A stretch of DNA of 64,000 nt from Patescibacteria group bacterium (lineage in GTDB: Bacteria; Patescibacteriota; Microgenomatia; UBA1406), in NCBI GenBank assembly GCA_041665145.1, contig JBAYJK010000001.1:229629-293628 (forward strand), read 5' to 3'. Made by a program: the position numbers and the translations under genes. The notes beneath the pieces were generated by a model. It was not told the origin of the DNA, ran no database searches, and was given only the letters and a program-made list of their open reading frames with translations. Position 1 is the stretch's first letter; the number at the start of each line of letters is the position of its first letter. This document shows, in pieces, positions 1 through 64,000 of the stretch.

Positions 1-1
1 G

Positions 2-163
2 GAAATGTTGACTATCAAGAGCGACGATATTAAGGGTAGAAACAAGGCATTTGAAGCAATTATCAAAGGGTTAGAGATTCCGAATGCAAGTGTTCCGGAA
101 TCGTTCAAAGTACTCGTCAAAGAACTAAACGCACTTGGATTAGAAGTTGAAATGTTGAAATGA
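2..163 (+). CDS. rpoB: DNA-directed RNA polymerase subunit beta, C-terminal fragment (gene begins upstream of window)
   Basis: Frame 2 is open from the window edge to TGA 161-163. Translation [53 protein letters not shown] fits the conserved beta C-terminus (EMLT.KSDD..GR ... PESF.VL.KE...LG). It lies directly upstream of rpoC with an ATGA overlap. Confidence 0.85.
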
Positions 164-3100
164 TCGCAGACTTAATTGATGACGTTAGTTTACAAGCAGC
201 ACCTGCAGTTATGCCGGTTGAAACACTTATGTCTGCTGAACAGGCTGAAGAAAAAAGAATAGTGGAAGAAGAGACATTTAAGGCGTTACGTATTAGTCTG
301 TCTTCGCCAAACCAGATAATCACCAAGTCACACGGCGAAGTCACTAAAGCAGAGACAATCAACTATCGAACTTTTAAGGCTGAAAAAGACGGATTATTCG
401 ATGAACGGATTTTCGGTCCGACCAAAGACTACGAATGTTATTGTGGTAAATACCGTCGAATCCGTTATAAAGGTATTGTCTGTGACCGCTGTGGTGTTGA
501 AGTAATATCTTCAAGTGTTCGTCGTGAACGCATGGGACATATCACGCTCGCGGCACCTGTTGCTCATATATGGTATTTCAAATCATCGAGTGCACCGATG
601 TCTTTGGTGCTTGGTATCCCGAGTAATGCAATTGAACGAATCGTATATTTTGCTTTATATCTCGTCAAGGGAATTACTGAGGATAAGAGAAAAGCTTCGG
701 AGGCAATTGTACGTGAACGTGAAAAGACGTTGAAGAGAAGCCTTGATGAATGGTATGCAAAGATGCAGCTAAAGATCACAACAGATGAGGAAAAAGAAAC
801 GGAGCAAATTCAAAAGAGAATAGCGAACAAAGATCAGCAACAAATTGCCATCAATGAAGTGAAGCACAAAATCAAACAACGCAAATTGGTTTTGGCCAAT
901 GAATTCGGAGAGAAGAAAGCGCTTCAAGAAGAATACTACAATCGCTTAGCAAAGCTTGCCCTTACCATCAAGCCGATGGATGTGCTTGAAGAGGAAGATT
1001 ATCTTGCATTTAGGGATTTAGAAATTGACGGCCTTGTGAATGTCGGCATGGGTGCTGAAGTATTGTTGGAAATGCTTTCGAATCTTGATCTCGGGAAACT
1101 CTTAGGTGAGTTAAATAAGAAATTGGAAACCATTAAAGGCGACGGACGTCTGAAGCTTCTTAAAAGGATTCGGACTATTGAAGCATTCATTAAAGCCAAA
1201 ATTGAGCCCAAATGGATGGTTATGACCGTGCTTCCCGTTATTCCGCCTGACCTCAGACCGATGGTTCAGCTGACGGGAGGAAAGTTTGCAAGCTCCGATC
1301 TCAATGACTTTTATCGACGCGTCATTAATCGCAACAATCGTCTTCGACACCTCATAGAACTCGGAGCGCCGAGTATTATTTTGCGGAACGAAAAACGCAT
1401 GTTACAGGAGGCAGTTGATTCACTGATCGACTTGTCCAAGAACACCGGCCGCGAATCGCGTGCTCGGGGTGGGGCGGGAATTAAGAAAAAGAAGTCACTT
1501 TCAGATATTCTTAAAGGAAAACAAGGACGTTTCCGACAGAACCTGCTCGGGAAACGTGTTGATTATTCAGGACGTTCCGTAATTGTCGTCGGTTCCGATC
1601 TGAAGTTAAATCAGTTCGGTCTTCCCAAAGAAATGGCTCTCGGACTTTTCAAACCATTTATTTTGAAAGAGATAATCGTACAAGGTTACGCAACAAATAT
1701 CAAAAGTGCAAAGAACTTTTTTGAAAGTCGAGATGCGGTTGTTTACGATATTCTCGAACAGGTATGTGATAACTATCCGATATTGTTAAATCGTGCACCG
1801 ACACTGCACAAGTTGAGTATTCTGGCTTTCTATCCGGTGCTGACTGATGATATTGCCATCCACCTTCATCCGTGTGTGTGTGCAGGATTCAATGCAGACT
1901 TTGACGGAGATGCTATGGGTGTTTTCGTTCCGTTGTCAGAAGAATCTAAGAGAGAAGCCCGTGAATTCATGTTACCGAGCAAAAACTTACTTAAGCCGGC
2001 AGACGGTTCCCTTATTGCTGTTCCGAATAAAGAAATGGTTCTCGGTTTGTACTTTTTGACCAGTCTTGACGAAAATGTGGAAAAGAAACCCGATACCATG
2101 AAAGCATACGGGTCACTCCAGGAGGCGGTTACTGCATACAATGCGGGGAATGCACCGTTACGCGAGTATGTCAAAATCTTAGTAAACGGTGAGTTTGTAG
2201 AAACGACTATCGGTCGTGCGATGCTTAACAGCAGAATGCCGAAAGAGTTGTCGTATATAAATCATCCCTTGAAAGCGGCAGACGTTAAAGCGCTTGTTAA
2301 GAAAGGTTCCCGCGTACTTGATCAGGAAGTATTGGCAGATCTTATTGACGAATTAAAGAATCTGGGATTTATGGCTGCGACACTTTTCGGTGGCGCATCA
2401 TTTTCCGCACTTGACTGTGTTATATATCCTGATAAAGATAAGGTTGTTAAGCAGGCTGAGGAAGAGGCTGCTGAAAACGAATCTAACTTTATGCAGGGAC
2501 TTATTACAATCGACGAAAAGCGTGAATTATCAAACAATGTTTGGATTGAAACAACAGAAAAATTGGCCGATCTTACCTGGGATTCTTATCATGAAGAAAA
2601 TCCGGTAAAGATCATTATCAAGTCAGGAGGCGCTCGTGCATCCCGTGAACAACTCAAGCAGATTTCGGGTATTAAAGGACTTATCTACGATCCGTTAGGT
2701 AAAATCGTCGAAATGCCGACGAAATCCAACTATCGCGAAGGTTTGACGATATTCGAATATTTCACCAACACCCGTGGAGCGCGTAAAGGTTTAGCCGACT
2801 CTGCTTTGAAAACTGCAGACGCAGGGTATCTTACCCGCCGTTTGGTCGATGTAGCGCATGACGTAATTGTTAAAGAAGATGACTGTGGAGACGAAGTTGG
2901 AATTACCGTCACACGATTGGGCCTCAGAGGAAATAAATTTAACGAAAGAATTGTAAGCAGATATATGGCTAAGGATGTTGTGAAGGGCAAGAAAGTGCTC
3001 GTAGAGCGCAACACGTTGATCGACGAAGCCGTGCTTGAGCTTCTTGAAAAAGAAGAAATCGAGTCAGTGGATGTACGATCGCCATTAACCTGCAAGACAA

Positions 3101-3975
3101 AACGCGGTATTTGCGTGAAATGTTACGGAATTGATTTTACAAGCAATAAACCGACAGAAATCGGCTTTCCAGCTGGCGTAATTGCCGCACAGTCCATCGG
3201 TGAACCAGGAACCCAGCTTACCATGCGTGTCCGCCACTTTGGAGGTATCGTTATCTCGGATGTTACCCAGGGTCTGCCTCGTGTTGAGGAAATTTTTGAA
3301 ACACGAACCCCCAAAATTATTTCACCGATAGCTGAAATTAATGGTAAAGCCAAAGTAACAGAGAACAACGAAACAGACATGTATCAGATTGAGATAACGT
3401 CAACTGACGGAAAAGAAGTGAAGAATTACATGATTCCGATGACTCAAAAGCTGCATGTCAAAAACAGTCAATTAGTTGCCAAAGGAACGCAGCTTTCAGA
3501 AGGGTATCTTAATGTAAAAGAAGTTCTCGAAGTTCGCGGTATCCGAGCGACACAAAACTACTTATTAACTGAAGCGCAAAGTGTCTACGAATCTCAGGGA
3601 ATCGCTATTCATGACAAGCACTTTGAAACAATTATCCGCAAAATGAGCGATAAGATCATTATTGAAGATGAGGGCGACACATCGTTCTTGATGGGTGAGG
3701 CGGTCAGTCGAGATGTGTTGGTTGACGAAAACAAAAAGGTCGTTGCAAAAGGTGGCAAACCCGCGTCAGGAAAGACAGTCATGATGGGTATAACCAATGC
3801 TTCAGTTCTGACCGATTCATGGTTATCAGCAGCATCGTTCCAGAACACGACAAGCGTTCTTACCCGCGCATCAATCCGGGGTCAAATAGATAATTTGTAC
3901 GGATTGAAGGAAAATGTTATAATCGGTAGATTAATTCCAACGACCGAGGATTTAATAGCAAAGTATTACAACTAA
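160..3975 (+). CDS. rpoC: DNA-directed RNA polymerase subunit beta'
   Basis: 1271-aa ORF with the zinc-binding [23 protein letters not shown], catalytic NADFDGD and bridge-helix region [26 protein letters not shown]. Conserved rpoB-rpoC order. Confidence 0.97.
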
Positions 3976-3980
3976 GATTT

Positions 3981-4406
3981 ATGCCAACCATTAACCAACT
4001 AGTTCGCAAAGGTAGAGAAAAGAAAGTACGTTCACAAAGGGCGTTGGCTTTGAAGAAGTGGTTTAACCATATCACCGGCGGCTACACGACTCAAGCGGCT
4101 CCTTTTAAAAAGGGTGTTTGTACCATTGTGCGCACTATGACGCCAAAAAAGCCAAACTCAGCGCTTCGGAAAATTGCACGTGTAAGACTTTCGAATAAAA
4201 TGGAGGTTACCGCATACATTCCCGGTATCGGACACAATCTTGCCGAACACTCTATCGTGCTCGTGCGTGGTGGCCGCGTTCCGGATCTTCCAGGAGTCAA
4301 ATACCATATTGTCCGTGGAGTCTATGATACATCAGGAGTGGAAAGCCGTAAGACTTCGCGTTCAAGGTACGGTGTTAAAAATATTGCAGCAGCAAAAAAA
4401 AGTTAA
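3981..4406 (+). CDS. rpsL: 30S ribosomal protein S12
   Basis: [12 protein letters not shown] start, [11 protein letters not shown] and [19 protein letters not shown] motifs. Conserved rpsL-rpsG-fusA order. Confidence 0.97.
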
Positions 4407-4417
4407 AAAGATAAATC

Positions 4418-4891
4418 ATGCCACGACGTAAATACGAACATCATAGCGCAACCGCAGACACAAAATATAACAGCATCGCGGTGTCGAAGTTCATCAATAT
4501 TGTGATGAAAGACGGCAAGAAAACCATAGCACAGGATATTGTCTATGGCGCACTTGATATGTTAAAAGAAAAAAAACTAGATCCTATTGCAGTACTTGAT
4601 AAAGTTATTGAAGAAGTGGGACCTAAGTTTACTGTGCGTCCGCGAAGAATCGGAGGAGCCTCATATATGGTTCCGAAAGAAAACACACCGAAACACAGAT
4701 TATTTCTTGCGATAGATTGGGTAGTTTCTGCTGCACGTGACCGAAGCAATAAGGAATATCATTCGTTCCAGGAAAAACTGGTAGCTGAACTTGAGGAGGC
4801 ATATCAGGGAAAAGGCGAGGCCGTTAACAAGAGGGTACAGACAGAGAAACTAGCAGAACAGAATAAGGTTTTTGCACACTTCGCGTGGTAA
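4418..4891 (+). CDS. rpsG: 30S ribosomal protein S7
   Basis: 157-aa ORF between S12 and EF-G. S7-like [23 protein letters not shown] and a C-terminal ..FAHFAW. Confidence 0.95.
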
Positions 4892-4937
4892 AACTGATTT
4901 CTTTTCCCGCACTCTAATATTTGGTAGTATATTATTT

Positions 4938-7049
4938 ATGGCACAACAAAGCATAGTTACAAAAAATAGGGTAGTAGAACTCGATAAAATTCGAAATATC
5001 GGTATTATTGCTCATATTGATGCAGGGAAGACAACCACAACTGAGCGTATTCTGTTTTATACCGGTCGCAGCTATAAAATCGGCGACATTGACGACGGAA
5101 CAACTCAGATGGATTGGATGGCACAGGAACGGGAACGTGGTATAACTATCGTTTCGGCTGCCACAACAACCTTCTGGAGAGACGTCCGCGTTAATATTAT
5201 TGATACTCCTGGCCATGTAGATTTTACTGCCGAAGTAGAACGGTCCTTGCGTGTTCTTGACGGCGCAGTAGTAGTTTTTGATGCAGAAGAAGGTGTCCAA
5301 TCACAATCAGAAACGGTATGGCGCCAAGCGGACAAATATAATGTTCCTCGTATTTGCTTTATCAATAAAATGGATAAACTGGGAGCAAACTACGACAATA
5401 CAATGAGTCAAATTAAGAATCGTCTGGGTGTAACTCCTGTTTCAATCACACTTCCCATGGGCAAGGAATCGGATTTCAAAGGCGTAATCGATCTGTTATC
5501 GATGAAAGCTATAGTTTGGGATCAGGATCCGGAGGGAACGAAGTTTAGTACAATAGAAATTCCGGCTGAATTCCAGGAAATAGCGAAGAAGAAACGGCAT
5601 GAGCTTGTTGAACGCGCAAGCGAGCATGACGACGGGCTAATGGAAAAATTTATAGAGGAAAAAGAGATAACCACAGAAGAACTAATGCGAGGCATCAGAA
5701 AAGCGACGATTGCCTACAAAATAGTTCCCATTTATTGTGGAACGAGTCTGAGGAATAAAGGTGTTCAACCGATGCTTGATGGTGTTATAGATTTTCTGCC
5801 TTCACCGAAAGATCTTAAAGATCTGGAAGGCGTTAATCCGCACACAGACGCCATTGAGAAACGGAAACTGGTTCCTGAAGAAAAACTGTGCGCATTGGCT
5901 TTCAAATTACAACTTGACTCTCATGTGGGAAAATTGACGTACGCTCGTGTGTATTCCGGTACACTTGAAGCGGGTTCGTATGTCTATAATCCCCGTCAGA
6001 ACATCCGGGAGCGTGTTGGCCGAGTCTTACTGATGCATGCAAATCAACGTGAAGAAATTGATAAAGCGTATGCAGGAGAGATAGTTGCGCTAGTCGGACC
6101 GAAAGATTCAAAGACCGGAGATACGTTGGTTGATGAGAACGCACCGATAGTACTGGAGGCAATTAAATTTCCTGAACCGGTCATATCCATGGCTATCGAA
6201 CCAAAGACTAAAGCTGATCAGGAGAAGCTTTCAATGATACTCAGCAAATTTCTTGATGAAGACCCGACATTTAAGGCTAAATATGATTTAGAAACAGGAC
6301 AGACAGTTATTTCCGGAATGGGTGAGCTGCACCTTGATATTATTGTTGACCGTATGAAACGAGAATATAACATGGACGCGAATGTCGGGAAACCGCAGGT
6401 TGCGTATCGTGAGACAATTATGAATGAGGCGGAAGCGGAAGGTAAATATATACACCAATCAGGTGGTCACGGACAATACGGACATTGTTACTTGAGAGTA
6501 AAACCGCTCGCCCGTGGCGAAGGATTCAAGTTCATAGATGCCATAAAAGGAGGAGCAATTCCGAAAGAGTTCATTGGATCGGTTGAGAAAGGTGTCCGTG
6601 AAGCACTTGATAAAGGTGTCCTTGCCGGTTACCCACTCACAGATCTTGAAGTAACACTTTACGATGGTACATACCATGATGTTGACTCTTCAGATATCGC
6701 GTTCAAGATTGCTGCCTCAATGGGATTGAAGGCTGCGACGAAACAGGCAGGACTTACCATTATTGAACCTGTGATGAAAATGGAAGTCACCGCACCGGAG
6801 GTAAATATGGGAACGGTAATCGGTGATCTTTCGAGTCGTAGAGCTAAGATATTGGGAACAGATAAACGTGGAGATTCCGTAATTATTTCATCTTACGGAC
6901 CGCTTGCCGAAATGGGTGGTTATGCAACCAAAATCAGGTCGCTTACCCAAGGACGCGGGTTTTTCTACATGGAGCCTTCGCATTATGAGGAAGTGCCGAA
7001 GAATGTTCAACAGAAAATCATCGAGGAACGGATGGGAACGCAAAAATAA
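4938..7049 (+). CDS. fusA: Elongation factor G
   Basis: GTPase motifs [20 protein letters not shown] and NKMDK, with EF-G domains IV/V. Start placed at ATG 4938 (MAQQSIV..) because the longer track ORF (4872) overlaps the rpsG end. Confidence 0.95.
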
Positions 7050-7066
7050 TTTTCAGTTTCTAATTT

Positions 7067-7516
7067 TCAGTTTTCAATAGTGGTCGAATCCCCAATTTCT
7101 ATATCGTATTTCTGAATAAATCCGGATTTTACTTCCAAAACCGAGTCAAATAAAACAGGAGAATCTATGTATTCTACTCTTCTGTTGTTATGTATCGGAG
7201 CTTTTACATTCTGCACAAGGTGGACGACCGTGTCGTCCCTTATATAAATAAAATCCAGATCAAAAAGCATTTCGTTCATCCAAAACTGTTGGGTCACCGG
7301 AACAGGAAATATAAAAAGCATACCTTCGTGATATCCAATGGGATCATGGTTCGAAAACCCGGCAGCTCTTTCTTGGTCCGTATCCGCAAGAGTCACCTCC
7401 ATTGAAATTTTATTTCCGATAGTTATTCTCTCGTGAGGTTTTGTTTTTGTTGCCCAAACTGTTAGAATACTCATAAAGAGTATCAGGCCGCACAGTAGAA
7501 GAATGACTTTTCTCAT
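7067..7516 (-). CDS. DUF192-family secreted protein
   Basis: N-terminal signal-like MRKVILLLCGLILFMSILTVWA. The GMLFIFP...FWM.NMLFDLDFIYI pattern is typical of DUF192 (COG1430). Confidence 0.7.
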   Translation of the reverse strand: MRKVILLLCGLILFMSILTVWATKTKPHERITIGNKISMEVTLADTDQERAAGFSNHDPIGYHEGMLFIFPVPVTQQFWMNEMLFDLDFIYIRDDTVVHLVQNVKAPIHNNRRVEYIDSPVLFDSVLEVKSGFIQKYDIEIGDSTTIEN

Positions 7517-8552
7517 GATTAAATTTATTATAGACCAAAAGTATAAAAATGAATGGAACAGGGCAGTGTCTCATCCGCTGCAGACGTGGGAATGGGGGGA
7601 AGCACGTAAAGAAAACGGTAACCAAATAGTGCGTATTGGAGAATTTGATGCGGGAGGGAAACTGAAAAGGGCCATTTTCTGCACCGTACACAAAATGCCA
7701 TTCGGGTACACGGTAGTCAACTGTGCTCGGAGCGATTGGCCATCGTTGGATTTATTGGAGTTTATTGGCAGCGAACTTAAAAAAAGACGAAATATTTTTG
7801 TAAAACTGGAACCGGAGGTCTTTCGTGAGGCGGCGGGATTGTACAAGATTCCCTTACTTAAAAAAAAATGGCATGACGGGAAGTTTAACTACGAAAAATC
7901 AAATAGTAGAGTGTTTGCCGAACACACGTTCGTTGTTGACCTGAACCTACCGGAAGATAAACTTTTGGCGAACATGAAGTCGAAAACAAGGTACAATATC
8001 CGCCTTGCTGAAAAGAAAGGTGTTGTGGTGAGGGATGTTACGAATCAACAAGACGGATTTGATACTTTTTATGAATTATACAAACAGACCATACAACGGC
8101 AAAATTACCTGGGGCATTCGTATGAATATCATAAAACGGTTTTTGAGAGAATGCGTATCTATTCTACATTGCTCATCGCGTATTTTGAAGACAAACCATT
8201 AGCAGCATATTATCTGATGTTTTTTAACAAAAAGGCCTACTACGTGTATGGCGGATCTTCCGAAGAAAATAAGGAGGTGATGGCTTCCAACCTCCTCATG
8301 TGGAAAGCTTTGCAGATAGCCAAACAAAAAGGATGTGTCAGTTTTGATATGTGGGGCGCCTTGCCGGAACACTATGATCAAAAAGATCCATGGGCCGGAT
8401 TTCACCGCTTTAAAGAAGGGTACGGCGGGGTGCATAAGGATTATATCGGGTCAGTTGATGTGGTGATGCGGCCGACCGAATACAGAATCTTTTCCGTGTT
8501 ATGGCCATTGCGGACAGCTGTTCTGGAGTTTAAACAACGGCTTAGTCGTTAA
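7515..8552 (+). CDS. FemAB-family peptidoglycan bridge-formation (aminoacyl)transferase-like protein
   Basis: KSKTRYNIRLAEKKGV, YYVYGGSS..NKEVMASNLLMW.ALQ.AK..G, FDMWG and FHRFKEGYGG resemble FemX/FemAB-family proteins. An alternative start lies at 7503. Confidence 0.7.
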   Translation: MIKFIIDQKYKNEWNRAVSHPLQTWEWGEARKENGNQIVRIGEFDAGGKLKRAIFCTVHKMPFGYTVVNCARSDWPSLDLLEFIGSELKKRRNIFVKLEPEVFREAAGLYKIPLLKKKWHDGKFNYEKSNSRVFAEHTFVVDLNLPEDKLLANMKSKTRYNIRLAEKKGVVVRDVTNQQDGFDTFYELYKQTIQRQNYLGHSYEYHKTVFERMRIYSTLLIAYFEDKPLAAYYLMFFNKKAYYVYGGSSEENKEVMASNLLMWKALQIAKQKGCVSFDMWGALPEHYDQKDPWAGFHRFKEGYGGVHKDYIGSVDVVMRPTEYRIFSVLWPLRTAVLEFKQRLSR

Positions 8553-8568
8553 TAGTTGATTGCACGTT

Positions 8569-9081
8569 ATGGATGACGAAAAAGTAGATATCGTAAACGA
8601 GGAGGATGTCGTAATCTCAACGGCACTGAAATCAGAAGCGCATGCTCAAGGACTGCTGCACAGAGTAGTTCTTGCCGAAGTGGTCAACGAGAAAGGCGAA
8701 TGGCTGCTTGTTAAACAGGCAGCAGACAGGCAAGACCCCGGTTTATATGTTAATCCTGTCGGTGGGCATGTTGGTGCCGGCGAAAGTACGACTGACGCGC
8801 TGAAACGAGAGGTGCAGGAAGAACTCAATGTTGCAGTCAATGAATTTGAGTTTATCGGCAAAGCCATTTTTAACCGGGAAGTAAATGGAAAGAAAGAGAA
8901 TCACCTTTTTATCGTGTTTAGAGTACATTCGGAAGAGGAACCGAAGCTCAATCACGAAGCGGTCAGTTACCAGCGGTTCTCGGTAGAGCAAATCAAATCT
9001 ATGTTAGAAGACAGCCCACAAGTTTTCGGAAAGTCGTTCATATTTGTAGCCAACACATTTTTTCCCGATCTTTTTACTTAA
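8569..9081 (+). CDS. NUDIX hydrolase
   Basis: Nudix box GGHVGAGESTTDALKREVQEELNV (G-x5-E-x7-REUxEE). Start at ATG 8569, or TTG 8560 as in the track. Confidence 0.8.
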   Translation: MDDEKVDIVNEEDVVISTALKSEAHAQGLLHRVVLAEVVNEKGEWLLVKQAADRQDPGLYVNPVGGHVGAGESTTDALKREVQEELNVAVNEFEFIGKAIFNREVNGKKENHLFIVFRVHSEEEPKLNHEAVSYQRFSVEQIKSMLEDSPQVFGKSFIFVANTFFPDLFT

Positions 9082-9566
9082 GGTGTTGTTTCTTTGACGA
9101 CAATGGTTTTCACTTCCCCGTTGGGAATGATAATCAGCTCGTTTTTCTCGTTGCGTAAATACACATTTTTCAAGGTTATCTTACGTAACTCTCCGCTGTA
9201 ATCACCAATCCGCACGATTCTTCCAATTTTAATGCTCGGTTCAAAAAGCAGATTGATTCCGGAAATAAAATCACGGATTGTGTTTTGTGCCCCAAACGCT
9301 ACGGCGAAACCAATAATGGATGATGACAATAAGTAGGGTGTCATATCAACACCGAACAGGGATAAAATCGCCAACCCTCCCAAAAAGAAAAGAATGACGG
9401 TAATTCCCTGTTTCATGAATCCAAAAATTGGCTTATGCCGCCCGGGTAAATTTCTTGTGGAAAGATGTAAGAACTTCGCAAAGATTTGATTTATGGCAAC
9501 GGAACCTAACAGTATGAAAACAGCCTTTAAAATTTTTTCCTCCATGCAGTATAATACGTATAGCAT
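9078..9566 (-). CDS. Small mechanosensitive-channel (MscS-like) family protein
   Basis: TM helices followed by NTIRDFISGINLLFEPSIKIGRIVRIGDYSGELRKITLKNVYLRN..ELIIIPNGEV, the MscS pore-helix/beta-domain pattern. Short (162 aa). Confidence 0.6.
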   Translation of the reverse strand: MLYVLYCMEEKILKAVFILLGSVAINQIFAKFLHLSTRNLPGRHKPIFGFMKQGITVILFFLGGLAILSLFGVDMTPYLLSSSIIGFAVAFGAQNTIRDFISGINLLFEPSIKIGRIVRIGDYSGELRKITLKNVYLRNEKNELIIIPNGEVKTIVVKETTP

Positions 9567-9607
9567 AATATTCGGTTTATGTGAAGTGAAATTTATTTAG
9601 TAATTAA

Positions 9608-10654
9608 ATGTACCAACCAAAATTTACTCTGAACAATGCTCTTCTCCTTAATATTGGGAAAATAGAAGCTGCCCGCGAAGTTATTATGAACGCACCGCTT
9701 TTACCGCTCTGGGAAAAACGATTTCAAGAGGATGCATTGGTCCGCGCCATACATCACGGAACGCATTTGGAGGGTAATCAGCTTGATTTCAACGAAGCAA
9801 AAGAAGTTATTTTCAGCCAGAATCTTCACAGCGTTCGTACCCGTGATGTACAGGAAGTTTTAAACTTCAGAAAAGTCATGGATTATATTGAAGAGGAATG
9901 GAAGGAAAAGAAAACCGAAATATCCGAAGGAACGCTGCAAAAGATTCACGGATTTGTGGTCGATAAAATCCTTCCCCCGAATTTGTCGGGAAATTACCGT
10001 ACTAAACGGGTGGTTATTAAAGACAGCCAGACGGGCAACATAACCTTCCGTCCGCCCGAACCGGAAGAAATCCAGTTTTTGTTAAGTGAGTTTTTTAAGT
10101 GGCTTGCGCGGGCGGATAATAATACGGTTTACCCGGTATTGAAAGCGGGTATCGTTCATCATGAACTGGTGCGGATACATCCGTTTTTGGATGGGAACGG
10201 CCGTGTGTCACGCGCGTTAACAACACTTATTCTGTATGTTGAGGGATATGATATTCGACGGTTCTTTTCATTAGAAGAGTACTATGATAAAAATCCGCTT
10301 GATTACTATACTCATCTGCAGGAGGCAAATTCCGGCGATCTTACGTCGTGGTTGGAATATTTTACCGGCGGCCTTGCACATGAATTGGAGAAAATTAAAG
10401 ACAAGATTAAGAAACTGTCTACCGATATTCACATGAAGGATAAGTTAGGAGGCAAACAGGTCTATCTCAATGAGCGGCAGACGAAGCTGATTGAGTATAT
10501 ACAGGGAGCGGGATATTTACAAAATAAGGCATTCACGTCACTTTTTCCCGATTATTCTGAAGATACAATACTCCGGGATTTAAATGACCTTTTGGAAAAA
10601 CAGCTCGTAAAAAAAATCGGCAAAACTAAAGGTGCCCGTTATGAACTCGTCTAA
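9608..10654 (+). CDS. Fic-family protein (AMPylation/adenylyltransferase-type)
   Basis: Canonical Fic motif HPFLDGNGRVSRAL. The C-terminal region looks like a winged helix. Confidence 0.85.
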   Translation: MYQPKFTLNNALLLNIGKIEAAREVIMNAPLLPLWEKRFQEDALVRAIHHGTHLEGNQLDFNEAKEVIFSQNLHSVRTRDVQEVLNFRKVMDYIEEEWKEKKTEISEGTLQKIHGFVVDKILPPNLSGNYRTKRVVIKDSQTGNITFRPPEPEEIQFLLSEFFKWLARADNNTVYPVLKAGIVHHELVRIHPFLDGNGRVSRALTTLILYVEGYDIRRFFSLEEYYDKNPLDYYTHLQEANSGDLTSWLEYFTGGLAHELEKIKDKIKKLSTDIHMKDKLGGKQVYLNERQTKLIEYIQGAGYLQNKAFTSLFPDYSEDTILRDLNDLLEKQLVKKIGKTKGARYELV

Positions 10655-11838
10655 CGCCTATTTGATGTTGTTTGAACTTTTTGAATACTTCCTATAGTGA
10701 AAATAACAAGTGCGACAACTGCGCACACTCCCCCGAAATAGAAGGTTGCAGCCGGCGCAATTGCTGACCATAATAATCCTCCAATGACCGATGCTAACAA
10801 AACGCCGACGCTTGCGATGGTTTGTAGAATTCCGTAAACAGTCCCGCTTTCGCTTTTTGAAATATACTCACCAACCAGTGCTTTTGATACTCCGTCAGTT
10901 AAAGCGATATATCCTCCATAGAGTGCGAATAACAACCAAACGGCTGGCACTGTTTTGTTAATTGCGAACCCGAAGTATACAAGTGCATACAAGACTAGAC
11001 CAACAATAAACACTTTTTTTGCACCCCACTTGTCCGCGAGTATTCCTGCGGGTGTTGAAAGAAGTGTATAGACAATGTTGTACACAATATACACGAGCAC
11101 AACTAACGCAACACTCATGCCGAGTTGTTTTGATTGGAGAATAAGAAAACTGTCGGAACTATTTCCGAGTGAAAAAACAGCGAAAGACAAAAGAAATGTT
11201 TTTAATTCCGGCGACATGGTGCGAAGAGCAAAAGAAAAAGATGGGAGTGTATAGGTTGTGGTAAGTTTCTTTTTTGCCTCCTTGATAAAAAACAATAGCA
11301 ATAGCGCTACAAACGAAGGAAGCGCGGCAATGTATAAAACCAGCCGGATATTGTTGTTAGTTATAGAAAGTAAAACAAGAGCAATTATCGGTCCGATGAC
11401 AGCGCCGAGTGAATCAAGGGATCGGTGTAAACCGAAGACCAGGCCTTTATTATCTTTACTTGCTGCTTCAAGAAGCAGCGCGTCGCGAGAACCCGTACGT
11501 ACTCCTTTACCGAACCGGTCAAGTATTCGCCCGAGAAACACGAACGGCCAGGTGCTGGAAAAAGCAATAATAACTTTTGATATTGCAGAAAAACCGTATC
11601 CTGCAAAGACAAACGGTTTCCTTTTTTGCATTTTGTCGGAGAGATATCCGAGGTATGCTTTCATAAAGGAAGATACTCCTTCAGCAACGCCGTCGATAAT
11701 TCCAATAATAAAGATAGGAGCATTCAGAATCTGAGTCAAAAAGATAGGCATGATCGGGTAAAGCATCTCAGAGGCAATATCATTGAACAAACTGACAAAT
11801 CCAAGAATATATACTGATCCCGGGATTTTGTTTTTCAT
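10651..11838 (-). CDS. MFS transporter
   Basis: 395 aa with about 12 hydrophobic segments. The loop motif GRILDRFGKG between TM2 and TM3 is typical of MFS. Confidence 0.8.
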   Translation of the reverse strand: MKNKIPGSVYILGFVSLFNDIASEMLYPIMPIFLTQILNAPIFIIGIIDGVAEGVSSFMKAYLGYLSDKMQKRKPFVFAGYGFSAISKVIIAFSSTWPFVFLGRILDRFGKGVRTGSRDALLLEAASKDNKGLVFGLHRSLDSLGAVIGPIIALVLLSITNNNIRLVLYIAALPSFVALLLLFFIKEAKKKLTTTYTLPSFSFALRTMSPELKTFLLSFAVFSLGNSSDSFLILQSKQLGMSVALVVLVYIVYNIVYTLLSTPAGILADKWGAKKVFIVGLVLYALVYFGFAINKTVPAVWLLFALYGGYIALTDGVSKALVGEYISKSESGTVYGILQTIASVGVLLASVIGGLLWSAIAPAATFYFGGVCAVVALVIFTIGSIQKVQTTSNRR

Positions 11839-11901
11839 AATTTTATTATAACAATTTGCCTTATTCTGTATAATGTATGAGTTACAATTTTAAATTTATC
11901 T

Positions 11902-12279
11902 ATGTATAAATTAAACTCAATTTTGGTTTTTTCCGAAGACTCAAAGAAGTTGGGTGAGTTTTATAAAAAGGTGTTTCAGGCTGAGCCGAGTTGGACAAAT
12001 GGTGACTATTTTGAATTCAAAGTTGGGAACATTTATTTTGAAGTGGGACCTCATTCAGAAGTGCACGGTAAGAGTAAAAATCCAGAGCGTATCTTACTTA
12101 ACTTTCATTTTTCAGACGTTGAAAAAGAATTTAAACGCTTAAAAGAAATGGGAGTGACTGTTATCAAGGAACCATACAAACCTGAAGAAGATCCCCGATT
12201 AACTATCGCTACGTTTGCAGATCCAGATGGTAACTATTTCCAGCTGGTAACCGCCTGGGAAGATTTTAAAAAGAGCTAA
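11902..12279 (+). CDS. VOC/glyoxalase-family small protein
   Basis: 125 aa. The pattern VF.VEDS.K...FY..VF ... F.DPDGN.F.L is typical of glyoxalase/bleomycin-resistance folds. Confidence 0.55.
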   Translation: MYKLNSILVFSEDSKKLGEFYKKVFQAEPSWTNGDYFEFKVGNIYFEVGPHSEVHGKSKNPERILLNFHFSDVEKEFKRLKEMGVTVIKEPYKPEEDPRLTIATFADPDGNYFQLVTAWEDFKKS

Positions 12280-12297
12280 TAAGTTTAGTTCAACACG

Positions 12298-12963
12298 GTG
12301 ATGACTGATAACTTCAAGACGATTGCAGACGTCAATAAGCAAAAGAGGTTTCGAAGCAATACACCAATGCTTGTTGGTGATGAAGAAGGTCTGTTCTTTA
12401 CGAATTACCAAGGTGCATCAGAACACGTCGCTCGGAGGATTAAAGAAGACCTTGGAGTTGTTCCAGTATTAGAACTGTGCTGTGGCATTGGTGGCACTAC
12501 AGTTTTTTTAGCTAAAATGCTGCAGCATATTTATGCGGTTGATCTCAACCCTGTGCGAATTAAAGCTGCTAGGAAGAACGCAGAGAACTTTGGTGTTGGA
12601 GACAAAATAACTTTTCTCAATAAAAATGCACTCGATACTAAAATGTTGAAACAAGCAAAACAAGATCATGTGTTGGCAGTCTTTGTCGATGTGGAGTGGC
12701 GTTCAAATGCTAACCAAAACTGGAATGAGTCTACAGCAGACATATCTAAAACAATACCGCCTATTACAAACGTGTTTGCTGTGACCACGAAATTAGTAAC
12801 AAAAAACATTGTTTTGCATTTATCACCACAGATTGACCACGGCCAATTGCAATCATTAGGGGAGTGTGAGATTGAAGAGGTTGTAATTAACGGAGAAGTC
12901 AAAATGTTGAATGTTTATTACGGTATTTTGAGGCACTGTGCCAATTCTGTGTTTAGAATTTAA
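12298..12963 (+). CDS. Class I SAM-dependent methyltransferase
   Basis: SAM-binding motif VLELCCGIGGTTVFLA followed by YAVDLNP. Substrate unknown. Confidence 0.65.
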   Translation: MMTDNFKTIADVNKQKRFRSNTPMLVGDEEGLFFTNYQGASEHVARRIKEDLGVVPVLELCCGIGGTTVFLAKMLQHIYAVDLNPVRIKAARKNAENFGVGDKITFLNKNALDTKMLKQAKQDHVLAVFVDVEWRSNANQNWNESTADISKTIPPITNVFAVTTKLVTKNIVLHLSPQIDHGQLQSLGECEIEEVVINGEVKMLNVYYGILRHCANSVFRI

Positions 12964-12973
12964 CTTGCTCTGC

Positions 12974-14746
12974 TCAAAACTCAACAAGTCCGCTTTCGGT
13001 GAGAAATTGGGACGGGATGTTGTATTGAGTGCGGCCGTATATCATCCGTTGCTCTGCGTAGGTGATAAAAAGTTTTCTTCGGGCTCTCGTTATTCCGACA
13101 TAAAACAATCTCCGTTCTTCCTCAAGCTCTTCCACATTGCTTGCTGAACGCGTATGGGGCAAAATTCCTTCTTCAAGTCCCACAATGAAAACAGTATCAA
13201 ACTCCAAGCCCTTTGCAGCATGGAGTGTCATCATCGTAATTTTATCGACAGACTCGTCTTTAAAATCATATCCGGTCTCAATGAGTGCGACAGTATCAAG
13301 AAACTCGGCGAGTGTTTCGAAATTAAATGCAACACTTTCGAGTTCCCGAATATTCTCCAAACGTGCAGCGTCCTCAGGGTCGTGGTCATCAAAAATATCC
13401 AAATACGGTACCGCTAAAAGTATCTTCTGTATAAGAGGTCCCGGCTTTTGTTCTGCAGATTGCTCTGCAAGAATCGAAAGAATTTTTTGACCGCGCCGTT
13501 TACCGAGTTTCAGTATTCTGTTTTGCGACAGCGTATCTTTTTTGTTAACAATACAGCGAATGAACGCGAGAACGTCTTTAACTTCCTTCCGTTCGTAAAA
13601 TCTGACACCGCCAAATATTTTGTAGGGAATTCCTTTGTGTAAACAAACCTCTTCAAGCATGCGTGATTGTGCATTAGTGCGGTACAGTATCGCCACGTTT
13701 GCAAACGGTTGGTCATCATTATGCAAAGTCTGTATTTTATTGAGCACAAAAGCTGCCTCATCCTCAGCCGACGACAATTTTACGACTTCAACTTCTTCTC
13801 CCTTTTTTCGGACAGTCCATAATTTAAGAATAGGATGTGAGGTGTTTTGTGAGATAACTGAGAATGCCACATCAAGAATCGGTTGGGTACTTCGGTAGTT
13901 CCGTTCTAAATTGAATGTGACAGATTCGGGAAAGTCGGATTGGAATTTTTCTAAGTTATGGAAGTCCGCACCACGCCACGAATATATGCTTTGAGAAAAA
14001 TCACCAACTATGGTGATGTTGCGGTCTTTTTCTGCTAGGAGTTTGGTGAGCATATATTGTGAATGGTTGGTATCTTGATACTCATCCACTAAAATGAATT
14101 CGAATCGGTTATGATAATGAGCACGTACTGCCTCATCTTCTCTGAGCAATTTTACGGTTTCCAAAAGAAGATCATCAAAGTCCACTGCGTTTAATTCTTT
14201 CAGTTTCTCTTGATAGGCAACATAAAAGTGTGCGGTCTGTTCTTTGAAAAAATCAGTTGCTTGATCCATAAGGTCGGCAGGAGTGAGTAATATATTTTTA
14301 GCGCGAGATACTTCATTAAGAAGTGCGGCCGGCTTGAGATGCGTCTGTATCAGACCTTCTTTAATGATATCTTTTGCAAGATCGTGCTGGTCTTGGTCGT
14401 CGAAAATTGCAAAATCTCTACTCCGTGTTTCGTATAAACCTTGTTTGCGGAGAAGATAGGCGCAGAAAGAATGAAATGTTTGGGCTGTGATAAGTTCTGG
14501 CCGAAGGTAGGAGTCGATCTGTGTCCTGATTCTTTTTTTCATTTCATCCGCTGCCTTGTTGGTAAAGGTCAGCATGAGTATATTCATGGGGTTTACTTGT
14601 GCGGTCTTCAAAAGATACATTGCTTTGTACGTCAGTACTCGAGTTTTTCCGGAACCGGCACCGGCAAGAATAACGGAAGGACCTTTAACATGTTGTACGG
14701 CACTTTGTTGTTCAGGATTCAAATCATTGAGGAAATTATCCGGCAT
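12974..14746 (-). CDS. UvrD/PcrA-family ATP-dependent DNA helicase
   Basis: Superfamily 1 helicase motifs AGAGSGKT, TFHSFC, VDEYQDT, NYRS, TLHAAKGLEFD and YVGITRAR. Confidence 0.9.
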   Translation of the reverse strand: MPDNFLNDLNPEQQSAVQHVKGPSVILAGAGSGKTRVLTYKAMYLLKTAQVNPMNILMLTFTNKAADEMKKRIRTQIDSYLRPELITAQTFHSFCAYLLRKQGLYETRSRDFAIFDDQDQHDLAKDIIKEGLIQTHLKPAALLNEVSRAKNILLTPADLMDQATDFFKEQTAHFYVAYQEKLKELNAVDFDDLLLETVKLLREDEAVRAHYHNRFEFILVDEYQDTNHSQYMLTKLLAEKDRNITIVGDFSQSIYSWRGADFHNLEKFQSDFPESVTFNLERNYRSTQPILDVAFSVISQNTSHPILKLWTVRKKGEEVEVVKLSSAEDEAAFVLNKIQTLHNDDQPFANVAILYRTNAQSRMLEEVCLHKGIPYKIFGGVRFYERKEVKDVLAFIRCIVNKKDTLSQNRILKLGKRRGQKILSILAEQSAEQKPGPLIQKILLAVPYLDIFDDHDPEDAARLENIRELESVAFNFETLAEFLDTVALIETGYDFKDESVDKITMMTLHAAKGLEFDTVFIVGLEEGILPHTRSASNVEELEEERRLFYVGITRARRKLFITYAEQRMIYGRTQYNIPSQFLTESGLVEF

Positions 14747-14764
14747 AAGTTATAATCTTAACAC

Positions 14765-15424
14765 ATGGGTATGCAAATTGTTGTCGGCAACTTCAAAGCA
14801 GAATTAGGTTTCAACGAGATGAAGGATTGGTTAGTTAAATTTATAGAGCTGTATCCAAAAGAAGGTTTTCCCGGCAAAAAAGTCATTTTGTGTCCGAGTG
14901 TTGCACATTTACAGATGACGAAAGACGCCCTTACTTCAGCTGGTATTGTCCTGCCACTCGGTGTTCAGAATATCTCACATATTGAAAAAGGCACCTATAC
15001 GGGTGAAATTACCGTTTCTGCGGTGAGTGGACTTGCTGAGTTTGTCATTATCGGCCATTCAGAACGCCGTCGTAATTTTCAGGACAGGGTCGACCGTATT
15101 CAGGAAAAAATTCATTTGGCAAATGCTCAGGGATTGCAGGTTATTCTCTGCACCGAAGAAATCGAGCGCTATCAGGGAATACTTTTTGCCGTTGCGTATG
15201 AGCCAAGCTCAGCAATCGGCAACGGCAAGCCAGAGGAAGCTGGAGACAGCGTACTTCAGATGAATAAAATAAAATCAGCTTTGCATGCAGATTATTATTT
15301 ATACGGCGGAAGTGTTAATAACTCCAACGTGCACAATTATGTGCAGTCGGGTTTTGATGGAGTTTTAGTAGGGAAGAAAACGCTTGATCCTGTTCATTTT
15401 GTTGAAGTGGTTAAAAATGCGTAA
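14765..15424 (+). CDS. tpiA: Triosephosphate isomerase
   Basis: VVGNFK, active-site IIGHSERR, AYEP..AIG and GGSV motifs. Confidence 0.85.
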   Translation: MGMQIVVGNFKAELGFNEMKDWLVKFIELYPKEGFPGKKVILCPSVAHLQMTKDALTSAGIVLPLGVQNISHIEKGTYTGEITVSAVSGLAEFVIIGHSERRRNFQDRVDRIQEKIHLANAQGLQVILCTEEIERYQGILFAVAYEPSSAIGNGKPEEAGDSVLQMNKIKSALHADYYLYGGSVNNSNVHNYVQSGFDGVLVGKKTLDPVHFVEVVKNA

Positions 15425-15941
15425 ATCAAAACAACGCGTTGCTCATAAATTGTTCTTACTGGGTACTCTTGCAACACTTTTTTTGTTCTTCTATTGCGCA
15501 TGGTTTGTCAGTCCATACGTGTCTTATGGAATCAGAAACGGTTTATTGAAAGTATTTCTCTATCCGACGACAGCGCTTGTTAAGAACAATCAAGGAGTGG
15601 TGACTATTGTCTTACGGGGTACCGGAACAACCGTCGTACAATATGATCTTAATCGTAAAAAGATAGTGCTCATTACATCAGGGAAGCTGTTTAGGGAAAT
15701 TAATAAAAGTTCGGGATATCATGTCATATTTTCAGAACTTCATCAGAATGAAGCACAACGAGCCGCCTCCATAATTACCAGACTGTCTGATATCCGATTC
15801 ATTCTTACGCGGGAGAAATATGTGGAATATGTGAGTTATCTTGATAAGTCTTTGCAAAAAAATATCTCACTTACCGAGTTGTTTGCTTTGTGGAGAACGT
15901 ACCGTTTACACAAAGCACAATTTACTATCGTACAGCAATAA
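15417..15941 (+). CDS. Hypothetical membrane-anchored protein
   Basis: ATG 15417 gives MRKSKQRVAHKLFLLGTLATLFLFFYCAWF (one TM). No recognisable domain. Overlaps the tpiA stop by 8 nt. Confidence 0.4.
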   Translation: MRKSKQRVAHKLFLLGTLATLFLFFYCAWFVSPYVSYGIRNGLLKVFLYPTTALVKNNQGVVTIVLRGTGTTVVQYDLNRKKIVLITSGKLFREINKSSGYHVIFSELHQNEAQRAASIITRLSDIRFILTREKYVEYVSYLDKSLQKNISLTELFALWRTYRLHKAQFTIVQQ

Positions 15942-15968
15942 TTAAGCGTGTTTTGATATACTTTACCC

Positions 15969-16886
15969 ATGGACTTGTCAGTCATCATCCCGTCTTACAA
16001 CACTGTTAAGGAGACATGCGAATGTGTAGAAAGTATCTATGCGAGCCTCAGCAAGTCAACAATTGCATTTGAAATCATCATTTTTGATAACAACTCTCAG
16101 GACTCGTCAGTTCAGACCATACGTCGAAAATTTCCCAAAGTAACAGTTATTGTAAACAAAACAAATCTTGGATACGGAAAGGGAAATAATAAGGCCGTGC
16201 AAATAGCTCGAGGCAAGCATCTTCTGTTTCTGAACTCGGACATTCTGGTACTCGACCGGGCTATTGAAAAGATGTATCAGTACTTCACTACCCATAATGA
16301 GGAATTTGCTATTTTGGGAGCACGGCTGAGGAATAGAGATCTGACGCTTCAACCCTCGGCAGCTCCTTTCTATTCGCTACCCGTTATCTTTGCAGCTTTA
16401 TTTCTCAAGGGGGATTATTGGGGGCTTACCCGGTACTCGCCGAAAGAAGTCGGGATGGTAGACTGGGTGTCCGGCGCGTGTTTCATGATGTTGAAAAAGA
16501 ATTTTGAAGCGGTGGGGGGGTTTGACGAGAACATTTTCATGTATATGGACGAAGTCGATTTTATGTATCGTGCCCGGAAACAGGGTCTGTATGTCGGTTT
16601 TTACCCGCACGCGGAATTCATTCACTACGGAGCATTTTCTACCAATAAAGGAACTGATGTTGAATCTGTCGGAACCCTGTTTGACGGAAAGAAAAAGCCG
16701 GTTGTCACATTATTCAGTGGTTTTCTGTATTTCTATCGAAAACACAACAACAGTACTGAATTGCTTATGTTAAAATTACTACTGATGATGAAAGCCGGTA
16801 TCGGGATATTTGTAGGACTATTAACCGGTAATAGTTATCTGAAACAAACTTATGGAGAAGCTTACAACGTGGTTAAAAAAAGCTAA
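15969..16886 (+). CDS. Family 2 glycosyltransferase
   Basis: LSVIIPSYN start, FDNNSQD and LNSD (DxD-like) motifs typical of GT2. Confidence 0.8.
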   Translation: MDLSVIIPSYNTVKETCECVESIYASLSKSTIAFEIIIFDNNSQDSSVQTIRRKFPKVTVIVNKTNLGYGKGNNKAVQIARGKHLLFLNSDILVLDRAIEKMYQYFTTHNEEFAILGARLRNRDLTLQPSAAPFYSLPVIFAALFLKGDYWGLTRYSPKEVGMVDWVSGACFMMLKKNFEAVGGFDENIFMYMDEVDFMYRARKQGLYVGFYPHAEFIHYGAFSTNKGTDVESVGTLFDGKKKPVVTLFSGFLYFYRKHNNSTELLMLKLLLMMKAGIGIFVGLLTGNSYLKQTYGEAYNVVKKS

Positions 16887-18381
16887 TCTACGGCTCATAC
16901 ACTATGTATTACTGCTGTATATATTCTTTGTGCCTTTATGGCCAAAGCTTCCGTTCAAGACGGTCAGTTATACATATATAGCTGTCCGGTACGAAGATAT
17001 TTTCGTTGCGATTATCGTTCTAGTCTTTCTTTTCGAGCTTATCCGTGGGCGGGTGAAAATTTTCAAAAACCCGTTGTGGTTGTGGATTACGTTGTATTGG
17101 GCAGAAATATTTATCGCATTTCTTGTGGGTTTTTATGTATTCAAGTCCATAATCACGCTTGAGCTCGGATTTCTGAATGCCGCACGGAGAATCGAGTATA
17201 TGATCGTGTTTTTTATTGCATTTGCCGCACTCGAAAACAGAAGACAATTCACGTTGTATGTGCGGAGCATCGTACTGGTTTTTCTGATGGTTAGCGTGTA
17301 CGGTGTCGGTCAAAAGTTTTTCGGGTGGCCGGCTGTTCAGACGATGAACCCAGCGTATTCAAAGGGATTCATCCTAATTCTTGACGGAAACTCCAGAATT
17401 TCATCTACCTTCGGCGGTCATTACGATTACGCTGCGTTTCTTGTGTTTCTTATGCCGCTCGTTCTCACGACATTTATTGCCGCCAAAAAATGGTGGAGAT
17501 TTATGGTGTTCGTCATAGCACTCTCGGCTCTTATTCTCACTGCCTCGCGGGTATCGTTTGGGGCGTATATTGCGTCAATGATTCCGCTCTTATTGTATCT
17601 GCGGAAGTTTAAACTGCTTGTTCTTGTTACCGCGCTTACTCTTATCCTGATGCCGATTTCCAGTAATCTTACACAGAGAATATCGCGGACGTTTCAACAA
17701 CAGCAAATCTGGGTTGATCAAACAACGGGCAAAACCGTTGTTCCTCGGACTATAGTTGCCAGCGACTTGCCCCCTGGAGATTTCACTATCGGGAAACAGA
17801 CGACCGGAGCTCTTGCCACAACAGTGACCGCCGGCGATATTGTAGAGGTTAAGCAAACGATTAGAGAGGCGATAAAAGATAATGCGGCAAAAACAGGGAA
17901 GCCGGTAACGGAAGACCAAATGAATGCAATGGTTGAAGCGGCATTTGCGCGGCTTAAGCCGGCGTCTTCAGTTGTTGCTGATATTTCTTTTGCAACGCGT
18001 TTACAAGTGGAATGGCCTCGTGCCGTGAAAGCTTTTTTAAGAAATCCACTCACCGGACTCGGGCCGTCGTCTATTACCGAAGCGACAGATAATGACTTCC
18101 TCCGATCAATCGGAGAAACCGGAATGCTCGGGTTTGTCTTGTTCTTCGGTGCGATTGGTGTGATTATGAAGAGAATGTGGGACCAACGTAAATCAAAAAA
18201 TACACAATACAACCTTGTGCTTATTGGAGTACTCTTCGGAACATGGGCGCTTCTGGTGAATGCAACGTATATAGATGTTTTTGAAGCATCAAAGGTTGCG
18301 CTTTTTATCTGGCTCGTCTGGGGACTTATAATTAAATCAACATTACTGCCGTACAAGGAAATTGAATCGGTAACAGTCTGA
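16852..18381 (+). CDS. O-antigen ligase/polymerase-like polytopic membrane protein
   Basis: 509 aa with more than 10 TM segments and a large extracytoplasmic loop. Wzy_C-like layout within a glycosyltransferase cluster. Confidence 0.55.
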   Translation: MEKLTTWLKKANLRLIHYVLLLYIFFVPLWPKLPFKTVSYTYIAVRYEDIFVAIIVLVFLFELIRGRVKIFKNPLWLWITLYWAEIFIAFLVGFYVFKSIITLELGFLNAARRIEYMIVFFIAFAALENRRQFTLYVRSIVLVFLMVSVYGVGQKFFGWPAVQTMNPAYSKGFILILDGNSRISSTFGGHYDYAAFLVFLMPLVLTTFIAAKKWWRFMVFVIALSALILTASRVSFGAYIASMIPLLLYLRKFKLLVLVTALTLILMPISSNLTQRISRTFQQQQIWVDQTTGKTVVPRTIVASDLPPGDFTIGKQTTGALATTVTAGDIVEVKQTIREAIKDNAAKTGKPVTEDQMNAMVEAAFARLKPASSVVADISFATRLQVEWPRAVKAFLRNPLTGLGPSSITEATDNDFLRSIGETGMLGFVLFFGAIGVIMKRMWDQRKSKNTQYNLVLIGVLFGTWALLVNATYIDVFEASKVALFIWLVWGLIIKSTLLPYKEIESVTV

Positions 18382-18397
18382 AACACTACCACCAACT

Positions 18398-19834
18398 ATG
18401 AAACACGACTTATGGCTCAAGGCATGCCTTTTCTCCCTCGTGATACTCATTGCGGTAGCCGTCAGGTTTTATAAAATTGACAACTCTATTGCAGAATGGT
18501 TTTCATGGAGACAGTCGGATACTGCTGCAGTCGGAAAGATTTATGTCGAAGAGGGAATAGACCTTTTTCATCCGCGATACTATGATCTCTCAAATATTCA
18601 GTCGGGTAAAGACAATCCGCAAGGCTTAAGGTATGTTGAGTTTCCCCTTTATAGCGCGACATTTGCGATACTTGCCCGTCAGTTTACTTCCGTATCTTTG
18701 GAAGTTTGGGCTCGTATTGTTACCATTGTCAGTTCGTTAATCATAATCAGTATTTTGTTTCATGTGCTGAACAAAGAATACGGGCTTGCTGAAGCATTTT
18801 TCGGGAGCCTGTTTTTTGCAACCGCACCATATATCGTTTTTTATTCACGGGCAGTACTGCCGGATATGCCGGCGGTAGCTCTTGCAATGATCAGTATTTT
18901 TTTCATGTATCGGTCGTTGCAAAAAGGGTGGATTGCAATTATATTGAGCGCTGTATTTATGGCCCTTGCACTTCTGGTAAAACCAACCGTTATTTATTTT
19001 GCGATTATTCCGATGTATCTGGTTTTCCGAAGGCCATTTGCCAACAAATTCCATTTATTTCCGGCAATCGGAATTTTCTTGAGTATTGCGGCAATTCCTT
19101 TTGGGCTATGGCGATTGTTTATTTCCCAGTTTCCTGAGGGGATTCCGGCAAATCAGTGGCTTTTTACCATGGTTAATACGTCAGAAGGGTTGAAAAACAT
19201 TTTTTTCAGGCCAGCTTTTTTCAGATGGATTTTTTTTGAAAGAATCTCCCACATGATTCTTGGAGGTTATATGTTGTTTTTCGTGATTTTGAGTTTCTTT
19301 AACGTTGAGAAGAACAAGCTGAAACTACACATTCTGTTTATTGTCAGTGGTCTTCTGTATTTATTCACATTTCAGGGAGGAAACGTGCAGCATGATTACT
19401 ATCAGATCATGATTACTCCGATGCTTGCGGTATTAGTCGGTGTAGGCGTCGGCTGGTTTCTTAAGCAACGGAAGTGGGGACTGTTAGCCTTTCGATTTGC
19501 AGTAGTCCTCGTGATTTTCGGAATGTCGATTTTCTTTTCTTATAACCAGATCAGCGGATATTACAATCAAAGCGAGGACTTGGTACTTATCGCAGAAGTG
19601 ATCGATTCTTTTACCAATAAGAACGATATTATTGTTACCGACACGGAGGGTGATACAACATTATTGTATCTCAGTAGTCGCAGAGGATATCCTGCTCCAT
19701 ACCGGGAATTTGCTGAACTCAAAAAACAGGGGGCGAAGTATTTTGCAACACAGGCGTTGAGTTATAAACCGAAACTCATTAAAACTTATAAGTTATTATT
19801 CGAAAACGACAAAGTTCTGCTTTTTGCGCTATGA
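18398..19834 (+). CDS. GT39/ArnT-like (PMT_2) membrane glycosyltransferase
   Basis: 478 aa, polytopic. The N-terminal region VAVRFYKIDN ... W.QSDTAAVGK resembles dolichyl/undecaprenyl-phosphate-sugar-dependent transferases. Confidence 0.55.
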   Translation: MKHDLWLKACLFSLVILIAVAVRFYKIDNSIAEWFSWRQSDTAAVGKIYVEEGIDLFHPRYYDLSNIQSGKDNPQGLRYVEFPLYSATFAILARQFTSVSLEVWARIVTIVSSLIIISILFHVLNKEYGLAEAFFGSLFFATAPYIVFYSRAVLPDMPAVALAMISIFFMYRSLQKGWIAIILSAVFMALALLVKPTVIYFAIIPMYLVFRRPFANKFHLFPAIGIFLSIAAIPFGLWRLFISQFPEGIPANQWLFTMVNTSEGLKNIFFRPAFFRWIFFERISHMILGGYMLFFVILSFFNVEKNKLKLHILFIVSGLLYLFTFQGGNVQHDYYQIMITPMLAVLVGVGVGWFLKQRKWGLLAFRFAVVLVIFGMSIFFSYNQISGYYNQSEDLVLIAEVIDSFTNKNDIIVTDTEGDTTLLYLSSRRGYPAPYREFAELKKQGAKYFATQALSYKPKLIKTYKLLFENDKVLLFAL

Positions 19835-21030
19835 AGATATTGATGTTAACTCCGTACTTGCCGTATCCTCCCTCTTCTGGAGGTCAAATACGAACTTACA
19901 ATCTTCTCAAATACCTCAGTAAAAATAATCAGATAACGCTGATTTCTCTCTATAAGAATGAACAGGAAAAGAAATATATAACCTATCTAAAATCTTTCTG
20001 TAGCAATATTTACTTATGTAAACGTGCAGAGCGTCCCTGGCAATTGAAAAACATGCTCAAGGCAATACTGTTTCCCTATCCGTTTCTTGTTGTCCGTAAT
20101 TTTTCTGACGAAGCCAAGGAAAAAGTCTCGAAGTTGTTGCACGAAGAACACTTTGATGTTATCCACGCAGAAACATTCTATATCATGCCACATTTGCCCG
20201 AGACAAAAATACCGGTATTGTTGGTAGAACAGACGATAGAATACCAGGTATACCAGCACTTTGTTGATACACTCCCAAAACTGGTACAACCTATTTTTAA
20301 CCGTGACATAACTAAACTAATTTATTGGGAGAAGTACTATTGGCGGAAGGCAAATGTTGTGGCAACCGTGAGTCTCTCGGACAAACTTAAAATTGAGGAG
20401 TCTGAACCGAAGACAAATTTGACGATTGTTCCCAACGGTGCGGGGGACGATATGATGCATATACAACTCAAACCTCGAGACATGAAGAATCCGAAATTGT
20501 TGTTTATCGGCAATTTCTCCTGGCTTCAAAATACTGAGGCGGCACACATGCTTATGCGGGATATCTTTCCTGAAATTCTGAAAAAAATACCAACAGCTCA
20601 GCTGATTATTGCAGGGCAAAATGCGGACAAAAAACTCACGGCAGAGACGAGCGAACATGTTGAGGTGATTAATATCAGTACGTCAGATACGCAAATTGTT
20701 CCCAAACTATATGAAGCGGCAACGTTATTTATTGCACCGATTCACGGCCCGGGGGGTACGCGTTTGAAATTACTGGCGGCGATGGCAGCAGGGTTGCCGA
20801 TTGTCTCGACAAGTATCGGTGTCGAAGGGCTGGATCTGACCAATGGCAGTAACGTGTTGATCGCAGAAGATAGAGAGCAATTTATCGCTAAAGTAGAAAA
20901 TATACTTCGTGAGAAGAAGCTCTTTTCTGCAGTTCAACGCAATGCATATCAACTGGTGCGAGAGAAGTTTAACTGGGAGAAAATCGCCTTGAAACTCGAA
21001 GAAGTTTATCAGAAACTGACACAAACATGA
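19831..21030 (+). CDS. GT4-family glycosyltransferase
   Basis: MKILMLTPYLPYPPSSGG start and a C-terminal GT-B region (..PIHGPGGTRLKLLAAMAAGLPIVST..G.EG). ATGA overlap with the upstream gene. Confidence 0.8.
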   Translation: MKILMLTPYLPYPPSSGGQIRTYNLLKYLSKNNQITLISLYKNEQEKKYITYLKSFCSNIYLCKRAERPWQLKNMLKAILFPYPFLVVRNFSDEAKEKVSKLLHEEHFDVIHAETFYIMPHLPETKIPVLLVEQTIEYQVYQHFVDTLPKLVQPIFNRDITKLIYWEKYYWRKANVVATVSLSDKLKIEESEPKTNLTIVPNGAGDDMMHIQLKPRDMKNPKLLFIGNFSWLQNTEAAHMLMRDIFPEILKKIPTAQLIIAGQNADKKLTAETSEHVEVINISTSDTQIVPKLYEAATLFIAPIHGPGGTRLKLLAAMAAGLPIVSTSIGVEGLDLTNGSNVLIAEDREQFIAKVENILREKKLFSAVQRNAYQLVREKFNWEKIALKLEEVYQKLTQT

Positions 21031-22121
21031 GAATCGGTATAGATGTATCGCCGATCCAATATGCCGGGACAGGTGTGGCGCGATATACCACAGAACTCGT
21101 GGAGCACTTAGTGACCCAAAAGTCTCCGCATGAATATACGCTTTTTTACTCGTCTTTTGGAAATATTGCCGCAATTACCAATCTTAAGGAAGTGCTTGCG
21201 CCTCAAAAAAACGTGCATATTAGGACCTTTCCTATTCCGGAGTTCGTTTTGCATGGTCTGTGGAATGAGAAGAACCTGGTTTCGGTAGAGCAATTTATTG
21301 GCAAACAAGATCTGTTTTTGTATTCCGATTGGTTAATGCCACCGTTTTCTGGTAAGAAGGTGACTACGGTACATGATCTGGTATTCAAAAAGTATCCCCA
21401 AACAGTCCATCCGTATATATTGAAAACGCAAGAAAAAAGGTTTGACCGATTGGTCAAAGAGTCATTCTTTATAATGTGTGATTCGTACGCCACACAAAAA
21501 GATTTGCTTGAGTTGTACCCTATAGACAAGGACAATACGAAAGTTATTTACCCGGGTGTTACAACCGTCGCACAGTCTAAAGAGGTTTGCGTAGCGACAC
21601 GTAAGGAACTGGGACTCACAAAGCCATTCATACTGACTGTCGGTAAAAAAGAACCGCGGAAGAATATTCCCCGGTTAATTGATGCTTTTGGTAGTCTGAA
21701 GAATGCGGATGTAGAACTTGCTATTGTCGGACCGTCCGGGTGGGAAGATGTTGATTCGTCTACGGGAGTCCGTGTAATTCCATTTATTCAGGATGCCGAA
21801 CTGTATGCATTGTATCAGGAGGCGCTCTGTTTTGTGATGCCTTCGTTATATGAGGGCTTCGGATTTCCTCTGGTTGAAGCGATGAGTTTGGGTTGTCCCA
21901 CTGCCTGCTCGCAAAATTCTTCCCTAAGCGAGTTAGGTGAGGACGCATCACTTTTTTTTGATCCACTCGACAGTGCGAGCATCGCACGGGCTCTTAAACG
22001 GTTAACGGAAGATGTAAAATTGCGGGAGGAACTTATTAAAAAAGGAAAGAAAAAAGCGTCGCAGTTTTCATGGGAGAAAACTGCTCAGAATGTTATGGGA
22101 GTTTTAAACAAACTGGCATGA
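21027..22121 (+). CDS. GT4-family glycosyltransferase
   Basis: MRIGIDVSP start, EPRKNI and PSLYEGFGFPLVEAMSLGCP (E-x7-E region). Confidence 0.8.
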   Translation: MRIGIDVSPIQYAGTGVARYTTELVEHLVTQKSPHEYTLFYSSFGNIAAITNLKEVLAPQKNVHIRTFPIPEFVLHGLWNEKNLVSVEQFIGKQDLFLYSDWLMPPFSGKKVTTVHDLVFKKYPQTVHPYILKTQEKRFDRLVKESFFIMCDSYATQKDLLELYPIDKDNTKVIYPGVTTVAQSKEVCVATRKELGLTKPFILTVGKKEPRKNIPRLIDAFGSLKNADVELAIVGPSGWEDVDSSTGVRVIPFIQDAELYALYQEALCFVMPSLYEGFGFPLVEAMSLGCPTACSQNSSLSELGEDASLFFDPLDSASIARALKRLTEDVKLREELIKKGKKKASQFSWEKTAQNVMGVLNKLA

Positions 22122-23230
22122 TAATCGGAATAGACGGAAACGAAGCAAATGTGTCTGAACGGGTGGGAGTGTCGTGGTACGTGTACCATGTACTTTATGA
22201 ACTAAAGTCTAAAGCTGAAAGTCTAAAGTCTGAAGGAAAGAAAGGGGAGTTGATTATAAAAGTATTCTTGAGAGAGAGGCCGAGGGAAGACTTGCCGGAA
22301 GAAAGCAGTAATTTTAAATACGAAATAGTAAGTGGAAAACTCTTGTGGAGCCAAATATTTCTGCCATTAAATCTGTTTCTGAAGCACCGTGACTTAAACG
22401 TCTTTTTGTCACCTGCGCATTACGCGCCCCGGTTTTGTCCGTGTCCGACAGTCGTTGTGATTCATGATGTGTCTTATTTTTACTATCCTGAAGAGTTTTT
22501 GAAAAAAGACTTGTATCAACTGGACAAGTGGACTGAATACAGTGTGAAAAATGCTTCACACATAATTGCAGTTTCGCAAACTACAAAATCTGATGTTGTC
22601 AAGAACTATGGAATTCCTGAAAATAAAGTTGCAGTGGTATACAACGGGTTTACGTTGGGCAATGCAAAAAAAAGTGTTAAACCGGAGGGTGTAAACGAAA
22701 AAGCAAAATATTTTCTTTATGTCGGGACACTTCAACCACGCAAAAACATTTCGTTAGTTATACTCGCATTCGAAAAGTTGTTACTGACAAATTCTGATTG
22801 TCATCTGTATATTGCCGGGAAAAAGGGGTGGTTATTTGACGAGCTGTTTGATCTCGTGGTGCGCCATCATCTGGATAAAAATGTTCACTTTCTTGGTTAC
22901 GTATCTGAGGAAGAAAAAACGTGGCTTCTGCAAAATACGGTTAGTCTTATCGCTCCTGGTTTGTACGAAGGCTTTGGAGTTCCTGTTTTGGAAGGTTTTG
23001 CAAGCAAAGTTCCGGTGATTGTGGCGCTGGCTGGAGCTCTTCCTGAAGTGGGTGAGAATGCCTGTTTATATTTTGATCCGTTATCAAGTGATAGCTTGAA
23101 AGATAAAATGGAAGAAGTAATACATAATCCACAGAAAGCAAAAGAGCTTATATCTCGCGGGCTTGAGCTGGTGAAAAAATATTCGTGGGTGAAAACCGCA
23201 AATCAAATACTTGAGGTTTTGAAAAAATAA
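22118..23230 (+). CDS. GT4-family glycosyltransferase
   Basis: ATG 22118 (MIIGIDGNEA) overlaps the upstream stop. QPRKNI and PGLYEGFGVPVLEGF motifs. Confidence 0.8.
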   Translation: MIIGIDGNEANVSERVGVSWYVYHVLYELKSKAESLKSEGKKGELIIKVFLRERPREDLPEESSNFKYEIVSGKLLWSQIFLPLNLFLKHRDLNVFLSPAHYAPRFCPCPTVVVIHDVSYFYYPEEFLKKDLYQLDKWTEYSVKNASHIIAVSQTTKSDVVKNYGIPENKVAVVYNGFTLGNAKKSVKPEGVNEKAKYFLYVGTLQPRKNISLVILAFEKLLLTNSDCHLYIAGKKGWLFDELFDLVVRHHLDKNVHFLGYVSEEEKTWLLQNTVSLIAPGLYEGFGVPVLEGFASKVPVIVALAGALPEVGENACLYFDPLSSDSLKDKMEEVIHNPQKAKELISRGLELVKKYSWVKTANQILEVLKK

Positions 23231-23231
23231 C

Positions 23232-23699
23232 CTACCGATACTCAAAAGGTTGCGAAGAAGGGCTTTGTGAAACTAAATCAATCAGGAAGTCGGCAGATCC
23301 CAATTTTAGAAACTCTTCTTTAGTTACCCATTTATATTCGGTATGTTCTTCACTAAGGGCCACAACGCCTGAAGCAGATTTTCCAATGTGGCCAATAAAA
23401 AGGTAGTATATTTTTTCCTCATTATTGTAATTTGTACGAACCTGGATCGGTCGAAGATCAGTCACGGCCAATCCCGTTTCTTCTTTAATTTCCCGAAGTA
23501 TGCCGTCCGTATGTTCTTCCGGATAAGTAATATTTCCCCCGGGAAGATCCCAGGTATTCGGTCTGTGCAGTTCTTCCGGACGTCTTTTAAGTATCAGGAA
23601 TTTGTTTTCAGTCGGGTGATAGAGAATTGCTTTCTGCAAAAACTTCATGTCATCCATAAACATAAAGTGAGCTTTTTTCGGGTCAGTGGGTGCAGGCAT
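23232..23699 (-). CDS. NUDIX hydrolase
   Basis: Nudix box LPGGNITYPEEHTDGILREIKEETGL. ATG at 23699 is preferred over the track TTG at 23717. Confidence 0.8.
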   Translation of the reverse strand: MPAPTDPKKAHFMFMDDMKFLQKAILYHPTENKFLILKRRPEELHRPNTWDLPGGNITYPEEHTDGILREIKEETGLAVTDLRPIQVRTNYNNEEKIYYLFIGHIGKSASGVVALSEEHTEYKWVTKEEFLKLGSADFLIDLVSQSPSSQPFEYR

Positions 23700-23799
23700 G
23701 TTATAATTATAATTCAAAATTTGAAATTTAAAATCAATTTAAAATTTTGAATTCCAAATTAAGATTTGACTTCGAATTTTAAATTTTAAATTTCAACTT

Positions 23800-24828
23800 A
23801 TGTTCTGGAAAGAATTAACAAAACCGATTATCGCCCAGGCACCTATGGATGGGGTTACGGACGCCGCGTTCAGGTTTATAACAGACACCTATGGGCACCC
23901 GTCCATTCTGTTTACGGAATTTACGACTGTAGAGGGAATTATGCATAATGCGGTAAAACCGCTTCGGGCATTTATCCATCACAAAACCGAAACTCCGACG
24001 GTAGCTCAGATATTCGGCGGTGACCAGGAAAAATTCTATAAAGTCGCGTTTGTAGCGGCAGAAATGGGATTTGATGGAGTAGACATCAATATGGGATGCC
24101 CATTCAAACATATCACGAAAGGTGGAGCGGGAGCAGGACTTATTCTCCAGCCGAAAATGGCCCAAAATATTGTCCGGTCTACTCAACAAGGGCTCAAAGA
24201 CTGGTCGGAAGGAAAGAAAATTGAAGATGCAGACTTACCTAAAGAGATTATTGAATACGTAAAAAACTATCAGAAAGTAAACAACTTGAAAGTAACCCGT
24301 TACCAGTTACCAGTATCGGTTAAGACAAGAGTAGGGTACGACAAATTGGTAACCACAGACTGGATAGGCGCGCTCCTTGAAACGGAACTTAATGCAATAA
24401 GTTTGCATGGACGGACGCTCAAACAAATGTATACGGGGGATGCAAATTGGGAAGAGATAGCAAAAGCTGCCGAGCTTGTTCATAAAACAGATACACTGAT
24501 TCTTGGCAACGGCGACGTAAAATCAAAAAAAGATGCGGAAATGAAGATAAAAGACTTTGGGGTGGATGGCGTACTTATCGGACGGGCATCATTCGGCAAC
24601 CCGTGGATATTTGCTGGAGTCGACGCATCGTGGCAAGAGCATTTAAAGGTCGCTTTAGAGCACTGCAGGAAATTTGACGAACTCCTACCCGATATGCCGT
24701 TTTTCCCGCTCAGGAAGCACCTGGCGTGGTACTGTAAGGGTTTTGACCACGCAGCCGAAGTGCGTGTTCGCCTGTTGCAGACAAACTCAACAGGAGAAGT
24801 AGAGAAGATATTGAGTGAATACATATAG
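23800..24828 (+). CDS. dus: tRNA-dihydrouridine synthase
   Basis: QAPMDGVTD start, GVDINMGCP and GNGDV motifs typical of the Dus family. Confidence 0.85.
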   Translation: MFWKELTKPIIAQAPMDGVTDAAFRFITDTYGHPSILFTEFTTVEGIMHNAVKPLRAFIHHKTETPTVAQIFGGDQEKFYKVAFVAAEMGFDGVDINMGCPFKHITKGGAGAGLILQPKMAQNIVRSTQQGLKDWSEGKKIEDADLPKEIIEYVKNYQKVNNLKVTRYQLPVSVKTRVGYDKLVTTDWIGALLETELNAISLHGRTLKQMYTGDANWEEIAKAAELVHKTDTLILGNGDVKSKKDAEMKIKDFGVDGVLIGRASFGNPWIFAGVDASWQEHLKVALEHCRKFDELLPDMPFFPLRKHLAWYCKGFDHAAEVRVRLLQTNSTGEVEKILSEYI

Positions 24829-24858
24829 TGCGGGTCGGGAATGGTACAATATTGTGTG

Positions 24859-25569
24859 ATGAGTCAGAGCCTTAATCAGCAAAATAAAAGCTTTTGGCAA
24901 AAGTATCAACCAGGGAAGATTCCTTCGTCATCCAATAACCCTCCGGATGAATTATTGAATTCTATTCACGGACCCATTTTGGATGTTGGCACAGGAGATG
25001 GGAATTTAGCGGAGGCGCTTGCTCGCAAAGGGCACGAAACGTATGGAATAGATATTGCAGAAAATATCATCACAGAAAACAAGAAACGGAAGACAAAAGT
25101 AAATTATTCTGTTCAAGACATAACAGAAAGAACAAATTTTCCGGACGGGTTTTTTGCACTGCTTATTTTCAGGTTCACTCTAACGAACATTCATAAAGAA
25201 TCATGGGATAAATTGGCGAAAGAAATATTCAGGATTCTTAAGCCCTCCGGGAAAGTATGGATACTTGAGCCATTGGTCTCGGAATCTTACAAGCAGCGGT
25301 ACCAGTTAGCGTCTAACTTTATAGATGATAGACATTGTGTGTATGTTTTTAGAGATAAAGATATGGCAGAAAAAATTAATACAAAAGAGGAACTTGCTCA
25401 AGCCATAGAAGAAAAGAAAGTCAGTCGAATTGTGAAACATTATACGGTGGAAGAGCTTCAATGTGTTTTTAAAGGATTAGTTTTTGAAAAGCAGAGGACT
25501 GTGGTGATTCCATCACCTTCAGGTTACCCTATAAATACATTTGAGGGAATTTTTTCTAAGCACATGTAG
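24859..25569 (+). CDS. Class I SAM-dependent methyltransferase
   Basis: ILDVGTGDGNLAEALARKGHETYGIDI SAM-binding motif. The start could also be 24841. Confidence 0.7.
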   Translation: MSQSLNQQNKSFWQKYQPGKIPSSSNNPPDELLNSIHGPILDVGTGDGNLAEALARKGHETYGIDIAENIITENKKRKTKVNYSVQDITERTNFPDGFFALLIFRFTLTNIHKESWDKLAKEIFRILKPSGKVWILEPLVSESYKQRYQLASNFIDDRHCVYVFRDKDMAEKINTKEELAQAIEEKKVSRIVKHYTVEELQCVFKGLVFEKQRTVVIPSPSGYPINTFEGIFSKHM

Positions 25570-25596
25570 TGGTTTATTGAGTCTGGTATAATTTCG

Positions 25597-26142
25597 ATGA
25601 TGCCTCAAAATAAATCCTGGAAGACTGTTTCCACAAAATATGTATATGAGAATAATTGGATTAAGGTGAGGCACGATGAGATAGTGACTCCCAAGGGTGT
25701 AAAGGGAATATATGGAGTAGTTGAAACCCGGCCGTTTGTTATGATCATTCCGAAAATCAAGGATAAGTTCTATTTGGTGAAATTGTACCGCTACGCGACC
25801 GGAAACCTCTCTTTGGAATTTCCTGCAGGGGGAATTGAGGAAGGTGAAGAGGTTGAATCAGCACTTGGCAGAGAACTGCAAGAAGAAGCTGGTTTGAAAT
25901 CAAACAACATTGAAAAGTTAGGCTTCCTCTATTCAGCAAACGGTTTTGCAACAGATGGCTTTTATGTGTATATCGCAGAAGCTTGTGAAGAAGTTGAACG
26001 AAAGCCAGAAGATCTTGAAGAGGGTATGACAGTGGAAAAACTCACTCTTGAAGAACTGAAACGCCAGATAAAGACAGGGATGATCACCGATGGTCCAACT
26101 GTTGCAGCATTTTGTTTGTATGAGTTAAACCATCAACATTAA
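25597..26142 (+). CDS. NUDIX hydrolase (ADP-ribose pyrophosphatase-like)
   Basis: Nudix box FPAGGIEEGEEVESALGRELQEEAGL. The N-terminal beta-domain layout resembles NudF-type enzymes. Confidence 0.8.
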   Translation: MMPQNKSWKTVSTKYVYENNWIKVRHDEIVTPKGVKGIYGVVETRPFVMIIPKIKDKFYLVKLYRYATGNLSLEFPAGGIEEGEEVESALGRELQEEAGLKSNNIEKLGFLYSANGFATDGFYVYIAEACEEVERKPEDLEEGMTVEKLTLEELKRQIKTGMITDGPTVAAFCLYELNHQH

Positions 26143-26690
26143 TGAAACCACGCATTGTTTTTATCCACGGAAATGGAACAGAACATTGGTCTTTTGGTTG
26201 GAGTAAGTGGCTGAAACAGGAGTTGGATAAGCTTGGTTTCGAAACTTTTTTTGAAACCTTTCCTGATTCTATAATTGCACGGGCAGAGTATTGGTTACCT
26301 TTTCTAAAAAATCATATTAAAGCTGGTGAAAATGATGTTATCGTCGGCTGGTCTTCCGGTGCTGTTGCAGCAATGCGGTTTGCTGAGACGAACAAGCTGA
26401 AGGGATCGGTGTTAATCGGACCATCTTACACAGATCTGGGAGACGAAATGGAAAAGCAGAGCGGCTACTACGATAAACCATGGGATTGGGAAAGTATTAA
26501 GAATAATCAAGACAAAATAGCTTTATTTTATGGAGATGATGATCCATATATTCCCCAAGAGCAGTTTGAATTTATAACTCAACATTTGAACCCGACGGTA
26601 TTTAAAATCCATGAAGGTAAACACTTTATTGAGTACACCGACTTTCAACGTTTGTTGGATTACATAAAGAAGTATTATTCACATTTATAA
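26142..26690 (+). CDS. Alpha/beta serine hydrolase (RBBP9/YdeN-like)
   Basis: IVFIHGNG and the nucleophile elbow VGWSSGA, with size about 180 aa. The start overlaps the upstream stop. Confidence 0.6.
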   Translation: MKPRIVFIHGNGTEHWSFGWSKWLKQELDKLGFETFFETFPDSIIARAEYWLPFLKNHIKAGENDVIVGWSSGAVAAMRFAETNKLKGSVLIGPSYTDLGDEMEKQSGYYDKPWDWESIKNNQDKIALFYGDDDPYIPQEQFEFITQHLNPTVFKIHEGKHFIEYTDFQRLLDYIKKYYSHL

Positions 26691-27190
26691 TGTCCACTAT
26701 AATTTCACACGACAGTGAAACGCCGGCGAAAGGACGGCAAGTGTTTACGGCGGCCGCATTCATTCATCATCTTTTTCCTGAAGGCGAGAAGTTGTTTCTA
26801 CCTCGTCGAGCAAAAACCAAGAAGTTCTTACCTGATGTTTTTGAGCTACCTGGTGGGCATATTGATTTTGGTGAAGAAATGATTGATGGGTTGATTCGAG
26901 AAGTTCAAGAAGAACTCCATATGAACATAAGAGTAGGTGACCCTTTTGGAGTGTTCACTTATTCAAATGAAATAAAAGGATCGCACTCAATTGAAGTTGT
27001 CTACTTTGCCCAGTTTATAGATTCTTTAGAGAAAATAAAACTAAACCCAGAAGATCATAGCGAATTTGTTTGGGTTGGAGAAAACGATCTCCACGAGATC
27101 ATAGCGGCGAATAAGAACGAAGACGATAAAGAAATTGCTGTTATAAAACAGGGGTTTCGATTGCTGTCTGGGAGTGCCTTAAATTTTTGA
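26690..27190 (+). CDS. NUDIX hydrolase
   Basis: Nudix box LPGGHIDFGEEMIDGLIREVQEELHM. Confidence 0.75.
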   Translation: MSTIISHDSETPAKGRQVFTAAAFIHHLFPEGEKLFLPRRAKTKKFLPDVFELPGGHIDFGEEMIDGLIREVQEELHMNIRVGDPFGVFTYSNEIKGSHSIEVVYFAQFIDSLEKIKLNPEDHSEFVWVGENDLHEIIAANKNEDDKEIAVIKQGFRLLSGSALNF

Positions 27191-27196
27191 TTAAAC

Positions 27197-27616
27197 ATGA
27201 AACTAGTTAGCGCGTGTTTGGTTGGAATTAACTGCAAATACGACGGGAAGTCCCGTATCTGCCCCAAGTTGGTTGAAATGGTTAAACGCGGTGAAGCAAT
27301 CCCAGTATGTCCGGAAATTCTCGGAGGTCTACCAACTCCTCGTATTCCCTCAGAGCAAAAAAACGACAGAGTAATAAATAAAAATGGGGAAGATGTTACT
27401 GAGCAGTTTAATAAAGGCGCCGAGGAAACATTAAACATTGCTCAGATGGTTGGTGCAACGGAAGCAATATTGAAAGCTCGGTCCCCTTCGTGCGGAGCAA
27501 ACAAAGTATATGATGGGACATTTACCCATACCATTGTTGATGGAGACGGCGTAACAGCAAAGCTGCTCAAAACACATGGAATAAAGGTCAAAACGGAAGA
27601 AGAGATTGGGGTTTAG
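27197..27616 (+). CDS. DUF523-family protein (YbbK-like)
   Basis: VSACLVGINCKYDG, PVCPEILGGLPTPR and SPSCG motifs characteristic of DUF523. Confidence 0.75.
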   Translation: MKLVSACLVGINCKYDGKSRICPKLVEMVKRGEAIPVCPEILGGLPTPRIPSEQKNDRVINKNGEDVTEQFNKGAEETLNIAQMVGATEAILKARSPSCGANKVYDGTFTHTIVDGDGVTAKLLKTHGIKVKTEEEIGV

Positions 27617-28995
27617 CTTTTATTTTCCTCCAGGTATGTCACCAGTTCTTCCCGCTCGTTTTTCAGTTTTCCGTTTACGACAAGTTCGAATATAGCATCC
27701 AGTATGTCCCCGATCTGCCTACTCGGTTTCAGTTTGCGGATTTTCATCACATCATATCCGTTAACTTTCAGATCCTTTACGGAGAACGGTTCCTTTTGAA
27801 CCTCCTCAATACGTCTCAAAAAAAGATCCAATCTCCACGATGTTGGTTTTGAACCGGAACCAATCCGGTCTGCTACGCGAAGATCAATCATGTCCTTCAA
27901 ATTTTCTTTCCCGACTTGTCGTATAAATCGTCGAATCGCGCTGTCTGTTTGTTCTTCACTTACCAAAAACTGATGATACCGTACCAGTGTTGATAACTTC
28001 ACAAGTTCCTTTTTAGAAAGATGGAGGCGCTCCCCGATTTCATATGCTATTTGCGTACCGGTAATTTCATGATTATAAAAGGTAACAACTCCATCGTCTT
28101 GCACTGCATGAGTTTTTGGTTTACCGATGTCATGAAGCAGGCAAGCAAGTCGCACAATAGGATCCGAATTCGTGCACGCTTCAAGTGTCTTTACCAAGTG
28201 AGTTCCTACGTCGTATATATGGTGGCGTTTCGGACTAACTTGAGAAACCGTAAAACAATCAAGAAGCTCGGGCAGAAATTCTTTTAGAAGACCGGTTTCT
28301 TTGAGAATCATAATTCCTTCACCGGGATGTGGGGAGACCAAAATCTTCAAGAATTCATCACGAATGCGTTCTTTGCTTATAAAGCGGAGCTTTTGTGCAT
28401 TGATTTTTACGGCTTCGAGTGTAGGTGTGTCGATCGTAAAACCTAATTCACTTGCCAGCCGTACCGCGCGCAGCATGCGCAATGCATCTTCACCGAAGCG
28501 CTCACTCGGATCCCGTACTGTTTTAATTAATTTTTTTTCAATATCATCTATTCCCTTGTATTCATCCACGAACGTTTTTCCATCATACGCCAGTGCATTG
28601 ATTGTAAAATCTCTTCGGCTTACGTCATCCGTAATGGTTTTTCCCCATAGAACAACATCCGGGTGCCGCTTATCGTTGTAGCCCTGCTCGGAACGGTATG
28701 TGGTAACCTCAAAAAAATCTTCTTGAGCAAAATCCGAGGTTTTTAATCCCAGTAATACATTCGTATCTTTCAGGGGAATAATGACGGTTCCGAAAGCATT
28801 TTCGTACCGCGATGACGGCAGAAGCTCAACAATCTGTTCAGGACGTGCATTGGTGGCAAAATCTAAGGAGTGATTCCCGTGTGTACGCTTAAGGAGCGTA
28901 TCCCGGATAAAACCGCCCACGACAAAACACTCAAACCCATGGTTATTGAAAAAATTGATTAGTTTTAACGCTTTATTAGGAAGTTGTATGTTCAT
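27613..28995 (-). CDS. cca: CCA-adding enzyme / poly(A) polymerase-family tRNA nucleotidyltransferase with HD domain
   Basis: VVGGFIRDTLL, DFAT and RRDFTINALAY head-domain motifs, with a C-terminal HD region (LLHDIGKP). Confidence 0.85.
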   Translation of the reverse strand: MNIQLPNKALKLINFFNNHGFECFVVGGFIRDTLLKRTHGNHSLDFATNARPEQIVELLPSSRYENAFGTVIIPLKDTNVLLGLKTSDFAQEDFFEVTTYRSEQGYNDKRHPDVVLWGKTITDDVSRRDFTINALAYDGKTFVDEYKGIDDIEKKLIKTVRDPSERFGEDALRMLRAVRLASELGFTIDTPTLEAVKINAQKLRFISKERIRDEFLKILVSPHPGEGIMILKETGLLKEFLPELLDCFTVSQVSPKRHHIYDVGTHLVKTLEACTNSDPIVRLACLLHDIGKPKTHAVQDDGVVTFYNHEITGTQIAYEIGERLHLSKKELVKLSTLVRYHQFLVSEEQTDSAIRRFIRQVGKENLKDMIDLRVADRIGSGSKPTSWRLDLFLRRIEEVQKEPFSVKDLKVNGYDVMKIRKLKPSRQIGDILDAIFELVVNGKLKNEREELVTYLEENKS

Positions 28996-29020
28996 AAAGA
29001 GACTTGTACAATGTGTAGGT

Positions 29021-30718
29021 ATGAAAATACAAACACAATCAACTTTAACTGATCGTATCCCAGTCCGAGATATTATAACACTCCTTTTGAAACAACGGGG
29101 TATTGATGATCAAAAAAAAGACAGCTTTTTTTCACCCCCGAACCCGAATGAAATGACGCTTAAAGATGTGGGCTTGTCTGAAACTGAGTTTAAAAAGGCC
29201 TTTAAACGACTAGAGTCGGCATATGCACGCAAGGAATCAATCGTTGTGTATACGGATTATGATGTTGATGGAATAACCGGAGGAACTATTATGTGGGAAA
29301 CGTTGCACGAGCTTGGGTTTAACGTTATGCCGTATATCCCGGACAGGAGAGCTGAAGGATATGGATTCTCTGAAAAGGGTGTGGAAAACATTATGCGGGA
29401 ATACAATCCGACGCTTGTTATCAGTGTCGATCACGGTATATCGGGAGAAAAATTCATTAATTTACTCAAACAAAAGAACGTGGATGTGATTGTATGCGAT
29501 CATCACGTTAAGCTTCTTGGTGATCCGGAAAGTGCACATGCTATTATGTATTCGAAACTCATTTGCGGAGCTGGCGTTTCGTATTTTTTTGCAAAGGAAA
29601 TTTTCTCAAAGTGGCTTGAAACTCACGAAGTCACCGAGAAACACAAAAATCTTTTGCTCGACAATTTTTCGCACGACTATATTGTATTGGCCGGTATTGG
29701 AACGATATCAGATATTATGCCGCTTCAGGGTCCATCGCGTTCACTCGCCTTGTTTGGTTTGTTGTACTTAAAGACAGTGAAAAGTATGGGGCTTAGAGAA
29801 CTTTTGAAAAATACCGGTCTTGCCTCCAAGGACTCATTTAGTTCGTATGACGTTGGTTTCGTGATAGGTCCTCGAATAAATGCTGCCGGTAGAATGGGAG
29901 ACGCGCTTGACGCGTTACGTTTACTCTGTACACGCAAAGTGGAAAAGGCGCAATCATTGGTTTCGGTTCTCAATTCGCATAATTCCAAACGGCAAACGAA
30001 AGTTGAAGAGTATTTAACATTGGCACACGAATTGCTTGGTGAGAATACGAAAGACCCCATACTCTTTGTGCACTCACCTGAATTTGAAGAGGGAACTGTC
30101 GGACTGGTTGCCTCAAAACTCATGGATGAATTTTATCGACCGGTGTTTGTTGCAACGGAAAGCAATGGACACCTCAAGGGGTCCGCACGTTCAATAAAAG
30201 GGGTTGATATCACCGATATATTCAAAGAATCATCTGTATGTTTGGAATCGTTCGGCGGACATGAGCGCGCAGGTGGGTTTTTGCTGGAGAAAAAGAATGT
30301 CGCTGCTTTTAAAAAAGCTCTCCAGTCATATGGAGAAAAGCATATTGCGGAGAATTTGCTTGAGCGGATTGTTGCCGTCGACCTCGCTACTCCCTTGTCG
30401 AACGTAACGCTCGGATTGGCCCGTGAGTTGAATAAATTTGAACCTTTTGGTGTGGCTAATGAACAACCGGTATTCTCGGCCGACAACGTTTTTCTGACAC
30501 AAGTACGAACGGTCGGTAAAACAGGAACGCATGTGCAGTGTTATGTGAAGGATGAACATATTGCACTGCCATTAAAAGCGGTTTTTTTTGGCGGAGCTAA
30601 AAAAATGGATATTTTGTTAAGCAATAAGCCGGTTACGGTTATTTTTTCGATAACCATAGACACATGGAAAGGCGAGCAAGTCGCGATACACATTAAAGAT
30701 GTATTTTCGGTTGCATGA
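29021..30718 (+). CDS. recJ: Single-stranded-DNA-specific exonuclease RecJ
   Basis: DHH motifs DYDVDGITG, VDHG and CDHH, with DHHA1 GGHERAGG. ATG 29021 is preferred; 28988 is an alternative. Confidence 0.85.
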   Translation: MKIQTQSTLTDRIPVRDIITLLLKQRGIDDQKKDSFFSPPNPNEMTLKDVGLSETEFKKAFKRLESAYARKESIVVYTDYDVDGITGGTIMWETLHELGFNVMPYIPDRRAEGYGFSEKGVENIMREYNPTLVISVDHGISGEKFINLLKQKNVDVIVCDHHVKLLGDPESAHAIMYSKLICGAGVSYFFAKEIFSKWLETHEVTEKHKNLLLDNFSHDYIVLAGIGTISDIMPLQGPSRSLALFGLLYLKTVKSMGLRELLKNTGLASKDSFSSYDVGFVIGPRINAAGRMGDALDALRLLCTRKVEKAQSLVSVLNSHNSKRQTKVEEYLTLAHELLGENTKDPILFVHSPEFEEGTVGLVASKLMDEFYRPVFVATESNGHLKGSARSIKGVDITDIFKESSVCLESFGGHERAGGFLLEKKNVAAFKKALQSYGEKHIAENLLERIVAVDLATPLSNVTLGLARELNKFEPFGVANEQPVFSADNVFLTQVRTVGKTGTHVQCYVKDEHIALPLKAVFFGGAKKMDILLSNKPVTVIFSITIDTWKGEQVAIHIKDVFSVA

Positions 30719-30823
30719 GTATATAAAATCAACTATACTTCATCGTTAGCACATGGACACTAAACGTTTTTGCCTTATTTACATTAAACAATGGATTTGT
30801 ACTAACCCCGTTTAGTACACATA

Positions 30824-30849
30824 CCCCGACAAAGTCGGGGCTTTTTTTT
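30824..30849 (+). terminator. Rho-independent terminator downstream of recJ
   Basis: CCCCGAC-AAA-GTCGGGG stem-loop followed by CTTTTTTTT. A second small hairpin GTACTAA-N6-TTAGTAC lies just upstream (30800-30819). Confidence 0.6.
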
Positions 30850-30861
30850 GGCTTAAAAATA

Positions 30862-32175
30862 ATGAAAGAAACTATAATCTTATCGGTTGGCGGCTCAATG
30901 ATAGTACCAAATGAGGGTATAGACACCTCTTTTTTGAAGCACTTAAATACATTTATTCGGCGCAACATTTCTCCCAGCAGGAGGTTCTTTATAGTAGCCG
31001 GGGGCGGAAGCACTGCGCGGCGCTATATTGACGCGGGAAAAGACGTTATCAAAAAAATAACCAACGAGGATCTCGACTGGTTAGGAATTCATTCAACCCG
31101 ACTCAATGCCCATTTATTACGGACAATTTTCAGGGATATAGCTCACCCCAGAATAGTTGAGAATTATGACCATAAGCTTCTTAATGTTAAAGAGCCGGTG
31201 GTTATCGGCGGCGGATGGAAGCCGGGATGGTCAACGGATTATTGTGCTGTTATGTTTGCAAAAGATTATGGTGCCAACGCTGTTATTAATATGTCCAATA
31301 TCTATAACGTATACACAAAAGACCCCAATCAGTTTAAAGATGCGAAAATTATCGAGAAGACCACGTGGGATTTCTACGAAACACTTATCGGTGACAAGTG
31401 GGTTCCGGGCCTTTCTGCACCATTTGATCCTGTTGCTTCTCAACTTGCAAAAAGGAATAAATTAACGGTTATTGTTACTAAGGGTGATGACTTCGCAAAT
31501 CTCCAACGAGTTGTCGACGGTCAAACTTTTAAGGGAACTGTTATTAAGCCGTACGAGATCTCTTATTCGTACTACGATAGACCGTATTACCTGGGAGAAA
31601 AAGGTGAATATCGGTATTTGAACAAAGTAGGAATTGTCCGTCAGACTTTAAAAACTCTTGCTACATGGTATCGTGCGTTATACATCAAATGGCAATTCAA
31701 TCCAAAAACATTACTTGATGTTGGTTGCGGCACCGGGGAACTGGTCCGTATGCTTCGACAAATGGGAGTTGATGCAAAAGGACTAGAAATTTCCAAGGAA
31801 GCAATTGATCTGTCGGATAAGGCTGTCCGGCCATTCTTACAATATGGCGATGTAACAAAAAAGACTTCAATTACCGATGGGGCCTACGACATGGTAGTAA
31901 GTTTTGATGTGTTGAATCACATTGAACGACAGGATATGAAACATGTGGTTGCCGAATGTGCACGTATTGCTCGGAGAATGGTGTTGCATAAGATCTATAC
32001 TCGAGAAAACTCGCTCTACGAATTTTTTCACACACCTGACCCGTCGCATGTGTCGGTAATGACTCAGGGTTTCTGGGATAGAATTTTTGCGGTAATTCCT
32101 CATGTAACTGTTGCGCGAAAGTTCTTTCAACTACCGCAGTTTGTTGAGACAATCTACCTTCTCAAAAAGGAGTAA
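30862..32175 (+). CDS. UMP-kinase-like (archaeal-type amino-acid-kinase fold) domain fused to a class I SAM methyltransferase domain
   Basis: The N-terminal ~225 aa (ILSVGGSMIV, FFIVAGGGSTARRYI, VIGGGWKPGWSTD) resemble archaeal-type PyrH. The C-terminal ~200 aa carry LLDVGCGTGELV ... YDMVVSFDVLNHI. Confidence 0.65.
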   Translation: MKETIILSVGGSMIVPNEGIDTSFLKHLNTFIRRNISPSRRFFIVAGGGSTARRYIDAGKDVIKKITNEDLDWLGIHSTRLNAHLLRTIFRDIAHPRIVENYDHKLLNVKEPVVIGGGWKPGWSTDYCAVMFAKDYGANAVINMSNIYNVYTKDPNQFKDAKIIEKTTWDFYETLIGDKWVPGLSAPFDPVASQLAKRNKLTVIVTKGDDFANLQRVVDGQTFKGTVIKPYEISYSYYDRPYYLGEKGEYRYLNKVGIVRQTLKTLATWYRALYIKWQFNPKTLLDVGCGTGELVRMLRQMGVDAKGLEISKEAIDLSDKAVRPFLQYGDVTKKTSITDGAYDMVVSFDVLNHIERQDMKHVVAECARIARRMVLHKIYTRENSLYEFFHTPDPSHVSVMTQGFWDRIFAVIPHVTVARKFFQLPQFVETIYLLKKE

Positions 32176-32185
32176 AATAACCCGT

Positions 32186-33247
32186 ATGTATGTTGCGCAA
32201 TTATCCGTCAGTGGGTTCCGTAATATTTCTTCCAAAAAAGATTTTATCTTAAGCCCGACCCATACGATAATTATCGGGAAAAACGCAGTCGGGAAAACCA
32301 ACCTACTTGAGGCACTCTGCTTTGTCAATCGGGGGAAAGGTTTCCGCGAAACGACAAGCAGCGAACTGATCTCAGAAAACAAACAAAGCGCCCACGTAAA
32401 TGCTGTTTTGCAGGAGGAGGGGCATACTGAAAAAATCTCTGCTCAACTTAAACGCACCGGGAATAGTGCAGAAAAACATTTTCTTATAAATGATCTTCAA
32501 AAGCCATACAAAGAATACAGAGTGCGTACCAAGCCCGTTGTGTTATTTGCGCCTACGGACCTTGATATTCTTACGAGCGGGCCGGATTTGAGAAGGTCAT
32601 TTATTGACACTATTCTTCAAACTGCGGATTATGAGTTTGTCCAAGCAAAAAATAACTATGAGCGGGGTTTGTACAAGCGTAACAAGATGCTCCAGAACGC
32701 ACACTTTCCCTTATCAAAAGACGCGGTTGATGTGAGGACTTTTTGGGACAACTTTCTGATTAAACATGCGTCATATATGACGCATGCGCGACAGCAATTT
32801 GTCGACTTTCTTAACGAGCATAACACACTTGGAGAGCGTATATTTCGAATCGAATATAAACAAAATATTTTTTCACATGAACGTGTAGCACAAACATCAT
32901 ATGAAGAGGAGAGATATAGAAGAACAGTTGTCGGTCCGCAACTGGATGACTTTTTATTGTTCGAGCAGGATATGCATAAAAAGGAGAAAGATCTTGCCAA
33001 GTACGGTTCTCGAAGCGAGCAGCGTCTGGTTGTTTTGTGGTTAAAGATGAACGAGCTTTTATACTACGACACAACATTCTCGGTGAAGCCGCTATTTTTG
33101 GTTGATGATATTTTCTCAGAACTTGACAGTGAAAATAGCCGCAAAGTGCTTGCCATATCAAAAGATTATCAAACATGCATGACGACGGCTCATGAAGAGA
33201 TTTTGTCGTTGATAGATTTCCCGTTCCAAAAAATTGAATTGCAGTGA
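32186..33247 (+). CDS. recF: DNA replication and repair protein RecF
   Basis: ATG 32186 (MYVAQLSVSGFRNI). Walker A GKNAVGKTNLLEAL, signature-like GSRSEQR and Walker B LFLVDDIFSELD. Confidence 0.8.
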   Translation: MYVAQLSVSGFRNISSKKDFILSPTHTIIIGKNAVGKTNLLEALCFVNRGKGFRETTSSELISENKQSAHVNAVLQEEGHTEKISAQLKRTGNSAEKHFLINDLQKPYKEYRVRTKPVVLFAPTDLDILTSGPDLRRSFIDTILQTADYEFVQAKNNYERGLYKRNKMLQNAHFPLSKDAVDVRTFWDNFLIKHASYMTHARQQFVDFLNEHNTLGERIFRIEYKQNIFSHERVAQTSYEEERYRRTVVGPQLDDFLLFEQDMHKKEKDLAKYGSRSEQRLVVLWLKMNELLYYDTTFSVKPLFLVDDIFSELDSENSRKVLAISKDYQTCMTTAHEEILSLIDFPFQKIELQ

Positions 33248-33270
33248 GTTTTTTGTTATAACACCATTCT

Positions 33271-33966
33271 ATGATACAGTTTCAAAACGTGACGAAGAGA
33301 TTCGGAACATCGTACGCGCTTAACGGATTAACTTTTACCGTAAAAAAGGGGGAAATAGTTGGATTATTGGGGCCGAACGGTGCGGGAAAAACCACCACTA
33401 TGCGACTGATGGTTGGCTACCTGCAGCCGACTGACGGGTCAATCCTTATTGAAAACCTTTCTCCGACAACAGACAGACTGAAGTTGTCACAGAAGATAGG
33501 GTATTTGCCTGAAAATAACCCGCTCTGGCAAGATATGCTTGTCGGAGAGTATCTTTCAATGGTGGCAGCAATAAAAGAATCGGATAACCTGGAAAAAGAT
33601 GTTTTGGATGTTTCAAAAAGTTGTGATCTTACAAACGTTTTGTATCGTAAAATTGAGCAGCTTTCGCGTGGATACAAACAACGTGTAGGATTGGCTGCTG
33701 CACTTTTAGGAAAACCGGAAATACTCATTTTAGATGAACCAACTTCAGGACTTGACCCGATAGAACAGGACAAAATGAGGGTGCTGATTAAATCACTGCA
33801 AAAAAAGACAACAATTATTATTTCGACCCATATCATGTCAGAAGTAGAGAGTAGTTGTACGCGGGTTCTTATTGTGTATCAGGGACAACTGGTGTATGAC
33901 GGACCGGTCCCCAAGAAAAAAGGAGCGCTTGACGCGTTATTCAGAAAGAAAGTTACGATACTATGA
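33271..33966 (+). CDS. ABC transporter ATP-binding protein
   Basis: Walker A GPNGAGKTT, signature LSRGYKQR and Walker B ILILDEPTSGLD. Confidence 0.9.
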   Translation: MIQFQNVTKRFGTSYALNGLTFTVKKGEIVGLLGPNGAGKTTTMRLMVGYLQPTDGSILIENLSPTTDRLKLSQKIGYLPENNPLWQDMLVGEYLSMVAAIKESDNLEKDVLDVSKSCDLTNVLYRKIEQLSRGYKQRVGLAAALLGKPEILILDEPTSGLDPIEQDKMRVLIKSLQKKTTIIISTHIMSEVESSCTRVLIVYQGQLVYDGPVPKKKGALDALFRKKVTIL

Positions 33967-34673
33967 AAAAAATAAGCATTATTGCCCAAAAGGAGATAGC
34001 TTTTTATCTTAACAACCCGCTGGGGTATGTCATTGCAGGCTTGTTTCTTATAATCAGTACCTTTTTGTTTTTCAATGACTTTTTTATCACAGGGGTTGTC
34101 AGTCAAAAAGGCTTTTTTGCTGTGGTGCCATGGATAATGATTTTTTTTATTGTCGGACTGACCATGCGTACATTCAGCGAAGAAAAACGGCTTAACACGA
34201 TTGAACTGTGGTTGACGTTTCCCGTGTCGGAGTTTGAACTTGTTATGGGTAAATTTGTCGGCCTGGCAGTAATTGTGGGAGGGACATTGCTTTTAACCGT
34301 CGGAATTTCCATGAGCCTTTTTCTTTTCGGCAAACCGTTTATTCCCGAAATCGTGGTAAATTACATCGGTCTATATTTTTTTGCGCTCTTACTCATTGCT
34401 CTCGGCAATTTGTTATCACTATTGTCCAATAATCAAATAGTTGCTCTCCTGACAACTGTTACTGTTTTTATCGTGGCCACACTGATAGGAACAGATACGT
34501 TCACGCGGTATGTCCCGAATGTGATCGGGGATATATTCACGTATGTTTCTCCGTTATACCACTTGTCCATATTTTCAAGAGGCGTAATTGCTGCGCGTTC
34601 ATTGCTCTACTTTCTTTCGAATATCGGTTTATTCTTAGGATTAACAGTTGTAATACTGAGGTATAGAAAATAA
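33963..34673 (+). CDS. ABC-2-type transporter permease (GldF-like)
   Basis: 236 aa with six hydrophobic segments. ATGA overlap with the ATPase gene. Confidence 0.7.
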   Translation: MKKISIIAQKEIAFYLNNPLGYVIAGLFLIISTFLFFNDFFITGVVSQKGFFAVVPWIMIFFIVGLTMRTFSEEKRLNTIELWLTFPVSEFELVMGKFVGLAVIVGGTLLLTVGISMSLFLFGKPFIPEIVVNYIGLYFFALLLIALGNLLSLLSNNQIVALLTTVTVFIVATLIGTDTFTRYVPNVIGDIFTYVSPLYHLSIFSRGVIAARSLLYFLSNIGLFLGLTVVILRYRK

Positions 34674-36131
34674 ATGAAAAAGAATCTCGCAGTGCCTCTT
34701 TTTATAATCATAACGCTCAGTATTGTCGCGGTAACGGTTATGAACATCCTTTTTTCCATGATTACAGGAAAGCTGGATTTTTCACCCGGACAAGTATATT
34801 CTTTGTCCACCTCCAGCAGGAATGTACTGACGTCATTTAATAAGCCCGTAAAGATTACGATATACGAGTCTGCAACGCTTCCTCCGCGGCTTGCTCCCAT
34901 TAAGACGGACCTTTTTGATCTTCTTGACGAGTATAAGCGGTATGGCAAAGTTCAAGTTGTAACGGTTAACCCTGACAAAGACAAGACTCTTGAAGAACAG
35001 GTGGTAAAAGCAGGGGTAACTAAAATCCAGTTTTCGGAAGTTGAAAACGACCAGTTTTCCGTAAAAACGGGGTTCTTTGGAGCGGTGATGTCGTATGATA
35101 AAAAAACAGAAGTTATCCCGGCGTTGCTTACTCCGTCGAATTTGGAATATGAGTTCACAAGCGCCATATACCGATTAACCAGAGCTAACAAACCGCGCAT
35201 AGGCATTATTGCAAAAAGCAAATTTCAATTGTTGACGGGATTAAACTCTGTTTTAAAAAAGCAGTTTGATTTTCAGCTGATGGACTTTTCGAATATGGAC
35301 AGGTATCTTATGGATGCGTTGGTGTATAAAGATGACCGTCTGACCGGTTTGTCGGACGAGGAGTTGAAGAAGCTGGACAGTTTTATTACATCCGGTCATC
35401 TGGTTGTTATTTTTGCAGACGGAGTGTGGGTAGATGAACAGCTACAAACGCAGAACGCAGGCTCGAATATCAATAATTTGTTGAAGAAATACGGTTTGAC
35501 CATAAATACCGATTTGGTCTTGTCCCCATACTCTGAAACTGCCACATTCCGAATCGGTGGTGTAAACTTCATAACCAGATATCCGTTTTGGCTAAAACTG
35601 ACAAAGCAGGATGTCACTTCCGAACTTTCATTTGTCACCAGCACGCTGTCACCGTTGATGCCGTGGACTTCAACGGTCAGTATAACCAAAAAGTCCAATG
35701 TAACAGCGAAGACGCTTGTGTATGCTCCGACTCCCAGTGTTCTCCAAAAAGATACGTTCCAATTGATTCCAAATCAAATCGACGCCACATACCCGCAAAA
35801 TCAAAAAAATATGTTCAGTATTATTACCCAAGCCAGGAAAGGCAAGGGGACTGTTATTGTTGTTCCAAACAGCAGATTCATCGAAGACACGTTTATTGCC
35901 GGAACACCTGATGAGTCACCTAATATACAATTTGTAAGCAAGTTATTTGACACATACCTATCCAAAGGATCGCTCGCCGGAATTAACTCTCGGAATATTC
36001 AATACACGCAACTTCTTGACGTTCCCGATAATGTAAAACAAGTTGTCCGGTGGGTGAATATAGGTGTACCCTCAACGCTGCTTGTTTTATATGGAATCTG
36101 GAGGTATCTGCGAAGAAGGAAGAATTCCTAG
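34674..36131 (+). CDS. GldG-like ABC-transport auxiliary protein
   Basis: N- and C-terminal TM anchors. VKITIYES..LPPRLAPIKTDLFDLLDEY resembles the GldG/ABC_transp_aux family. Third gene of the ABC operon. Confidence 0.6.
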   Translation: MKKNLAVPLFIIITLSIVAVTVMNILFSMITGKLDFSPGQVYSLSTSSRNVLTSFNKPVKITIYESATLPPRLAPIKTDLFDLLDEYKRYGKVQVVTVNPDKDKTLEEQVVKAGVTKIQFSEVENDQFSVKTGFFGAVMSYDKKTEVIPALLTPSNLEYEFTSAIYRLTRANKPRIGIIAKSKFQLLTGLNSVLKKQFDFQLMDFSNMDRYLMDALVYKDDRLTGLSDEELKKLDSFITSGHLVVIFADGVWVDEQLQTQNAGSNINNLLKKYGLTINTDLVLSPYSETATFRIGGVNFITRYPFWLKLTKQDVTSELSFVTSTLSPLMPWTSTVSITKKSNVTAKTLVYAPTPSVLQKDTFQLIPNQIDATYPQNQKNMFSIITQARKGKGTVIVVPNSRFIEDTFIAGTPDESPNIQFVSKLFDTYLSKGSLAGINSRNIQYTQLLDVPDNVKQVVRWVNIGVPSTLLVLYGIWRYLRRRKNS

Positions 36132-36135
36132 TTCT

Positions 36136-36250
36136 CAGTTCTTAGTTTCCAGTTCTTAAAGAGTTCTCAAGTAATAGTTCTTAAATCGAGTTTGTTTTGT
36201 ACTTAAGAACTAAAAACTCTTTAAGAACTAAGAAATGAAAACTAGGAACT
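36136..36250. repeat. Nested inverted repeats built from the word AGTTCTTA(A/G), between convergent genes (likely bidirectional terminator)
   Basis: A perfect 15-bp inverted repeat AGTTCTTAAAGAGTT (36151-36165) pairs with AACTCTTTAAGAACT (36215-36229). It encloses a 9-bp repeat AGTTCTTAA (36176-36184) / TTAAGAACT (36203-36211). Further copies of the word flank both sides. Confidence 0.55.
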
Positions 36251-36252
36251 TT

Positions 36253-37347
36253 TTATAATAACCCTTTGAGTTTCTTCGCACGGGTGGGGTGCTTAAGTTT
36301 GCGGATAGCTTTAGCCTCTATCTGTCGAATTCTTTCACGGGTAACATTGAATTGTTTTCCTACTTCTTCGAGTGTTCGTGGTTTACCGTCCTCTAATCCG
36401 TAACGCAGGACAAGCACTTTTCTTTCGCGGGGAGTTAATGTATCAAGAACTTCGAATAAGTATTCTTTGATAAATTTGTTGGTTACATTGTCATAAATGC
36501 TGCTTTGGTTCGGGTCTTTGATAAACTCTTCAAGCGTTGCATCTTCCTCATCATTAATTGCTGTGGAGAGGGAAGTGGTCTTTTGCGAAATGCGGAACAG
36601 ATTCTTTACATCCTCTTCTGGCATTTCAAGTTCCTTTGTCAGTTCCTCAATTGAAGGTGTGCGGTTATACTTCTGCATCAGTTTTCTCTGAATTTTATAG
36701 AGCTTGTTAATGTTTTCAACCATGTGAACGGGAATACGGATGGTTCGGGACTGGTCTGCGATCGCACGGGTGATAGCCTGACGTATCCACCAGGTGGCAT
36801 ATGTCGAGAATTTGTACCCACGGCGCCAATCATACTTTTCGACTGCCTTCATGAGTCCTTGATTACCTTCCTGAATGAGGTCTAAAAACGATAACCCGCG
36901 TCCAATATGTTTTTTGGCAACAGAAACGACCAAACGCAGGTTTGAAACAATAAGTTTTTCGCGTGCATCCTCACTGTTTTTTTCGTATTGCTTGGCAAGT
37001 TGAATTTCTTCCTCGAATTTTAAAAGAGGATGCAGTCCGATCTCTTTTAAGTATATCTTTATCGGATCAAGCGACTCACCCTTACTGAGTTTGATCATGT
37101 TTTCCAGCTCGCGTTCAAGTTCTTCAGCACTCTTGGAAGCATCTTTCTCTTCGCGGGTGGAAACGTTCTCGAAAACGTCAATCTTGCGTTCCAGAAGAAC
37201 CTCGAACAGCTTATCAAGCTCATTTACGCTCTTTTCAGGCTCTGGGTAAAATTGGAGCAAGTCATCCAAAACGACAAACCCCGCGTCTTTTCCATCTTCT
37301 ATAAAATTAGAAACAGCCTTAGGGAACGCGTTCAGGGGTTTAACCAT
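36253..37347 (-). CDS. rpoD: RNA polymerase sigma-70 factor RpoD
   Basis: Region 2 ([37 protein letters not shown]), region 3 and region 4 ([27 protein letters not shown]). Confidence 0.93.
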
Positions 37348-37356
37348 GGGTATATT

Positions 37357-39111
37357 CTATACTATCGAGAGTGCTTTTTCCACCTCTTTTAAGGTTTTCA
37401 TTGCCATGGCGGCCTTATTTTCGTCGTTAACAAGACCTTCTTTGATTTGCTTTTTGAGCGATTTCCGCTTGATTCCGAGTACCGTCGTCGAAATTTCTTT
37501 CTTCCAGTTCACCTCACCGGCCGGGAGTTCAACGAGCATTGCCTTATTGTAGAGATCTACAAGGGGCGCAGGCACCTGTGCATCTAAAGCCTCCTTAAAT
37601 CTGTCTTTATGTGTGCCAAATGCTTTGCGGATCTCTTGAATAAGCAGAAATGCTGCCGCACTATGAAAATCATCTGCAATCAGATGAGTTGAAACTGTGT
37701 TTAAAATCTCCTGCGTTTCATTGGTCTGCAACAGCATTGCCAGCAGATAATCTTCCACCATATCTTCTTGCTTTTTTACTACAGTTTTTTGTGCAGTCGG
37801 CGTGAATGAGCGTTTTTTAAACAAGTTTCTCCGGTATGTATCTATGGTTTTCTTAATGGCATCAGGAGTCGTATTTGTTTTCTCAGAAAGCATTTTTACA
37901 TAGTGCTCGATTAGTATGGGGTTAAATATGTTATACAGATAGGGAACCATTTCCTCAATTGCTTCCTTCTTACCATAGACACTCGTAATGTCATGTTTTC
38001 GGAGTGCGTTTCCGATAAGAAACTCATAAATAGGCACGCGGTGCTTATAAAAGGCTTTGAATTGACCCGGATCCGTGGCAAACACGTCTGCAGGATCTTT
38101 CCCTCCTTCAATTTGAATCGCTTCCATTTCAAAATCAAAATGCTCGGCTTCTTCAATGCCCCGTTTAACCGCCTCATTTCCCGCAGGATCCATATCAAGA
38201 CTGAAAACTATTCTGTTTGTTAATCGTTTGATTAATCGTAAATGCTCTTGGGTTAGGGCTGACCCTTTAATTGCAACGGCGTTTGGATAGCTATATTGAT
38301 GCGCAAGCATGACATCAAACTCACCCTCCATAAGAATAATCTCATTATTTTTTCTGATTGCTTGGTGAGCCTTGTCGATTGCAAAAAGGTTTTCCCGTTT
38401 ATGATAAATGGTTGTTTCAGGAGTATTAATGTATTTGGCATCTGTATCTTTTGGAACCAGTATCCGTCCGGAAAAGCCCAAAATGTTGCCACGAATGTCT
38501 CGCAAGGGGAACATGAGTCTGCCGCGAAAGCGGTCATAATAACGGCCATCTTGTGTTTTAATAATGAGTCCTGCAGCATTTATTTCTTCGTGAGAATATC
38601 CTTTTTTGAGTAAGAATTTAAGGAGTGAGTCCCATGATTGGGGAGAGTAACCCAATTTAAACAAGCGTATTGTCGATGTGCTCACCGAGCGCTTGGCGAT
38701 ATATTCACGTGCTTTTTCACCAACTGCGTGTTTTTCAAAAATGAAGTGAAAGAAATCGGACGCAAGTTCATTGATCGCAAAAAGTCGCCGCTTCTGATCA
38801 TAGACCTTATCTCCGGCAGTATCGAGCTTTATGGTAACACCGACCTCTTTTGCGAGAATTTCAACTGCCTCTGGAAAACTGACATTGTCCCACTTCATCA
38901 AAAACTTAAACACATCGCCACCTTCGCCACACGTTCCAAAACAATGCCAAATCTGTCTATCAGGAGATACGACAAACGATGGTGTTTTTTCCGAGTGAAA
39001 GGGGCAGAGGGCTTTAAAGTTCTGCCCTGTTCTCTTAAGAGTGATATACCGACCTAAAAAATCGATGATATCAACTCGTTTTTTGATCTCCTCGAGTACT
39101 TCTATATTCAT
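37357..39111 (-). CDS. dnaG: DNA primase
   Basis: Zinc-binding CPFHSEKTPSF..CFGCGEGG and a TOPRIM region (ILMEGEFDV, SLDMDPAG). dnaG-rpoD operon order. Confidence 0.9.
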   Translation of the reverse strand: MNIEVLEEIKKRVDIIDFLGRYITLKRTGQNFKALCPFHSEKTPSFVVSPDRQIWHCFGTCGEGGDVFKFLMKWDNVSFPEAVEILAKEVGVTIKLDTAGDKVYDQKRRLFAINELASDFFHFIFEKHAVGEKAREYIAKRSVSTSTIRLFKLGYSPQSWDSLLKFLLKKGYSHEEINAAGLIIKTQDGRYYDRFRGRLMFPLRDIRGNILGFSGRILVPKDTDAKYINTPETTIYHKRENLFAIDKAHQAIRKNNEIILMEGEFDVMLAHQYSYPNAVAIKGSALTQEHLRLIKRLTNRIVFSLDMDPAGNEAVKRGIEEAEHFDFEMEAIQIEGGKDPADVFATDPGQFKAFYKHRVPIYEFLIGNALRKHDITSVYGKKEAIEEMVPYLYNIFNPILIEHYVKMLSEKTNTTPDAIKKTIDTYRRNLFKKRSFTPTAQKTVVKKQEDMVEDYLLAMLLQTNETQEILNTVSTHLIADDFHSAAAFLLIQEIRKAFGTHKDRFKEALDAQVPAPLVDLYNKAMLVELPAGEVNWKKEISTTVLGIKRKSLKKQIKEGLVNDENKAAMAMKTLKEVEKALSIV

Positions 39112-39120
39112 AATTCTCGT

Positions 39121-39837
39121 TCATTTTATAATACGGGCCACAGGACACTTAGTACGTATTATACACGCTTCGCACTGGGGATTTTGTGCTCTACACACAT
39201 CGCGTCCAAGCATGATAAGCGCGTGGGGCAGTATCTTCCAATATTTCTGTGGAACGTTGGCCATCAATTCCTGTTCGATTTTTTCGGGAGAAGCGTTTCT
39301 GACATAGTCAAGATTATCCGGTACGTTCACAAAGCGCAGGCGCTGACTAATCCTTTTCACATGCGTGTCTACCGTAACACCTTCAATTTTATTGAATGCT
39401 TCCGACATAATTACATTGGCGGTTTTCCTGGCAACGCCGGGAAGACTTATCAATTTCTCCATGGTAGCGGGAACTTTCCCTGCAAATTTCTCGAGAATTA
39501 TTTGTGCGGATTGTTGGATATGCAGCGCCTTCATGTGATAGAACCCCGTCGACCGAATCATCTTCTCCAGATCTCTAAGCGGCATTTCAGCCGCCATTTT
39601 AATCTCCTCACCTTCCTTTAGACTTCCTGCCTCGCCGGCGGGCGGGTCTACTTTAGCCTTTTTACTTAAGTGGTTAAACAAGTTTGGCGTTACCATGTTG
39701 ACTCGTTTATCGGTGCATTGGGCAGACAACATTACGGCAACGAGGAGTTCCCACGTGTTTGTGTAGTGGAGAGCTATTGTGGTGTCGTAGTATCGGGTGA
39801 GCTCTTCGATAATAGAGACGATTCTTTGTGCGGTCAT
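39121..39837 (-). CDS. nth: Endonuclease III
   Basis: HhH-GPD motif LPGVARKTANVI, catalytic region VDTHV and a C-terminal 4Fe-4S cluster C-x6-C-x2-C-x5-C (CRAQNPQCEACIIRTKC). Confidence 0.85.
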   Translation of the reverse strand: MTAQRIVSIIEELTRYYDTTIALHYTNTWELLVAVMLSAQCTDKRVNMVTPNLFNHLSKKAKVDPPAGEAGSLKEGEEIKMAAEMPLRDLEKMIRSTGFYHMKALHIQQSAQIILEKFAGKVPATMEKLISLPGVARKTANVIMSEAFNKIEGVTVDTHVKRISQRLRFVNVPDNLDYVRNASPEKIEQELMANVPQKYWKILPHALIMLGRDVCRAQNPQCEACIIRTKCPVARIIK

Positions 39838-39852
39838 GCTCCCTAGTTTATA

Positions 39853-40407
39853 CTAGTTACCGTAGACTTTCTGCAGAAGATCAAAAATATCGAAAATGTC
39901 TTTTTCCAAACTCGCGTCTTTTACACCGTATGAAGCAGTAAGTATCTGAACATCTGTCTGGTTGATCTTGATTCTTTGCAGTACATATACTGTCTTGTCC
40001 CCATTAATATATTCGGCAGTCAACTGGGTATATCCTTTTTCGGGTTCATTTTTCTCGCCGGTAATCACAAAAGACGGGATGGCGGAAAAAATTCCTTTTT
40101 CGAGTTTTTGAAGATATGCTTCCGGATCAGCGACTCTCACTGCGGTTTTTGTAAAAACAACTGACGGTTGAATACCTTTACTAACACGTCGCGCTACTTT
40201 GACAGTGTTTTGCGCGCTGTCAGCACTTACGAATGTCCAGTCGTTCGGTAATTGAACAATTGGCGTTGGAGTCACGGTGTTTTTTGATATAAGAGAATGC
40301 TCATTGAGTCGGAAGACAAAAAGAGTTGCAACACCAAATACCAATAAGCCAACGATGATTGCAATAATCTTCTTTGGGAATCCGTTTTTCTTATTTTTCG
40401 TCACCAT
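39853..40407 (-). CDS. Hypothetical membrane-anchored protein
   Basis: ATG 40407 gives MVTKNKKNGFPKKIIAIIVGLLVFGVATLFVF (one TM). No known domain. Directly downstream of the sortase-domain gene. Confidence 0.4.
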   Translation of the reverse strand: MVTKNKKNGFPKKIIAIIVGLLVFGVATLFVFRLNEHSLISKNTVTPTPIVQLPNDWTFVSADSAQNTVKVARRVSKGIQPSVVFTKTAVRVADPEAYLQKLEKGIFSAIPSFVITGEKNEPEKGYTQLTAEYINGDKTVYVLQRIKINQTDVQILTASYGVKDASLEKDIFDIFDLLQKVYGN

Positions 40408-40411
40408 GTTT

Positions 40412-41977
40412 TTAATTAATTTTTTGTGCCGTAACAACAATCCGTATGCTGTTGTCTGCGAAATCACACGTAATGAGTGTCAGTGCCCGATTATCTTTTA
40501 GGATTGCTCCGGTATTGTACTCGTTTACCCGTGCTATATCGGTAACAACAAAGCCGTGGACTGTCTGGTCAATAGTTTTGTAGATCATATCACCTTTATT
40601 CAATTCGACCAGTTTACCGAAGGATCCGGTTGAGTTGTGAGCATAAATAATATTTCCGTACTCAAGCACTTCCCGGTTTCCGATTAGTAATTCTTCGCCG
40701 AGCAATCTGCCCGTATGGAGTAGGGTATGAACATTAATCTTGGGAATATCAAGTGCGACGTTTAATTCGAGAGTGTTGCCGGAGGGCAATTTTGCATGTC
40801 CCTCGGGAGATGCGGATTCTCCGGTTTTCGGAAGTTTTTTGGTTTGTGCACCAAGAACATTGTTGAACGATTCGAGAATGCCTTCAATCAAAGGATTCAA
40901 ATTACTTTCTTCACCGAGAACAGCCGGTGAGCGGGAAGTACTTTCGCCGCTTGCCAATTCTCCTCCACCGGTTCCACCCCACTGAGTCGAGGTACTTGAC
41001 CCTGGTCCAGGAGTTGCGCTCGGGCCCGGTCCAGGAGTAGCTGAAGGGTGTGGTGTTTCTGTTGCTGACGGTCCCGGTATTCCGGTAGCAGTCGGAGTCC
41101 CGCTCGGCGGGATTGTCGGTGTGACTGTCGGTGTTTGGCATGCTGTGTATCTATTGTAAATGACCAATGTCCGATGTGGCCGTTCTGTGTGTAAAACAAT
41201 ATGACCGTCAACATTCATATCCCGTGCATCATCATTAGATGAATCAGAGTCAAAGAGTGTATTGTCATATGGAAACATTGCATTACTTGCCGCCTCTGTT
41301 TCATATTGATCGTTGTAAACAGGATCGGTCCAGCAACCGTTGTCAGGATATGATTCTTCAGTGTAGTAATAATTCCCCATTGGAAGGTTGTAATATGTTA
41401 CGCACTGAGCATCGTTACGTTCGACGGGAGCAAAGTCGGGAAGGTCGGTGTTAAGAGTGAGGGGGGTGGTGAAGGTTGATTGTGGAATTAAACCGTCCGG
41501 GTCTCCCTGCGATGTCATGGGATTCGGAGTGAATCCGCTGATAGTAAATACTGAGCTTGCAGCAAAATTTCCATCATTAACGTTCCCATTAATATCGGCA
41601 ACAACTTTACAAACACGGATTGAACCGAGATTATCCGTCGGCTCGTGTGTTGGGGTTAGTGTCGGCGTCCCGCTCGGCGGGATCGTGGGGGTGGGTGTGC
41701 ATTGTGGTCCACTTGTTGGAGTTGTCGTCGGAGTCACGCTGAGCGTGATTGTCGGAGTAGTAGTCGGAGTTTGTGTTACTGTCGGCGTCGTGGTAGATGT
41801 GGGAATGACCGGTGGTGTTGTAGTTGGGGTTACGCTGAGCGTGATTGTCGGAGTAACAGTCGGAGTTTGTGTTACTGTCGGATACTCTTGCGCGAGTGTC
41901 GCTGATTGGTTCCGTAATTGCAACAACGACAGTAGGAGTAAAAACGTTATTGCGAAACGCGCAAAATAGTTAGCCAT
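40412..41977 (-). CDS. Secreted Thr/Pro-repeat protein with internal LPKTG motif and C-terminal sortase catalytic domain
   Basis: Signal-like N-terminus, PT-rich repeats and a central Cys-containing domain. LPKTG is encoded at 40820-40834. The last ~120 aa have the sortase His (IIYAHNS), Cys (TLITC, Cys codon 40466-40468) and Arg (SIRIVV). Confidence 0.7.
   Translation of the reverse strand: MANYFARFAITFLLLLSLLQLRNQSATLAQEYPTVTQTPTVTPTITLSVTPTTTPPVIPTSTTTPTVTQTPTTTPTITLSVTPTTTPTSGPQCTPTPTIPPSGTPTLTPTHEPTDNLGSIRVCKVVADINGNVNDGNFAASSVFTISGFTPNPMTSQGDPDGLIPQSTFTTPLTLNTDLPDFAPVERNDAQCVTYYNLPMGNYYYTEESYPDNGCWTDPVYNDQYETEAASNAMFPYDNTLFDSDSSNDDARDMNVDGHIVLHTERPHRTLVIYNRYTACQTPTVTPTIPPSGTPTATGIPGPSATETPHPSATPGPGPSATPGPGSSTSTQWGGTGGGELASGESTSRSPAVLGEESNLNPLIEGILESFNNVLGAQTKKLPKTGESASPEGHAKLPSGNTLELNVALDIPKINVHTLLHTGRLLGEELLIGNREVLEYGNIIYAHNSTGSFGKLVELNKGDMIYKTIDQTVHGFVVTDIARVNEYNTGAILKDNRALTLITCDFADNSIRIVVTAQKIN
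41736..41882. repeat. 96-nt-period tandem duplication inside the TP-repeat coding region
   Basis: The 51-nt segment ACGCTGAGCGTGATTGTCGGAGTAGTAGTCGGAGTTTGTGTTACTGTCGG (41736-41786) recurs at 41832-41882 with two mismatches. It encodes PTVTQTPT(V/T)TPTITLSVTP twice. Confidence 0.8.
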
Positions 41978-42090
41978 GATGTATAAAAAATACTATGCGC
42001 AATTGTATCACAGAGAACAGTCTATTGCAACAGTCTGTAAGCTAACTACAGGATAAGAATATTATGGTGAGAGTATCTAAAAAAGGTTAT

Positions 42091-42098
42091 TGTATAAT
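42091..42098 (+). promoter_or_regulatory. -10-like element (TG-TATAAT) positioned as a tRNA promoter for the orphaned tRNA 5' end
   Basis: TGTATAAT at 42091-42098 lies 10 nt upstream of GGAGAGGTGCC (42109). No convincing -35. Confidence 0.35.
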
Positions 42099-42107
42099 TA
42101 CATCTAG

Positions 42108-42119
42108 TGGAGAGGTGCC
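42108..42119 (+). repeat. 12-bp direct repeat, copy 1 (TGGAGAGGTGCC = 1 nt plus the first 11 nt of tRNA-Ser)
   Basis: Identical 12-mer at 42108-42119 and 42469-42480. The second copy is the true 5' end of the tRNA. Confidence 0.85.
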
Positions 42120-42468
42120 GGTCGCCTCCGTCGGCGACCCGCGATTTTGAGCGGGTCGCTTGAATGCGACCCGCCGTTTGAGGCGGGAGTGGTTGCATGA
42201 AGATATGTTTTATTATGTTTATGTACTGAAAAGCGAGAAAGACCACCAGCTATATGTTGGTAAAACTAAGGATTTAAGAAAAAGGTTTAAGGAACACAAT
42301 GATGGGAGGGTACTCGCTACTAAGGGAAGAAGACCTTTTGTCCTGGTTTATTATGAGGCGTTTTCGAATACAACGGATTGTTCGCGCGAGGAACTTTATC
42401 TAAAGTCTGGTATTGGTAGGGAATCTCTAAAGCACAGGCTAAGTAATTTGGACATTATAAATGATAAT
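42120..42468 (+). mobile_element. Putative GIY-YIG-encoding insertion bounded by the 12-bp direct repeats
   Basis: A 349-bp segment between the two repeat copies. It contains a GC-rich hairpin array followed by a small GIY-YIG ORF. Confidence 0.4.
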
Positions 42469-42513
42469 TGGAGAGGTGCCAGAGTGGTTGAACGGGCTAG
42501 TCTCGAAAACTAG
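42205..42513 (+). CDS. GIY-YIG nuclease-family small protein
   Basis: MFYYVYVLKSEKDHQLYVGKTKDLRKRFKEHN (GIY...YVG...R...H) and the YLKSG..RE motif. The ORF only terminates 44 nt inside the tRNA gene. Confidence 0.8.
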   Translation: MFYYVYVLKSEKDHQLYVGKTKDLRKRFKEHNDGRVLATKGRRPFVLVYYEAFSNTTDCSREELYLKSGIGRESLKHRLSNLDIINDNWRGARVVERASLEN

Positions 42514-42556
42514 TAAGGCCGCAAGGTCTTCGGGGGTTCGAATCCCCCCCTCTCCG
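42470..42556 (+). tRNA. tRNA-Ser (anticodon CGA), type II with long variable arm
   Basis: Acceptor GGAGAGG/CCTCTCC, anticodon stem CTAGT/ACTAG with loop CTCGAAA, variable arm TAAGGCCGCAAGGTCTTC and T-arm GGGGG-TTCGAAT-CCCCC, discriminator G. CCA is not encoded. Collinear with E. coli tRNA-Ser. Confidence 0.9.
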
Positions 42557-42714
42557 CATAAAGTCTTCGGTTGCTCCAAGACCCGTCTACTATGCTCGAT
42601 TAGCCCTGTGTGGCTTGCTAAAAAGGCGACGAAAAACGCAAGTATCCCGAACATAGCCTGTAATGTAGAAAATCGCCTAAATGACCCTCAAGGTATTTGC
42701 GCTCGGTTCTAAGC

Positions 42715-43362
42715 TTATACCTGAATAGCAGAAGGGCTACTTTTTACCTCAGGAAATTTAAATTTGACAGCAAATAAAAATAAATAAGTATTTCCTAAAT
42801 AATTATGTTCTTCGAAATTGAACCATTTGTCATAACCATCTGTATAACCCTGTAACTTACCTATAAAATTTTTTCCTATAAAACATTGAATGGATATTCC
42901 TGTTGCCTGATTTGGAATAAGTATATTCTCAATGTTGGTGAATAAACTATCCGGTGTCTTAGTCTTTTTATTTACGAAAAGTTTATCAATTGATGAATTT
43001 ACTAAATTAACACCGATTCCTATTGGAGTCTTCATAAGTAATGTTGGATTTTGAAGGTTGAAATCTTTGCCTTTAAATAAGTCTAATTCTTTCTTACCTG
43101 GAATCGCCATATACTGATTCTGAGGGTTATTTTGAGCCTTAATAATTACCTCTTCTATTACTTCTTTTCCGTTCTTGTGAATGGAAACAGTTTTAAATGT
43201 CAATCTATCGTTAACAGTGTGAAGGCTAAAATGAACATCCACTTTTTTATTGGCGACATTTGTTTTTGGAAGTGAGATGTTAAAATCTTGTCCGTTAATC
43301 AAAATAATTTTTACTAAATTAAAATCATTTACTTTTATTCTCAGAAGATGTTGGATGCCCAC
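42715..43362 (-). CDS. Hypothetical protein
   Basis: 215-aa ORF with no recognisable motif. First gene of the island. Confidence 0.4.
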   Translation of the reverse strand: MGIQHLLRIKVNDFNLVKIILINGQDFNISLPKTNVANKKVDVHFSLHTVNDRLTFKTVSIHKNGKEVIEEVIIKAQNNPQNQYMAIPGKKELDLFKGKDFNLQNPTLLMKTPIGIGVNLVNSSIDKLFVNKKTKTPDSLFTNIENILIPNQATGISIQCFIGKNFIGKLQGYTDGYDKWFNFEEHNYLGNTYLFLFAVKFKFPEVKSSPSAIQV

Positions 43363-43392
43363 CCTTTAATTTTACCTCTAACGGGATGATAA

Positions 43393-44733
43393 TTAAATTA
43401 AAAAGAGTTGCCTATCTGTTAGCCTAAATTTTGATGTCACTCCTGCCAATATCTTGATTCTTTCCTCAGGAGTTCCAAATTGGAGAACGTGGAGTAAATA
43501 TTCTTTGAGCATCTCAGTATGAGTTTCACTATATTCTCTCGGGCTTTGTTCGCCTGTATTGTGAGGGGTGATCTCAATTCGAGGAATATAATCACTATTT
43601 ACGTTTGCTTTAAAATGCTGCAATCGTTTTACTTCTACTTCAAACTCTTGCATAAGATAAGAGGTATTAAGTTTTATTTTTGGTAAATAACCAATGAGCT
43701 GTTTGATCAGTTCTTGCTCGGTAATATATGGTTCAGGACAATCGTACCTCTTGATTCTATTGCAGTGATAATAAATGTGTGAGTTTACGATGTTTGCTTT
43801 GGTTCTTCGATATTTTAGTTCAGCAGTGACGCTTCCACCGCATGATCCGCAAATGCAAATTTTCTTGAACGGAAACAGTTGTTTATTCCATTGTCTCGGT
43901 GCAACTTGGAGTTGAATTTGGACTCTTTCAAAGAGTGCTTTTGTAATAAGTGGTTCATATGTCCCTTTGTACCATATATTTCCGTACTGAAACTCTCCGT
44001 AGTAAAAAGCGTTTTGAAGAGCAACGTAGATCTTGCTCAACGGCATCTTGCATCCGTTTTTTGTAGTGAATCCAATATCGTCAAGCCATTTTTTCACCAT
44101 TCGTCCTGAGAATCCCTGATCCGCAACTTTATGAAAAATCTGTTTAATAACTGGTGCTCGTTCAGGATCAAGTTCAACCGTTGAGATTCTATTTACTTTC
44201 AATACATTTCGATAACCTATCGGTGCGACTCCTGGTCTAATTCCAATCTGGCATTTATTCCGAAGTCCTCGTTTAACATTAACACCTCTATTATCATTTT
44301 CCAGTTTTGCTTGTGAGCAAAGAATCATCAGTAAGAATTTCTCGTTGGGATTATCGGTAAACGATTGAGAGTAGGTTTTGATATGGATCAGTTTCCCTTG
44401 ATCCATCAGGTCTACAATTCGCCCCAAGTCTCCAGCATTTCGAGATAACCGATCAGGTGCCCATGTCAGAATACTGTTGTATCTTTCTTCAGTAACGCCA
44501 TGCAGAAGGTTGTTAAACTCTGGTCGTTGTCCTGATTCTTTGGCAGAGTGACTCTCAGTAATTGTTTCCGTAATATTGAGTTTCTCTCGCTTGGCAAGAA
44601 GTTGCATTTCTTTTAGTTGACCATCAATAGACATTGCTTGTCGCTCATCTGATTCGCTCGATTTACGGGCATAGAGGCAGTACTTTAGCCTGATAGTATC
44701 TTTCATCAGGTCACAAGGTACCGCAATAGTCAT
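43393..44733 (-). CDS. Large serine recombinase (resolvase/integrase family)
   Basis: N-terminal catalytic region CLYARKSSESDERQ..SIDGQ. The central recombinase domain and the Cys-rich zinc ribbon (CICGSCGG ... YYHCNR) are typical of large serine integrases. Confidence 0.85.
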   Translation of the reverse strand: MTIAVPCDLMKDTIRLKYCLYARKSSESDERQAMSIDGQLKEMQLLAKREKLNITETITESHSAKESGQRPEFNNLLHGVTEERYNSILTWAPDRLSRNAGDLGRIVDLMDQGKLIHIKTYSQSFTDNPNEKFLLMILCSQAKLENDNRGVNVKRGLRNKCQIGIRPGVAPIGYRNVLKVNRISTVELDPERAPVIKQIFHKVADQGFSGRMVKKWLDDIGFTTKNGCKMPLSKIYVALQNAFYYGEFQYGNIWYKGTYEPLITKALFERVQIQLQVAPRQWNKQLFPFKKICICGSCGGSVTAELKYRRTKANIVNSHIYYHCNRIKRYDCPEPYITEQELIKQLIGYLPKIKLNTSYLMQEFEVEVKRLQHFKANVNSDYIPRIEITPHNTGEQSPREYSETHTEMLKEYLLHVLQFGTPEERIKILAGVTSKFRLTDRQLFLI

Positions 44734-44800
44734 GCGAAGTCTAGATGCAAAATATCACGGAGGCCATTCATAATATTTGATTAGGTATAATCCTATTAGC

Positions 44801-45220
44801 ATGTATATACAACTCTGGCTGATAGCTGTTCTATTAGTTCTAGCTGTTTTGTTTTATAAATTCCACACAGGTATTGAATATATCGAAAACAATGTACGTT
44901 CCATGAAAAAGAGTCTTTTTTCCTGCGAACCTTTTGATCCCTCTGATTATCAGGATCTTTATGATGCGTTTAATGCTATGGAAGCGAACTATGTAAGGTT
45001 GAAACAAAGGTATTCCGCTGACAAGAAAAAAGTGTATGAGATAGCCCGAGACTGGCACAAGTACGTCGAATCTCTTCTTAAACTCAAAAATGCTAGCCAG
45101 CATCTATCTGTTGGTAGCAGTGACTATACTGGAGAAAATTTTCAAGAAGATACTAAAGAGCCCTACATAATAGAAGCGGAGATCCTTAAAAAATTTGAGA
45201 GTTTATTAGACAAAAGCTAA
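44801..45220 (+). CDS. Hypothetical membrane-anchored protein
   Basis: ATG 44801 gives MYIQLWLIAVLLVLAVLFYKF (one TM). No known domain. Confidence 0.4.
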   Translation: MYIQLWLIAVLLVLAVLFYKFHTGIEYIENNVRSMKKSLFSCEPFDPSDYQDLYDAFNAMEANYVRLKQRYSADKKKVYEIARDWHKYVESLLKLKNASQHLSVGSSDYTGENFQEDTKEPYIIEAEILKKFESLLDKS

Positions 45221-45238
45221 CTTGATTATGTGTTAGTG

Positions 45239-45805
45239 CTACCAATTCCAATATCCAATTCTTCCGTTACAGTCTGCAAATAGGCTGGCGACCTTATAGA
45301 AGTATGTGTTAAATCTCTCGCTATTATTCTTGACAAAATTAGTTATGTTTATATGAAAAGGAACTCCTGGTTCAATATTTTCGGTGTATTTGTAGTACCC
45401 CGTCGGGTAGCGATAATCACTATTAAGGGTAAATTTACATTTCACCCAATTTTCAGTCCCATTATTTGAAATAACTATCTGCATATCCTTGTAATTAACT
45501 GTTCCGTCAAGTGGTTCCGGAGTTGGCGAAGGCGTGTTTGTAGGCAGAGTTGTAGTTATATCTACACTCGAACCCCCCGGGTGAAACAGTCTAGCTACTA
45601 CCACCAAAGCAACTATGATTACAACAGTTCGTATAGCAAACGATTTACTGCTCATGTTGCTACTAATTCTTTTTGTTTCTGGAATATTTGTGGATTTATG
45701 TTCTTGTTCGTGTCTTACAGTTTTTCGATACTCAGCCTCCTCACGCAATTTAGTCCTATAAGCTTCCTCTTCTTTTAATCTGTTTTTTTCTTTTTCTGTC
45801 AACAT
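45239..45805 (-). CDS. Hypothetical single-pass membrane protein
   Basis: Charged N-terminal helix (EKEKNRLKEEEAYR), one TM, a PT-rich linker and a C-terminal beta-rich domain. Confidence 0.4.
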   Translation of the reverse strand: MLTEKEKNRLKEEEAYRTKLREEAEYRKTVRHEQEHKSTNIPETKRISSNMSSKSFAIRTVVIIVALVVVARLFHPGGSSVDITTTLPTNTPSPTPEPLDGTVNYKDMQIVISNNGTENWVKCKFTLNSDYRYPTGYYKYTENIEPGVPFHINITNFVKNNSERFNTYFYKVASLFADCNGRIGYWNW

Positions 45806-45807
45806 GG

Positions 45808-46077
45808 CTAGTTATTATATGCGTCAGCTATTTGCCATAAGTGGATCAAGAACCCTGGCAAAAAGAACATCATGTAACCGATAATTGTGCATATAAAAAT
45901 CAGTAAGCCTTTACCAACTTGACTCTTTACTAGTTGTCCAAGTCCAGGGATAAATAGCGAAAGCAGCGCGGGGAAACCGTGTTTCTGAGTTTGGGTAGCA
46001 ACTATTTGATTACTCATTTGCTCACGATATCGCTCTTCTTCTTCGATTCTGCGTTTTTGGGCTTCTGTTAGTGCCAT
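45808..46077 (-). CDS. Small two-TM membrane protein (TM2-domain-like)
   Basis: The charged N-terminus (EAQKRRIEEEERYR) followed by LSLFIPGLGQL...GKGLLIF...W.IADAY resembles TM2-domain small proteins. Confidence 0.45.
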   Translation of the reverse strand: MALTEAQKRRIEEEERYREQMSNQIVATQTQKHGFPALLSLFIPGLGQLVKSQVGKGLLIFICTIIGYMMFFLPGFLIHLWQIADAYNN

Positions 46078-46087
46078 CTTGACTATG

Positions 46088-46115
46088 ATTATACCGCTAA
46101 TTGTGTATACGTCAA
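46088..46115 (-). promoter_or_regulatory. Candidate sigma-70 promoter for the 46077 minus-strand genes
   Basis: On the minus strand: TTGACG (46115-46110), 16 nt, TATAAT (46093-46088). The predicted transcript start is only a few nt before ATG 46077. Confidence 0.4.
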
Positions 46116-46208
46116 GTCTTTATATAGATTGACATGTCACTCTATATACAACATAAATCTACTATTTGTAGGTTGTACTATCGTACTATAGGGAAGCACA
46201 ATATATAC

Positions 46209-46433
46209 ATGTTGAGCAAGTCCCGTTTTACAGAAATAGTTGGTCAAAATATTAAGAGGATAAGACAAGACAAGGGTTGGTCACAAGACAAATTGTCTGC
46301 CGAGTGTAAGTTTTACAGGACTTATATCAATCTAGTGGAAACCGCCAAAAGAACTCCTTCTTCATACACATTGCACAGGATTGCCGGTGCTCTCGGTGTT
46401 CGGATAGATAAACTATATCCCCTCGTCAAATAA
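46209..46433 (+). CDS. XRE-family helix-turn-helix transcriptional regulator
   Basis: ATG 46209. VGQNIKRIRQDKGWSQDKLSAEC..YRTYINLVE..KR.PS..TL..IA.ALGV is a classic HTH_3 pattern. Confidence 0.75.
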   Translation: MLSKSRFTEIVGQNIKRIRQDKGWSQDKLSAECKFYRTYINLVETAKRTPSSYTLHRIAGALGVRIDKLYPLVK

Positions 46434-47297
46434 AGGCACATGCAATTCTTGTTCCAAAGATCTTTTCACATATGTTAGCGAGTCTCCCTCAAAGCTAGGG
46501 GTAGTTTTCCAATCCAGCATAATTAAATTGTTGTGTACAAATTCAGTAAATAGCGGGTGATTATTGTTAATTGTTGTGATGAATAGACTCTTTTTATCAA
46601 TATAATCCATACTAAACGGGCTTAATGTCTGCTCGTTTTCATCGCCTGTTTTCTCAGAGTCAGCAAAAATACTCTTAAGATTTGTTAGACAGAGTAGGTC
46701 TGGCAAATCTACCATTCCATTAAGAAAAAAATTGAGTGTCAATACATTGTCAGCAATTGCAATAAGTGAATGTAAAGCTGAAGCAAACGCACGAAGTATT
46801 TGCTTGTAGGTTACGGGCTTCATGTAGACTTTAGAAAAAGTCATAAATTTACTGAGCGACTCGGATGAAAATGAACTCTTTTCTGTAAGAGTCTCTATAA
46901 GTTTCTCGTCACGGAAATACCTCAGCTCATTCCATAAAGAAGCACCTCGTAACACGGCTAACTCACTATCTCGGTCATACTTATTGAGTAAGTCAGCAGC
47001 CCATTTGTATGCGTCGTATGTATGCGCGTCTTGAAGTGTATTAAATGATAGTATTTGTTTTAGGTCTTGTTGGTTATACAAACTCCGTACGCTGTCAGCA
47101 GCAATATAAGGGTTTGAAGCTCTTAATGCGTCAGAAGTTTGCTCTTTGAGCTGTTTAATATTTAGGTACTGCAGTAAAACCGCTTCATATGGAGTAAAAA
47201 TCCCTTTTTCGGCTACTTTTGAAATGAGACTTTGTTGAATCGACACGATATTATTTCTTCCGCAAACTGTTAACTTTTTTTCTAAGTAAAACTTCAC
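46413..47297 (-). CDS. Hypothetical protein
   Basis: 294-aa ORF with no recognisable motif. Last gene of the minus-strand MTase operon. Confidence 0.4.
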   Translation of the reverse strand: MKFYLEKKLTVCGRNNIVSIQQSLISKVAEKGIFTPYEAVLLQYLNIKQLKEQTSDALRASNPYIAADSVRSLYNQQDLKQILSFNTLQDAHTYDAYKWAADLLNKYDRDSELAVLRGASLWNELRYFRDEKLIETLTEKSSFSSESLSKFMTFSKVYMKPVTYKQILRAFASALHSLIAIADNVLTLNFFLNGMVDLPDLLCLTNLKSIFADSEKTGDENEQTLSPFSMDYIDKKSLFITTINNNHPLFTEFVHNNLIMLDWKTTPSFEGDSLTYVKRSLEQELHVPLFDEGI

Positions 47298-47799
47298 TCA
47301 ATACCTCAGATTCTTTTTTCCTGATGACAACATGCTCAGCTTTCATACTGGCTATAAACAATTTAAGAATTAATTGAGCCTGTTTTTCGCCAATGTCACC
47401 CTGCAACACATGTGTCGCAAGCATTTCTTGGCCATCTTTAAAAGTTTCAGTGTTATAGAGTAGCGCTAGTAGTTCTCTCAGTTCTTCATTGCTCATATTT
47501 ATATTTCTACTATTAATATCTGGGTCTTTGTTGTTCAGCCAAAACATGATTGCAGTTAAGTTACCTTCATTCATAAGTTTAACAAGTTGGGTATACGCCA
47601 TGTCTGTAATATTTCTTTTACTTTCTTGAATGTTTTCGTAGGCTTGGCGTTTAAATTCGGGGTCTTCTGCAATCCAGCGGTAAAACGTCTTACGATCAAT
47701 TCCAACAGCATTGCATACTGACAAAATTGTGAAGTTTTTAGTAAGTCGCTCAAGCATTGTCCTTTTTGTCGTGCTCCTTTGTTCATCGGTCATGGGCAA
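47251..47799 (-). CDS. HTH-domain protein (phage small-terminase-like N-terminus)
   Basis: SVCNAVGIDRKTFYRWIAEDPEFK resembles the HTH at the N-terminus of phage TerS-like/regulatory proteins. Weak call. Confidence 0.4.
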   Translation of the reverse strand: MPMTDEQRSTTKRTMLERLTKNFTILSVCNAVGIDRKTFYRWIAEDPEFKRQAYENIQESKRNITDMAYTQLVKLMNEGNLTAIMFWLNNKDPDINSRNINMSNEELRELLALLYNTETFKDGQEMLATHVLQGDIGEKQAQLILKLFIASMKAEHVVIRKKESEVLSEVLLRKKVNSLRKK

Positions 47800-48571
47800 T
47801 TGTTTTAACTAGTAAATTTGGAAAGATGCTGTGAAATCTGTTGACTATAGTCTGACAATATACCGGTGAGATTTCGGTCATCACACATGTTCTCCTTGTC
47901 TGCTGACACGCTAACAAAGTAGTTCCTGAACCTCCAAATCCGTCCCACACAATATCTCCTATTTGAGTGCTGTTCAATATTAGATGGCGAATTAAAGCTA
48001 CTGGTTTAGTGGTTGGATGTAACTTGCTTTTGTTAGGTTTAGGAAAACAGAGAACTGACTTATCTTTGCTTTTGTAGAATTCGTGCTTTCCAAACCAACC
48101 ATACAAGATGAGCTCATGTTGAGGATTATAGTCAAGTCGCCCGACAACATTATGATTTTTAGCCCAAATAAGAAGCTGCGAGAATTTACCACCTGCTGTT
48201 TCCAGAGCTTCCTTAACACTCCAAATCATTTTGTCCGAGTTAAAGATGTAGACGCTATTGGGAAGTATGAGGTGTTTTCTTACATTTTTAAGCCAGGAGC
48301 AGGTAAAGAGGGAGTATTCTTGTCCTGATCGTTGTTGATCATTAACGATGTTGGTTTGATTGGAAAGCTCGGCAAATCCCTCTTTTGCTTTGACCGTATC
48401 ACTGCCATATGGAGGATCAGTGACTACACAGCTAATTCTTCTGTCGCCAAGCATTTGTTGAAGTAACAGACTGTCCTCAGCTTTTCCACAACCTAGCATA
48501 TGATTCCCTAATTGGTATATATCTCCTAAGTTAATTGAGCCTGGCTGGTTTTGTTCCTGTAAGTTGTTCAT
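47783..48571 (-). CDS. DNA methyltransferase (N6-adenine/N4-cytosine type, beta class)
   Basis: Motif IV VTDPPYG and motif I FGGSGTTLLACQQTRR.CVMTEI. Confidence 0.8.
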   Translation of the reverse strand: MNNLQEQNQPGSINLGDIYQLGNHMLGCGKAEDSLLLQQMLGDRRISCVVTDPPYGSDTVKAKEGFAELSNQTNIVNDQQRSGQEYSLFTCSWLKNVRKHLILPNSVYIFNSDKMIWSVKEALETAGGKFSQLLIWAKNHNVVGRLDYNPQHELILYGWFGKHEFYKSKDKSVLCFPKPNKSKLHPTTKPVALIRHLILNSTQIGDIVWDGFGGSGTTLLACQQTRRTCVMTEISPVYCQTIVNRFHSIFPNLLVKTIAHDR

Positions 48572-49805
48572 AACGTAGTAGGATGAGATCTACGAAGACG
48601 GGGTCGATCTCAACGAGTAATGCCCGTCTTTTAAGTTGCTCTGCAGCAATCAATTGACTACCGCTTCCTGCAAAACAATCAAGAATATAGTCATCGACTT
48701 TAGTACACCTTCTCATTGCTTTCTCGTAGAGGGGAGGGGGTTTCATTGTTGGGTGCTGATATTCGGTTGCGGGCAGGCGATCAACTAACCAGATATTCAA
48801 CATATCCATAATATCGTCAATCGCGCGGTTGCCTGATGATATTTCTTTGTTTTGTATTTCTGTAAGGTTTCGGACAGTATCATTAAGGAAGGGCTTTCCG
48901 CGAGTACCGTAAATGCAGTATTCCGTCATTTTGTTGAAAGCTGTCTTAGCGGTTACAGATTGGTTGTTTTTAATCCAGATACAGAGACGTTTGTTTTCAA
49001 TTTTAAAGTCTCTGAATAACTGCTGAGTGAGTCCTACATATTTTTCATCTGACCAATAAAACACGTGAGTGTCTGGAGAAGCAACTGAGAGAGCGTTCTT
49101 CAATGAGGCTTCTAAAAGTTGGCGTTGCTCATCTTCGGTCCGTTGATCTTTTTCCTGCCCACCATAATTACTTTTATTACCAACCCCTCTTGAATAGTTC
49201 AATCCAATCCCAAACGGAGGATCACTGTTTATAAACGAGACCTTATTGTTTTCTGCGAGATGCTTTAGCACCAAAGGATCCCCGTTATCCCCACAGACAA
49301 CTCTATGTGGGCCAAGTTGAAACATGTCTCCAACTTTTGATACAGGATTATGAGCAACTTCCTTAATGGCTTTATCAAGGTTGAAATGATCATCTTCTAC
49401 TCCCAGCTCGCTATCCCAATATTTACTAAGGTCAATATCGTCTAGACCTGCGCGAATTAGGTCTTCAGGAGCGTATGACTTGAGGATTTCCCAATCCCAA
49501 TCGCCAGAATTAGCGTTACTTCTCAAGTTATAGTCTTTAAACTCCTGTTCGGTTAGTTTCCTGTTAGGAACTCTCACTTCTATTTCTTCATCAGCTCTGC
49601 CAAGTTGCACGAGTACTTTTATTCGCTGGTTCCCGGCAAGGACGATATTGTCTGTGTCGATTGCAGGTATTTCAACGAGGTTATAAATAGTAAGACCTTT
49701 CACCAGAATCTTTTGTTGATTCTCGGTTATATACCTCGGGTTGTCTTTGTAAAGATGTAGATCCCTCACTCTTCTTTTTTCCGTATGCCAGATAAGTTTT
49801 TCCAT
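48531..49805 (-). CDS. ParB-like nuclease domain fused to DNA methyltransferase
   Basis: N-terminal ParB-like region (..DNPR...E.....L...L......P.I......LAGNQR). MTase motif IV NSDPPFG and motif I FAGSGSQLIAAEQLKRRALLVEIDP. Confidence 0.8.
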   Translation of the reverse strand: MEKLIWHTEKRRVRDLHLYKDNPRYITENQQKILVKGLTIYNLVEIPAIDTDNIVLAGNQRIKVLVQLGRADEEIEVRVPNRKLTEQEFKDYNLRSNANSGDWDWEILKSYAPEDLIRAGLDDIDLSKYWDSELGVEDDHFNLDKAIKEVAHNPVSKVGDMFQLGPHRVVCGDNGDPLVLKHLAENNKVSFINSDPPFGIGLNYSRGVGNKSNYGGQEKDQRTEDEQRQLLEASLKNALSVASPDTHVFYWSDEKYVGLTQQLFRDFKIENKRLCIWIKNNQSVTAKTAFNKMTEYCIYGTRGKPFLNDTVRNLTEIQNKEISSGNRAIDDIMDMLNIWLVDRLPATEYQHPTMKPPPLYEKAMRRCTKVDDYILDCFAGSGSQLIAAEQLKRRALLVEIDPVFVDLILLRYEQLTGTKPARLN

Positions 49806-49834
49806 TTTTAACGTAAAGAACTTTTAATTAGCAC

Positions 49835-49892
49835 AAAAAAAGCGAACCTTGACAAGCCTCATTGTATTGAGTTGCTTATCCTGAAGGTTCGC
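49835..49892 (-). terminator. Strong intrinsic-terminator-like hairpin with U-tract on the minus strand, between a promoter and the ParB-MTase start
   Basis: On the minus strand, the 9-bp arms GCGAACCTT/AAGGTTCGC have further internal pairing (GATAAGC/GCTTGTC, CTCA/TGAG). Seven U follow (A-run 49835-49841 on plus). Confidence 0.55.
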
Positions 49893-49928
49893 CTTATTGC
49901 ATTAAGGGTAAAACAATGAACCATGAAA

Positions 49929-49957
49929 AATATAAGCTATATTCTCCCGTTTGTCAA
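49929..49957 (-). promoter_or_regulatory. Candidate sigma-70 promoter upstream of the ParB-MTase operon
   Basis: On the minus strand: TTGACA (49957-49952), 17 nt, TATATT (49934-49929). Confidence 0.5.
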
Positions 49958-50073
49958 GAGAATATATTGTTGTGACGCTCTAAATCCGAAGTAAAGCTGA
50001 GAAAAGCAAAGAAAACCTAAGAGTTGTAGATATGCGGTTTTTGCATAACAAAGAAACTGTAAGGTTATGTGCG

Positions 50074-50700
50074 TTACTCGTTTTTTCTTATTAGTCCGCA
50101 GTACTTTCCTCTTATGTGGATTTGTGATCTTCGATAAAATTTTGGCTGGTATGCAGAATCAGGATTATTGGGCCTTAATTCTATTTGATCCTCGTGTTTA
50201 TACAACCTTTTCAGGTTTGCCTTTTCGTCAGGGTCATCCGAAATTATCGCTACGGCTATTTCTCCATTATTAACATCATTTTGCTGTCTTACAACGATAT
50301 AGTCATTATTCATGATTCCATCGCCGAGCATACTGTTTCCATCAACCTTTAAACAATAATATGGAGCATCTGTCCTGACCATTGTTATAGAAACTTCGAC
50401 AAAGTCTGGATCAGGCTCCTCGAAAACACTAATTCCATCACCTGCAGATATGACTCCAAGTACAGGCAGGTGGACGGACTTAGATTCTGATCTGTCATTA
50501 AGAGCAATAGAGCGGGGTGTGTTCGGCTTCTTAATAATAAAGCCCTTCAGTACCAGCGTGCGAAGCCGAAATTGTGCTGCTGCCGAGGTGGTGCCCATAA
50601 ATTCAGCCATTTCCCTAAGAGTGGGAGCGCTCCCATGCTCTGGCATGTATCTTTTGATAAAATCAAGTAACTCCTGCTGCTTTTTTGTCAAAATACCCAT
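50074..50700 (-). CDS. lexA: LexA-family repressor (winged-helix DNA-binding domain + S24 autopeptidase)
   Basis: N-terminus LTKKQQELLDFIKRY..EHG.APTLREMAEFMG. Candidate Ala-Gly cleavage site in VISAGDG. S24 Ser (VDGNSM) and Lys (ANLKRL). Confidence 0.85.
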   Translation of the reverse strand: MGILTKKQQELLDFIKRYMPEHGSAPTLREMAEFMGTTSAAAQFRLRTLVLKGFIIKKPNTPRSIALNDRSESKSVHLPVLGVISAGDGISVFEEPDPDFVEVSITMVRTDAPYYCLKVDGNSMLGDGIMNNDYIVVRQQNDVNNGEIAVAIISDDPDEKANLKRLYKHEDQIELRPNNPDSAYQPKFYRRSQIHIRGKYCGLIRKNE

Positions 50701-50728
50701 TGAATTTTCAGAAGGAAAATGATATAAT
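50700..50728 (+). promoter_or_regulatory. Candidate promoter for the DUF2188/CBASS-like operon
   Basis: TTGAAT (50700-50705), 17 nt, TATAAT (50723-50728), with an extended -10 TG at 50720-50721. The -35 abuts the lexA start codon. Confidence 0.55.
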
Positions 50729-50744
50729 ATATATATGGTTAAGG

Positions 50745-50763
50745 ATATTGACTATACCAATAT
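50745..50763. promoter_or_regulatory. Palindrome ATATTG-N7-CAATAT, candidate shared operator
   Basis: Perfect 6-bp arms at 50745-50750 and 50758-50763, lying between the two divergent -10 elements. Confidence 0.4.
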
Positions 50764-50790
50764 TATAAGTTATCGATGCTAAGATGTCAA
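50762..50790 (-). promoter_or_regulatory. Consensus sigma-70 promoter for the LexA-family gene
   Basis: On the minus strand: TTGACA (50790-50785), exactly 17 nt, TATAAT (50767-50762). The -35 overlaps the DUF2188 ATG (50784-50786). Confidence 0.6.
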
Positions 50791-51023
50791 ACTACCATGT
50801 GGTAAGGAATTCTACGGGCGGTTGGGATGCTAAAAAGGAAAAATCAGAAAGGTCCAGTGGACATTTTAATACCCAGAGAGAAGCAGAATTGGAAGCAAAG
50901 CAGTTTGCGGCCAATAACGGCGGTGGCGAGGTAAAAATCCATGGATTGAATGGACAGATCCGGGATAGCGATACTGTTTCACCGGGCCACGATCCTAATC
51001 CTCCTGAAGATAAAAAGCACTAA
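50784..51023 (+). CDS. DUF2188-family small protein
   Basis: YHVV.N..GGW..KKE.SERSSG.F.TQREAE.EAKQFA.NNGGGEV.IHG.NGQIR matches the DUF2188 pattern as I remember it. It ends 4 nt before the NTase ATG. Confidence 0.65.
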   Translation: MSNYHVVRNSTGGWDAKKEKSERSSGHFNTQREAELEAKQFAANNGGGEVKIHGLNGQIRDSDTVSPGHDPNPPEDKKH

Positions 51024-51027
51024 AAAC

Positions 51028-51972
51028 ATGCAAATAACAGACACAGGACTCTATACTTTTTTGGGTGACCGAGTATTCCTTGACAGTGATACTTTGGAAG
51101 TCTATCGAAATCAGGCTAACAACCTCAAGAAGAAACTTCAGGACTACATTAATGAGAACCCTGAGTTCCAGTTGGTAAAAATGCTTAACTCGGGCTCTGT
51201 CGCCAAGGGAACTGCCTTGAAAACAATTAATGACATGGATGTTGCTGTCTATGTGCGCCCCGGCAAGATTCCAGATCATAAAGTGAATAAAATGTTGGAA
51301 TATTTGCGTGATGCATTGATCTCTGTGTATGGTGATACCATGACACCTGATCAATTTTCTATTGGTACGCATTGTGTGCGAGTTGGCTTTAAGGGTACTG
51401 GTTTGGATGTTGAAGTGGTCCCTGTTATCCCAAACGGGAAACCCGATGATCGTGGAGATGTTCTAAACAATGACAATGGCGAATGGGTAGAAACCTCAAT
51501 TCCTCTACATTTGGAGTTTATCCGAGAGCGTAAAAATCTATATCCGCAGTACGCGGAAATTGTTCGAATGACAAAGTGGTGGAGAAATCAGCGAGGTTTC
51601 AAGTTCAAGTCCTTTCTTATTGAGCTTTTATGGTGTCACATGGTTGACGCGCAATTGGTTTTGGAATCCCGCATAGAAGCTTTTGGGAAATTCCTACGAT
51701 ATATCCTTTCAACTCAACTTCAAGAGAAAATCGTTTTTACGGACTATTATCGAAGAGCCGAGGTTAAAGGTGATGATTCTCCAATTCAAGTCTATGATCC
51801 GATAAATCCCAAAAATAACGTTGGTATAACGATCACAGAGGCAGATAGACAGACCATAGTAAAAGAAGCCCAGTTAGCATTTGATGCTTTGGCAATGGCT
51901 TGTTCTGCATATACGAAAGAAAATGCAGTCGCAAATTGGCAGAAGATATTAGGATCAGGATTCAATCCGTAA
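51028..51972 (+). CDS. CD-NTase-like (cGAS/DncV-like, SMODS-type) nucleotidyltransferase
   Basis: NSGSVAKGTALKTINDMDVAVYV (G-S ... DxD) plus the third acidic strand GLDVEVVPV. A helical C-terminal half has a KWWR motif. First enzymatic gene of the operon. Confidence 0.7.
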   Translation: MQITDTGLYTFLGDRVFLDSDTLEVYRNQANNLKKKLQDYINENPEFQLVKMLNSGSVAKGTALKTINDMDVAVYVRPGKIPDHKVNKMLEYLRDALISVYGDTMTPDQFSIGTHCVRVGFKGTGLDVEVVPVIPNGKPDDRGDVLNNDNGEWVETSIPLHLEFIRERKNLYPQYAEIVRMTKWWRNQRGFKFKSFLIELLWCHMVDAQLVLESRIEAFGKFLRYILSTQLQEKIVFTDYYRRAEVKGDDSPIQVYDPINPKNNVGITITEADRQTIVKEAQLAFDALAMACSAYTKENAVANWQKILGSGFNP

Positions 51973-51977
51973 TTAAT

Positions 51978-52496
51978 ATGAGCTATCAAACAAGTACAGT
52001 CACAAGATCGAACACTATTACACACACCGATGTGCGGAATGTTATTTGGAAAATTAAGAGTGACATGTTTCAACTTAGGCTATTTCACGACATGTTTGAT
52101 GCCGAGTACGAAGAAGATATGTCCTACGATCTTTTTCAGTGGACTTATCGTGGATATGCTAACGCCATAAAGTTTCAATTCTATAACCCAACAACTTACT
52201 TGGCCCACTGCGAGATTAAATATGACATAATTCGTGGACAAATTGCTGGATCGGATGATGATGCGGGGTCAATTCCATTTTTAAATCTTAAAGGGACGTC
52301 CTTTCGAGTAGTCATAACCCCCAGCACTTCTTGGAATGGTTTGTCTGCTGAAGATAAACAAGCTTTTTACGATACGTTAAAGAGACAGTGGGGATCGTCT
52401 AATTTACAGCTCCAATATGCTGGTGGGTCTTGGTTACAAGACAAGACGTATTCAAGCAATAGCTTTGGCGCAAATAGATCAATTTATAAAATATGA
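51978..52496 (+). CDS. Bacterial HORMA-like protein (Cap7-like), tentative
   Basis: 173 aa, between the NTase and the AAA+ gene. T.T.TDVRNV..KIKSD....L, SDDDAG, W.GLSAEDKQAFYDTL..QW and QDKTYSS resemble CBASS HORMA proteins from memory. Not verifiable here. Confidence 0.45.
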   Translation: MSYQTSTVTRSNTITHTDVRNVIWKIKSDMFQLRLFHDMFDAEYEEDMSYDLFQWTYRGYANAIKFQFYNPTTYLAHCEIKYDIIRGQIAGSDDDAGSIPFLNLKGTSFRVVITPSTSWNGLSAEDKQAFYDTLKRQWGSSNLQLQYAGGSWLQDKTYSSNSFGANRSIYKI

Positions 52497-53707
52497 AAAT
52501 CACAATTTTGCAAAACGGGAAACAAATAAGAGACATTGAAGTTGGTATCGAGTTGATAATATCCGAAGCTGAAAGAAAAGGAAGTTCTGACCCAATTAAG
52601 GCTACAGTCGTAGAGATAGAACATATTCTGGAACAGGAAAGCATTTCTGTAAAAGAGGAAGAGCTTGCAAAGTTGAACTCAATTATTGCAGAATCGGTAA
52701 CAACAGGAAACTTTCCTGATTCTCTGGAATTACAGGCAAAAACTATGAGAAAAATACCATTTTTTAGTAAAAAAACAGAAACTATTAATCCCGCTTTACA
52801 ACAAGCTGGAAAGTTTTTTGAGGGAGTCATCTCCTATCCCAACGATGAATCAAAAGAAATATACGACAGCCTTATTGGCCTAGATGATATTAAAAAAAGA
52901 TTAACAAAAGAGGCTTCGCTATTGGTTGCGAGTGACAATTTGGAAAAGTGGAGTAAAAAGTACAACAAGAAAGTCCTTCTTGCCTGTAAAGCATTTGAAA
53001 GACGTACCCCATTAATAGTTTTTGCTGGAGATGTTGGTACGGGGAAAACAGCACTTGCAGAATCTTTTGGAAATGAGATCGCGCAACAGCTGAAATCTAA
53101 TGTGCACTTACTTAGGGTAAGTGTCCAAACTCGAGGTACAGGTCTTGTGGGCGAAATGACTCAACTCATCAACAAAGCGTTTAATGAAGCTAAAAGAGTT
53201 GCCGAGGCAGTTAATTCACCTATAATTCTTTTGGTTGATGAAGCTGATACATTAGCCCAGTCAAGGGAAGAATCGCAAATGCATCATGAGGATAAAGCAG
53301 GCGTTAATGCGTTGATACAAGGTATTGACCATGTCAGAGAAGCGCACGCTCCTATTTTAGTTGTATTCTGCACAAATAGAATCCAAGCAATTGACCCTGC
53401 AATAATGCGCAGAGCCGCAATTACGCATGAATTTTCTCGCCCGAGCCAAGAACAGTTGGGTATGGTATTTAAACAATATTTTGGAGATCTTGGTTTAACA
53501 GCTGAGCAATTGTCACAACTCATAAATGCAGCATCACCAAACTCTGGTCGCACATACGGTTTCACCTACTCAGATATTACTAATAGAGTAATTCCAACAA
53601 CTATATTGAAAGCCTATCCTGATAGGGCTTTAGAGTTTAATGACATACTAGAAACTGTTCAATCCTTACAACCAACTCCTCCATTTCAAGAAGGGAGACG
53701 ATCATGA
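52493..53707 (+). CDS. AAA+ ATPase (TRIP13/Pch2-like, Cap6-like)
   Basis: Walker A FAGDVGTGKTALAE, Walker B ILLVDEADTL, sensor-1 VVFCTNR and Arg region PAIMRRAA. ATGA overlap with the upstream gene. Confidence 0.7.
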   Translation: MKITILQNGKQIRDIEVGIELIISEAERKGSSDPIKATVVEIEHILEQESISVKEEELAKLNSIIAESVTTGNFPDSLELQAKTMRKIPFFSKKTETINPALQQAGKFFEGVISYPNDESKEIYDSLIGLDDIKKRLTKEASLLVASDNLEKWSKKYNKKVLLACKAFERRTPLIVFAGDVGTGKTALAESFGNEIAQQLKSNVHLLRVSVQTRGTGLVGEMTQLINKAFNEAKRVAEAVNSPIILLVDEADTLAQSREESQMHHEDKAGVNALIQGIDHVREAHAPILVVFCTNRIQAIDPAIMRRAAITHEFSRPSQEQLGMVFKQYFGDLGLTAEQLSQLINAASPNSGRTYGFTYSDITNRVIPTTILKAYPDRALEFNDILETVQSLQPTPPFQEGRRS

Positions 53708-55164
53708 CTGATTCGGCTTCACTATTAGGAAAGCAAGCCATGGGAGGATTGTATGGCGAAGGTGGATATAAATTTCAGGATGCTTATATTGTAAGCAAAA
53801 TACCAGACTGGATTTGCGACGCTAATTTTATACAAATTCTTAAAGAAGGTTCTGGTGATGTTGATATTGCATTTAATAAAGAAGATAAGCTTTTTAGAAT
53901 TTATACTCAAATAAAAGGTTACTCAATAACTCAATCAGAATTCAAAACCATTCTGAAAGAATTTAAGGTTAAGGACGCTTCTACCCCAAATACATACCAG
54001 AGATTTGTACTTGCAAGCACTGGTCTGAATGATGGAGTTACTAAACTAAAGACAGCGCTAGAAAGAATCAGAGGGTCAAAGGATTACTTTACACCACAAG
54101 ATCAAGTATCTGCTGATACATTGGCAAGCATTACTGCTATTGCTAAGGAATTGGGTGCTGATGCAGATATAAACTTTATTTTAGAAAAGGTTCATTTTGA
54201 CTTTGTATGGCCAGGATTTACTCAGCTCGAACAAGTTATTCGTCTTTTCTGTGGAGGGATGCAAAATGTTCAGAGCTACCAAGAAAAAATAAAATATTTT
54301 AGGCATATTTTTCACCCATTGTATTCATACATTGTGGATAGTTCTGGCAAAACTATTAACAGAGCTGATTTGGAAGCTAAAATGACCGAGTTTGTAGAAA
54401 ACTACAGACTTCAGATGGAAGAGCAAGGATTTACGCTCAGAATGTACCACTGGGAATCTACACCATACGAACTAAAACTTGAGTATGACGAAGTTTTAGA
54501 CTGGTCAAAACATTTTGAAAAAAATTCAAGAAAGATAGCTCCGCCAGAAGTATGGCAAAAAGAATTATTACCAGAGCTTTCTGATTTAGAAAAAAGAGTG
54601 CGAGAAAGCGGAACAGTTCGACTTATAAAGTTTGAGGGTTCAGCCTGTTTATCGGCTGGGGTTGCTCTTGGATGGGCATTCCCTGAGGTCGGCGAATACG
54701 TGATTGAACTGCTACCAAGATTAGGCCAGAAAACCGAACCATGGAGGACTGATACTTCGACACAGAGAGTCTTCAATTTAACCTCAGAAGACTGTGAAAT
54801 GTATGCTGACGGAAGTGGATTGGCTGTTAAATTCAATATCGTGGCCGATGTTACAACTGATTTAAATAAATATATCTCAGAGTCAGGAAGTCGATTTAAA
54901 GCAAGTCTTCAATTAACACCTGAAAGTGGAGTTGGCGAAACCATTACTAAAGAGTCAGCTATTAGTTATGCACGAAGTGCAAAGAGACTTATTAGAGAAG
55001 CGGTAACGAAATACAGCGTAGACAAGATATCTCTGTTTTTTGCAGGTCCACTGGGTATTGCCATCTTTTTAGGGCAATTATTGAATGCCATGCCGGAAGT
55101 CCAGTGCTACGAACAGAAACAAGATAGAGGTTACCAACTTTCTTGTTTAATACCTAGAACTTAA
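53704..55164 (+). CDS. Cap4-like effector: PD-(D/E)xK-type nuclease N-domain + SAVED-like C-domain
   Basis: The N-terminus GGYKFQDAY ... EGSGDVDIAF ... YTQIKG has a DUF4297/Cap4-like layout. The C-terminal ~250 aa, ending SLFFAGPLGIAIFLGQLLN, resemble SAVED. ATGA overlap upstream. Confidence 0.6.
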   Translation: MTDSASLLGKQAMGGLYGEGGYKFQDAYIVSKIPDWICDANFIQILKEGSGDVDIAFNKEDKLFRIYTQIKGYSITQSEFKTILKEFKVKDASTPNTYQRFVLASTGLNDGVTKLKTALERIRGSKDYFTPQDQVSADTLASITAIAKELGADADINFILEKVHFDFVWPGFTQLEQVIRLFCGGMQNVQSYQEKIKYFRHIFHPLYSYIVDSSGKTINRADLEAKMTEFVENYRLQMEEQGFTLRMYHWESTPYELKLEYDEVLDWSKHFEKNSRKIAPPEVWQKELLPELSDLEKRVRESGTVRLIKFEGSACLSAGVALGWAFPEVGEYVIELLPRLGQKTEPWRTDTSTQRVFNLTSEDCEMYADGSGLAVKFNIVADVTTDLNKYISESGSRFKASLQLTPESGVGETITKESAISYARSAKRLIREAVTKYSVDKISLFFAGPLGIAIFLGQLLNAMPEVQCYEQKQDRGYQLSCLIPRT

Positions 55165-55172
55165 TAAAAGCT

Positions 55173-56843
55173 GTGCAGTACTTGCATGATGAACAACACT
55201 ATATCGACCGCTACGACCTTCGTACAATTGAAGAATGTCTCGATAATGTAAAAATATTTCAGGAAATTTATCAGAAAAGTCTAAACAGTAAACAACTAAA
55301 TGATATTTCCCAAGAAGATAAACTGCACGATGTGAATCTGATGCTTCACCGCATTCTTTTTGTTATCAAAGGCAAGAGATATGAAAAGAAACAAGAAACT
55401 ATCGAGAAGTGGATGGAAGAAGATAAATTAAAACAAGATAAGCAAGACTACACTCCAGTCCCAGAAACAGTCATCTGTCCTCTCTGTAGCGGCTCCATGT
55501 TTTTTAAATCTTCAAAACATCTTGATTATTCATACGATAGCCCGATCATGCGCATGATGTTTCTTTTTAAGTGTAGTAAATGCAAAAAACAGCAGTGGGT
55601 TTATGACGACGGTGAGATTCGCGTGTCAAAGCCTGAACTTTGTCCAAAATGCAAAAATGAAATAGACATGAAAGTTACGCGAAAAGGCAAAGTTATCAGT
55701 TGGAAACATAAATGCAAGACGTGCGGCTATACCAAAACTGAAATTGATGATCTTGCTAAACATGACGAAGAACACAAACAATGGGAGAGAGAACAAAAGA
55801 AAAAGGAAGAAGAAGGCAAAAAACTTCTTGAAAAATACCGGGAAGAGTTTTGTCTAAACGAAAAAGATGGGATAGAGTACGTAGAAACACTTGGAGCAAT
55901 CGAGGTAGGTCATGAAGTGTATGAAGAAGAAAAACAGAAACACGATGACAAAGCCTATCAAACGGCAGTAAATCTAAAAAGGCTCACGGTTCTTGAAATC
56001 GAGAAGCTGCTGACCGAAAAACTAGAAAAGGAAAAGTACGTTAAATTCACATTGGATAAACCAGGCATGGGAAGATTTCTTACGATACCCTTTAACGTTT
56101 TAGATGTTAATTCAACAAGAAATCCTAACATAAGTGAAACCACCCTTAAAAAACTCGTCAAAGACACATTAGAAGATACTAACTGGCGATTGATGAGTGA
56201 TGGAATTCGCTATCGTCTTGGGTATCTCTCTGGCACTCTGAAAGCATTTGAGCAAGAAGAAGATTTACTTGCATTGGTTGGAGCCAAAAAAGAGGTAAAA
56301 GCTTCGAAATCAAAGATTGATCCAGAAAAACGCGCTAAATATATGAGCCATAACCTTGTTCAACTCGCAAGAATGTCTGGAGAGTTTGATGGCGTTGAAG
56401 AAACACGGAAACGAAGGCTTGAGAAAGAGCCGGAAGGATTCTTCCTCGACGACGGTAAAGGTCCGTATTCTTGTGGGATTTGTGGTGAAGGAGCCTATGG
56501 AAAAGACATTTGGTGGACATTAAATGGCTTATGGTGCAGAAATTGCTGGAACAATATCAAAGCTAGCGTTATCCCTCCACTAAAACATAGATACGACAAG
56601 GATAATATTTACTTTCAAGATTGGCAGATAGAATCTGATTTCGGAATACATCCTGCAACTAGAAGGAAATTAAAACGGGAAGGATTATTGAAAGGCAGAG
56701 CGTTAAAGAATGAAAAAGGCCAAATTTACTATACTATTTATCTAGTCTCAGAAAACCAAGAGTTTCTGAAAAAATACCCAAGAAAAGGTAAGAAAACTCG
56801 AGAGACAATTGCTGGCAAAGATTACAAACCTATTGAATTATGA
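55173..56843 (+). CDS. Multi-zinc-ribbon protein of unknown function
   Basis: 556 aa, GTG start. Cys pairs CPLC..CSKC, CPKC..CKTC and CGIC..CRNC, plus a Lys/Glu-rich coiled segment. No enzymatic motif recognised. Confidence 0.5.
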   Translation: MQYLHDEQHYIDRYDLRTIEECLDNVKIFQEIYQKSLNSKQLNDISQEDKLHDVNLMLHRILFVIKGKRYEKKQETIEKWMEEDKLKQDKQDYTPVPETVICPLCSGSMFFKSSKHLDYSYDSPIMRMMFLFKCSKCKKQQWVYDDGEIRVSKPELCPKCKNEIDMKVTRKGKVISWKHKCKTCGYTKTEIDDLAKHDEEHKQWEREQKKKEEEGKKLLEKYREEFCLNEKDGIEYVETLGAIEVGHEVYEEEKQKHDDKAYQTAVNLKRLTVLEIEKLLTEKLEKEKYVKFTLDKPGMGRFLTIPFNVLDVNSTRNPNISETTLKKLVKDTLEDTNWRLMSDGIRYRLGYLSGTLKAFEQEEDLLALVGAKKEVKASKSKIDPEKRAKYMSHNLVQLARMSGEFDGVEETRKRRLEKEPEGFFLDDGKGPYSCGICGEGAYGKDIWWTLNGLWCRNCWNNIKASVIPPLKHRYDKDNIYFQDWQIESDFGIHPATRRKLKREGLLKGRALKNEKGQIYYTIYLVSENQEFLKKYPRKGKKTRETIAGKDYKPIEL

Positions 56844-57310
56844 TAAACAAGAATCAGAAATTAAAAATAACTCTCGATAGCTGTATTTTATTTGATTATC
56901 TTAATCCACATAGAAAAAATCACGTAAAAGCAAAGAAAGTTATTGAAGATAATCGTTACGAATTATATATTACAGAAAGTGTTCTTAAAGAGATAAGAAT
57001 TGATACTCAATTGGAAGAAGTCAAACGCCTTATTAGTTCGAATGTGCTAATAGTGTTGAAAGAGCCTGGTATGGGAATATCAATTCCGGTATCAATACCA
57101 ATGGATCTTTCTCATATTTCAGCTAAAAGAGATGCTTCTATCGCTTTACATCTCAAAAAGAGACCTGGTTTAAAAAAACACAAAGTCTTAAGAGATTTCT
57201 TAATAGCAGAAGCTCATCAACGAAATAAAAATGATTACTTGTTAACAACCAATACAAAAGATTTTATTGACAATACTGATATGATTATTAAATCATATGA
57301 AAATTTATAA
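56840..57310 (+). CDS. PIN-domain nuclease-like protein
   Basis: Acidic residues at canonical PIN positions (KITLDSCILFD; ITESVLKE; DFLIAEA; LLTTNTKDF). ATGA overlap with the upstream gene. Confidence 0.6.
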   Translation: MINKNQKLKITLDSCILFDYLNPHRKNHVKAKKVIEDNRYELYITESVLKEIRIDTQLEEVKRLISSNVLIVLKEPGMGISIPVSIPMDLSHISAKRDASIALHLKKRPGLKKHKVLRDFLIAEAHQRNKNDYLLTTNTKDFIDNTDMIIKSYENL

Positions 57311-57474
57311 AGTAGATCAAAATGCATCATATAGTTTATTCCTTCTTTTTATAGTGTGGTATTTGTAGCATTTTTTACTAGTTACAGGATAGAATTTCGA
57401 AGAATGCTCTATAATACCAATTGAGTGTCCTGGGGTTTAAACTATGAGGATTAAATAGTTCCAGACCTAGGTGC

Positions 57475-57508
57475 TCCGCCTTCGCTCGCCGAAGCGAGCT
57501 ACGGCGGA
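57475..57508. other. GC-rich interrupted hairpin in otherwise AT-rich spacer
   Basis: TCCGCC-ttc-GCTCGC-cgaa-GCGAGC-tac-GGCGGA, i.e. 12 paired positions. Confidence 0.6.
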
Positions 57509-57641
57509 CACAGTCCGCAAGTAGATCGCGAAGGAGAGATTTGTCCTATAGTCGAAAAGACTTCAGTTTTTATTCAGAAACTCTTGACAATGATTTCAAA
57601 TTCTATATGCTGATTGTCAGGCGAAATTTATTTATTTACGA

Positions 57642-58454
57642 ATGGACAAAGATATTAACGAACCAAAAACACCCCGCGTTTCGATGCTCCTCCTTCTTTT
57701 TGCTGCGGTTATTCTCGTTCCGCTTCTCCTTGTGATGTTAAGTAAGTCTTCTTTCAAATCAAAGTCGAAAGCAGCCAGTTGTGATTTAGTTGCAGGTTGT
57801 GCAGATCAGAATGGTGCGTGTGTAGGCGCGGCAGGTACCGTTGTAATTAATGGCAAAACATATGCGTGTCGAGGTAAGAATCAATGGACAGGGCCAAACG
57901 GAGAGGCGTTGAGTTCACTCCCCGGAACTATGAAACAGGAATTTAAGATAACTGTTCCGACTGAAGGAGCGCCAAATAAAGACAATCTAGCAGGCTGTGT
58001 CTTTAGTTTCCGTTTTGACAAGGACGCCGCAGTTGTAGATCTTAGTATGAAAGACTCAGCCTTTTCTTCCTTCAAAATAATTAAAGAACTACTTGCCAAA
58101 GGAACCGAACCTTCGGAGGTGTTATTCGTAATACAAAATGGGGTAACGAAAAGCGAACTCAATCAACTAAAAACTGATTTTATGAAAAGTCATTTGCCAT
58201 TTACATCTTTTAAATTGCCGGAAAATCAATTTGCTAAATTCCGCACGAGTAATTCCCCGAATTTTTGCTTCACAAACTCTGATTCCCGCTTTGCTCGACT
58301 TGGTATGTTTTTCCTTTCGGCAAACCCGAGCTTTGATAAACAACTAACTTCTTTAGAAGTTAAAGGCTCATCCGACCCATTTGTCATTTATCAGCGTAAC
58401 GAAGCTGGGGATGTAACTGAATACGGATGGATGGTTATTGCGAGAACACAATGA
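57642..58454 (+). CDS. Hypothetical membrane-anchored/secreted protein
   Basis: N-terminal TM VSMLLLLFAAVILVPLLLVML with a Cys-containing extracytoplasmic region. No known domain. Confidence 0.45.
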   Translation: MDKDINEPKTPRVSMLLLLFAAVILVPLLLVMLSKSSFKSKSKAASCDLVAGCADQNGACVGAAGTVVINGKTYACRGKNQWTGPNGEALSSLPGTMKQEFKITVPTEGAPNKDNLAGCVFSFRFDKDAAVVDLSMKDSAFSSFKIIKELLAKGTEPSEVLFVIQNGVTKSELNQLKTDFMKSHLPFTSFKLPENQFAKFRTSNSPNFCFTNSDSRFARLGMFFLSANPSFDKQLTSLEVKGSSDPFVIYQRNEAGDVTEYGWMVIARTQ

Positions 58455-60085
58455 GAAAAAATATTTTTGTATTTTTAAGTTTGCTACTAATAGGTATGGC
58501 TGTGTTCGGAAAAGGAGTTCAAGCCGGCCACTACACCTGTGACTTTGGTATGACTGCGGGTGAATATTATTGTGTAGATCCGTCAATGGGGCAGACGAAC
58601 GCGATTGGTCGGGCAACGTCCTTATCTTATTGTCAGGAATGGCAAGACGATTCGCAGTATAACAATCAAACGGGTTCGGGTGTCGTAACGTTTGTCGGTA
58701 AAGGCCCAAGAGGTAATACTTGTACATGGCACCAGAAATTTAACGGCACGAACGATTCGTGGTCCGGAGACTGTACTCAGGTTAATCTTGAAATGGCTGT
58801 AGATAATAACGTAAACGAGTGTTCTAAGTGTAATGGGATCAGCGTACCCGCAACGAACTGGAATTATACGGAAAAGTCGACAATTATAAATTCTGTAGTA
58901 GCCTCAAATTGGAAACCGACACTATATATTTATAGTAGCTGGGATGGTAACAAGCCGGGAAGTGATAATACTATTAAGCTACCACCCGCCTATCCTAATG
59001 GTGGGGTTGACTTTCGTTTTAGAGTCTTGGAATTTAATCCTGTGACTAATACGACGTCAACTGTCTTGGGAACCAGGGCTATCTGGATGGGTGATATGAC
59101 CCGTCAATGGCCGGCGGATGCAAATGGAAATATTACGATAATCGACAACGGCCCAATGGTCAGTTGTACTTACTACCGTACGGAAAATACTGCTCCTGTC
59201 ACATCAATGGTCAACTACAATTCCCGAAACAATTTAGCTCACAAGGTCACTTGTAATTTGACGAATATGAAGATCACCAATATCAATTACGTACCCGGAA
59301 GAACATACACAATCCAAACATGGACAAAGCCTGCTTATGGAGATGAAACCGCTTGGATAAACTATACAGCGGACGAAAATGGCGTTAATCAAAATATTTG
59401 TCGCGCTCAGTACACGGCACCGCAAAACACGCCGACACCGACTCCGACAAAAACTCCCACCCCAACATTGACCCCAACTAAAACGCCAACACCCACTCCT
59501 CCTCCTGCGTTGCAGTGCAAATCGTTAACACATCTCGTAGGCGAGCCTCCCCAAATGTGGGGGAAAGTTTCATTGACATGTAATGCTGCGTCAAATGGTG
59601 CGACACCACATCACTATAACTTCAGGTACACGAGTAACGGAGGTCAGGTATGGACCTATATTAACAATGTCCCGCCTTCCTCTAGAGCATATGTTGCAAC
59701 TGCGAACTATACGATTCAATCGTATGGACATTTCACGAACCAGTGCCAAGTGTGTCGACAGTATATAGATCCGATTGATAACTCTGTTAATAACGAATGC
59801 ACACCCTGGGGACAAGCGAATGTCACACTACCTCCTCCGGTGACTGCGATTCCGCCAACCATAACAACCGTTCCTAATACGCCCGTACCTCCTACCTCGT
59901 CAGTAACCAGTTGTTCTTCATGTGGATATCTAACACTTTCTCAAGCACAGGGACAATGTGTTAAGAGTTGTGGAGGGATAGGAAACTGTAGTATGTATAA
60001 CACGACATGTGGCAACAACTCACAATGTTACAGTTCAACAAGATGTTTATCTCAACCTAAGTTGACGCCTATTCTAGTAGAATAA
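58451..60085 (+). CDS. Secreted Cys-rich protein with PT-rich linker
   Basis: ATG 58451 (MRKNIFVFLSLLLIGMAVFG signal) overlaps the upstream stop. Linker [26 protein letters not shown]. Confidence 0.5.
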   Translation: MRKNIFVFLSLLLIGMAVFGKGVQAGHYTCDFGMTAGEYYCVDPSMGQTNAIGRATSLSYCQEWQDDSQYNNQTGSGVVTFVGKGPRGNTCTWHQKFNGTNDSWSGDCTQVNLEMAVDNNVNECSKCNGISVPATNWNYTEKSTIINSVVASNWKPTLYIYSSWDGNKPGSDNTIKLPPAYPNGGVDFRFRVLEFNPVTNTTSTVLGTRAIWMGDMTRQWPADANGNITIIDNGPMVSCTYYRTENTAPVTSMVNYNSRNNLAHKVTCNLTNMKITNINYVPGRTYTIQTWTKPAYGDETAWINYTADENGVNQNICRAQYTAPQNTPTPTPTKTPTPTLTPTKTPTPTPPPALQCKSLTHLVGEPPQMWGKVSLTCNAASNGATPHHYNFRYTSNGGQVWTYINNVPPSSRAYVATANYTIQSYGHFTNQCQVCRQYIDPIDNSVNNECTPWGQANVTLPPPVTAIPPTITTVPNTPVPPTSSVTSCSSCGYLTLSQAQGQCVKSCGGIGNCSMYNTTCGNNSQCYSSTRCLSQPKLTPILVE

Positions 60086-60099
60086 AATAAAGCAATAAT

Positions 60100-61275
60100 A
60101 TGAACAAAAATAAAGGGTTATTAAACATAACGCAACTCGCGGTAATCGGGCTGGGGTTGTTATTAGTAGGGTTTCTCGTAATAAAGACGGGTTTTAATTT
60201 TGTTCAAAAGACAAATGCTCAGACAGGTGGAGCGATATGTCAAAGCGAGTTTGATGTGTTTACTCCAACACCGACAATAACCGTAACGCCAACGAGCACA
60301 AAAACACCTACACCAACACCGACAAAAACACCTACGCCCACACCCACAAAGACTCCAACGCCAACTTTAACGAACACACCGACACCGACTTCCACGAAGA
60401 CACCCACTCCTACATCAACAAAGACTCCGACACCGACAAAAACCAAGACCCCGACTCCAACAAAGACGAAGACACCCACACCCACGCCTGCAAGTATGAC
60501 CTGTGAAGTCGGCGGGAAGAAGTTTAACGACGGAAATGCTGATAGGGAATTTAATATGGGTTACTGTAATGATATAGGTTGCGACAGTATGGATGGCGTG
60601 CAAGATTGGACATTCCAATTGTATCGGTTAAACACAGATAGTTCACGGACGTTACTCGGAACTACGACAACCGATGACAACACGTGGTCGGGATGGCCAA
60701 ACTCATTTGCGTTCCGAAATCTTGATTGTAGTAAGCAATATATAGTGAAAGAGGTCTTGAAGAGTGGATGGGTAGCTTCAGGTGATTTCAAAGACGGCGT
60801 TCAAGATGGTTTCTCAACACCTCCAGTTTCTGGCGGGAGTGAAGTAAAATTCCATTTTGTACAAGAGCAAATAGTTATTGATACTAATGATGGCTACAAT
60901 GGAACAGCAGTCAGCGGGTTCCACGTAGGAAACAGACCGGTCGGTACACCGTCCTCCGTTACGAGACCATTGGCAAGTGGTGACGTTAAATCCATGCCTC
61001 TTACAGAGACAACCACATCACAAGTCAGTTGTACAAATTGGAAGGTTACCTTTAATCAACCGCAGTCAATTGCGTATAAGTTGACAATTGATGTAACAAC
61101 AAACGGGAAAACCAGTCGGTATTATCAGTCGAGAACTGCAGTCAGTACATTATCGCGAAGTATTGTGAGGAAATGGGGTACCAAACCGGCCGCAAAGAGC
61201 ATACTTACTTTTACCTTGACCGGAGGATCGGAAACGGTAAAATTGAAGAATGAGATGCCCTCAGGATGCAAGTAA
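60100..61275 (+). CDS. Secreted protein with long (T/K)TPTPT repeat and SdrD-B/CNA-B-like domain
   Basis: Signal/[18 protein letters not shown], about 75 aa of TKTPTPTP repeats, then [15 protein letters not shown]...[11 protein letters not shown], reminiscent of B-type repeat domains. Confidence 0.5.
60262..60489. repeat. Imperfect tandem nucleotide repeats encoding (T/K)TPTPT
   Basis: Repeated ACnCCnACnCCnACnAAnAC units are visible throughout 60262-60489. Confidence 0.8.
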
Positions 61276-61294
61276 TTAAGTTATTCATGCTCTC

Positions 61295-61711
61295 ATGAAA
61301 CGCATTATCCCTGCTGCTAAGGCCATTATTTTTCAAGGAGCCTCTATTTTAATAGTAAGACAGAATCATAATGGCATCGTCTATTGGGATTTGCCTGGTG
61401 GCAAAATTGAATGTGGAGAGACACCTCTTGAAGCGTTGAAACGGGAAGTGTGGGAAGAAGTAGGATTGGAAGTGGTTAGTTCGAAATTCGTTGGAACATG
61501 GCGTTTTTTTGGAAAACACGATGGGGATTACCAAATAGAATGCTTGACCTACGAATGCGGTACTTCGACACAAAACGTTGATATCGGAAACAATCCGGGA
61601 GATCATATTGAACATTTTGAGTGGGTTGAAAAACAAGTTTTCCTATCCGATGCGTACCCCGTTGCTCACAAAAGTCTGAAAGATATGCTAAGATCTTCGT
61701 ATCTGTCCTGA
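61295..61711 (+). CDS. NUDIX hydrolase (MutT-like)
   Basis: Nudix box LPGGKIECGETPLEALKREVWEEVGLEV. Confidence 0.8.
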   Translation: MKRIIPAAKAIIFQGASILIVRQNHNGIVYWDLPGGKIECGETPLEALKREVWEEVGLEVVSSKFVGTWRFFGKHDGDYQIECLTYECGTSTQNVDIGNNPGDHIEHFEWVEKQVFLSDAYPVAHKSLKDMLRSSYLS

Positions 61712-61751
61712 AATAAGTAGCACAAAGAAGAAAGTCGCAATTATTACTCCC

Positions 61752-62510
61752 GTGTTCAATGCGGGAAAATTTATACATGAGTGTTTGAACTCGGTCAGTC
61801 TTCTGGTTACGAATAACCGTTTTTCGTTTGAGCACATTCTTGTTGACGATTGTTCTACCGATGATTCCTGGAAGATAATTCAAAAGTGCCGTTTTCCTCA
61901 TCTCAGATCTTTCCGATTGAAAGAAAATGCCGGCTCGTCCAATGCAAGAAATTTTGCCGTCAAGAAGACGGACGCTCATTATTTGTTTTTTCTTGACCAG
62001 GATGATGTTATTTTCCAAAACTCACTCCAGTTGCTTTGTGAACACACGAACGCAGGAAACCCCGAGTGGTTATATGGTGATTTTTTGAGGACGGATAAAA
62101 ACTTGGCATATCAATTGGGTCAGGATTACTATGGATTCCAATTCAAAAACTCTAAAGATCTTCTTTGCTCAATTTTTTCCGGTCAACATTTTTTTCAGCA
62201 GAATTGTCTCTATCGGAGACATAGTTTTGAGTCAGTGGGAGGTTTTGATATGCGCATTGCCATTTATCAGGATCTTGATCTCTGCATCCGTTTTGCCCTG
62301 ACCGGACACGTTCCTCTGTATGTTCCCGGTCCGTTGTATGCGCACCGGTTTCACGAGAATAATCTGAGCAAACTATACGGCAGGGAGAATAATCCTCGTG
62401 CGCATAAGGAAGATTTGAAATCGTTATATGAAACATATGGTATCAGTTTAAGGTCAATGCTTACATCACGCCAAGTAAGAAAAATTGAGGATTTCTTAAC
62501 TGAGACCTGA
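61752..62510 (+). CDS. Family 2 glycosyltransferase (true start probably upstream, non-canonical)
   Basis: DDCSTDDS and LDQDD motifs. The conserved leading strand KVAIITPVFN is encoded in frame upstream of the first ATG/GTG/TTG (61731-61760). Confidence 0.7.
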   Translation: MFNAGKFIHECLNSVSLLVTNNRFSFEHILVDDCSTDDSWKIIQKCRFPHLRSFRLKENAGSSNARNFAVKKTDAHYLFFLDQDDVIFQNSLQLLCEHTNAGNPEWLYGDFLRTDKNLAYQLGQDYYGFQFKNSKDLLCSIFSGQHFFQQNCLYRRHSFESVGGFDMRIAIYQDLDLCIRFALTGHVPLYVPGPLYAHRFHENNLSKLYGRENNPRAHKEDLKSLYETYGISLRSMLTSRQVRKIEDFLTET

Positions 62511-64000
62511 TTCGTGTGTGGAAATAATAGGCAGATACAACTCCTCAAAATATTTTCTCAGCATTTTTGTGGCACCGAATTGGTTAATCGCCATTTCACG
62601 GGCGTTGTACATCATTTCTACCCATTTTCCCGGAATTTGATTCGCATCTTTGTTGTAATACAGCGGGATAATTTTCTGCTCTAATACGGAAATAACATCT
62701 TCAGATACATGGGTATCCTGCAGTAACCAGCCAACTTTATAGAGTTCAGCTTCCGCGACCCACCCATCGCCGGTAGAACAGGGCAAAACACCGTTTAGGG
62801 CCGCTTTCATACCGCTCGTGCCACATGCCTCAAACCCGACAATAGGTGTATTCAGCCACACGTCGCATCCGGAGGTAAGAAGTTTTGAATTCTCCATTCG
62901 ATAATCAGGCAAATAGATAACTATGTCTTTCAAATCGGAGGTGACAATTTCCTGTATCTTTTCAAGGATTGTCAAACCTTCAGCGTCGCTTGCGTGCGAA
63001 AGGCCCGAAATAACTACCCGTAAGGGTCTTTCTTGAGATGTGGCCAAATTCTTGAATCGCAGAAGATTTTTAAAAAGCGCAAGTGGCCGTTTGTACTCGA
63101 CGATGCGCCGACCCCAGCCCAACAGGAGTGTGTTTTCATCCCATTGTGTCCCGGTCACATTACGTATATTTGTTAGTAAAAGCCGTTTGTTTTTCTGATG
63201 ATTTTCCCACAGGTCACCCGATTCCGACTTATCCCATGTCTTAATGTGTATTCCGTTGGTAATGGGAGTCATGGGATACTCTTCCCATATTTCTTTTGCT
63301 TTTTCTGCATGCAGTTTGCTGACTGCCGTAATTTTTCCGGACAAGCGGAGTGCTAAATGAGTCATTGAAAAAATATCTGACTTTGCAATGACACCGAGAT
63401 TTATTATATCGGTAACAGGAACCTGCAACTCTTTGGCAAAACCGGATAAAAGTGACGACACCAAATCAACCGAATATACGTCATTGCCACCGGGAATAAG
63501 CGTATGATTTGTGAAAATTATATGCTGTTTGATAGCGGCTAATTCTGTAGCAAACATACTCGAGTTTTTTTTCATTTCATACCGCGCAATTTCTAAAGCA
63601 AGGAGAGCAGAATGTCCCTCGTTCAGATGGTACGCTATTGGCGTAATATGCAGGGCCTCAAGAAAACGCAGACCTCCCAATCCGAGGACAATTTCCTGTT
63701 TGAAGCGAGTTTCTTTACTGGATGCATACAGATAATCGGTGATATGTCTGTCCTCTTCGGTATTCTGCTCCAGATTCGTATCAAGTAAATATGATTTGAC
63801 ACCCTCTATTTGTAAAGTCCATGCCTGTACGTAAACGGACGCGCTCTGAACTGGCACGGTAATAATTACCCGCTTGTTGTCAGCATCGACAACCGGTGAG
63901 AGACCTATGGTTGTCGGATCTGTTCGCTGAGCCCCCTTCATCAAAATTCCGTTGGAATAAAGATCATGATGCAGATAACCTTCATGATAGTATAAGCCGA
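62496..64000 (-). CDS. glgP: Alpha-glucan (glycogen/maltodextrin) phosphorylase, GT35; 5' end beyond window
   Basis: NEGHSALLALE, TNHTLIPGGND and EACGTSGMKAALNGV (PLP-lysine region). The frame stays open to position 64000 (..GLYYHEGYLHHDLYSNGIL upstream of the track start). Confidence 0.85.
   Translation of the reverse strand, partial: GLYYHEGYLHHDLYSNGILMKGAQRTDPTTIGLSPVVDADNKRVIITVPVQSASVYVQAWTLQIEGVKSYLLDTNLEQNTEEDRHITDYLYASSKETRFKQEIVLGLGGLRFLEALHITPIAYHLNEGHSALLALEIARYEMKKNSSMFATELAAIKQHIIFTNHTLIPGGNDVYSVDLVSSLLSGFAKELQVPVTDIINLGVIAKSDIFSMTHLALRLSGKITAVSKLHAEKAKEIWEEYPMTPITNGIHIKTWDKSESGDLWENHQKNKRLLLTNIRNVTGTQWDENTLLLGWGRRIVEYKRPLALFKNLLRFKNLATSQERPLRVVISGLSHASDAEGLTILEKIQEIVTSDLKDIVIYLPDYRMENSKLLTSGCDVWLNTPIVGFEACGTSGMKAALNGVLPCSTGDGWVAEAELYKVGWLLQDTHVSEDVISVLEQKIIPLYYNKDANQIPGKWVEMMYNAREMAINQFGATKMLRKYFEELYLPIISTHESGLS

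What the first reader, a model, noticed from the sequence alone, without database searches (positions are those of the whole stretch)
55173..57310. Unrecognised 556-aa multi-zinc-ribbon protein translationally coupled to a PIN nuclease, appended to the CBASS-like operon
- The 556-aa ORF starts 8 nt after the SAVED-effector stop and has only GTG (55173) or TTG (55182) as start candidates.
- It contains three Cys-pair clusters (CPLC..CSKC, CPKC..CKTC, CGIC..CRNC) and a Lys/Glu-rich coiled segment. I can find no enzymatic motif.
- Its TGA (56841-56843) overlaps the ATG (56840) of a 156-aa ORF with PIN-type acidic residues (LDSCILFD, ITESV, DFLIAEA, TTNTKDF).
- PIN toxins are normally paired with small antitoxins, so a large Zn-ribbon partner is not a layout I recognise.

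It could be a second effector/sensor module of the CBASS-like system, an independent two-gene defence system, or an atypical toxin-antitoxin pair stabilising the island.
Basis: partly seen in the sequence, partly recalled or inferred. Interest (0 to 1): 0.62.

Follow-up and report, generated by a model that had tools for sequence, protein, structure and literature searches.

The report
Island-borne zinc-ribbon protein plus PIN nuclease
The 556-aa gene belongs to a large, unannotated protein family of Patescibacteria (candidate phyla radiation, CPR) that sits in mobile defence islands beside ever-changing immune genes, and the gene after it is a real but rare PIN nuclease cassette; neither is part of the CBASS system next door.

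Summary

- **The 556-aa protein ("c0")** is not an artefact. It belongs to a CPR-restricted family of about 966 clusters at 50% identity.
  - There are two architectures: a ~360-aa core, and that core plus a C-terminal Zn-ribbon and winged-helix-like extension.
  - It has no match in Pfam, NCBIfam, PHROGs, PADLOC, PDB or BFVD beyond generic Zn ribbons.
  - It is under strong purifying selection (dN/dS about 0.04-0.11).
- **The 156-aa protein** is a genuine, divergent PIN domain. It has a VapC-like fold, D13/E51/D119 invariant and D141 near-invariant.
- **Location.** Both genes lie at the far end of a ~15-kb island beside tRNA-Ser. The island carries a serine integrase, a TerS-like gene, ParB-methyltransferases, a LexA-like repressor and a type III CBASS.
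- **Across 80 loci**, the genes flanking c0 are interchangeable defence cargo (CBASS, Shedu, R-M, KAP NTPase). About 26 loci keep a fixed polarity relative to a TerL-TerS-methyltransferase module.
- **The PIN cassette** shares an operon or neighbourhood with c0 in 4 of 8 independent contexts. It also follows Fic, HTH or membrane proteins.

My best reading is that c0 is a conserved, non-enzymatic nucleic-acid-binding gene of these islands' immunity operon. It is not a CBASS part and not a dedicated antitoxin. Its function is unproven.

The parts
55173..56843 (+). c0: 556-aa multi-Zn-ribbon protein, long form of a CPR-restricted uncharacterised family
   Evidence: The ORF is. At least 640 homologues were found, and 966 clusters at 50% identity. 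The AF2 model has pLDDT 80 and pTM 0.60. There is no significant hit in Pfam, NCBIfam, PHROGs, PADLOC, PDB or BFVD. dN/dS is 0.04-0.11.
55173..55457 (+). c0 residues 1-95: long helical hairpin with family-wide conserved Y10, Y14, D15, T18, W80, D84
   Evidence: AF2 predicts helices 7-37 and 47-93 with pLDDT about 86-96. Conservation was measured in 118 diverse members.
55458..55751 (+). c0 residues 96-193: two tandem Cys4 zinc ribbons
   Evidence: The eight Cys are invariant or at least 90% conserved. The only database similarity is weak and generic, to Rpb9/TFIIS-type and other Zn-ribbon families.
55752..55946 (+). c0 residues 194-258: coiled-coil hairpin with a conserved tip motif R-F-C-L-S-[DE]-x-x-G (C227)
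   Evidence: AF2 predicts helices 194-226 and 230-256 with pLDDT 88-94. C227 is at least 90% conserved family-wide.
55947..56282 (+). c0 residues 259-370: alpha/beta domain with a conserved T-N-W-R motif; this is the end of the ~360-aa core shared with the short form
   Evidence: The secondary structure is. The best Foldseek matches are S24e/S6-like folds at E >= 0.02, which is not significant. T336, N337 and W338 are conserved. Short homologues cover profile positions 1-370.
56283..56843 (+). c0 residues 371-556: extension specific to the long form (basic linker, helix, third Cys4 ribbon, alpha-alpha-beta-beta-alpha winged-helix-like unit, disordered tail)
   Evidence: The winged-helix assignment rests on predicted secondary structure only and has no Pfam or PDB support. 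Some relatives add a P-loop kinase domain after this extension.
56840..57310 (+). PIN-like 156-aa protein (divergent VapC-type PIN domain with a conserved ~40-residue insertion)
   Evidence: There are 10 homologues. D13, E51 and D119 are invariant and D141 is at least 90% conserved. PIN_3, PIN_12 or PIN Pfam models hit 5-7 of 10 members, best E 4.8e-5. AF2 gives pLDDT 84.5 and pTM 0.78. The top Foldseek PDB hits are VapC toxins, E 2e-5, probability 1.0.
56840..56843 (+). ATGA stop/start overlap between c0 and the PIN gene
   Evidence: The same 4-nt overlap is present in L001.
50700..50728 (+). Promoter-like site (TTGAAT-17-TATAAT with TG) upstream of the DUF2188-CBASS-c0-PIN gene string, facing the divergent LexA-like gene
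   Evidence: This is a consensus scan only. No comparably placed promoter or terminator lies directly before c0.
50784..55164 (+). Operon mates upstream of c0: DUF2188/PDC-S16 (50784-51023), CD-NTase (51028-51972), HORMA (51978-52496), TRIP13 (52493-53707), Cap4-nuclease-SAVED (53704-55164). Together these form a type III CBASS.
   Evidence: Pfam hits are. PADLOC gives Cyclase 6e-105, HORMA 7e-16, TRIP13 5e-117 and Effector 3e-103.
50074..50700 (-). LexA-like repressor (LexA_DNA_bind + Peptidase_S24) transcribed divergently from the CBASS-c0-PIN string
   Evidence: Relatives (cluster c4) are present in 20 of 80 c0 loci.
42530..57503 (.). ~15-kb low-GC integrative island containing c0 and the PIN gene at its right end
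   Evidence: An independent 14,974-bp contig (Logan SRR18595301_99217) is 100% identical and spans exactly these coordinates. GC is 0.35-0.41 inside and 0.42-0.49 outside. Host genes resume at about 57640.
43393..44733 (-). Large serine recombinase (integrase) of the island, next to tRNA-Ser(cga) at 42470-42557
   Evidence: Resolvase, Recombinase and Zn_ribbon_recom domains are recorded. The same tRNA-Ser/integrase arrangement is seen in L052 and L083.
47251..49805 (-). Island backbone: TerS-like HTH (47251-47799), N6/N4 methyltransferase (47783-48571), ParB_N-methyltransferase (48531-49805)
   Evidence: Homologous modules lie upstream of c0 on the opposite strand in about 26 loci.
57476..57507 (+). 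GC-rich hairpin CCGCCTTCGCTCGCCGAAGCGAGCTACGGCGG, where the independent contig ends
   Evidence: It is unique in the window. No Rfam match was found.

Best explanation
**Setting.** The two genes are the last genes of a ~15-kb integrative island of a Roizmanbacteria-like CPR bacterium.

**c0.** The 556-aa protein (c0) is a conserved, non-enzymatic gene of such islands, probably nucleic-acid-binding. Its parts are a helical hairpin, two Zn ribbons, a coiled-coil hairpin and an alpha/beta domain. The long form adds a third Zn ribbon and a winged-helix-like unit.

**Position in the island.** c0 lies on the far side of the cargo slot from the methyltransferase-TerS-TerL-integrase module. It is co-transcribed with whatever immune cargo sits there; here that is a type III CBASS.

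**Most likely role (inferred, not shown).** c0 is an immunity or exclusion factor, or a regulator, of the repressor-linked operon. It would bind DNA or RNA through its Zn ribbons and oligomerise through the coiled coil. It would act alone or with an interchangeable downstream effector.

**PIN gene.** The 156-aa gene is a separately mobile VapC-type PIN RNase cassette. It is predicted to be catalytically competent and has landed behind c0 more than once. In this locus it would be the nuclease output, or a toxin, expressed by translational coupling to c0.

**What it is not.** Neither gene is a component of CBASS.
For: **Island**
- An independent contig matches window 42530-57503 exactly.
- GC content dips inside these coordinates.
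- A serine integrase lies beside tRNA-Ser.

**c0 family**
- At least 640 homologues and 966 clusters at 50% identity, nearly all from CPR MAGs.
- No hit in INPHARED phages or PLSDB plasmids.
- Only one direct IMG/VR hit.

**Selection and mobility**
- dN/dS is 0.04-0.11 with dS >= 1.1.
- DNA homology to other loci starts and stops exactly at the ORF ends.
- c0 is 82% and PIN 77% identical to their L001 counterparts. RpoD of what appears to be the same contig is only 66% identical.

**Context**
- Flanking genes differ between loci. They include CBASS, Shedu, type I R-M, an Eco57I-like enzyme with a PLD-SNF2 helicase, KAP NTPase, PDC-M14A and PDC-S39.
- 40 of 64 loci of at least 12 kb have a recognised defence gene within 6 genes of c0.
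- About 26 loci show methyltransferase(-)...c0(+) polarity and none shows the reverse.
- c0 is found at the same relative position in 5 of 79 IMG/VR contigs fetched through the TerL gene.
- In L001, L013, L016, L017, L036, L037 and L059 the LexA-like repressor heads the same-strand gene string that ends in c0. This is the arrangement expected for lysogeny-expressed immunity genes.

**Effector-like partners**
- A P-loop kinase is fused to c0 in L058, L059 and P0137, and is a separate gene 5 nt downstream of c0 in L052.
- Other downstream genes include PIN, a nucleotidyltransferase, DUF5677, DUF4238 and DUF4209.

**PIN**
- Searches support the PIN assignment.
- It lies with c0 in 4 of 8 independent contexts.
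Against: - **No functional data.** No catalytic motif and no informative fold match were found for c0. Nucleic-acid binding is inferred only from Zn ribbons, basic segments and a winged-helix-like secondary-structure pattern that Pfam and PDB do not support.
- **The fixed position also fits a life-cycle gene.** The fixed position relative to the TerL-TerS-methyltransferase module, and a conservation level similar to those genes, fit a life-cycle gene of the island equally well. Median pairwise identities are c0 47%, TerL 44%, TerS-like 52% and methyltransferase 65%.
- **Conservation is unusual for an immune sensor.** Strong purifying selection is atypical for proteins in an arms race.
- **No constant neighbour.** c0 has none. 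About half of the loci have no same-strand gene within 50 nt downstream.
- **The defence association is a rough count.** It has no background control, and only recurrent clusters were annotated.
- **The sample is biased.** All loci were fetched through c0 or TerL.
Confidence: 0.45

Rival explanations
1. c0 is a life-cycle gene of the island. Candidates are a recombination directionality factor for the serine integrase, a non-enzymatic replication initiator, or a transcription regulator or anti-repressor that senses a helper phage. The island would be a capsid-less, terminase-carrying, satellite-like element. The defence genes would simply be cargo inserted next to c0.
For: - c0 has a fixed polarity and position relative to the methyltransferase-TerS-TerL-integrase module in about 26 loci, and in IMG/VR contigs fetched through TerL.
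- Its conservation is comparable to the backbone genes.
- Variable cargo lies on both sides of c0, as at hotspots flanked by core genes in other mobile elements (the comparison is from general knowledge).
- c0 has only DNA-binding-type modules and no enzyme domain.
- It often follows LexA-like, XRE or ImmA-like regulators.
Against: - An island with the same backbone lacks c0 (L088).
- c0 occurs in elements with a different backbone that already carry an HTH_17 Xis-like gene and an AAA_25 replication-type gene (L005/L006).
- 40 of 64 loci show no backbone gene within 6 genes of c0.
- Integrases of the same loci are only 31-46% identical to the window's, whereas c0 reaches 69-88% in its closest loci. 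This argues against tight co-evolution with the integrase.
- No iterons or ori-like repeats lie in or next to the gene.
- In several loci c0 is co-transcribed with the repressor itself, which is unexpected for an induction-phase gene.
Confidence: 0.3
2. c0 and the PIN protein form an atypical type II toxin-antitoxin (VapBC-like) addiction module. c0 would act as a giant antitoxin and autoregulator that stabilises the island.
For: - The ATGA overlap is typical of VapB-VapC pairs and is conserved in L001.
- c0 ends in a winged-helix-like unit followed by a disordered tail, which resembles antitoxin architecture (inference).
- No other candidate antitoxin gene is conserved beside the PIN gene. 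DNA homology to L001 ends at the PIN stop codon.
- c0 and the PIN gene are juxtaposed in two independent lineages, WIN/L001 and L072.
- In L093 and L098 the PIN gene is preceded by a small overlapping ORF, as in classical TA pairs.
Against: - Only 3 of 80 c0 loci carry the PIN gene directly downstream.
- The PIN gene has at least six different upstream neighbours, or none.
- The short c0 of L072 lacks the whole C-terminal extension yet is still followed by the PIN gene.
- The C-terminal tail of c0 is near-identical in homologues with PIN (P0009) and without PIN (P0003/L008).
- c0 is far larger and far more widespread than any known antitoxin (the size comparison is from general knowledge).
Confidence: 0.15
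3. c0, with or without the PIN gene, is an accessory module of the type III CBASS: a second effector, sensor or regulator.
For: - c0 starts 8 nt after the SAVED gene with no promoter or terminator in between.
- CD-NTase genes occur near c0 in 9 of 80 loci. This includes the kinase-fused variants L058 and L059.
Against: - c0 matches none of the PADLOC CBASS models.
- 71 of 80 c0 loci have no CD-NTase nearby.
- Where CBASS is present, it lies upstream or downstream of c0 and is often separated from it by the LexA-like gene.
- The closest c0 relatives (86-88% identity: L016, L008, L009) have no CBASS.
- The CBASS here is already complete, with cyclase, HORMA, TRIP13 and a Cap4-SAVED effector.
Confidence: 0.05
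4. The 556-aa ORF is an assembly or frameshift artefact that fuses unrelated genes.
For: A natural short form (~360 aa) exists, so the long form is a composite of a core and an extension.
Against: - More than 100 collinear homologues of 540-570 aa come from independent assemblies.
- Three independent assemblies are 100% identical at this locus.
- Purifying selection acts along the whole gene.
- The AF2 model is confident across both parts.
Confidence: 0.01

Closest known systems
VapC-type PIN-domain toxins (type II toxin-antitoxin systems)
   Same: The 156-aa protein has the PIN fold; its top Foldseek hits are M. tuberculosis, Rickettsia and Shigella VapC. It has the four acidic residues D13, E51, D119 and D141. 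It overlaps its upstream gene by 4 nt.
   Different: It has no small dedicated antitoxin. Its upstream partner varies from locus to locus. It carries a conserved ~40-residue insertion (residues ~76-115) absent from classical VapC. It misses every Pfam PIN threshold.
Core genes that flank cargo or defence hotspots in integrative elements and phage satellites (P4-like satellites, PICIs, SXT-type ICEs). This comparison is drawn from general knowledge.
   Same: c0 keeps a fixed place and orientation relative to the methyltransferase-TerS-TerL-integrase module while the genes between and beyond are swapped. DNA homology between loci is confined to the c0 ORF.
   Different: c0 is unrelated in sequence or fold to any described satellite or ICE core protein. 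It is missing from some islands of the same type and present in islands of other types.
Repressor-linked exclusion genes of prophages (for example lambda rexAB co-transcribed with cI). This is an analogy from general knowledge.
   Same: In several loci c0 is in the same-strand gene string headed by the LexA/CI-like S24 repressor, together with recognised defence systems.
   Different: There is no homology. In the window itself the repressor is divergent rather than co-transcribed. An exclusion activity has not been tested.
Type III CBASS (CD-NTase + HORMA + TRIP13 + Cap4-SAVED)
   Same: c0 shares an operon with it in the window.
   Different: c0 and the PIN gene match no CBASS model and mostly occur without CBASS.
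LdgA / DdgA, Patescibacteria-restricted defence proteins recovered by functional metagenomic selection (PMC12366544)
   Same: [quoted passage not shown] The same is true of c0.
   Different: Their sequences could not be obtained here. The primer fragments in the supplement show no c0-like N-terminus, but that is not a real test. Any relationship is unknown.

Membership tests
PIN domain nucleases (156-aa protein) | Rossmann-like alpha/beta/alpha PIN fold | tested here: met
   The AF2 model has pLDDT 84.5. The top Foldseek PDB hits are VapC, Nob1 and SMG6 PIN domains, best E 2e-5, probability 1.0, TM 0.5-0.67.
PIN domain nucleases (156-aa protein) | Four conserved acidic residues that form the metal-binding site | tested here: met
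   D13, E51 and D119 are invariant and D141 is at least 90% conserved in 10 homologues. Their spatial clustering in the model was not inspected.
PIN domain nucleases (156-aa protein) | Match to a curated PIN profile above threshold | tested here: not met
   The window protein has no Pfam hit. Homologues hit PIN_12, PIN_3 and PIN only below the gathering score, best E 4.8e-5. The protein is therefore a divergent member.
Type II VapBC toxin-antitoxin pair (c0 + PIN) | Small (~70-100 aa) upstream antitoxin with a DNA-binding domain and a toxin-binding tail | tested here: not met
   The upstream gene encodes 556 aa. Its tail is the same in homologues with and without PIN.
Type II VapBC toxin-antitoxin pair (c0 + PIN) | The two genes are co-inherited across homologues | tested here: not met
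   The PIN gene directly follows c0 in 3 of 80 c0 loci. PIN homologues have at least six different upstream neighbours.
Type II VapBC toxin-antitoxin pair (c0 + PIN) | The toxin is growth-inhibitory and is neutralised by its partner | not testable with these tools
   This needs expression assays or at least a complex prediction.
CBASS (c0 or PIN as a component) | Homology to a known CBASS cyclase, effector or Cap protein | tested here: not met
   PADLOC gives no CBASS model for either protein, whereas the four upstream genes hit with E values from 7e-16 (HORMA) to 5e-117 (TRIP13).
CBASS (c0 or PIN as a component) | Consistent co-occurrence with a CD-NTase | tested here: not met
   A CD-NTase cluster is present in 9 of 80 c0 loci, on either side of c0.
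Large serine recombinases (considered for c0 because it combines Zn ribbons with a coiled coil) | N-terminal resolvase catalytic domain and recombinase domain | tested here: not met
   c0 has no Resolvase or Recombinase hit. The island's true integrase at 43393..44733 has all three domains.
DksA/TraR-type RNA-polymerase secondary-channel factors (considered for c0; one source had labelled a homologue DksA) | zf-dskA_traR Cys4 finger C-terminal to a coiled coil with a DxxDxA tip | tested here: not met
   PF01258 appears only at E 0.083 in one C-terminal fragment. The domain order differs, because the ribbons precede the coiled coil. The coiled-coil tip does carry conserved C227 and acidic residues, which is only a lead.
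Defence-island genes (guilt-by-association criterion) | Most family members lie next to known defence genes | tested here: inconclusive
   40 of 64 loci of at least 12 kb have a recognised defence gene within 6 genes. Only recurrent clusters were annotated, there is no background rate, and the loci were sampled through c0.
Phage or plasmid core genes | Presence in sequenced phages or plasmids | tested here: not met
   tblastn finds nothing in 50,697 phage records or 72,556 plasmid records. The direct pattern scan found c0 on one IMG/VR contig. It was found on 5 of 79 contigs fetched through TerL, and these look like islands, not virions.
LdgA / DdgA (PMC12366544) | Sequence homology to the published defence proteins | not testable with these tools
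   The sequences are not in the held text or supplements. They are on Zenodo (10.5281/zenodo.15758252) and near CP158487.1:424-429 kb.

The most novel reading that the evidence does not exclude
c0 is the founding member of a CPR-specific immune module. It would be a conserved, non-enzymatic nucleic-acid sensor or adaptor that works with interchangeable effector cassettes encoded directly downstream or fused to it. These cassettes include a PIN RNase, a P-loop kinase, a nucleotidyltransferase, DUF5677 and DUF4209. The module would be carried by a previously undescribed class of terminase-encoding, capsid-less integrative islands that insert beside tRNA-Ser genes.
Probability: 0.25. Interest if true: 0.8.

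Novelty: categorically new. Interest (0 to 1): 0.58.

Why it matters
- **A gap in CPR immunity.** CPR/Patescibacteria make up a large share of bacterial diversity, yet few immune systems have been described in them.
- **A handle on their islands.** c0 is a large family (about 1000 clusters at 50% identity) with no known relatives. It marks the cargo slot of CPR mobile islands. That makes it a practical landmark for finding CPR defence islands and new immune genes on either side of it. It is also a candidate immune or regulatory protein in its own right.
- **Unexpected conservation.** c0 is 82% identical between two genomes whose sigma-70 proteins are only 66% identical. This suggests it contacts something conserved, which would be unusual for island cargo.
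- **A mobile PIN cassette.** The PIN gene shows how a VapC-type nuclease can travel without a fixed antitoxin.
- **Caveat.** 'Categorically new' refers to the c0 protein family. Its function is unproven, and the PIN gene alone is only a new, divergent member of a known kind.

Tried and rejected
**Searches that found nothing useful for c0**
- Pfam, NCBIfam, PHROGs and PADLOC on the whole protein, on 118 family members and on separate domains gave only generic Zn-ribbon hits.
- Sequence and profile searches of PDB gave an Rpb9/TFIIS-type ribbon at E 0.01 and uL23 at E 0.14, neither significant.
- Foldseek against PDB and BFVD gave nothing at E <= 0.001.
- tblastn against phages and plasmids gave nothing.

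**Ideas tested and dropped**
- *A constant partner gene.* HMM iteration on the downstream clusters c24, c14, c20 and c50 found no hidden common family.
- *A split C-terminal domain next to short forms.* No candidate gene was seen.
- *att repeats.* There is no shared word of 10 nt or more between the two island ends. This is compatible with a serine integrase.
- *Iterons or an origin in or near c0.* Only Lys/Glu-codon low-complexity repeats were found.
- *An RNA element at the island end.* There is no Rfam match, and the hairpin is unique in the window.
- *c0 is more conserved than the whole island backbone.* This held against the window's own methyltransferases. It failed across all locus pairs: median identity was 47% for c0 and 65% for the methyltransferase.
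- *L088's 356-aa gene is a short c0.* It is a metallo-beta-lactamase-like protein.
- *Equivalence with LdgA/DdgA.* Their sequences could not be obtained, and the primer fragments are uninformative.
- *HUH, primase or polymerase reading of the alpha/beta domain.* The domain has no conserved His or acidic residues.

Full report
**1.

ORF 55173..56843 (+, 556 aa, GTG) starts 8 nt after the stop of the SAVED gene. ORF 56840..57310 (+, 156 aa) overlaps its stop codon in an ATGA. The GTG start is supported by homologues, which all begin M-x-Y-L with Y3 and L4 invariant.

The three Cys4 clusters are invariant in the long family. The first two are at least 90% conserved in 118 diverse relatives. The gene is not a fusion artefact:
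- More than 100 collinear homologues are 540-570 aa long.
- Three independent assemblies are identical here.
- dN/dS is 0.04-0.11.

**2. The upstream neighbours are a complete type III CBASS**

The upstream genes are DUF2188/PDC-S16, CD-NTase (PADLOC 6e-105), HORMA, TRIP13 (5e-117) and a Cap4-nuclease-SAVED effector (3e-103). A LexA-like S24 repressor is transcribed divergently, and consensus promoter-like sites lie between the two. No promoter or terminator separates the SAVED gene from the 556-aa gene. Co-transcription is therefore likely, but this is an inference.

**3. The 156-aa protein is a PIN nuclease**

The window protein has no Pfam hit of its own. The other evidence is consistent:
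- 5-7 of its 10 homologues hit PIN_12, PIN_3 or PIN below threshold.
- D13, E51 and D119 are invariant, and D141 is at least 90% conserved.
- The AF2 model (pLDDT 84.5, pTM 0.78) matches VapC toxins by Foldseek (5x3t_B, E 2e-5, probability 1.0).
- A conserved ~40-residue insertion (residues ~76-115, partly low confidence) sets it apart from classical VapC.

**4. The 556-aa protein (c0) is a large unannotated family**

| Property | Result |
|---|---|
| Close homologues | at least 640 |
| Clusters at 50% identity (exhaustive profile search) | 966 |
| Source organisms | almost all Patescibacteria/CPR MAGs: Roizman-, Beckwith-, Woese-, Levy-, Davies-, Shapiro- and Pace-bacteria, Saccharibacteria, WWE3 |
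| Architectures | a ~355-370-aa core covering profile positions 1-370, and the ~545-560-aa long form found here |
| Variants with an added C-terminal P-loop kinase domain | L058, L059, P0137; a similar kinase is a separate gene 5 nt downstream in L052 |

A few MAGs carry other taxonomic labels. These may be mis-binned contigs; I did not test that.

The AF2 model (pLDDT 80, pTM 0.60) shows these parts in order:
1. A long helical hairpin (residues 1-93).
2. Two Zn ribbons.
3. A coiled-coil hairpin (194-256).
4. An alpha/beta domain (273-368).
5. A helix.
6. A third Zn ribbon.
7. An alpha-alpha-beta-beta-alpha unit that looks like a winged helix.

Family-wide conserved residues are Y10, Y14, D15, T18, W80, D84, the eight ribbon cysteines, C227 at the coiled-coil tip, and T336-N337-W338. 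Nothing beyond generic Zn ribbons was found in any of the following:
- Pfam, NCBIfam, PHROGs and PADLOC.
- PDB by sequence or profile.
- PDB or BFVD by fold.
- Sequenced phages or plasmids.

**5. The locus is a mobile island**

- tRNA-Ser (42470-42557) is followed by a large serine recombinase (43393..44733, -), an XRE gene, a TerS-like HTH gene, two methyltransferases (one fused to ParB_N), the LexA-like gene, CBASS, c0 and the PIN gene. Host genes resume at about 57640.
- GC is 0.35-0.41 inside and 0.42-0.49 outside.
- A 14,974-bp contig from another data set is 100% identical and spans exactly window 42,530-57,503. It runs from the T-arm of the tRNA to a unique GC-rich hairpin.
- No terminal repeat was found. 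A serine integrase would not need one.

c0 and the PIN gene are therefore the last two genes of the island.

**6. Comparative context of c0**

I clustered the neighbours of c0 in 80 non-redundant loci.

- **No constant neighbour.** No gene is a constant neighbour of c0.
- **Cargo seen beside c0.** It includes CBASS, Shedu, type I R-M, an Eco57I-like enzyme with a PLD-SNF2 helicase, an SF1 helicase-nuclease, KAP NTPase, DUF2779, DUF5677, PDC-M14A and PDC-S39.
- **Defence association.** 40 of 64 loci of at least 12 kb have a recognised defence gene within 6 genes of c0.
- **Fixed skeleton.** About 26 loci share one layout: TerL(-), TerS-like(-), ParB-methyltransferase(-), then regulators and cargo, then c0(+). 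The reverse polarity was never seen.
- **TerL is real.** It shows Walker A/B and nuclease motifs and hits phrog_38 at 4e-80. It has 251 relatives in IMG/VR.
- **No capsid genes after TerL.** In the two contigs examined, the gene after TerL is the serine integrase, not a portal.
- **Same relative place in IMG/VR.** c0 sits in the equivalent position in 5 of 79 of those contigs.
- **tRNA-Ser at the integrase end.** It flanks the integrase end in the window, L052 and L083.

These elements look like capsid-less, terminase-carrying integrative islands with a cargo slot bounded by the methyltransferase and c0. An island of the same type lacks c0 (L088). c0 also occurs in an element of a different type (L005/L006).

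**7. Conservation**

- DNA homology between the window and L016, L008, L009, L011 and L013 (81-84% nt identity) begins at the start codon of c0 and ends at its stop codon.
- Homology to L001 runs through c0 and the PIN gene and ends at the PIN stop codon.
- dS is at least 1.1, so these are not very recent transfers.
- c0 is 82% and the PIN protein 77% identical to their L001 counterparts. The RpoD protein carried on a 414,000-bp contig is 66% identical. I matched that contig to L001 by length only.

This points to horizontal movement, strong constraint, or both. Across all locus pairs c0 is about as conserved as the other backbone genes. Median identities are c0 47%, TerL 44%, TerS-like 52% and methyltransferase 65%. 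My first impression that c0 out-conserves everything was specific to the window's own methyltransferases.

**8. Is the c0-PIN pair a unit?**

The PIN family is rare. There are 10 clusters and 5 further metagenome loci. I found eight independent contexts:

| Context | Arrangement |
|---|---|
| Window and L001 | directly after long c0, 4-nt overlap |
| L072/L097 | directly after short c0, 15-nt gap |
| L101 | same operon, two genes between; the PIN gene is frameshifted |
| L098 | PIN gene about 1 kb upstream of a c0 start |
| L088 | no c0; follows a membrane protein in the same island type |
| L089/L090/L099 | no c0; PIN gene alone |
| L091/L092/L100 | no c0; follows Fic in a diversity-generating retroelement |
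| L093 | no c0; follows an HTH_17 protein |

The two genes share a neighbourhood far more often than chance alone would give. Their order and spacing are not fixed, and most c0 genes have no PIN gene. The C-terminal tail of c0 is the same with and without a PIN neighbour. I read the PIN gene as a separate cassette from the same island gene pool, not as an obligate partner.

**9. Interpretation**

*Shown:*
- The gene structures.
- The PIN fold.
- The family size and its CPR restriction.
- Island membership.
- Variable defence cargo around c0.
- Fixed polarity relative to the terminase module.
- Purifying selection.

*Inferred:* c0 binds nucleic acid and acts as an immunity or exclusion factor, or as a regulator, of the repressor-linked operon. 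In this locus the PIN protein would be a coupled nuclease output.

| Reading | Confidence | Basis |
|---|---|---|
| Immunity, exclusion or regulatory gene of the island operon | 0.45 | operon mates, co-transcription with the repressor in several loci, effector-like downstream or fused partners |
| Life-cycle gene of the island | 0.30 | position and conservation |
| TA pair with the PIN protein | 0.15 | ATGA overlap, but partners vary |
| CBASS accessory | 0.05 | shared operon here only |
| Assembly artefact | 0.01 | refuted |

**10. Literature lead**

A functional metagenomics study reports two defence proteins, LdgA and DdgA. [quoted passage not shown] I could not obtain their sequences, so any relationship to c0 is open.

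**11. Verdict**

The links it proposed to CBASS and to a TA pair are mostly not supported.

c0 is a new protein family with no known relatives and a striking genomic behaviour, but its function is unknown. The PIN gene is a divergent member of a known kind. Interest is 0.58.

Noticed in passing
window 42530-57503: A ~15-kb low-GC integrative island lies beside tRNA-Ser(cga). An independent 14,974-bp contig from another data set (Logan SRR18595301_99217) is 100% identical and spans exactly these coordinates. This suggests either assembly-graph branch points at the island ends or a separate form of the element.
   Followed up: partly
window 47251-49805; loci L008, L009, L013, L017, L021, L052, L083, L107, L130: A recurrent module runs ParB_N-methyltransferase, TerS-like HTH, bona fide TerL (phrog_38, 4e-80), then directly a large serine integrase, with no portal or capsid genes. 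It is widespread, with 251 TerL relatives in IMG/VR. It may mark an undescribed class of terminase-carrying, capsid-less satellite-like islands in CPR bacteria. In the window TerL is replaced by a 294-aa ORF (46413-47297) with no homologues in the libraries tried.
   Followed up: partly
window 42470-42557; L052 774-856; L083 1248-1331; L058 13758-13843; L060 13999-14080: tRNA-Ser genes flank these islands repeatedly. They lie at the integrase end in the window, L052 and L083, and a few kb beyond c0 in L058 and L060. This points to tRNA-Ser as the preferred insertion locus.
   Followed up: partly
window 50784-51023: A DUF2188 gene (PADLOC candidate PDC-S16, E 7.5e-23) is the first gene of the CBASS operon. 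The same LexA-like / DUF2188 start is seen in L088 ahead of different cargo: a metallo-beta-lactamase-fold protein, a membrane protein and the PIN gene.
   Followed up: no
window 50700-50790: The divergent intergenic region between the LexA-like gene and DUF2188 carries a perfect TTGACA-17-TATAAT on the minus strand. It also carries a TG-extended -10 promoter-like site on the plus strand. Operator sites were not sought.
   Followed up: no
window 57476-57507: A GC-rich hairpin, unique in the window (CCGCCTTCGCTCGCCGAAGCGAGCTACGGCGG), lies in an otherwise AT-rich spacer at the right end of the island. The independent contig ends inside it. It has no Rfam match.
   Followed up: partly
L058 10001-12097; L059 10001-12091; P0137; L052 11596-12150: Some c0 relatives carry a C-terminal P-loop kinase domain (AAA_18/AAA_33). 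In L052 a similar small kinase is a separate gene 5 nt downstream of c0. This fusion-versus-neighbour pattern hints at a functional link.
   Followed up: partly
L010 and L019 (both on contig CAZBEF010000001.1); L025 and L030; L054 and L083: Some genomes carry two diverged copies of c0 in different islands. The L019 copy appears split into 354-aa and 191-aa ORFs, possibly a pseudogene.
   Followed up: no
L091/L092 6961-8504: A PIN-like homologue sits 5 nt after a Fic-domain gene, inside a diversity-generating retroelement locus (reverse transcriptase plus bAvd genes).
   Followed up: no
window 40412-41977 and 58427-61275: Large secreted proteins with long Pro/Thr-rich repeats (TPTPT...) lie on both sides of the island. 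One carries a sortase domain (the Pfam hit is recorded).
   Followed up: no
L040, L042, L045, L048, L049, L053, L054, L087 (just upstream of c0): A DUF2779 protein of ~475 aa is present in 15 of 80 c0 loci and usually lies within two genes of c0, in either orientation. It is often accompanied by a 617-aa Peptidase_S26-domain protein. Neither matches PADLOC.
   Followed up: partly
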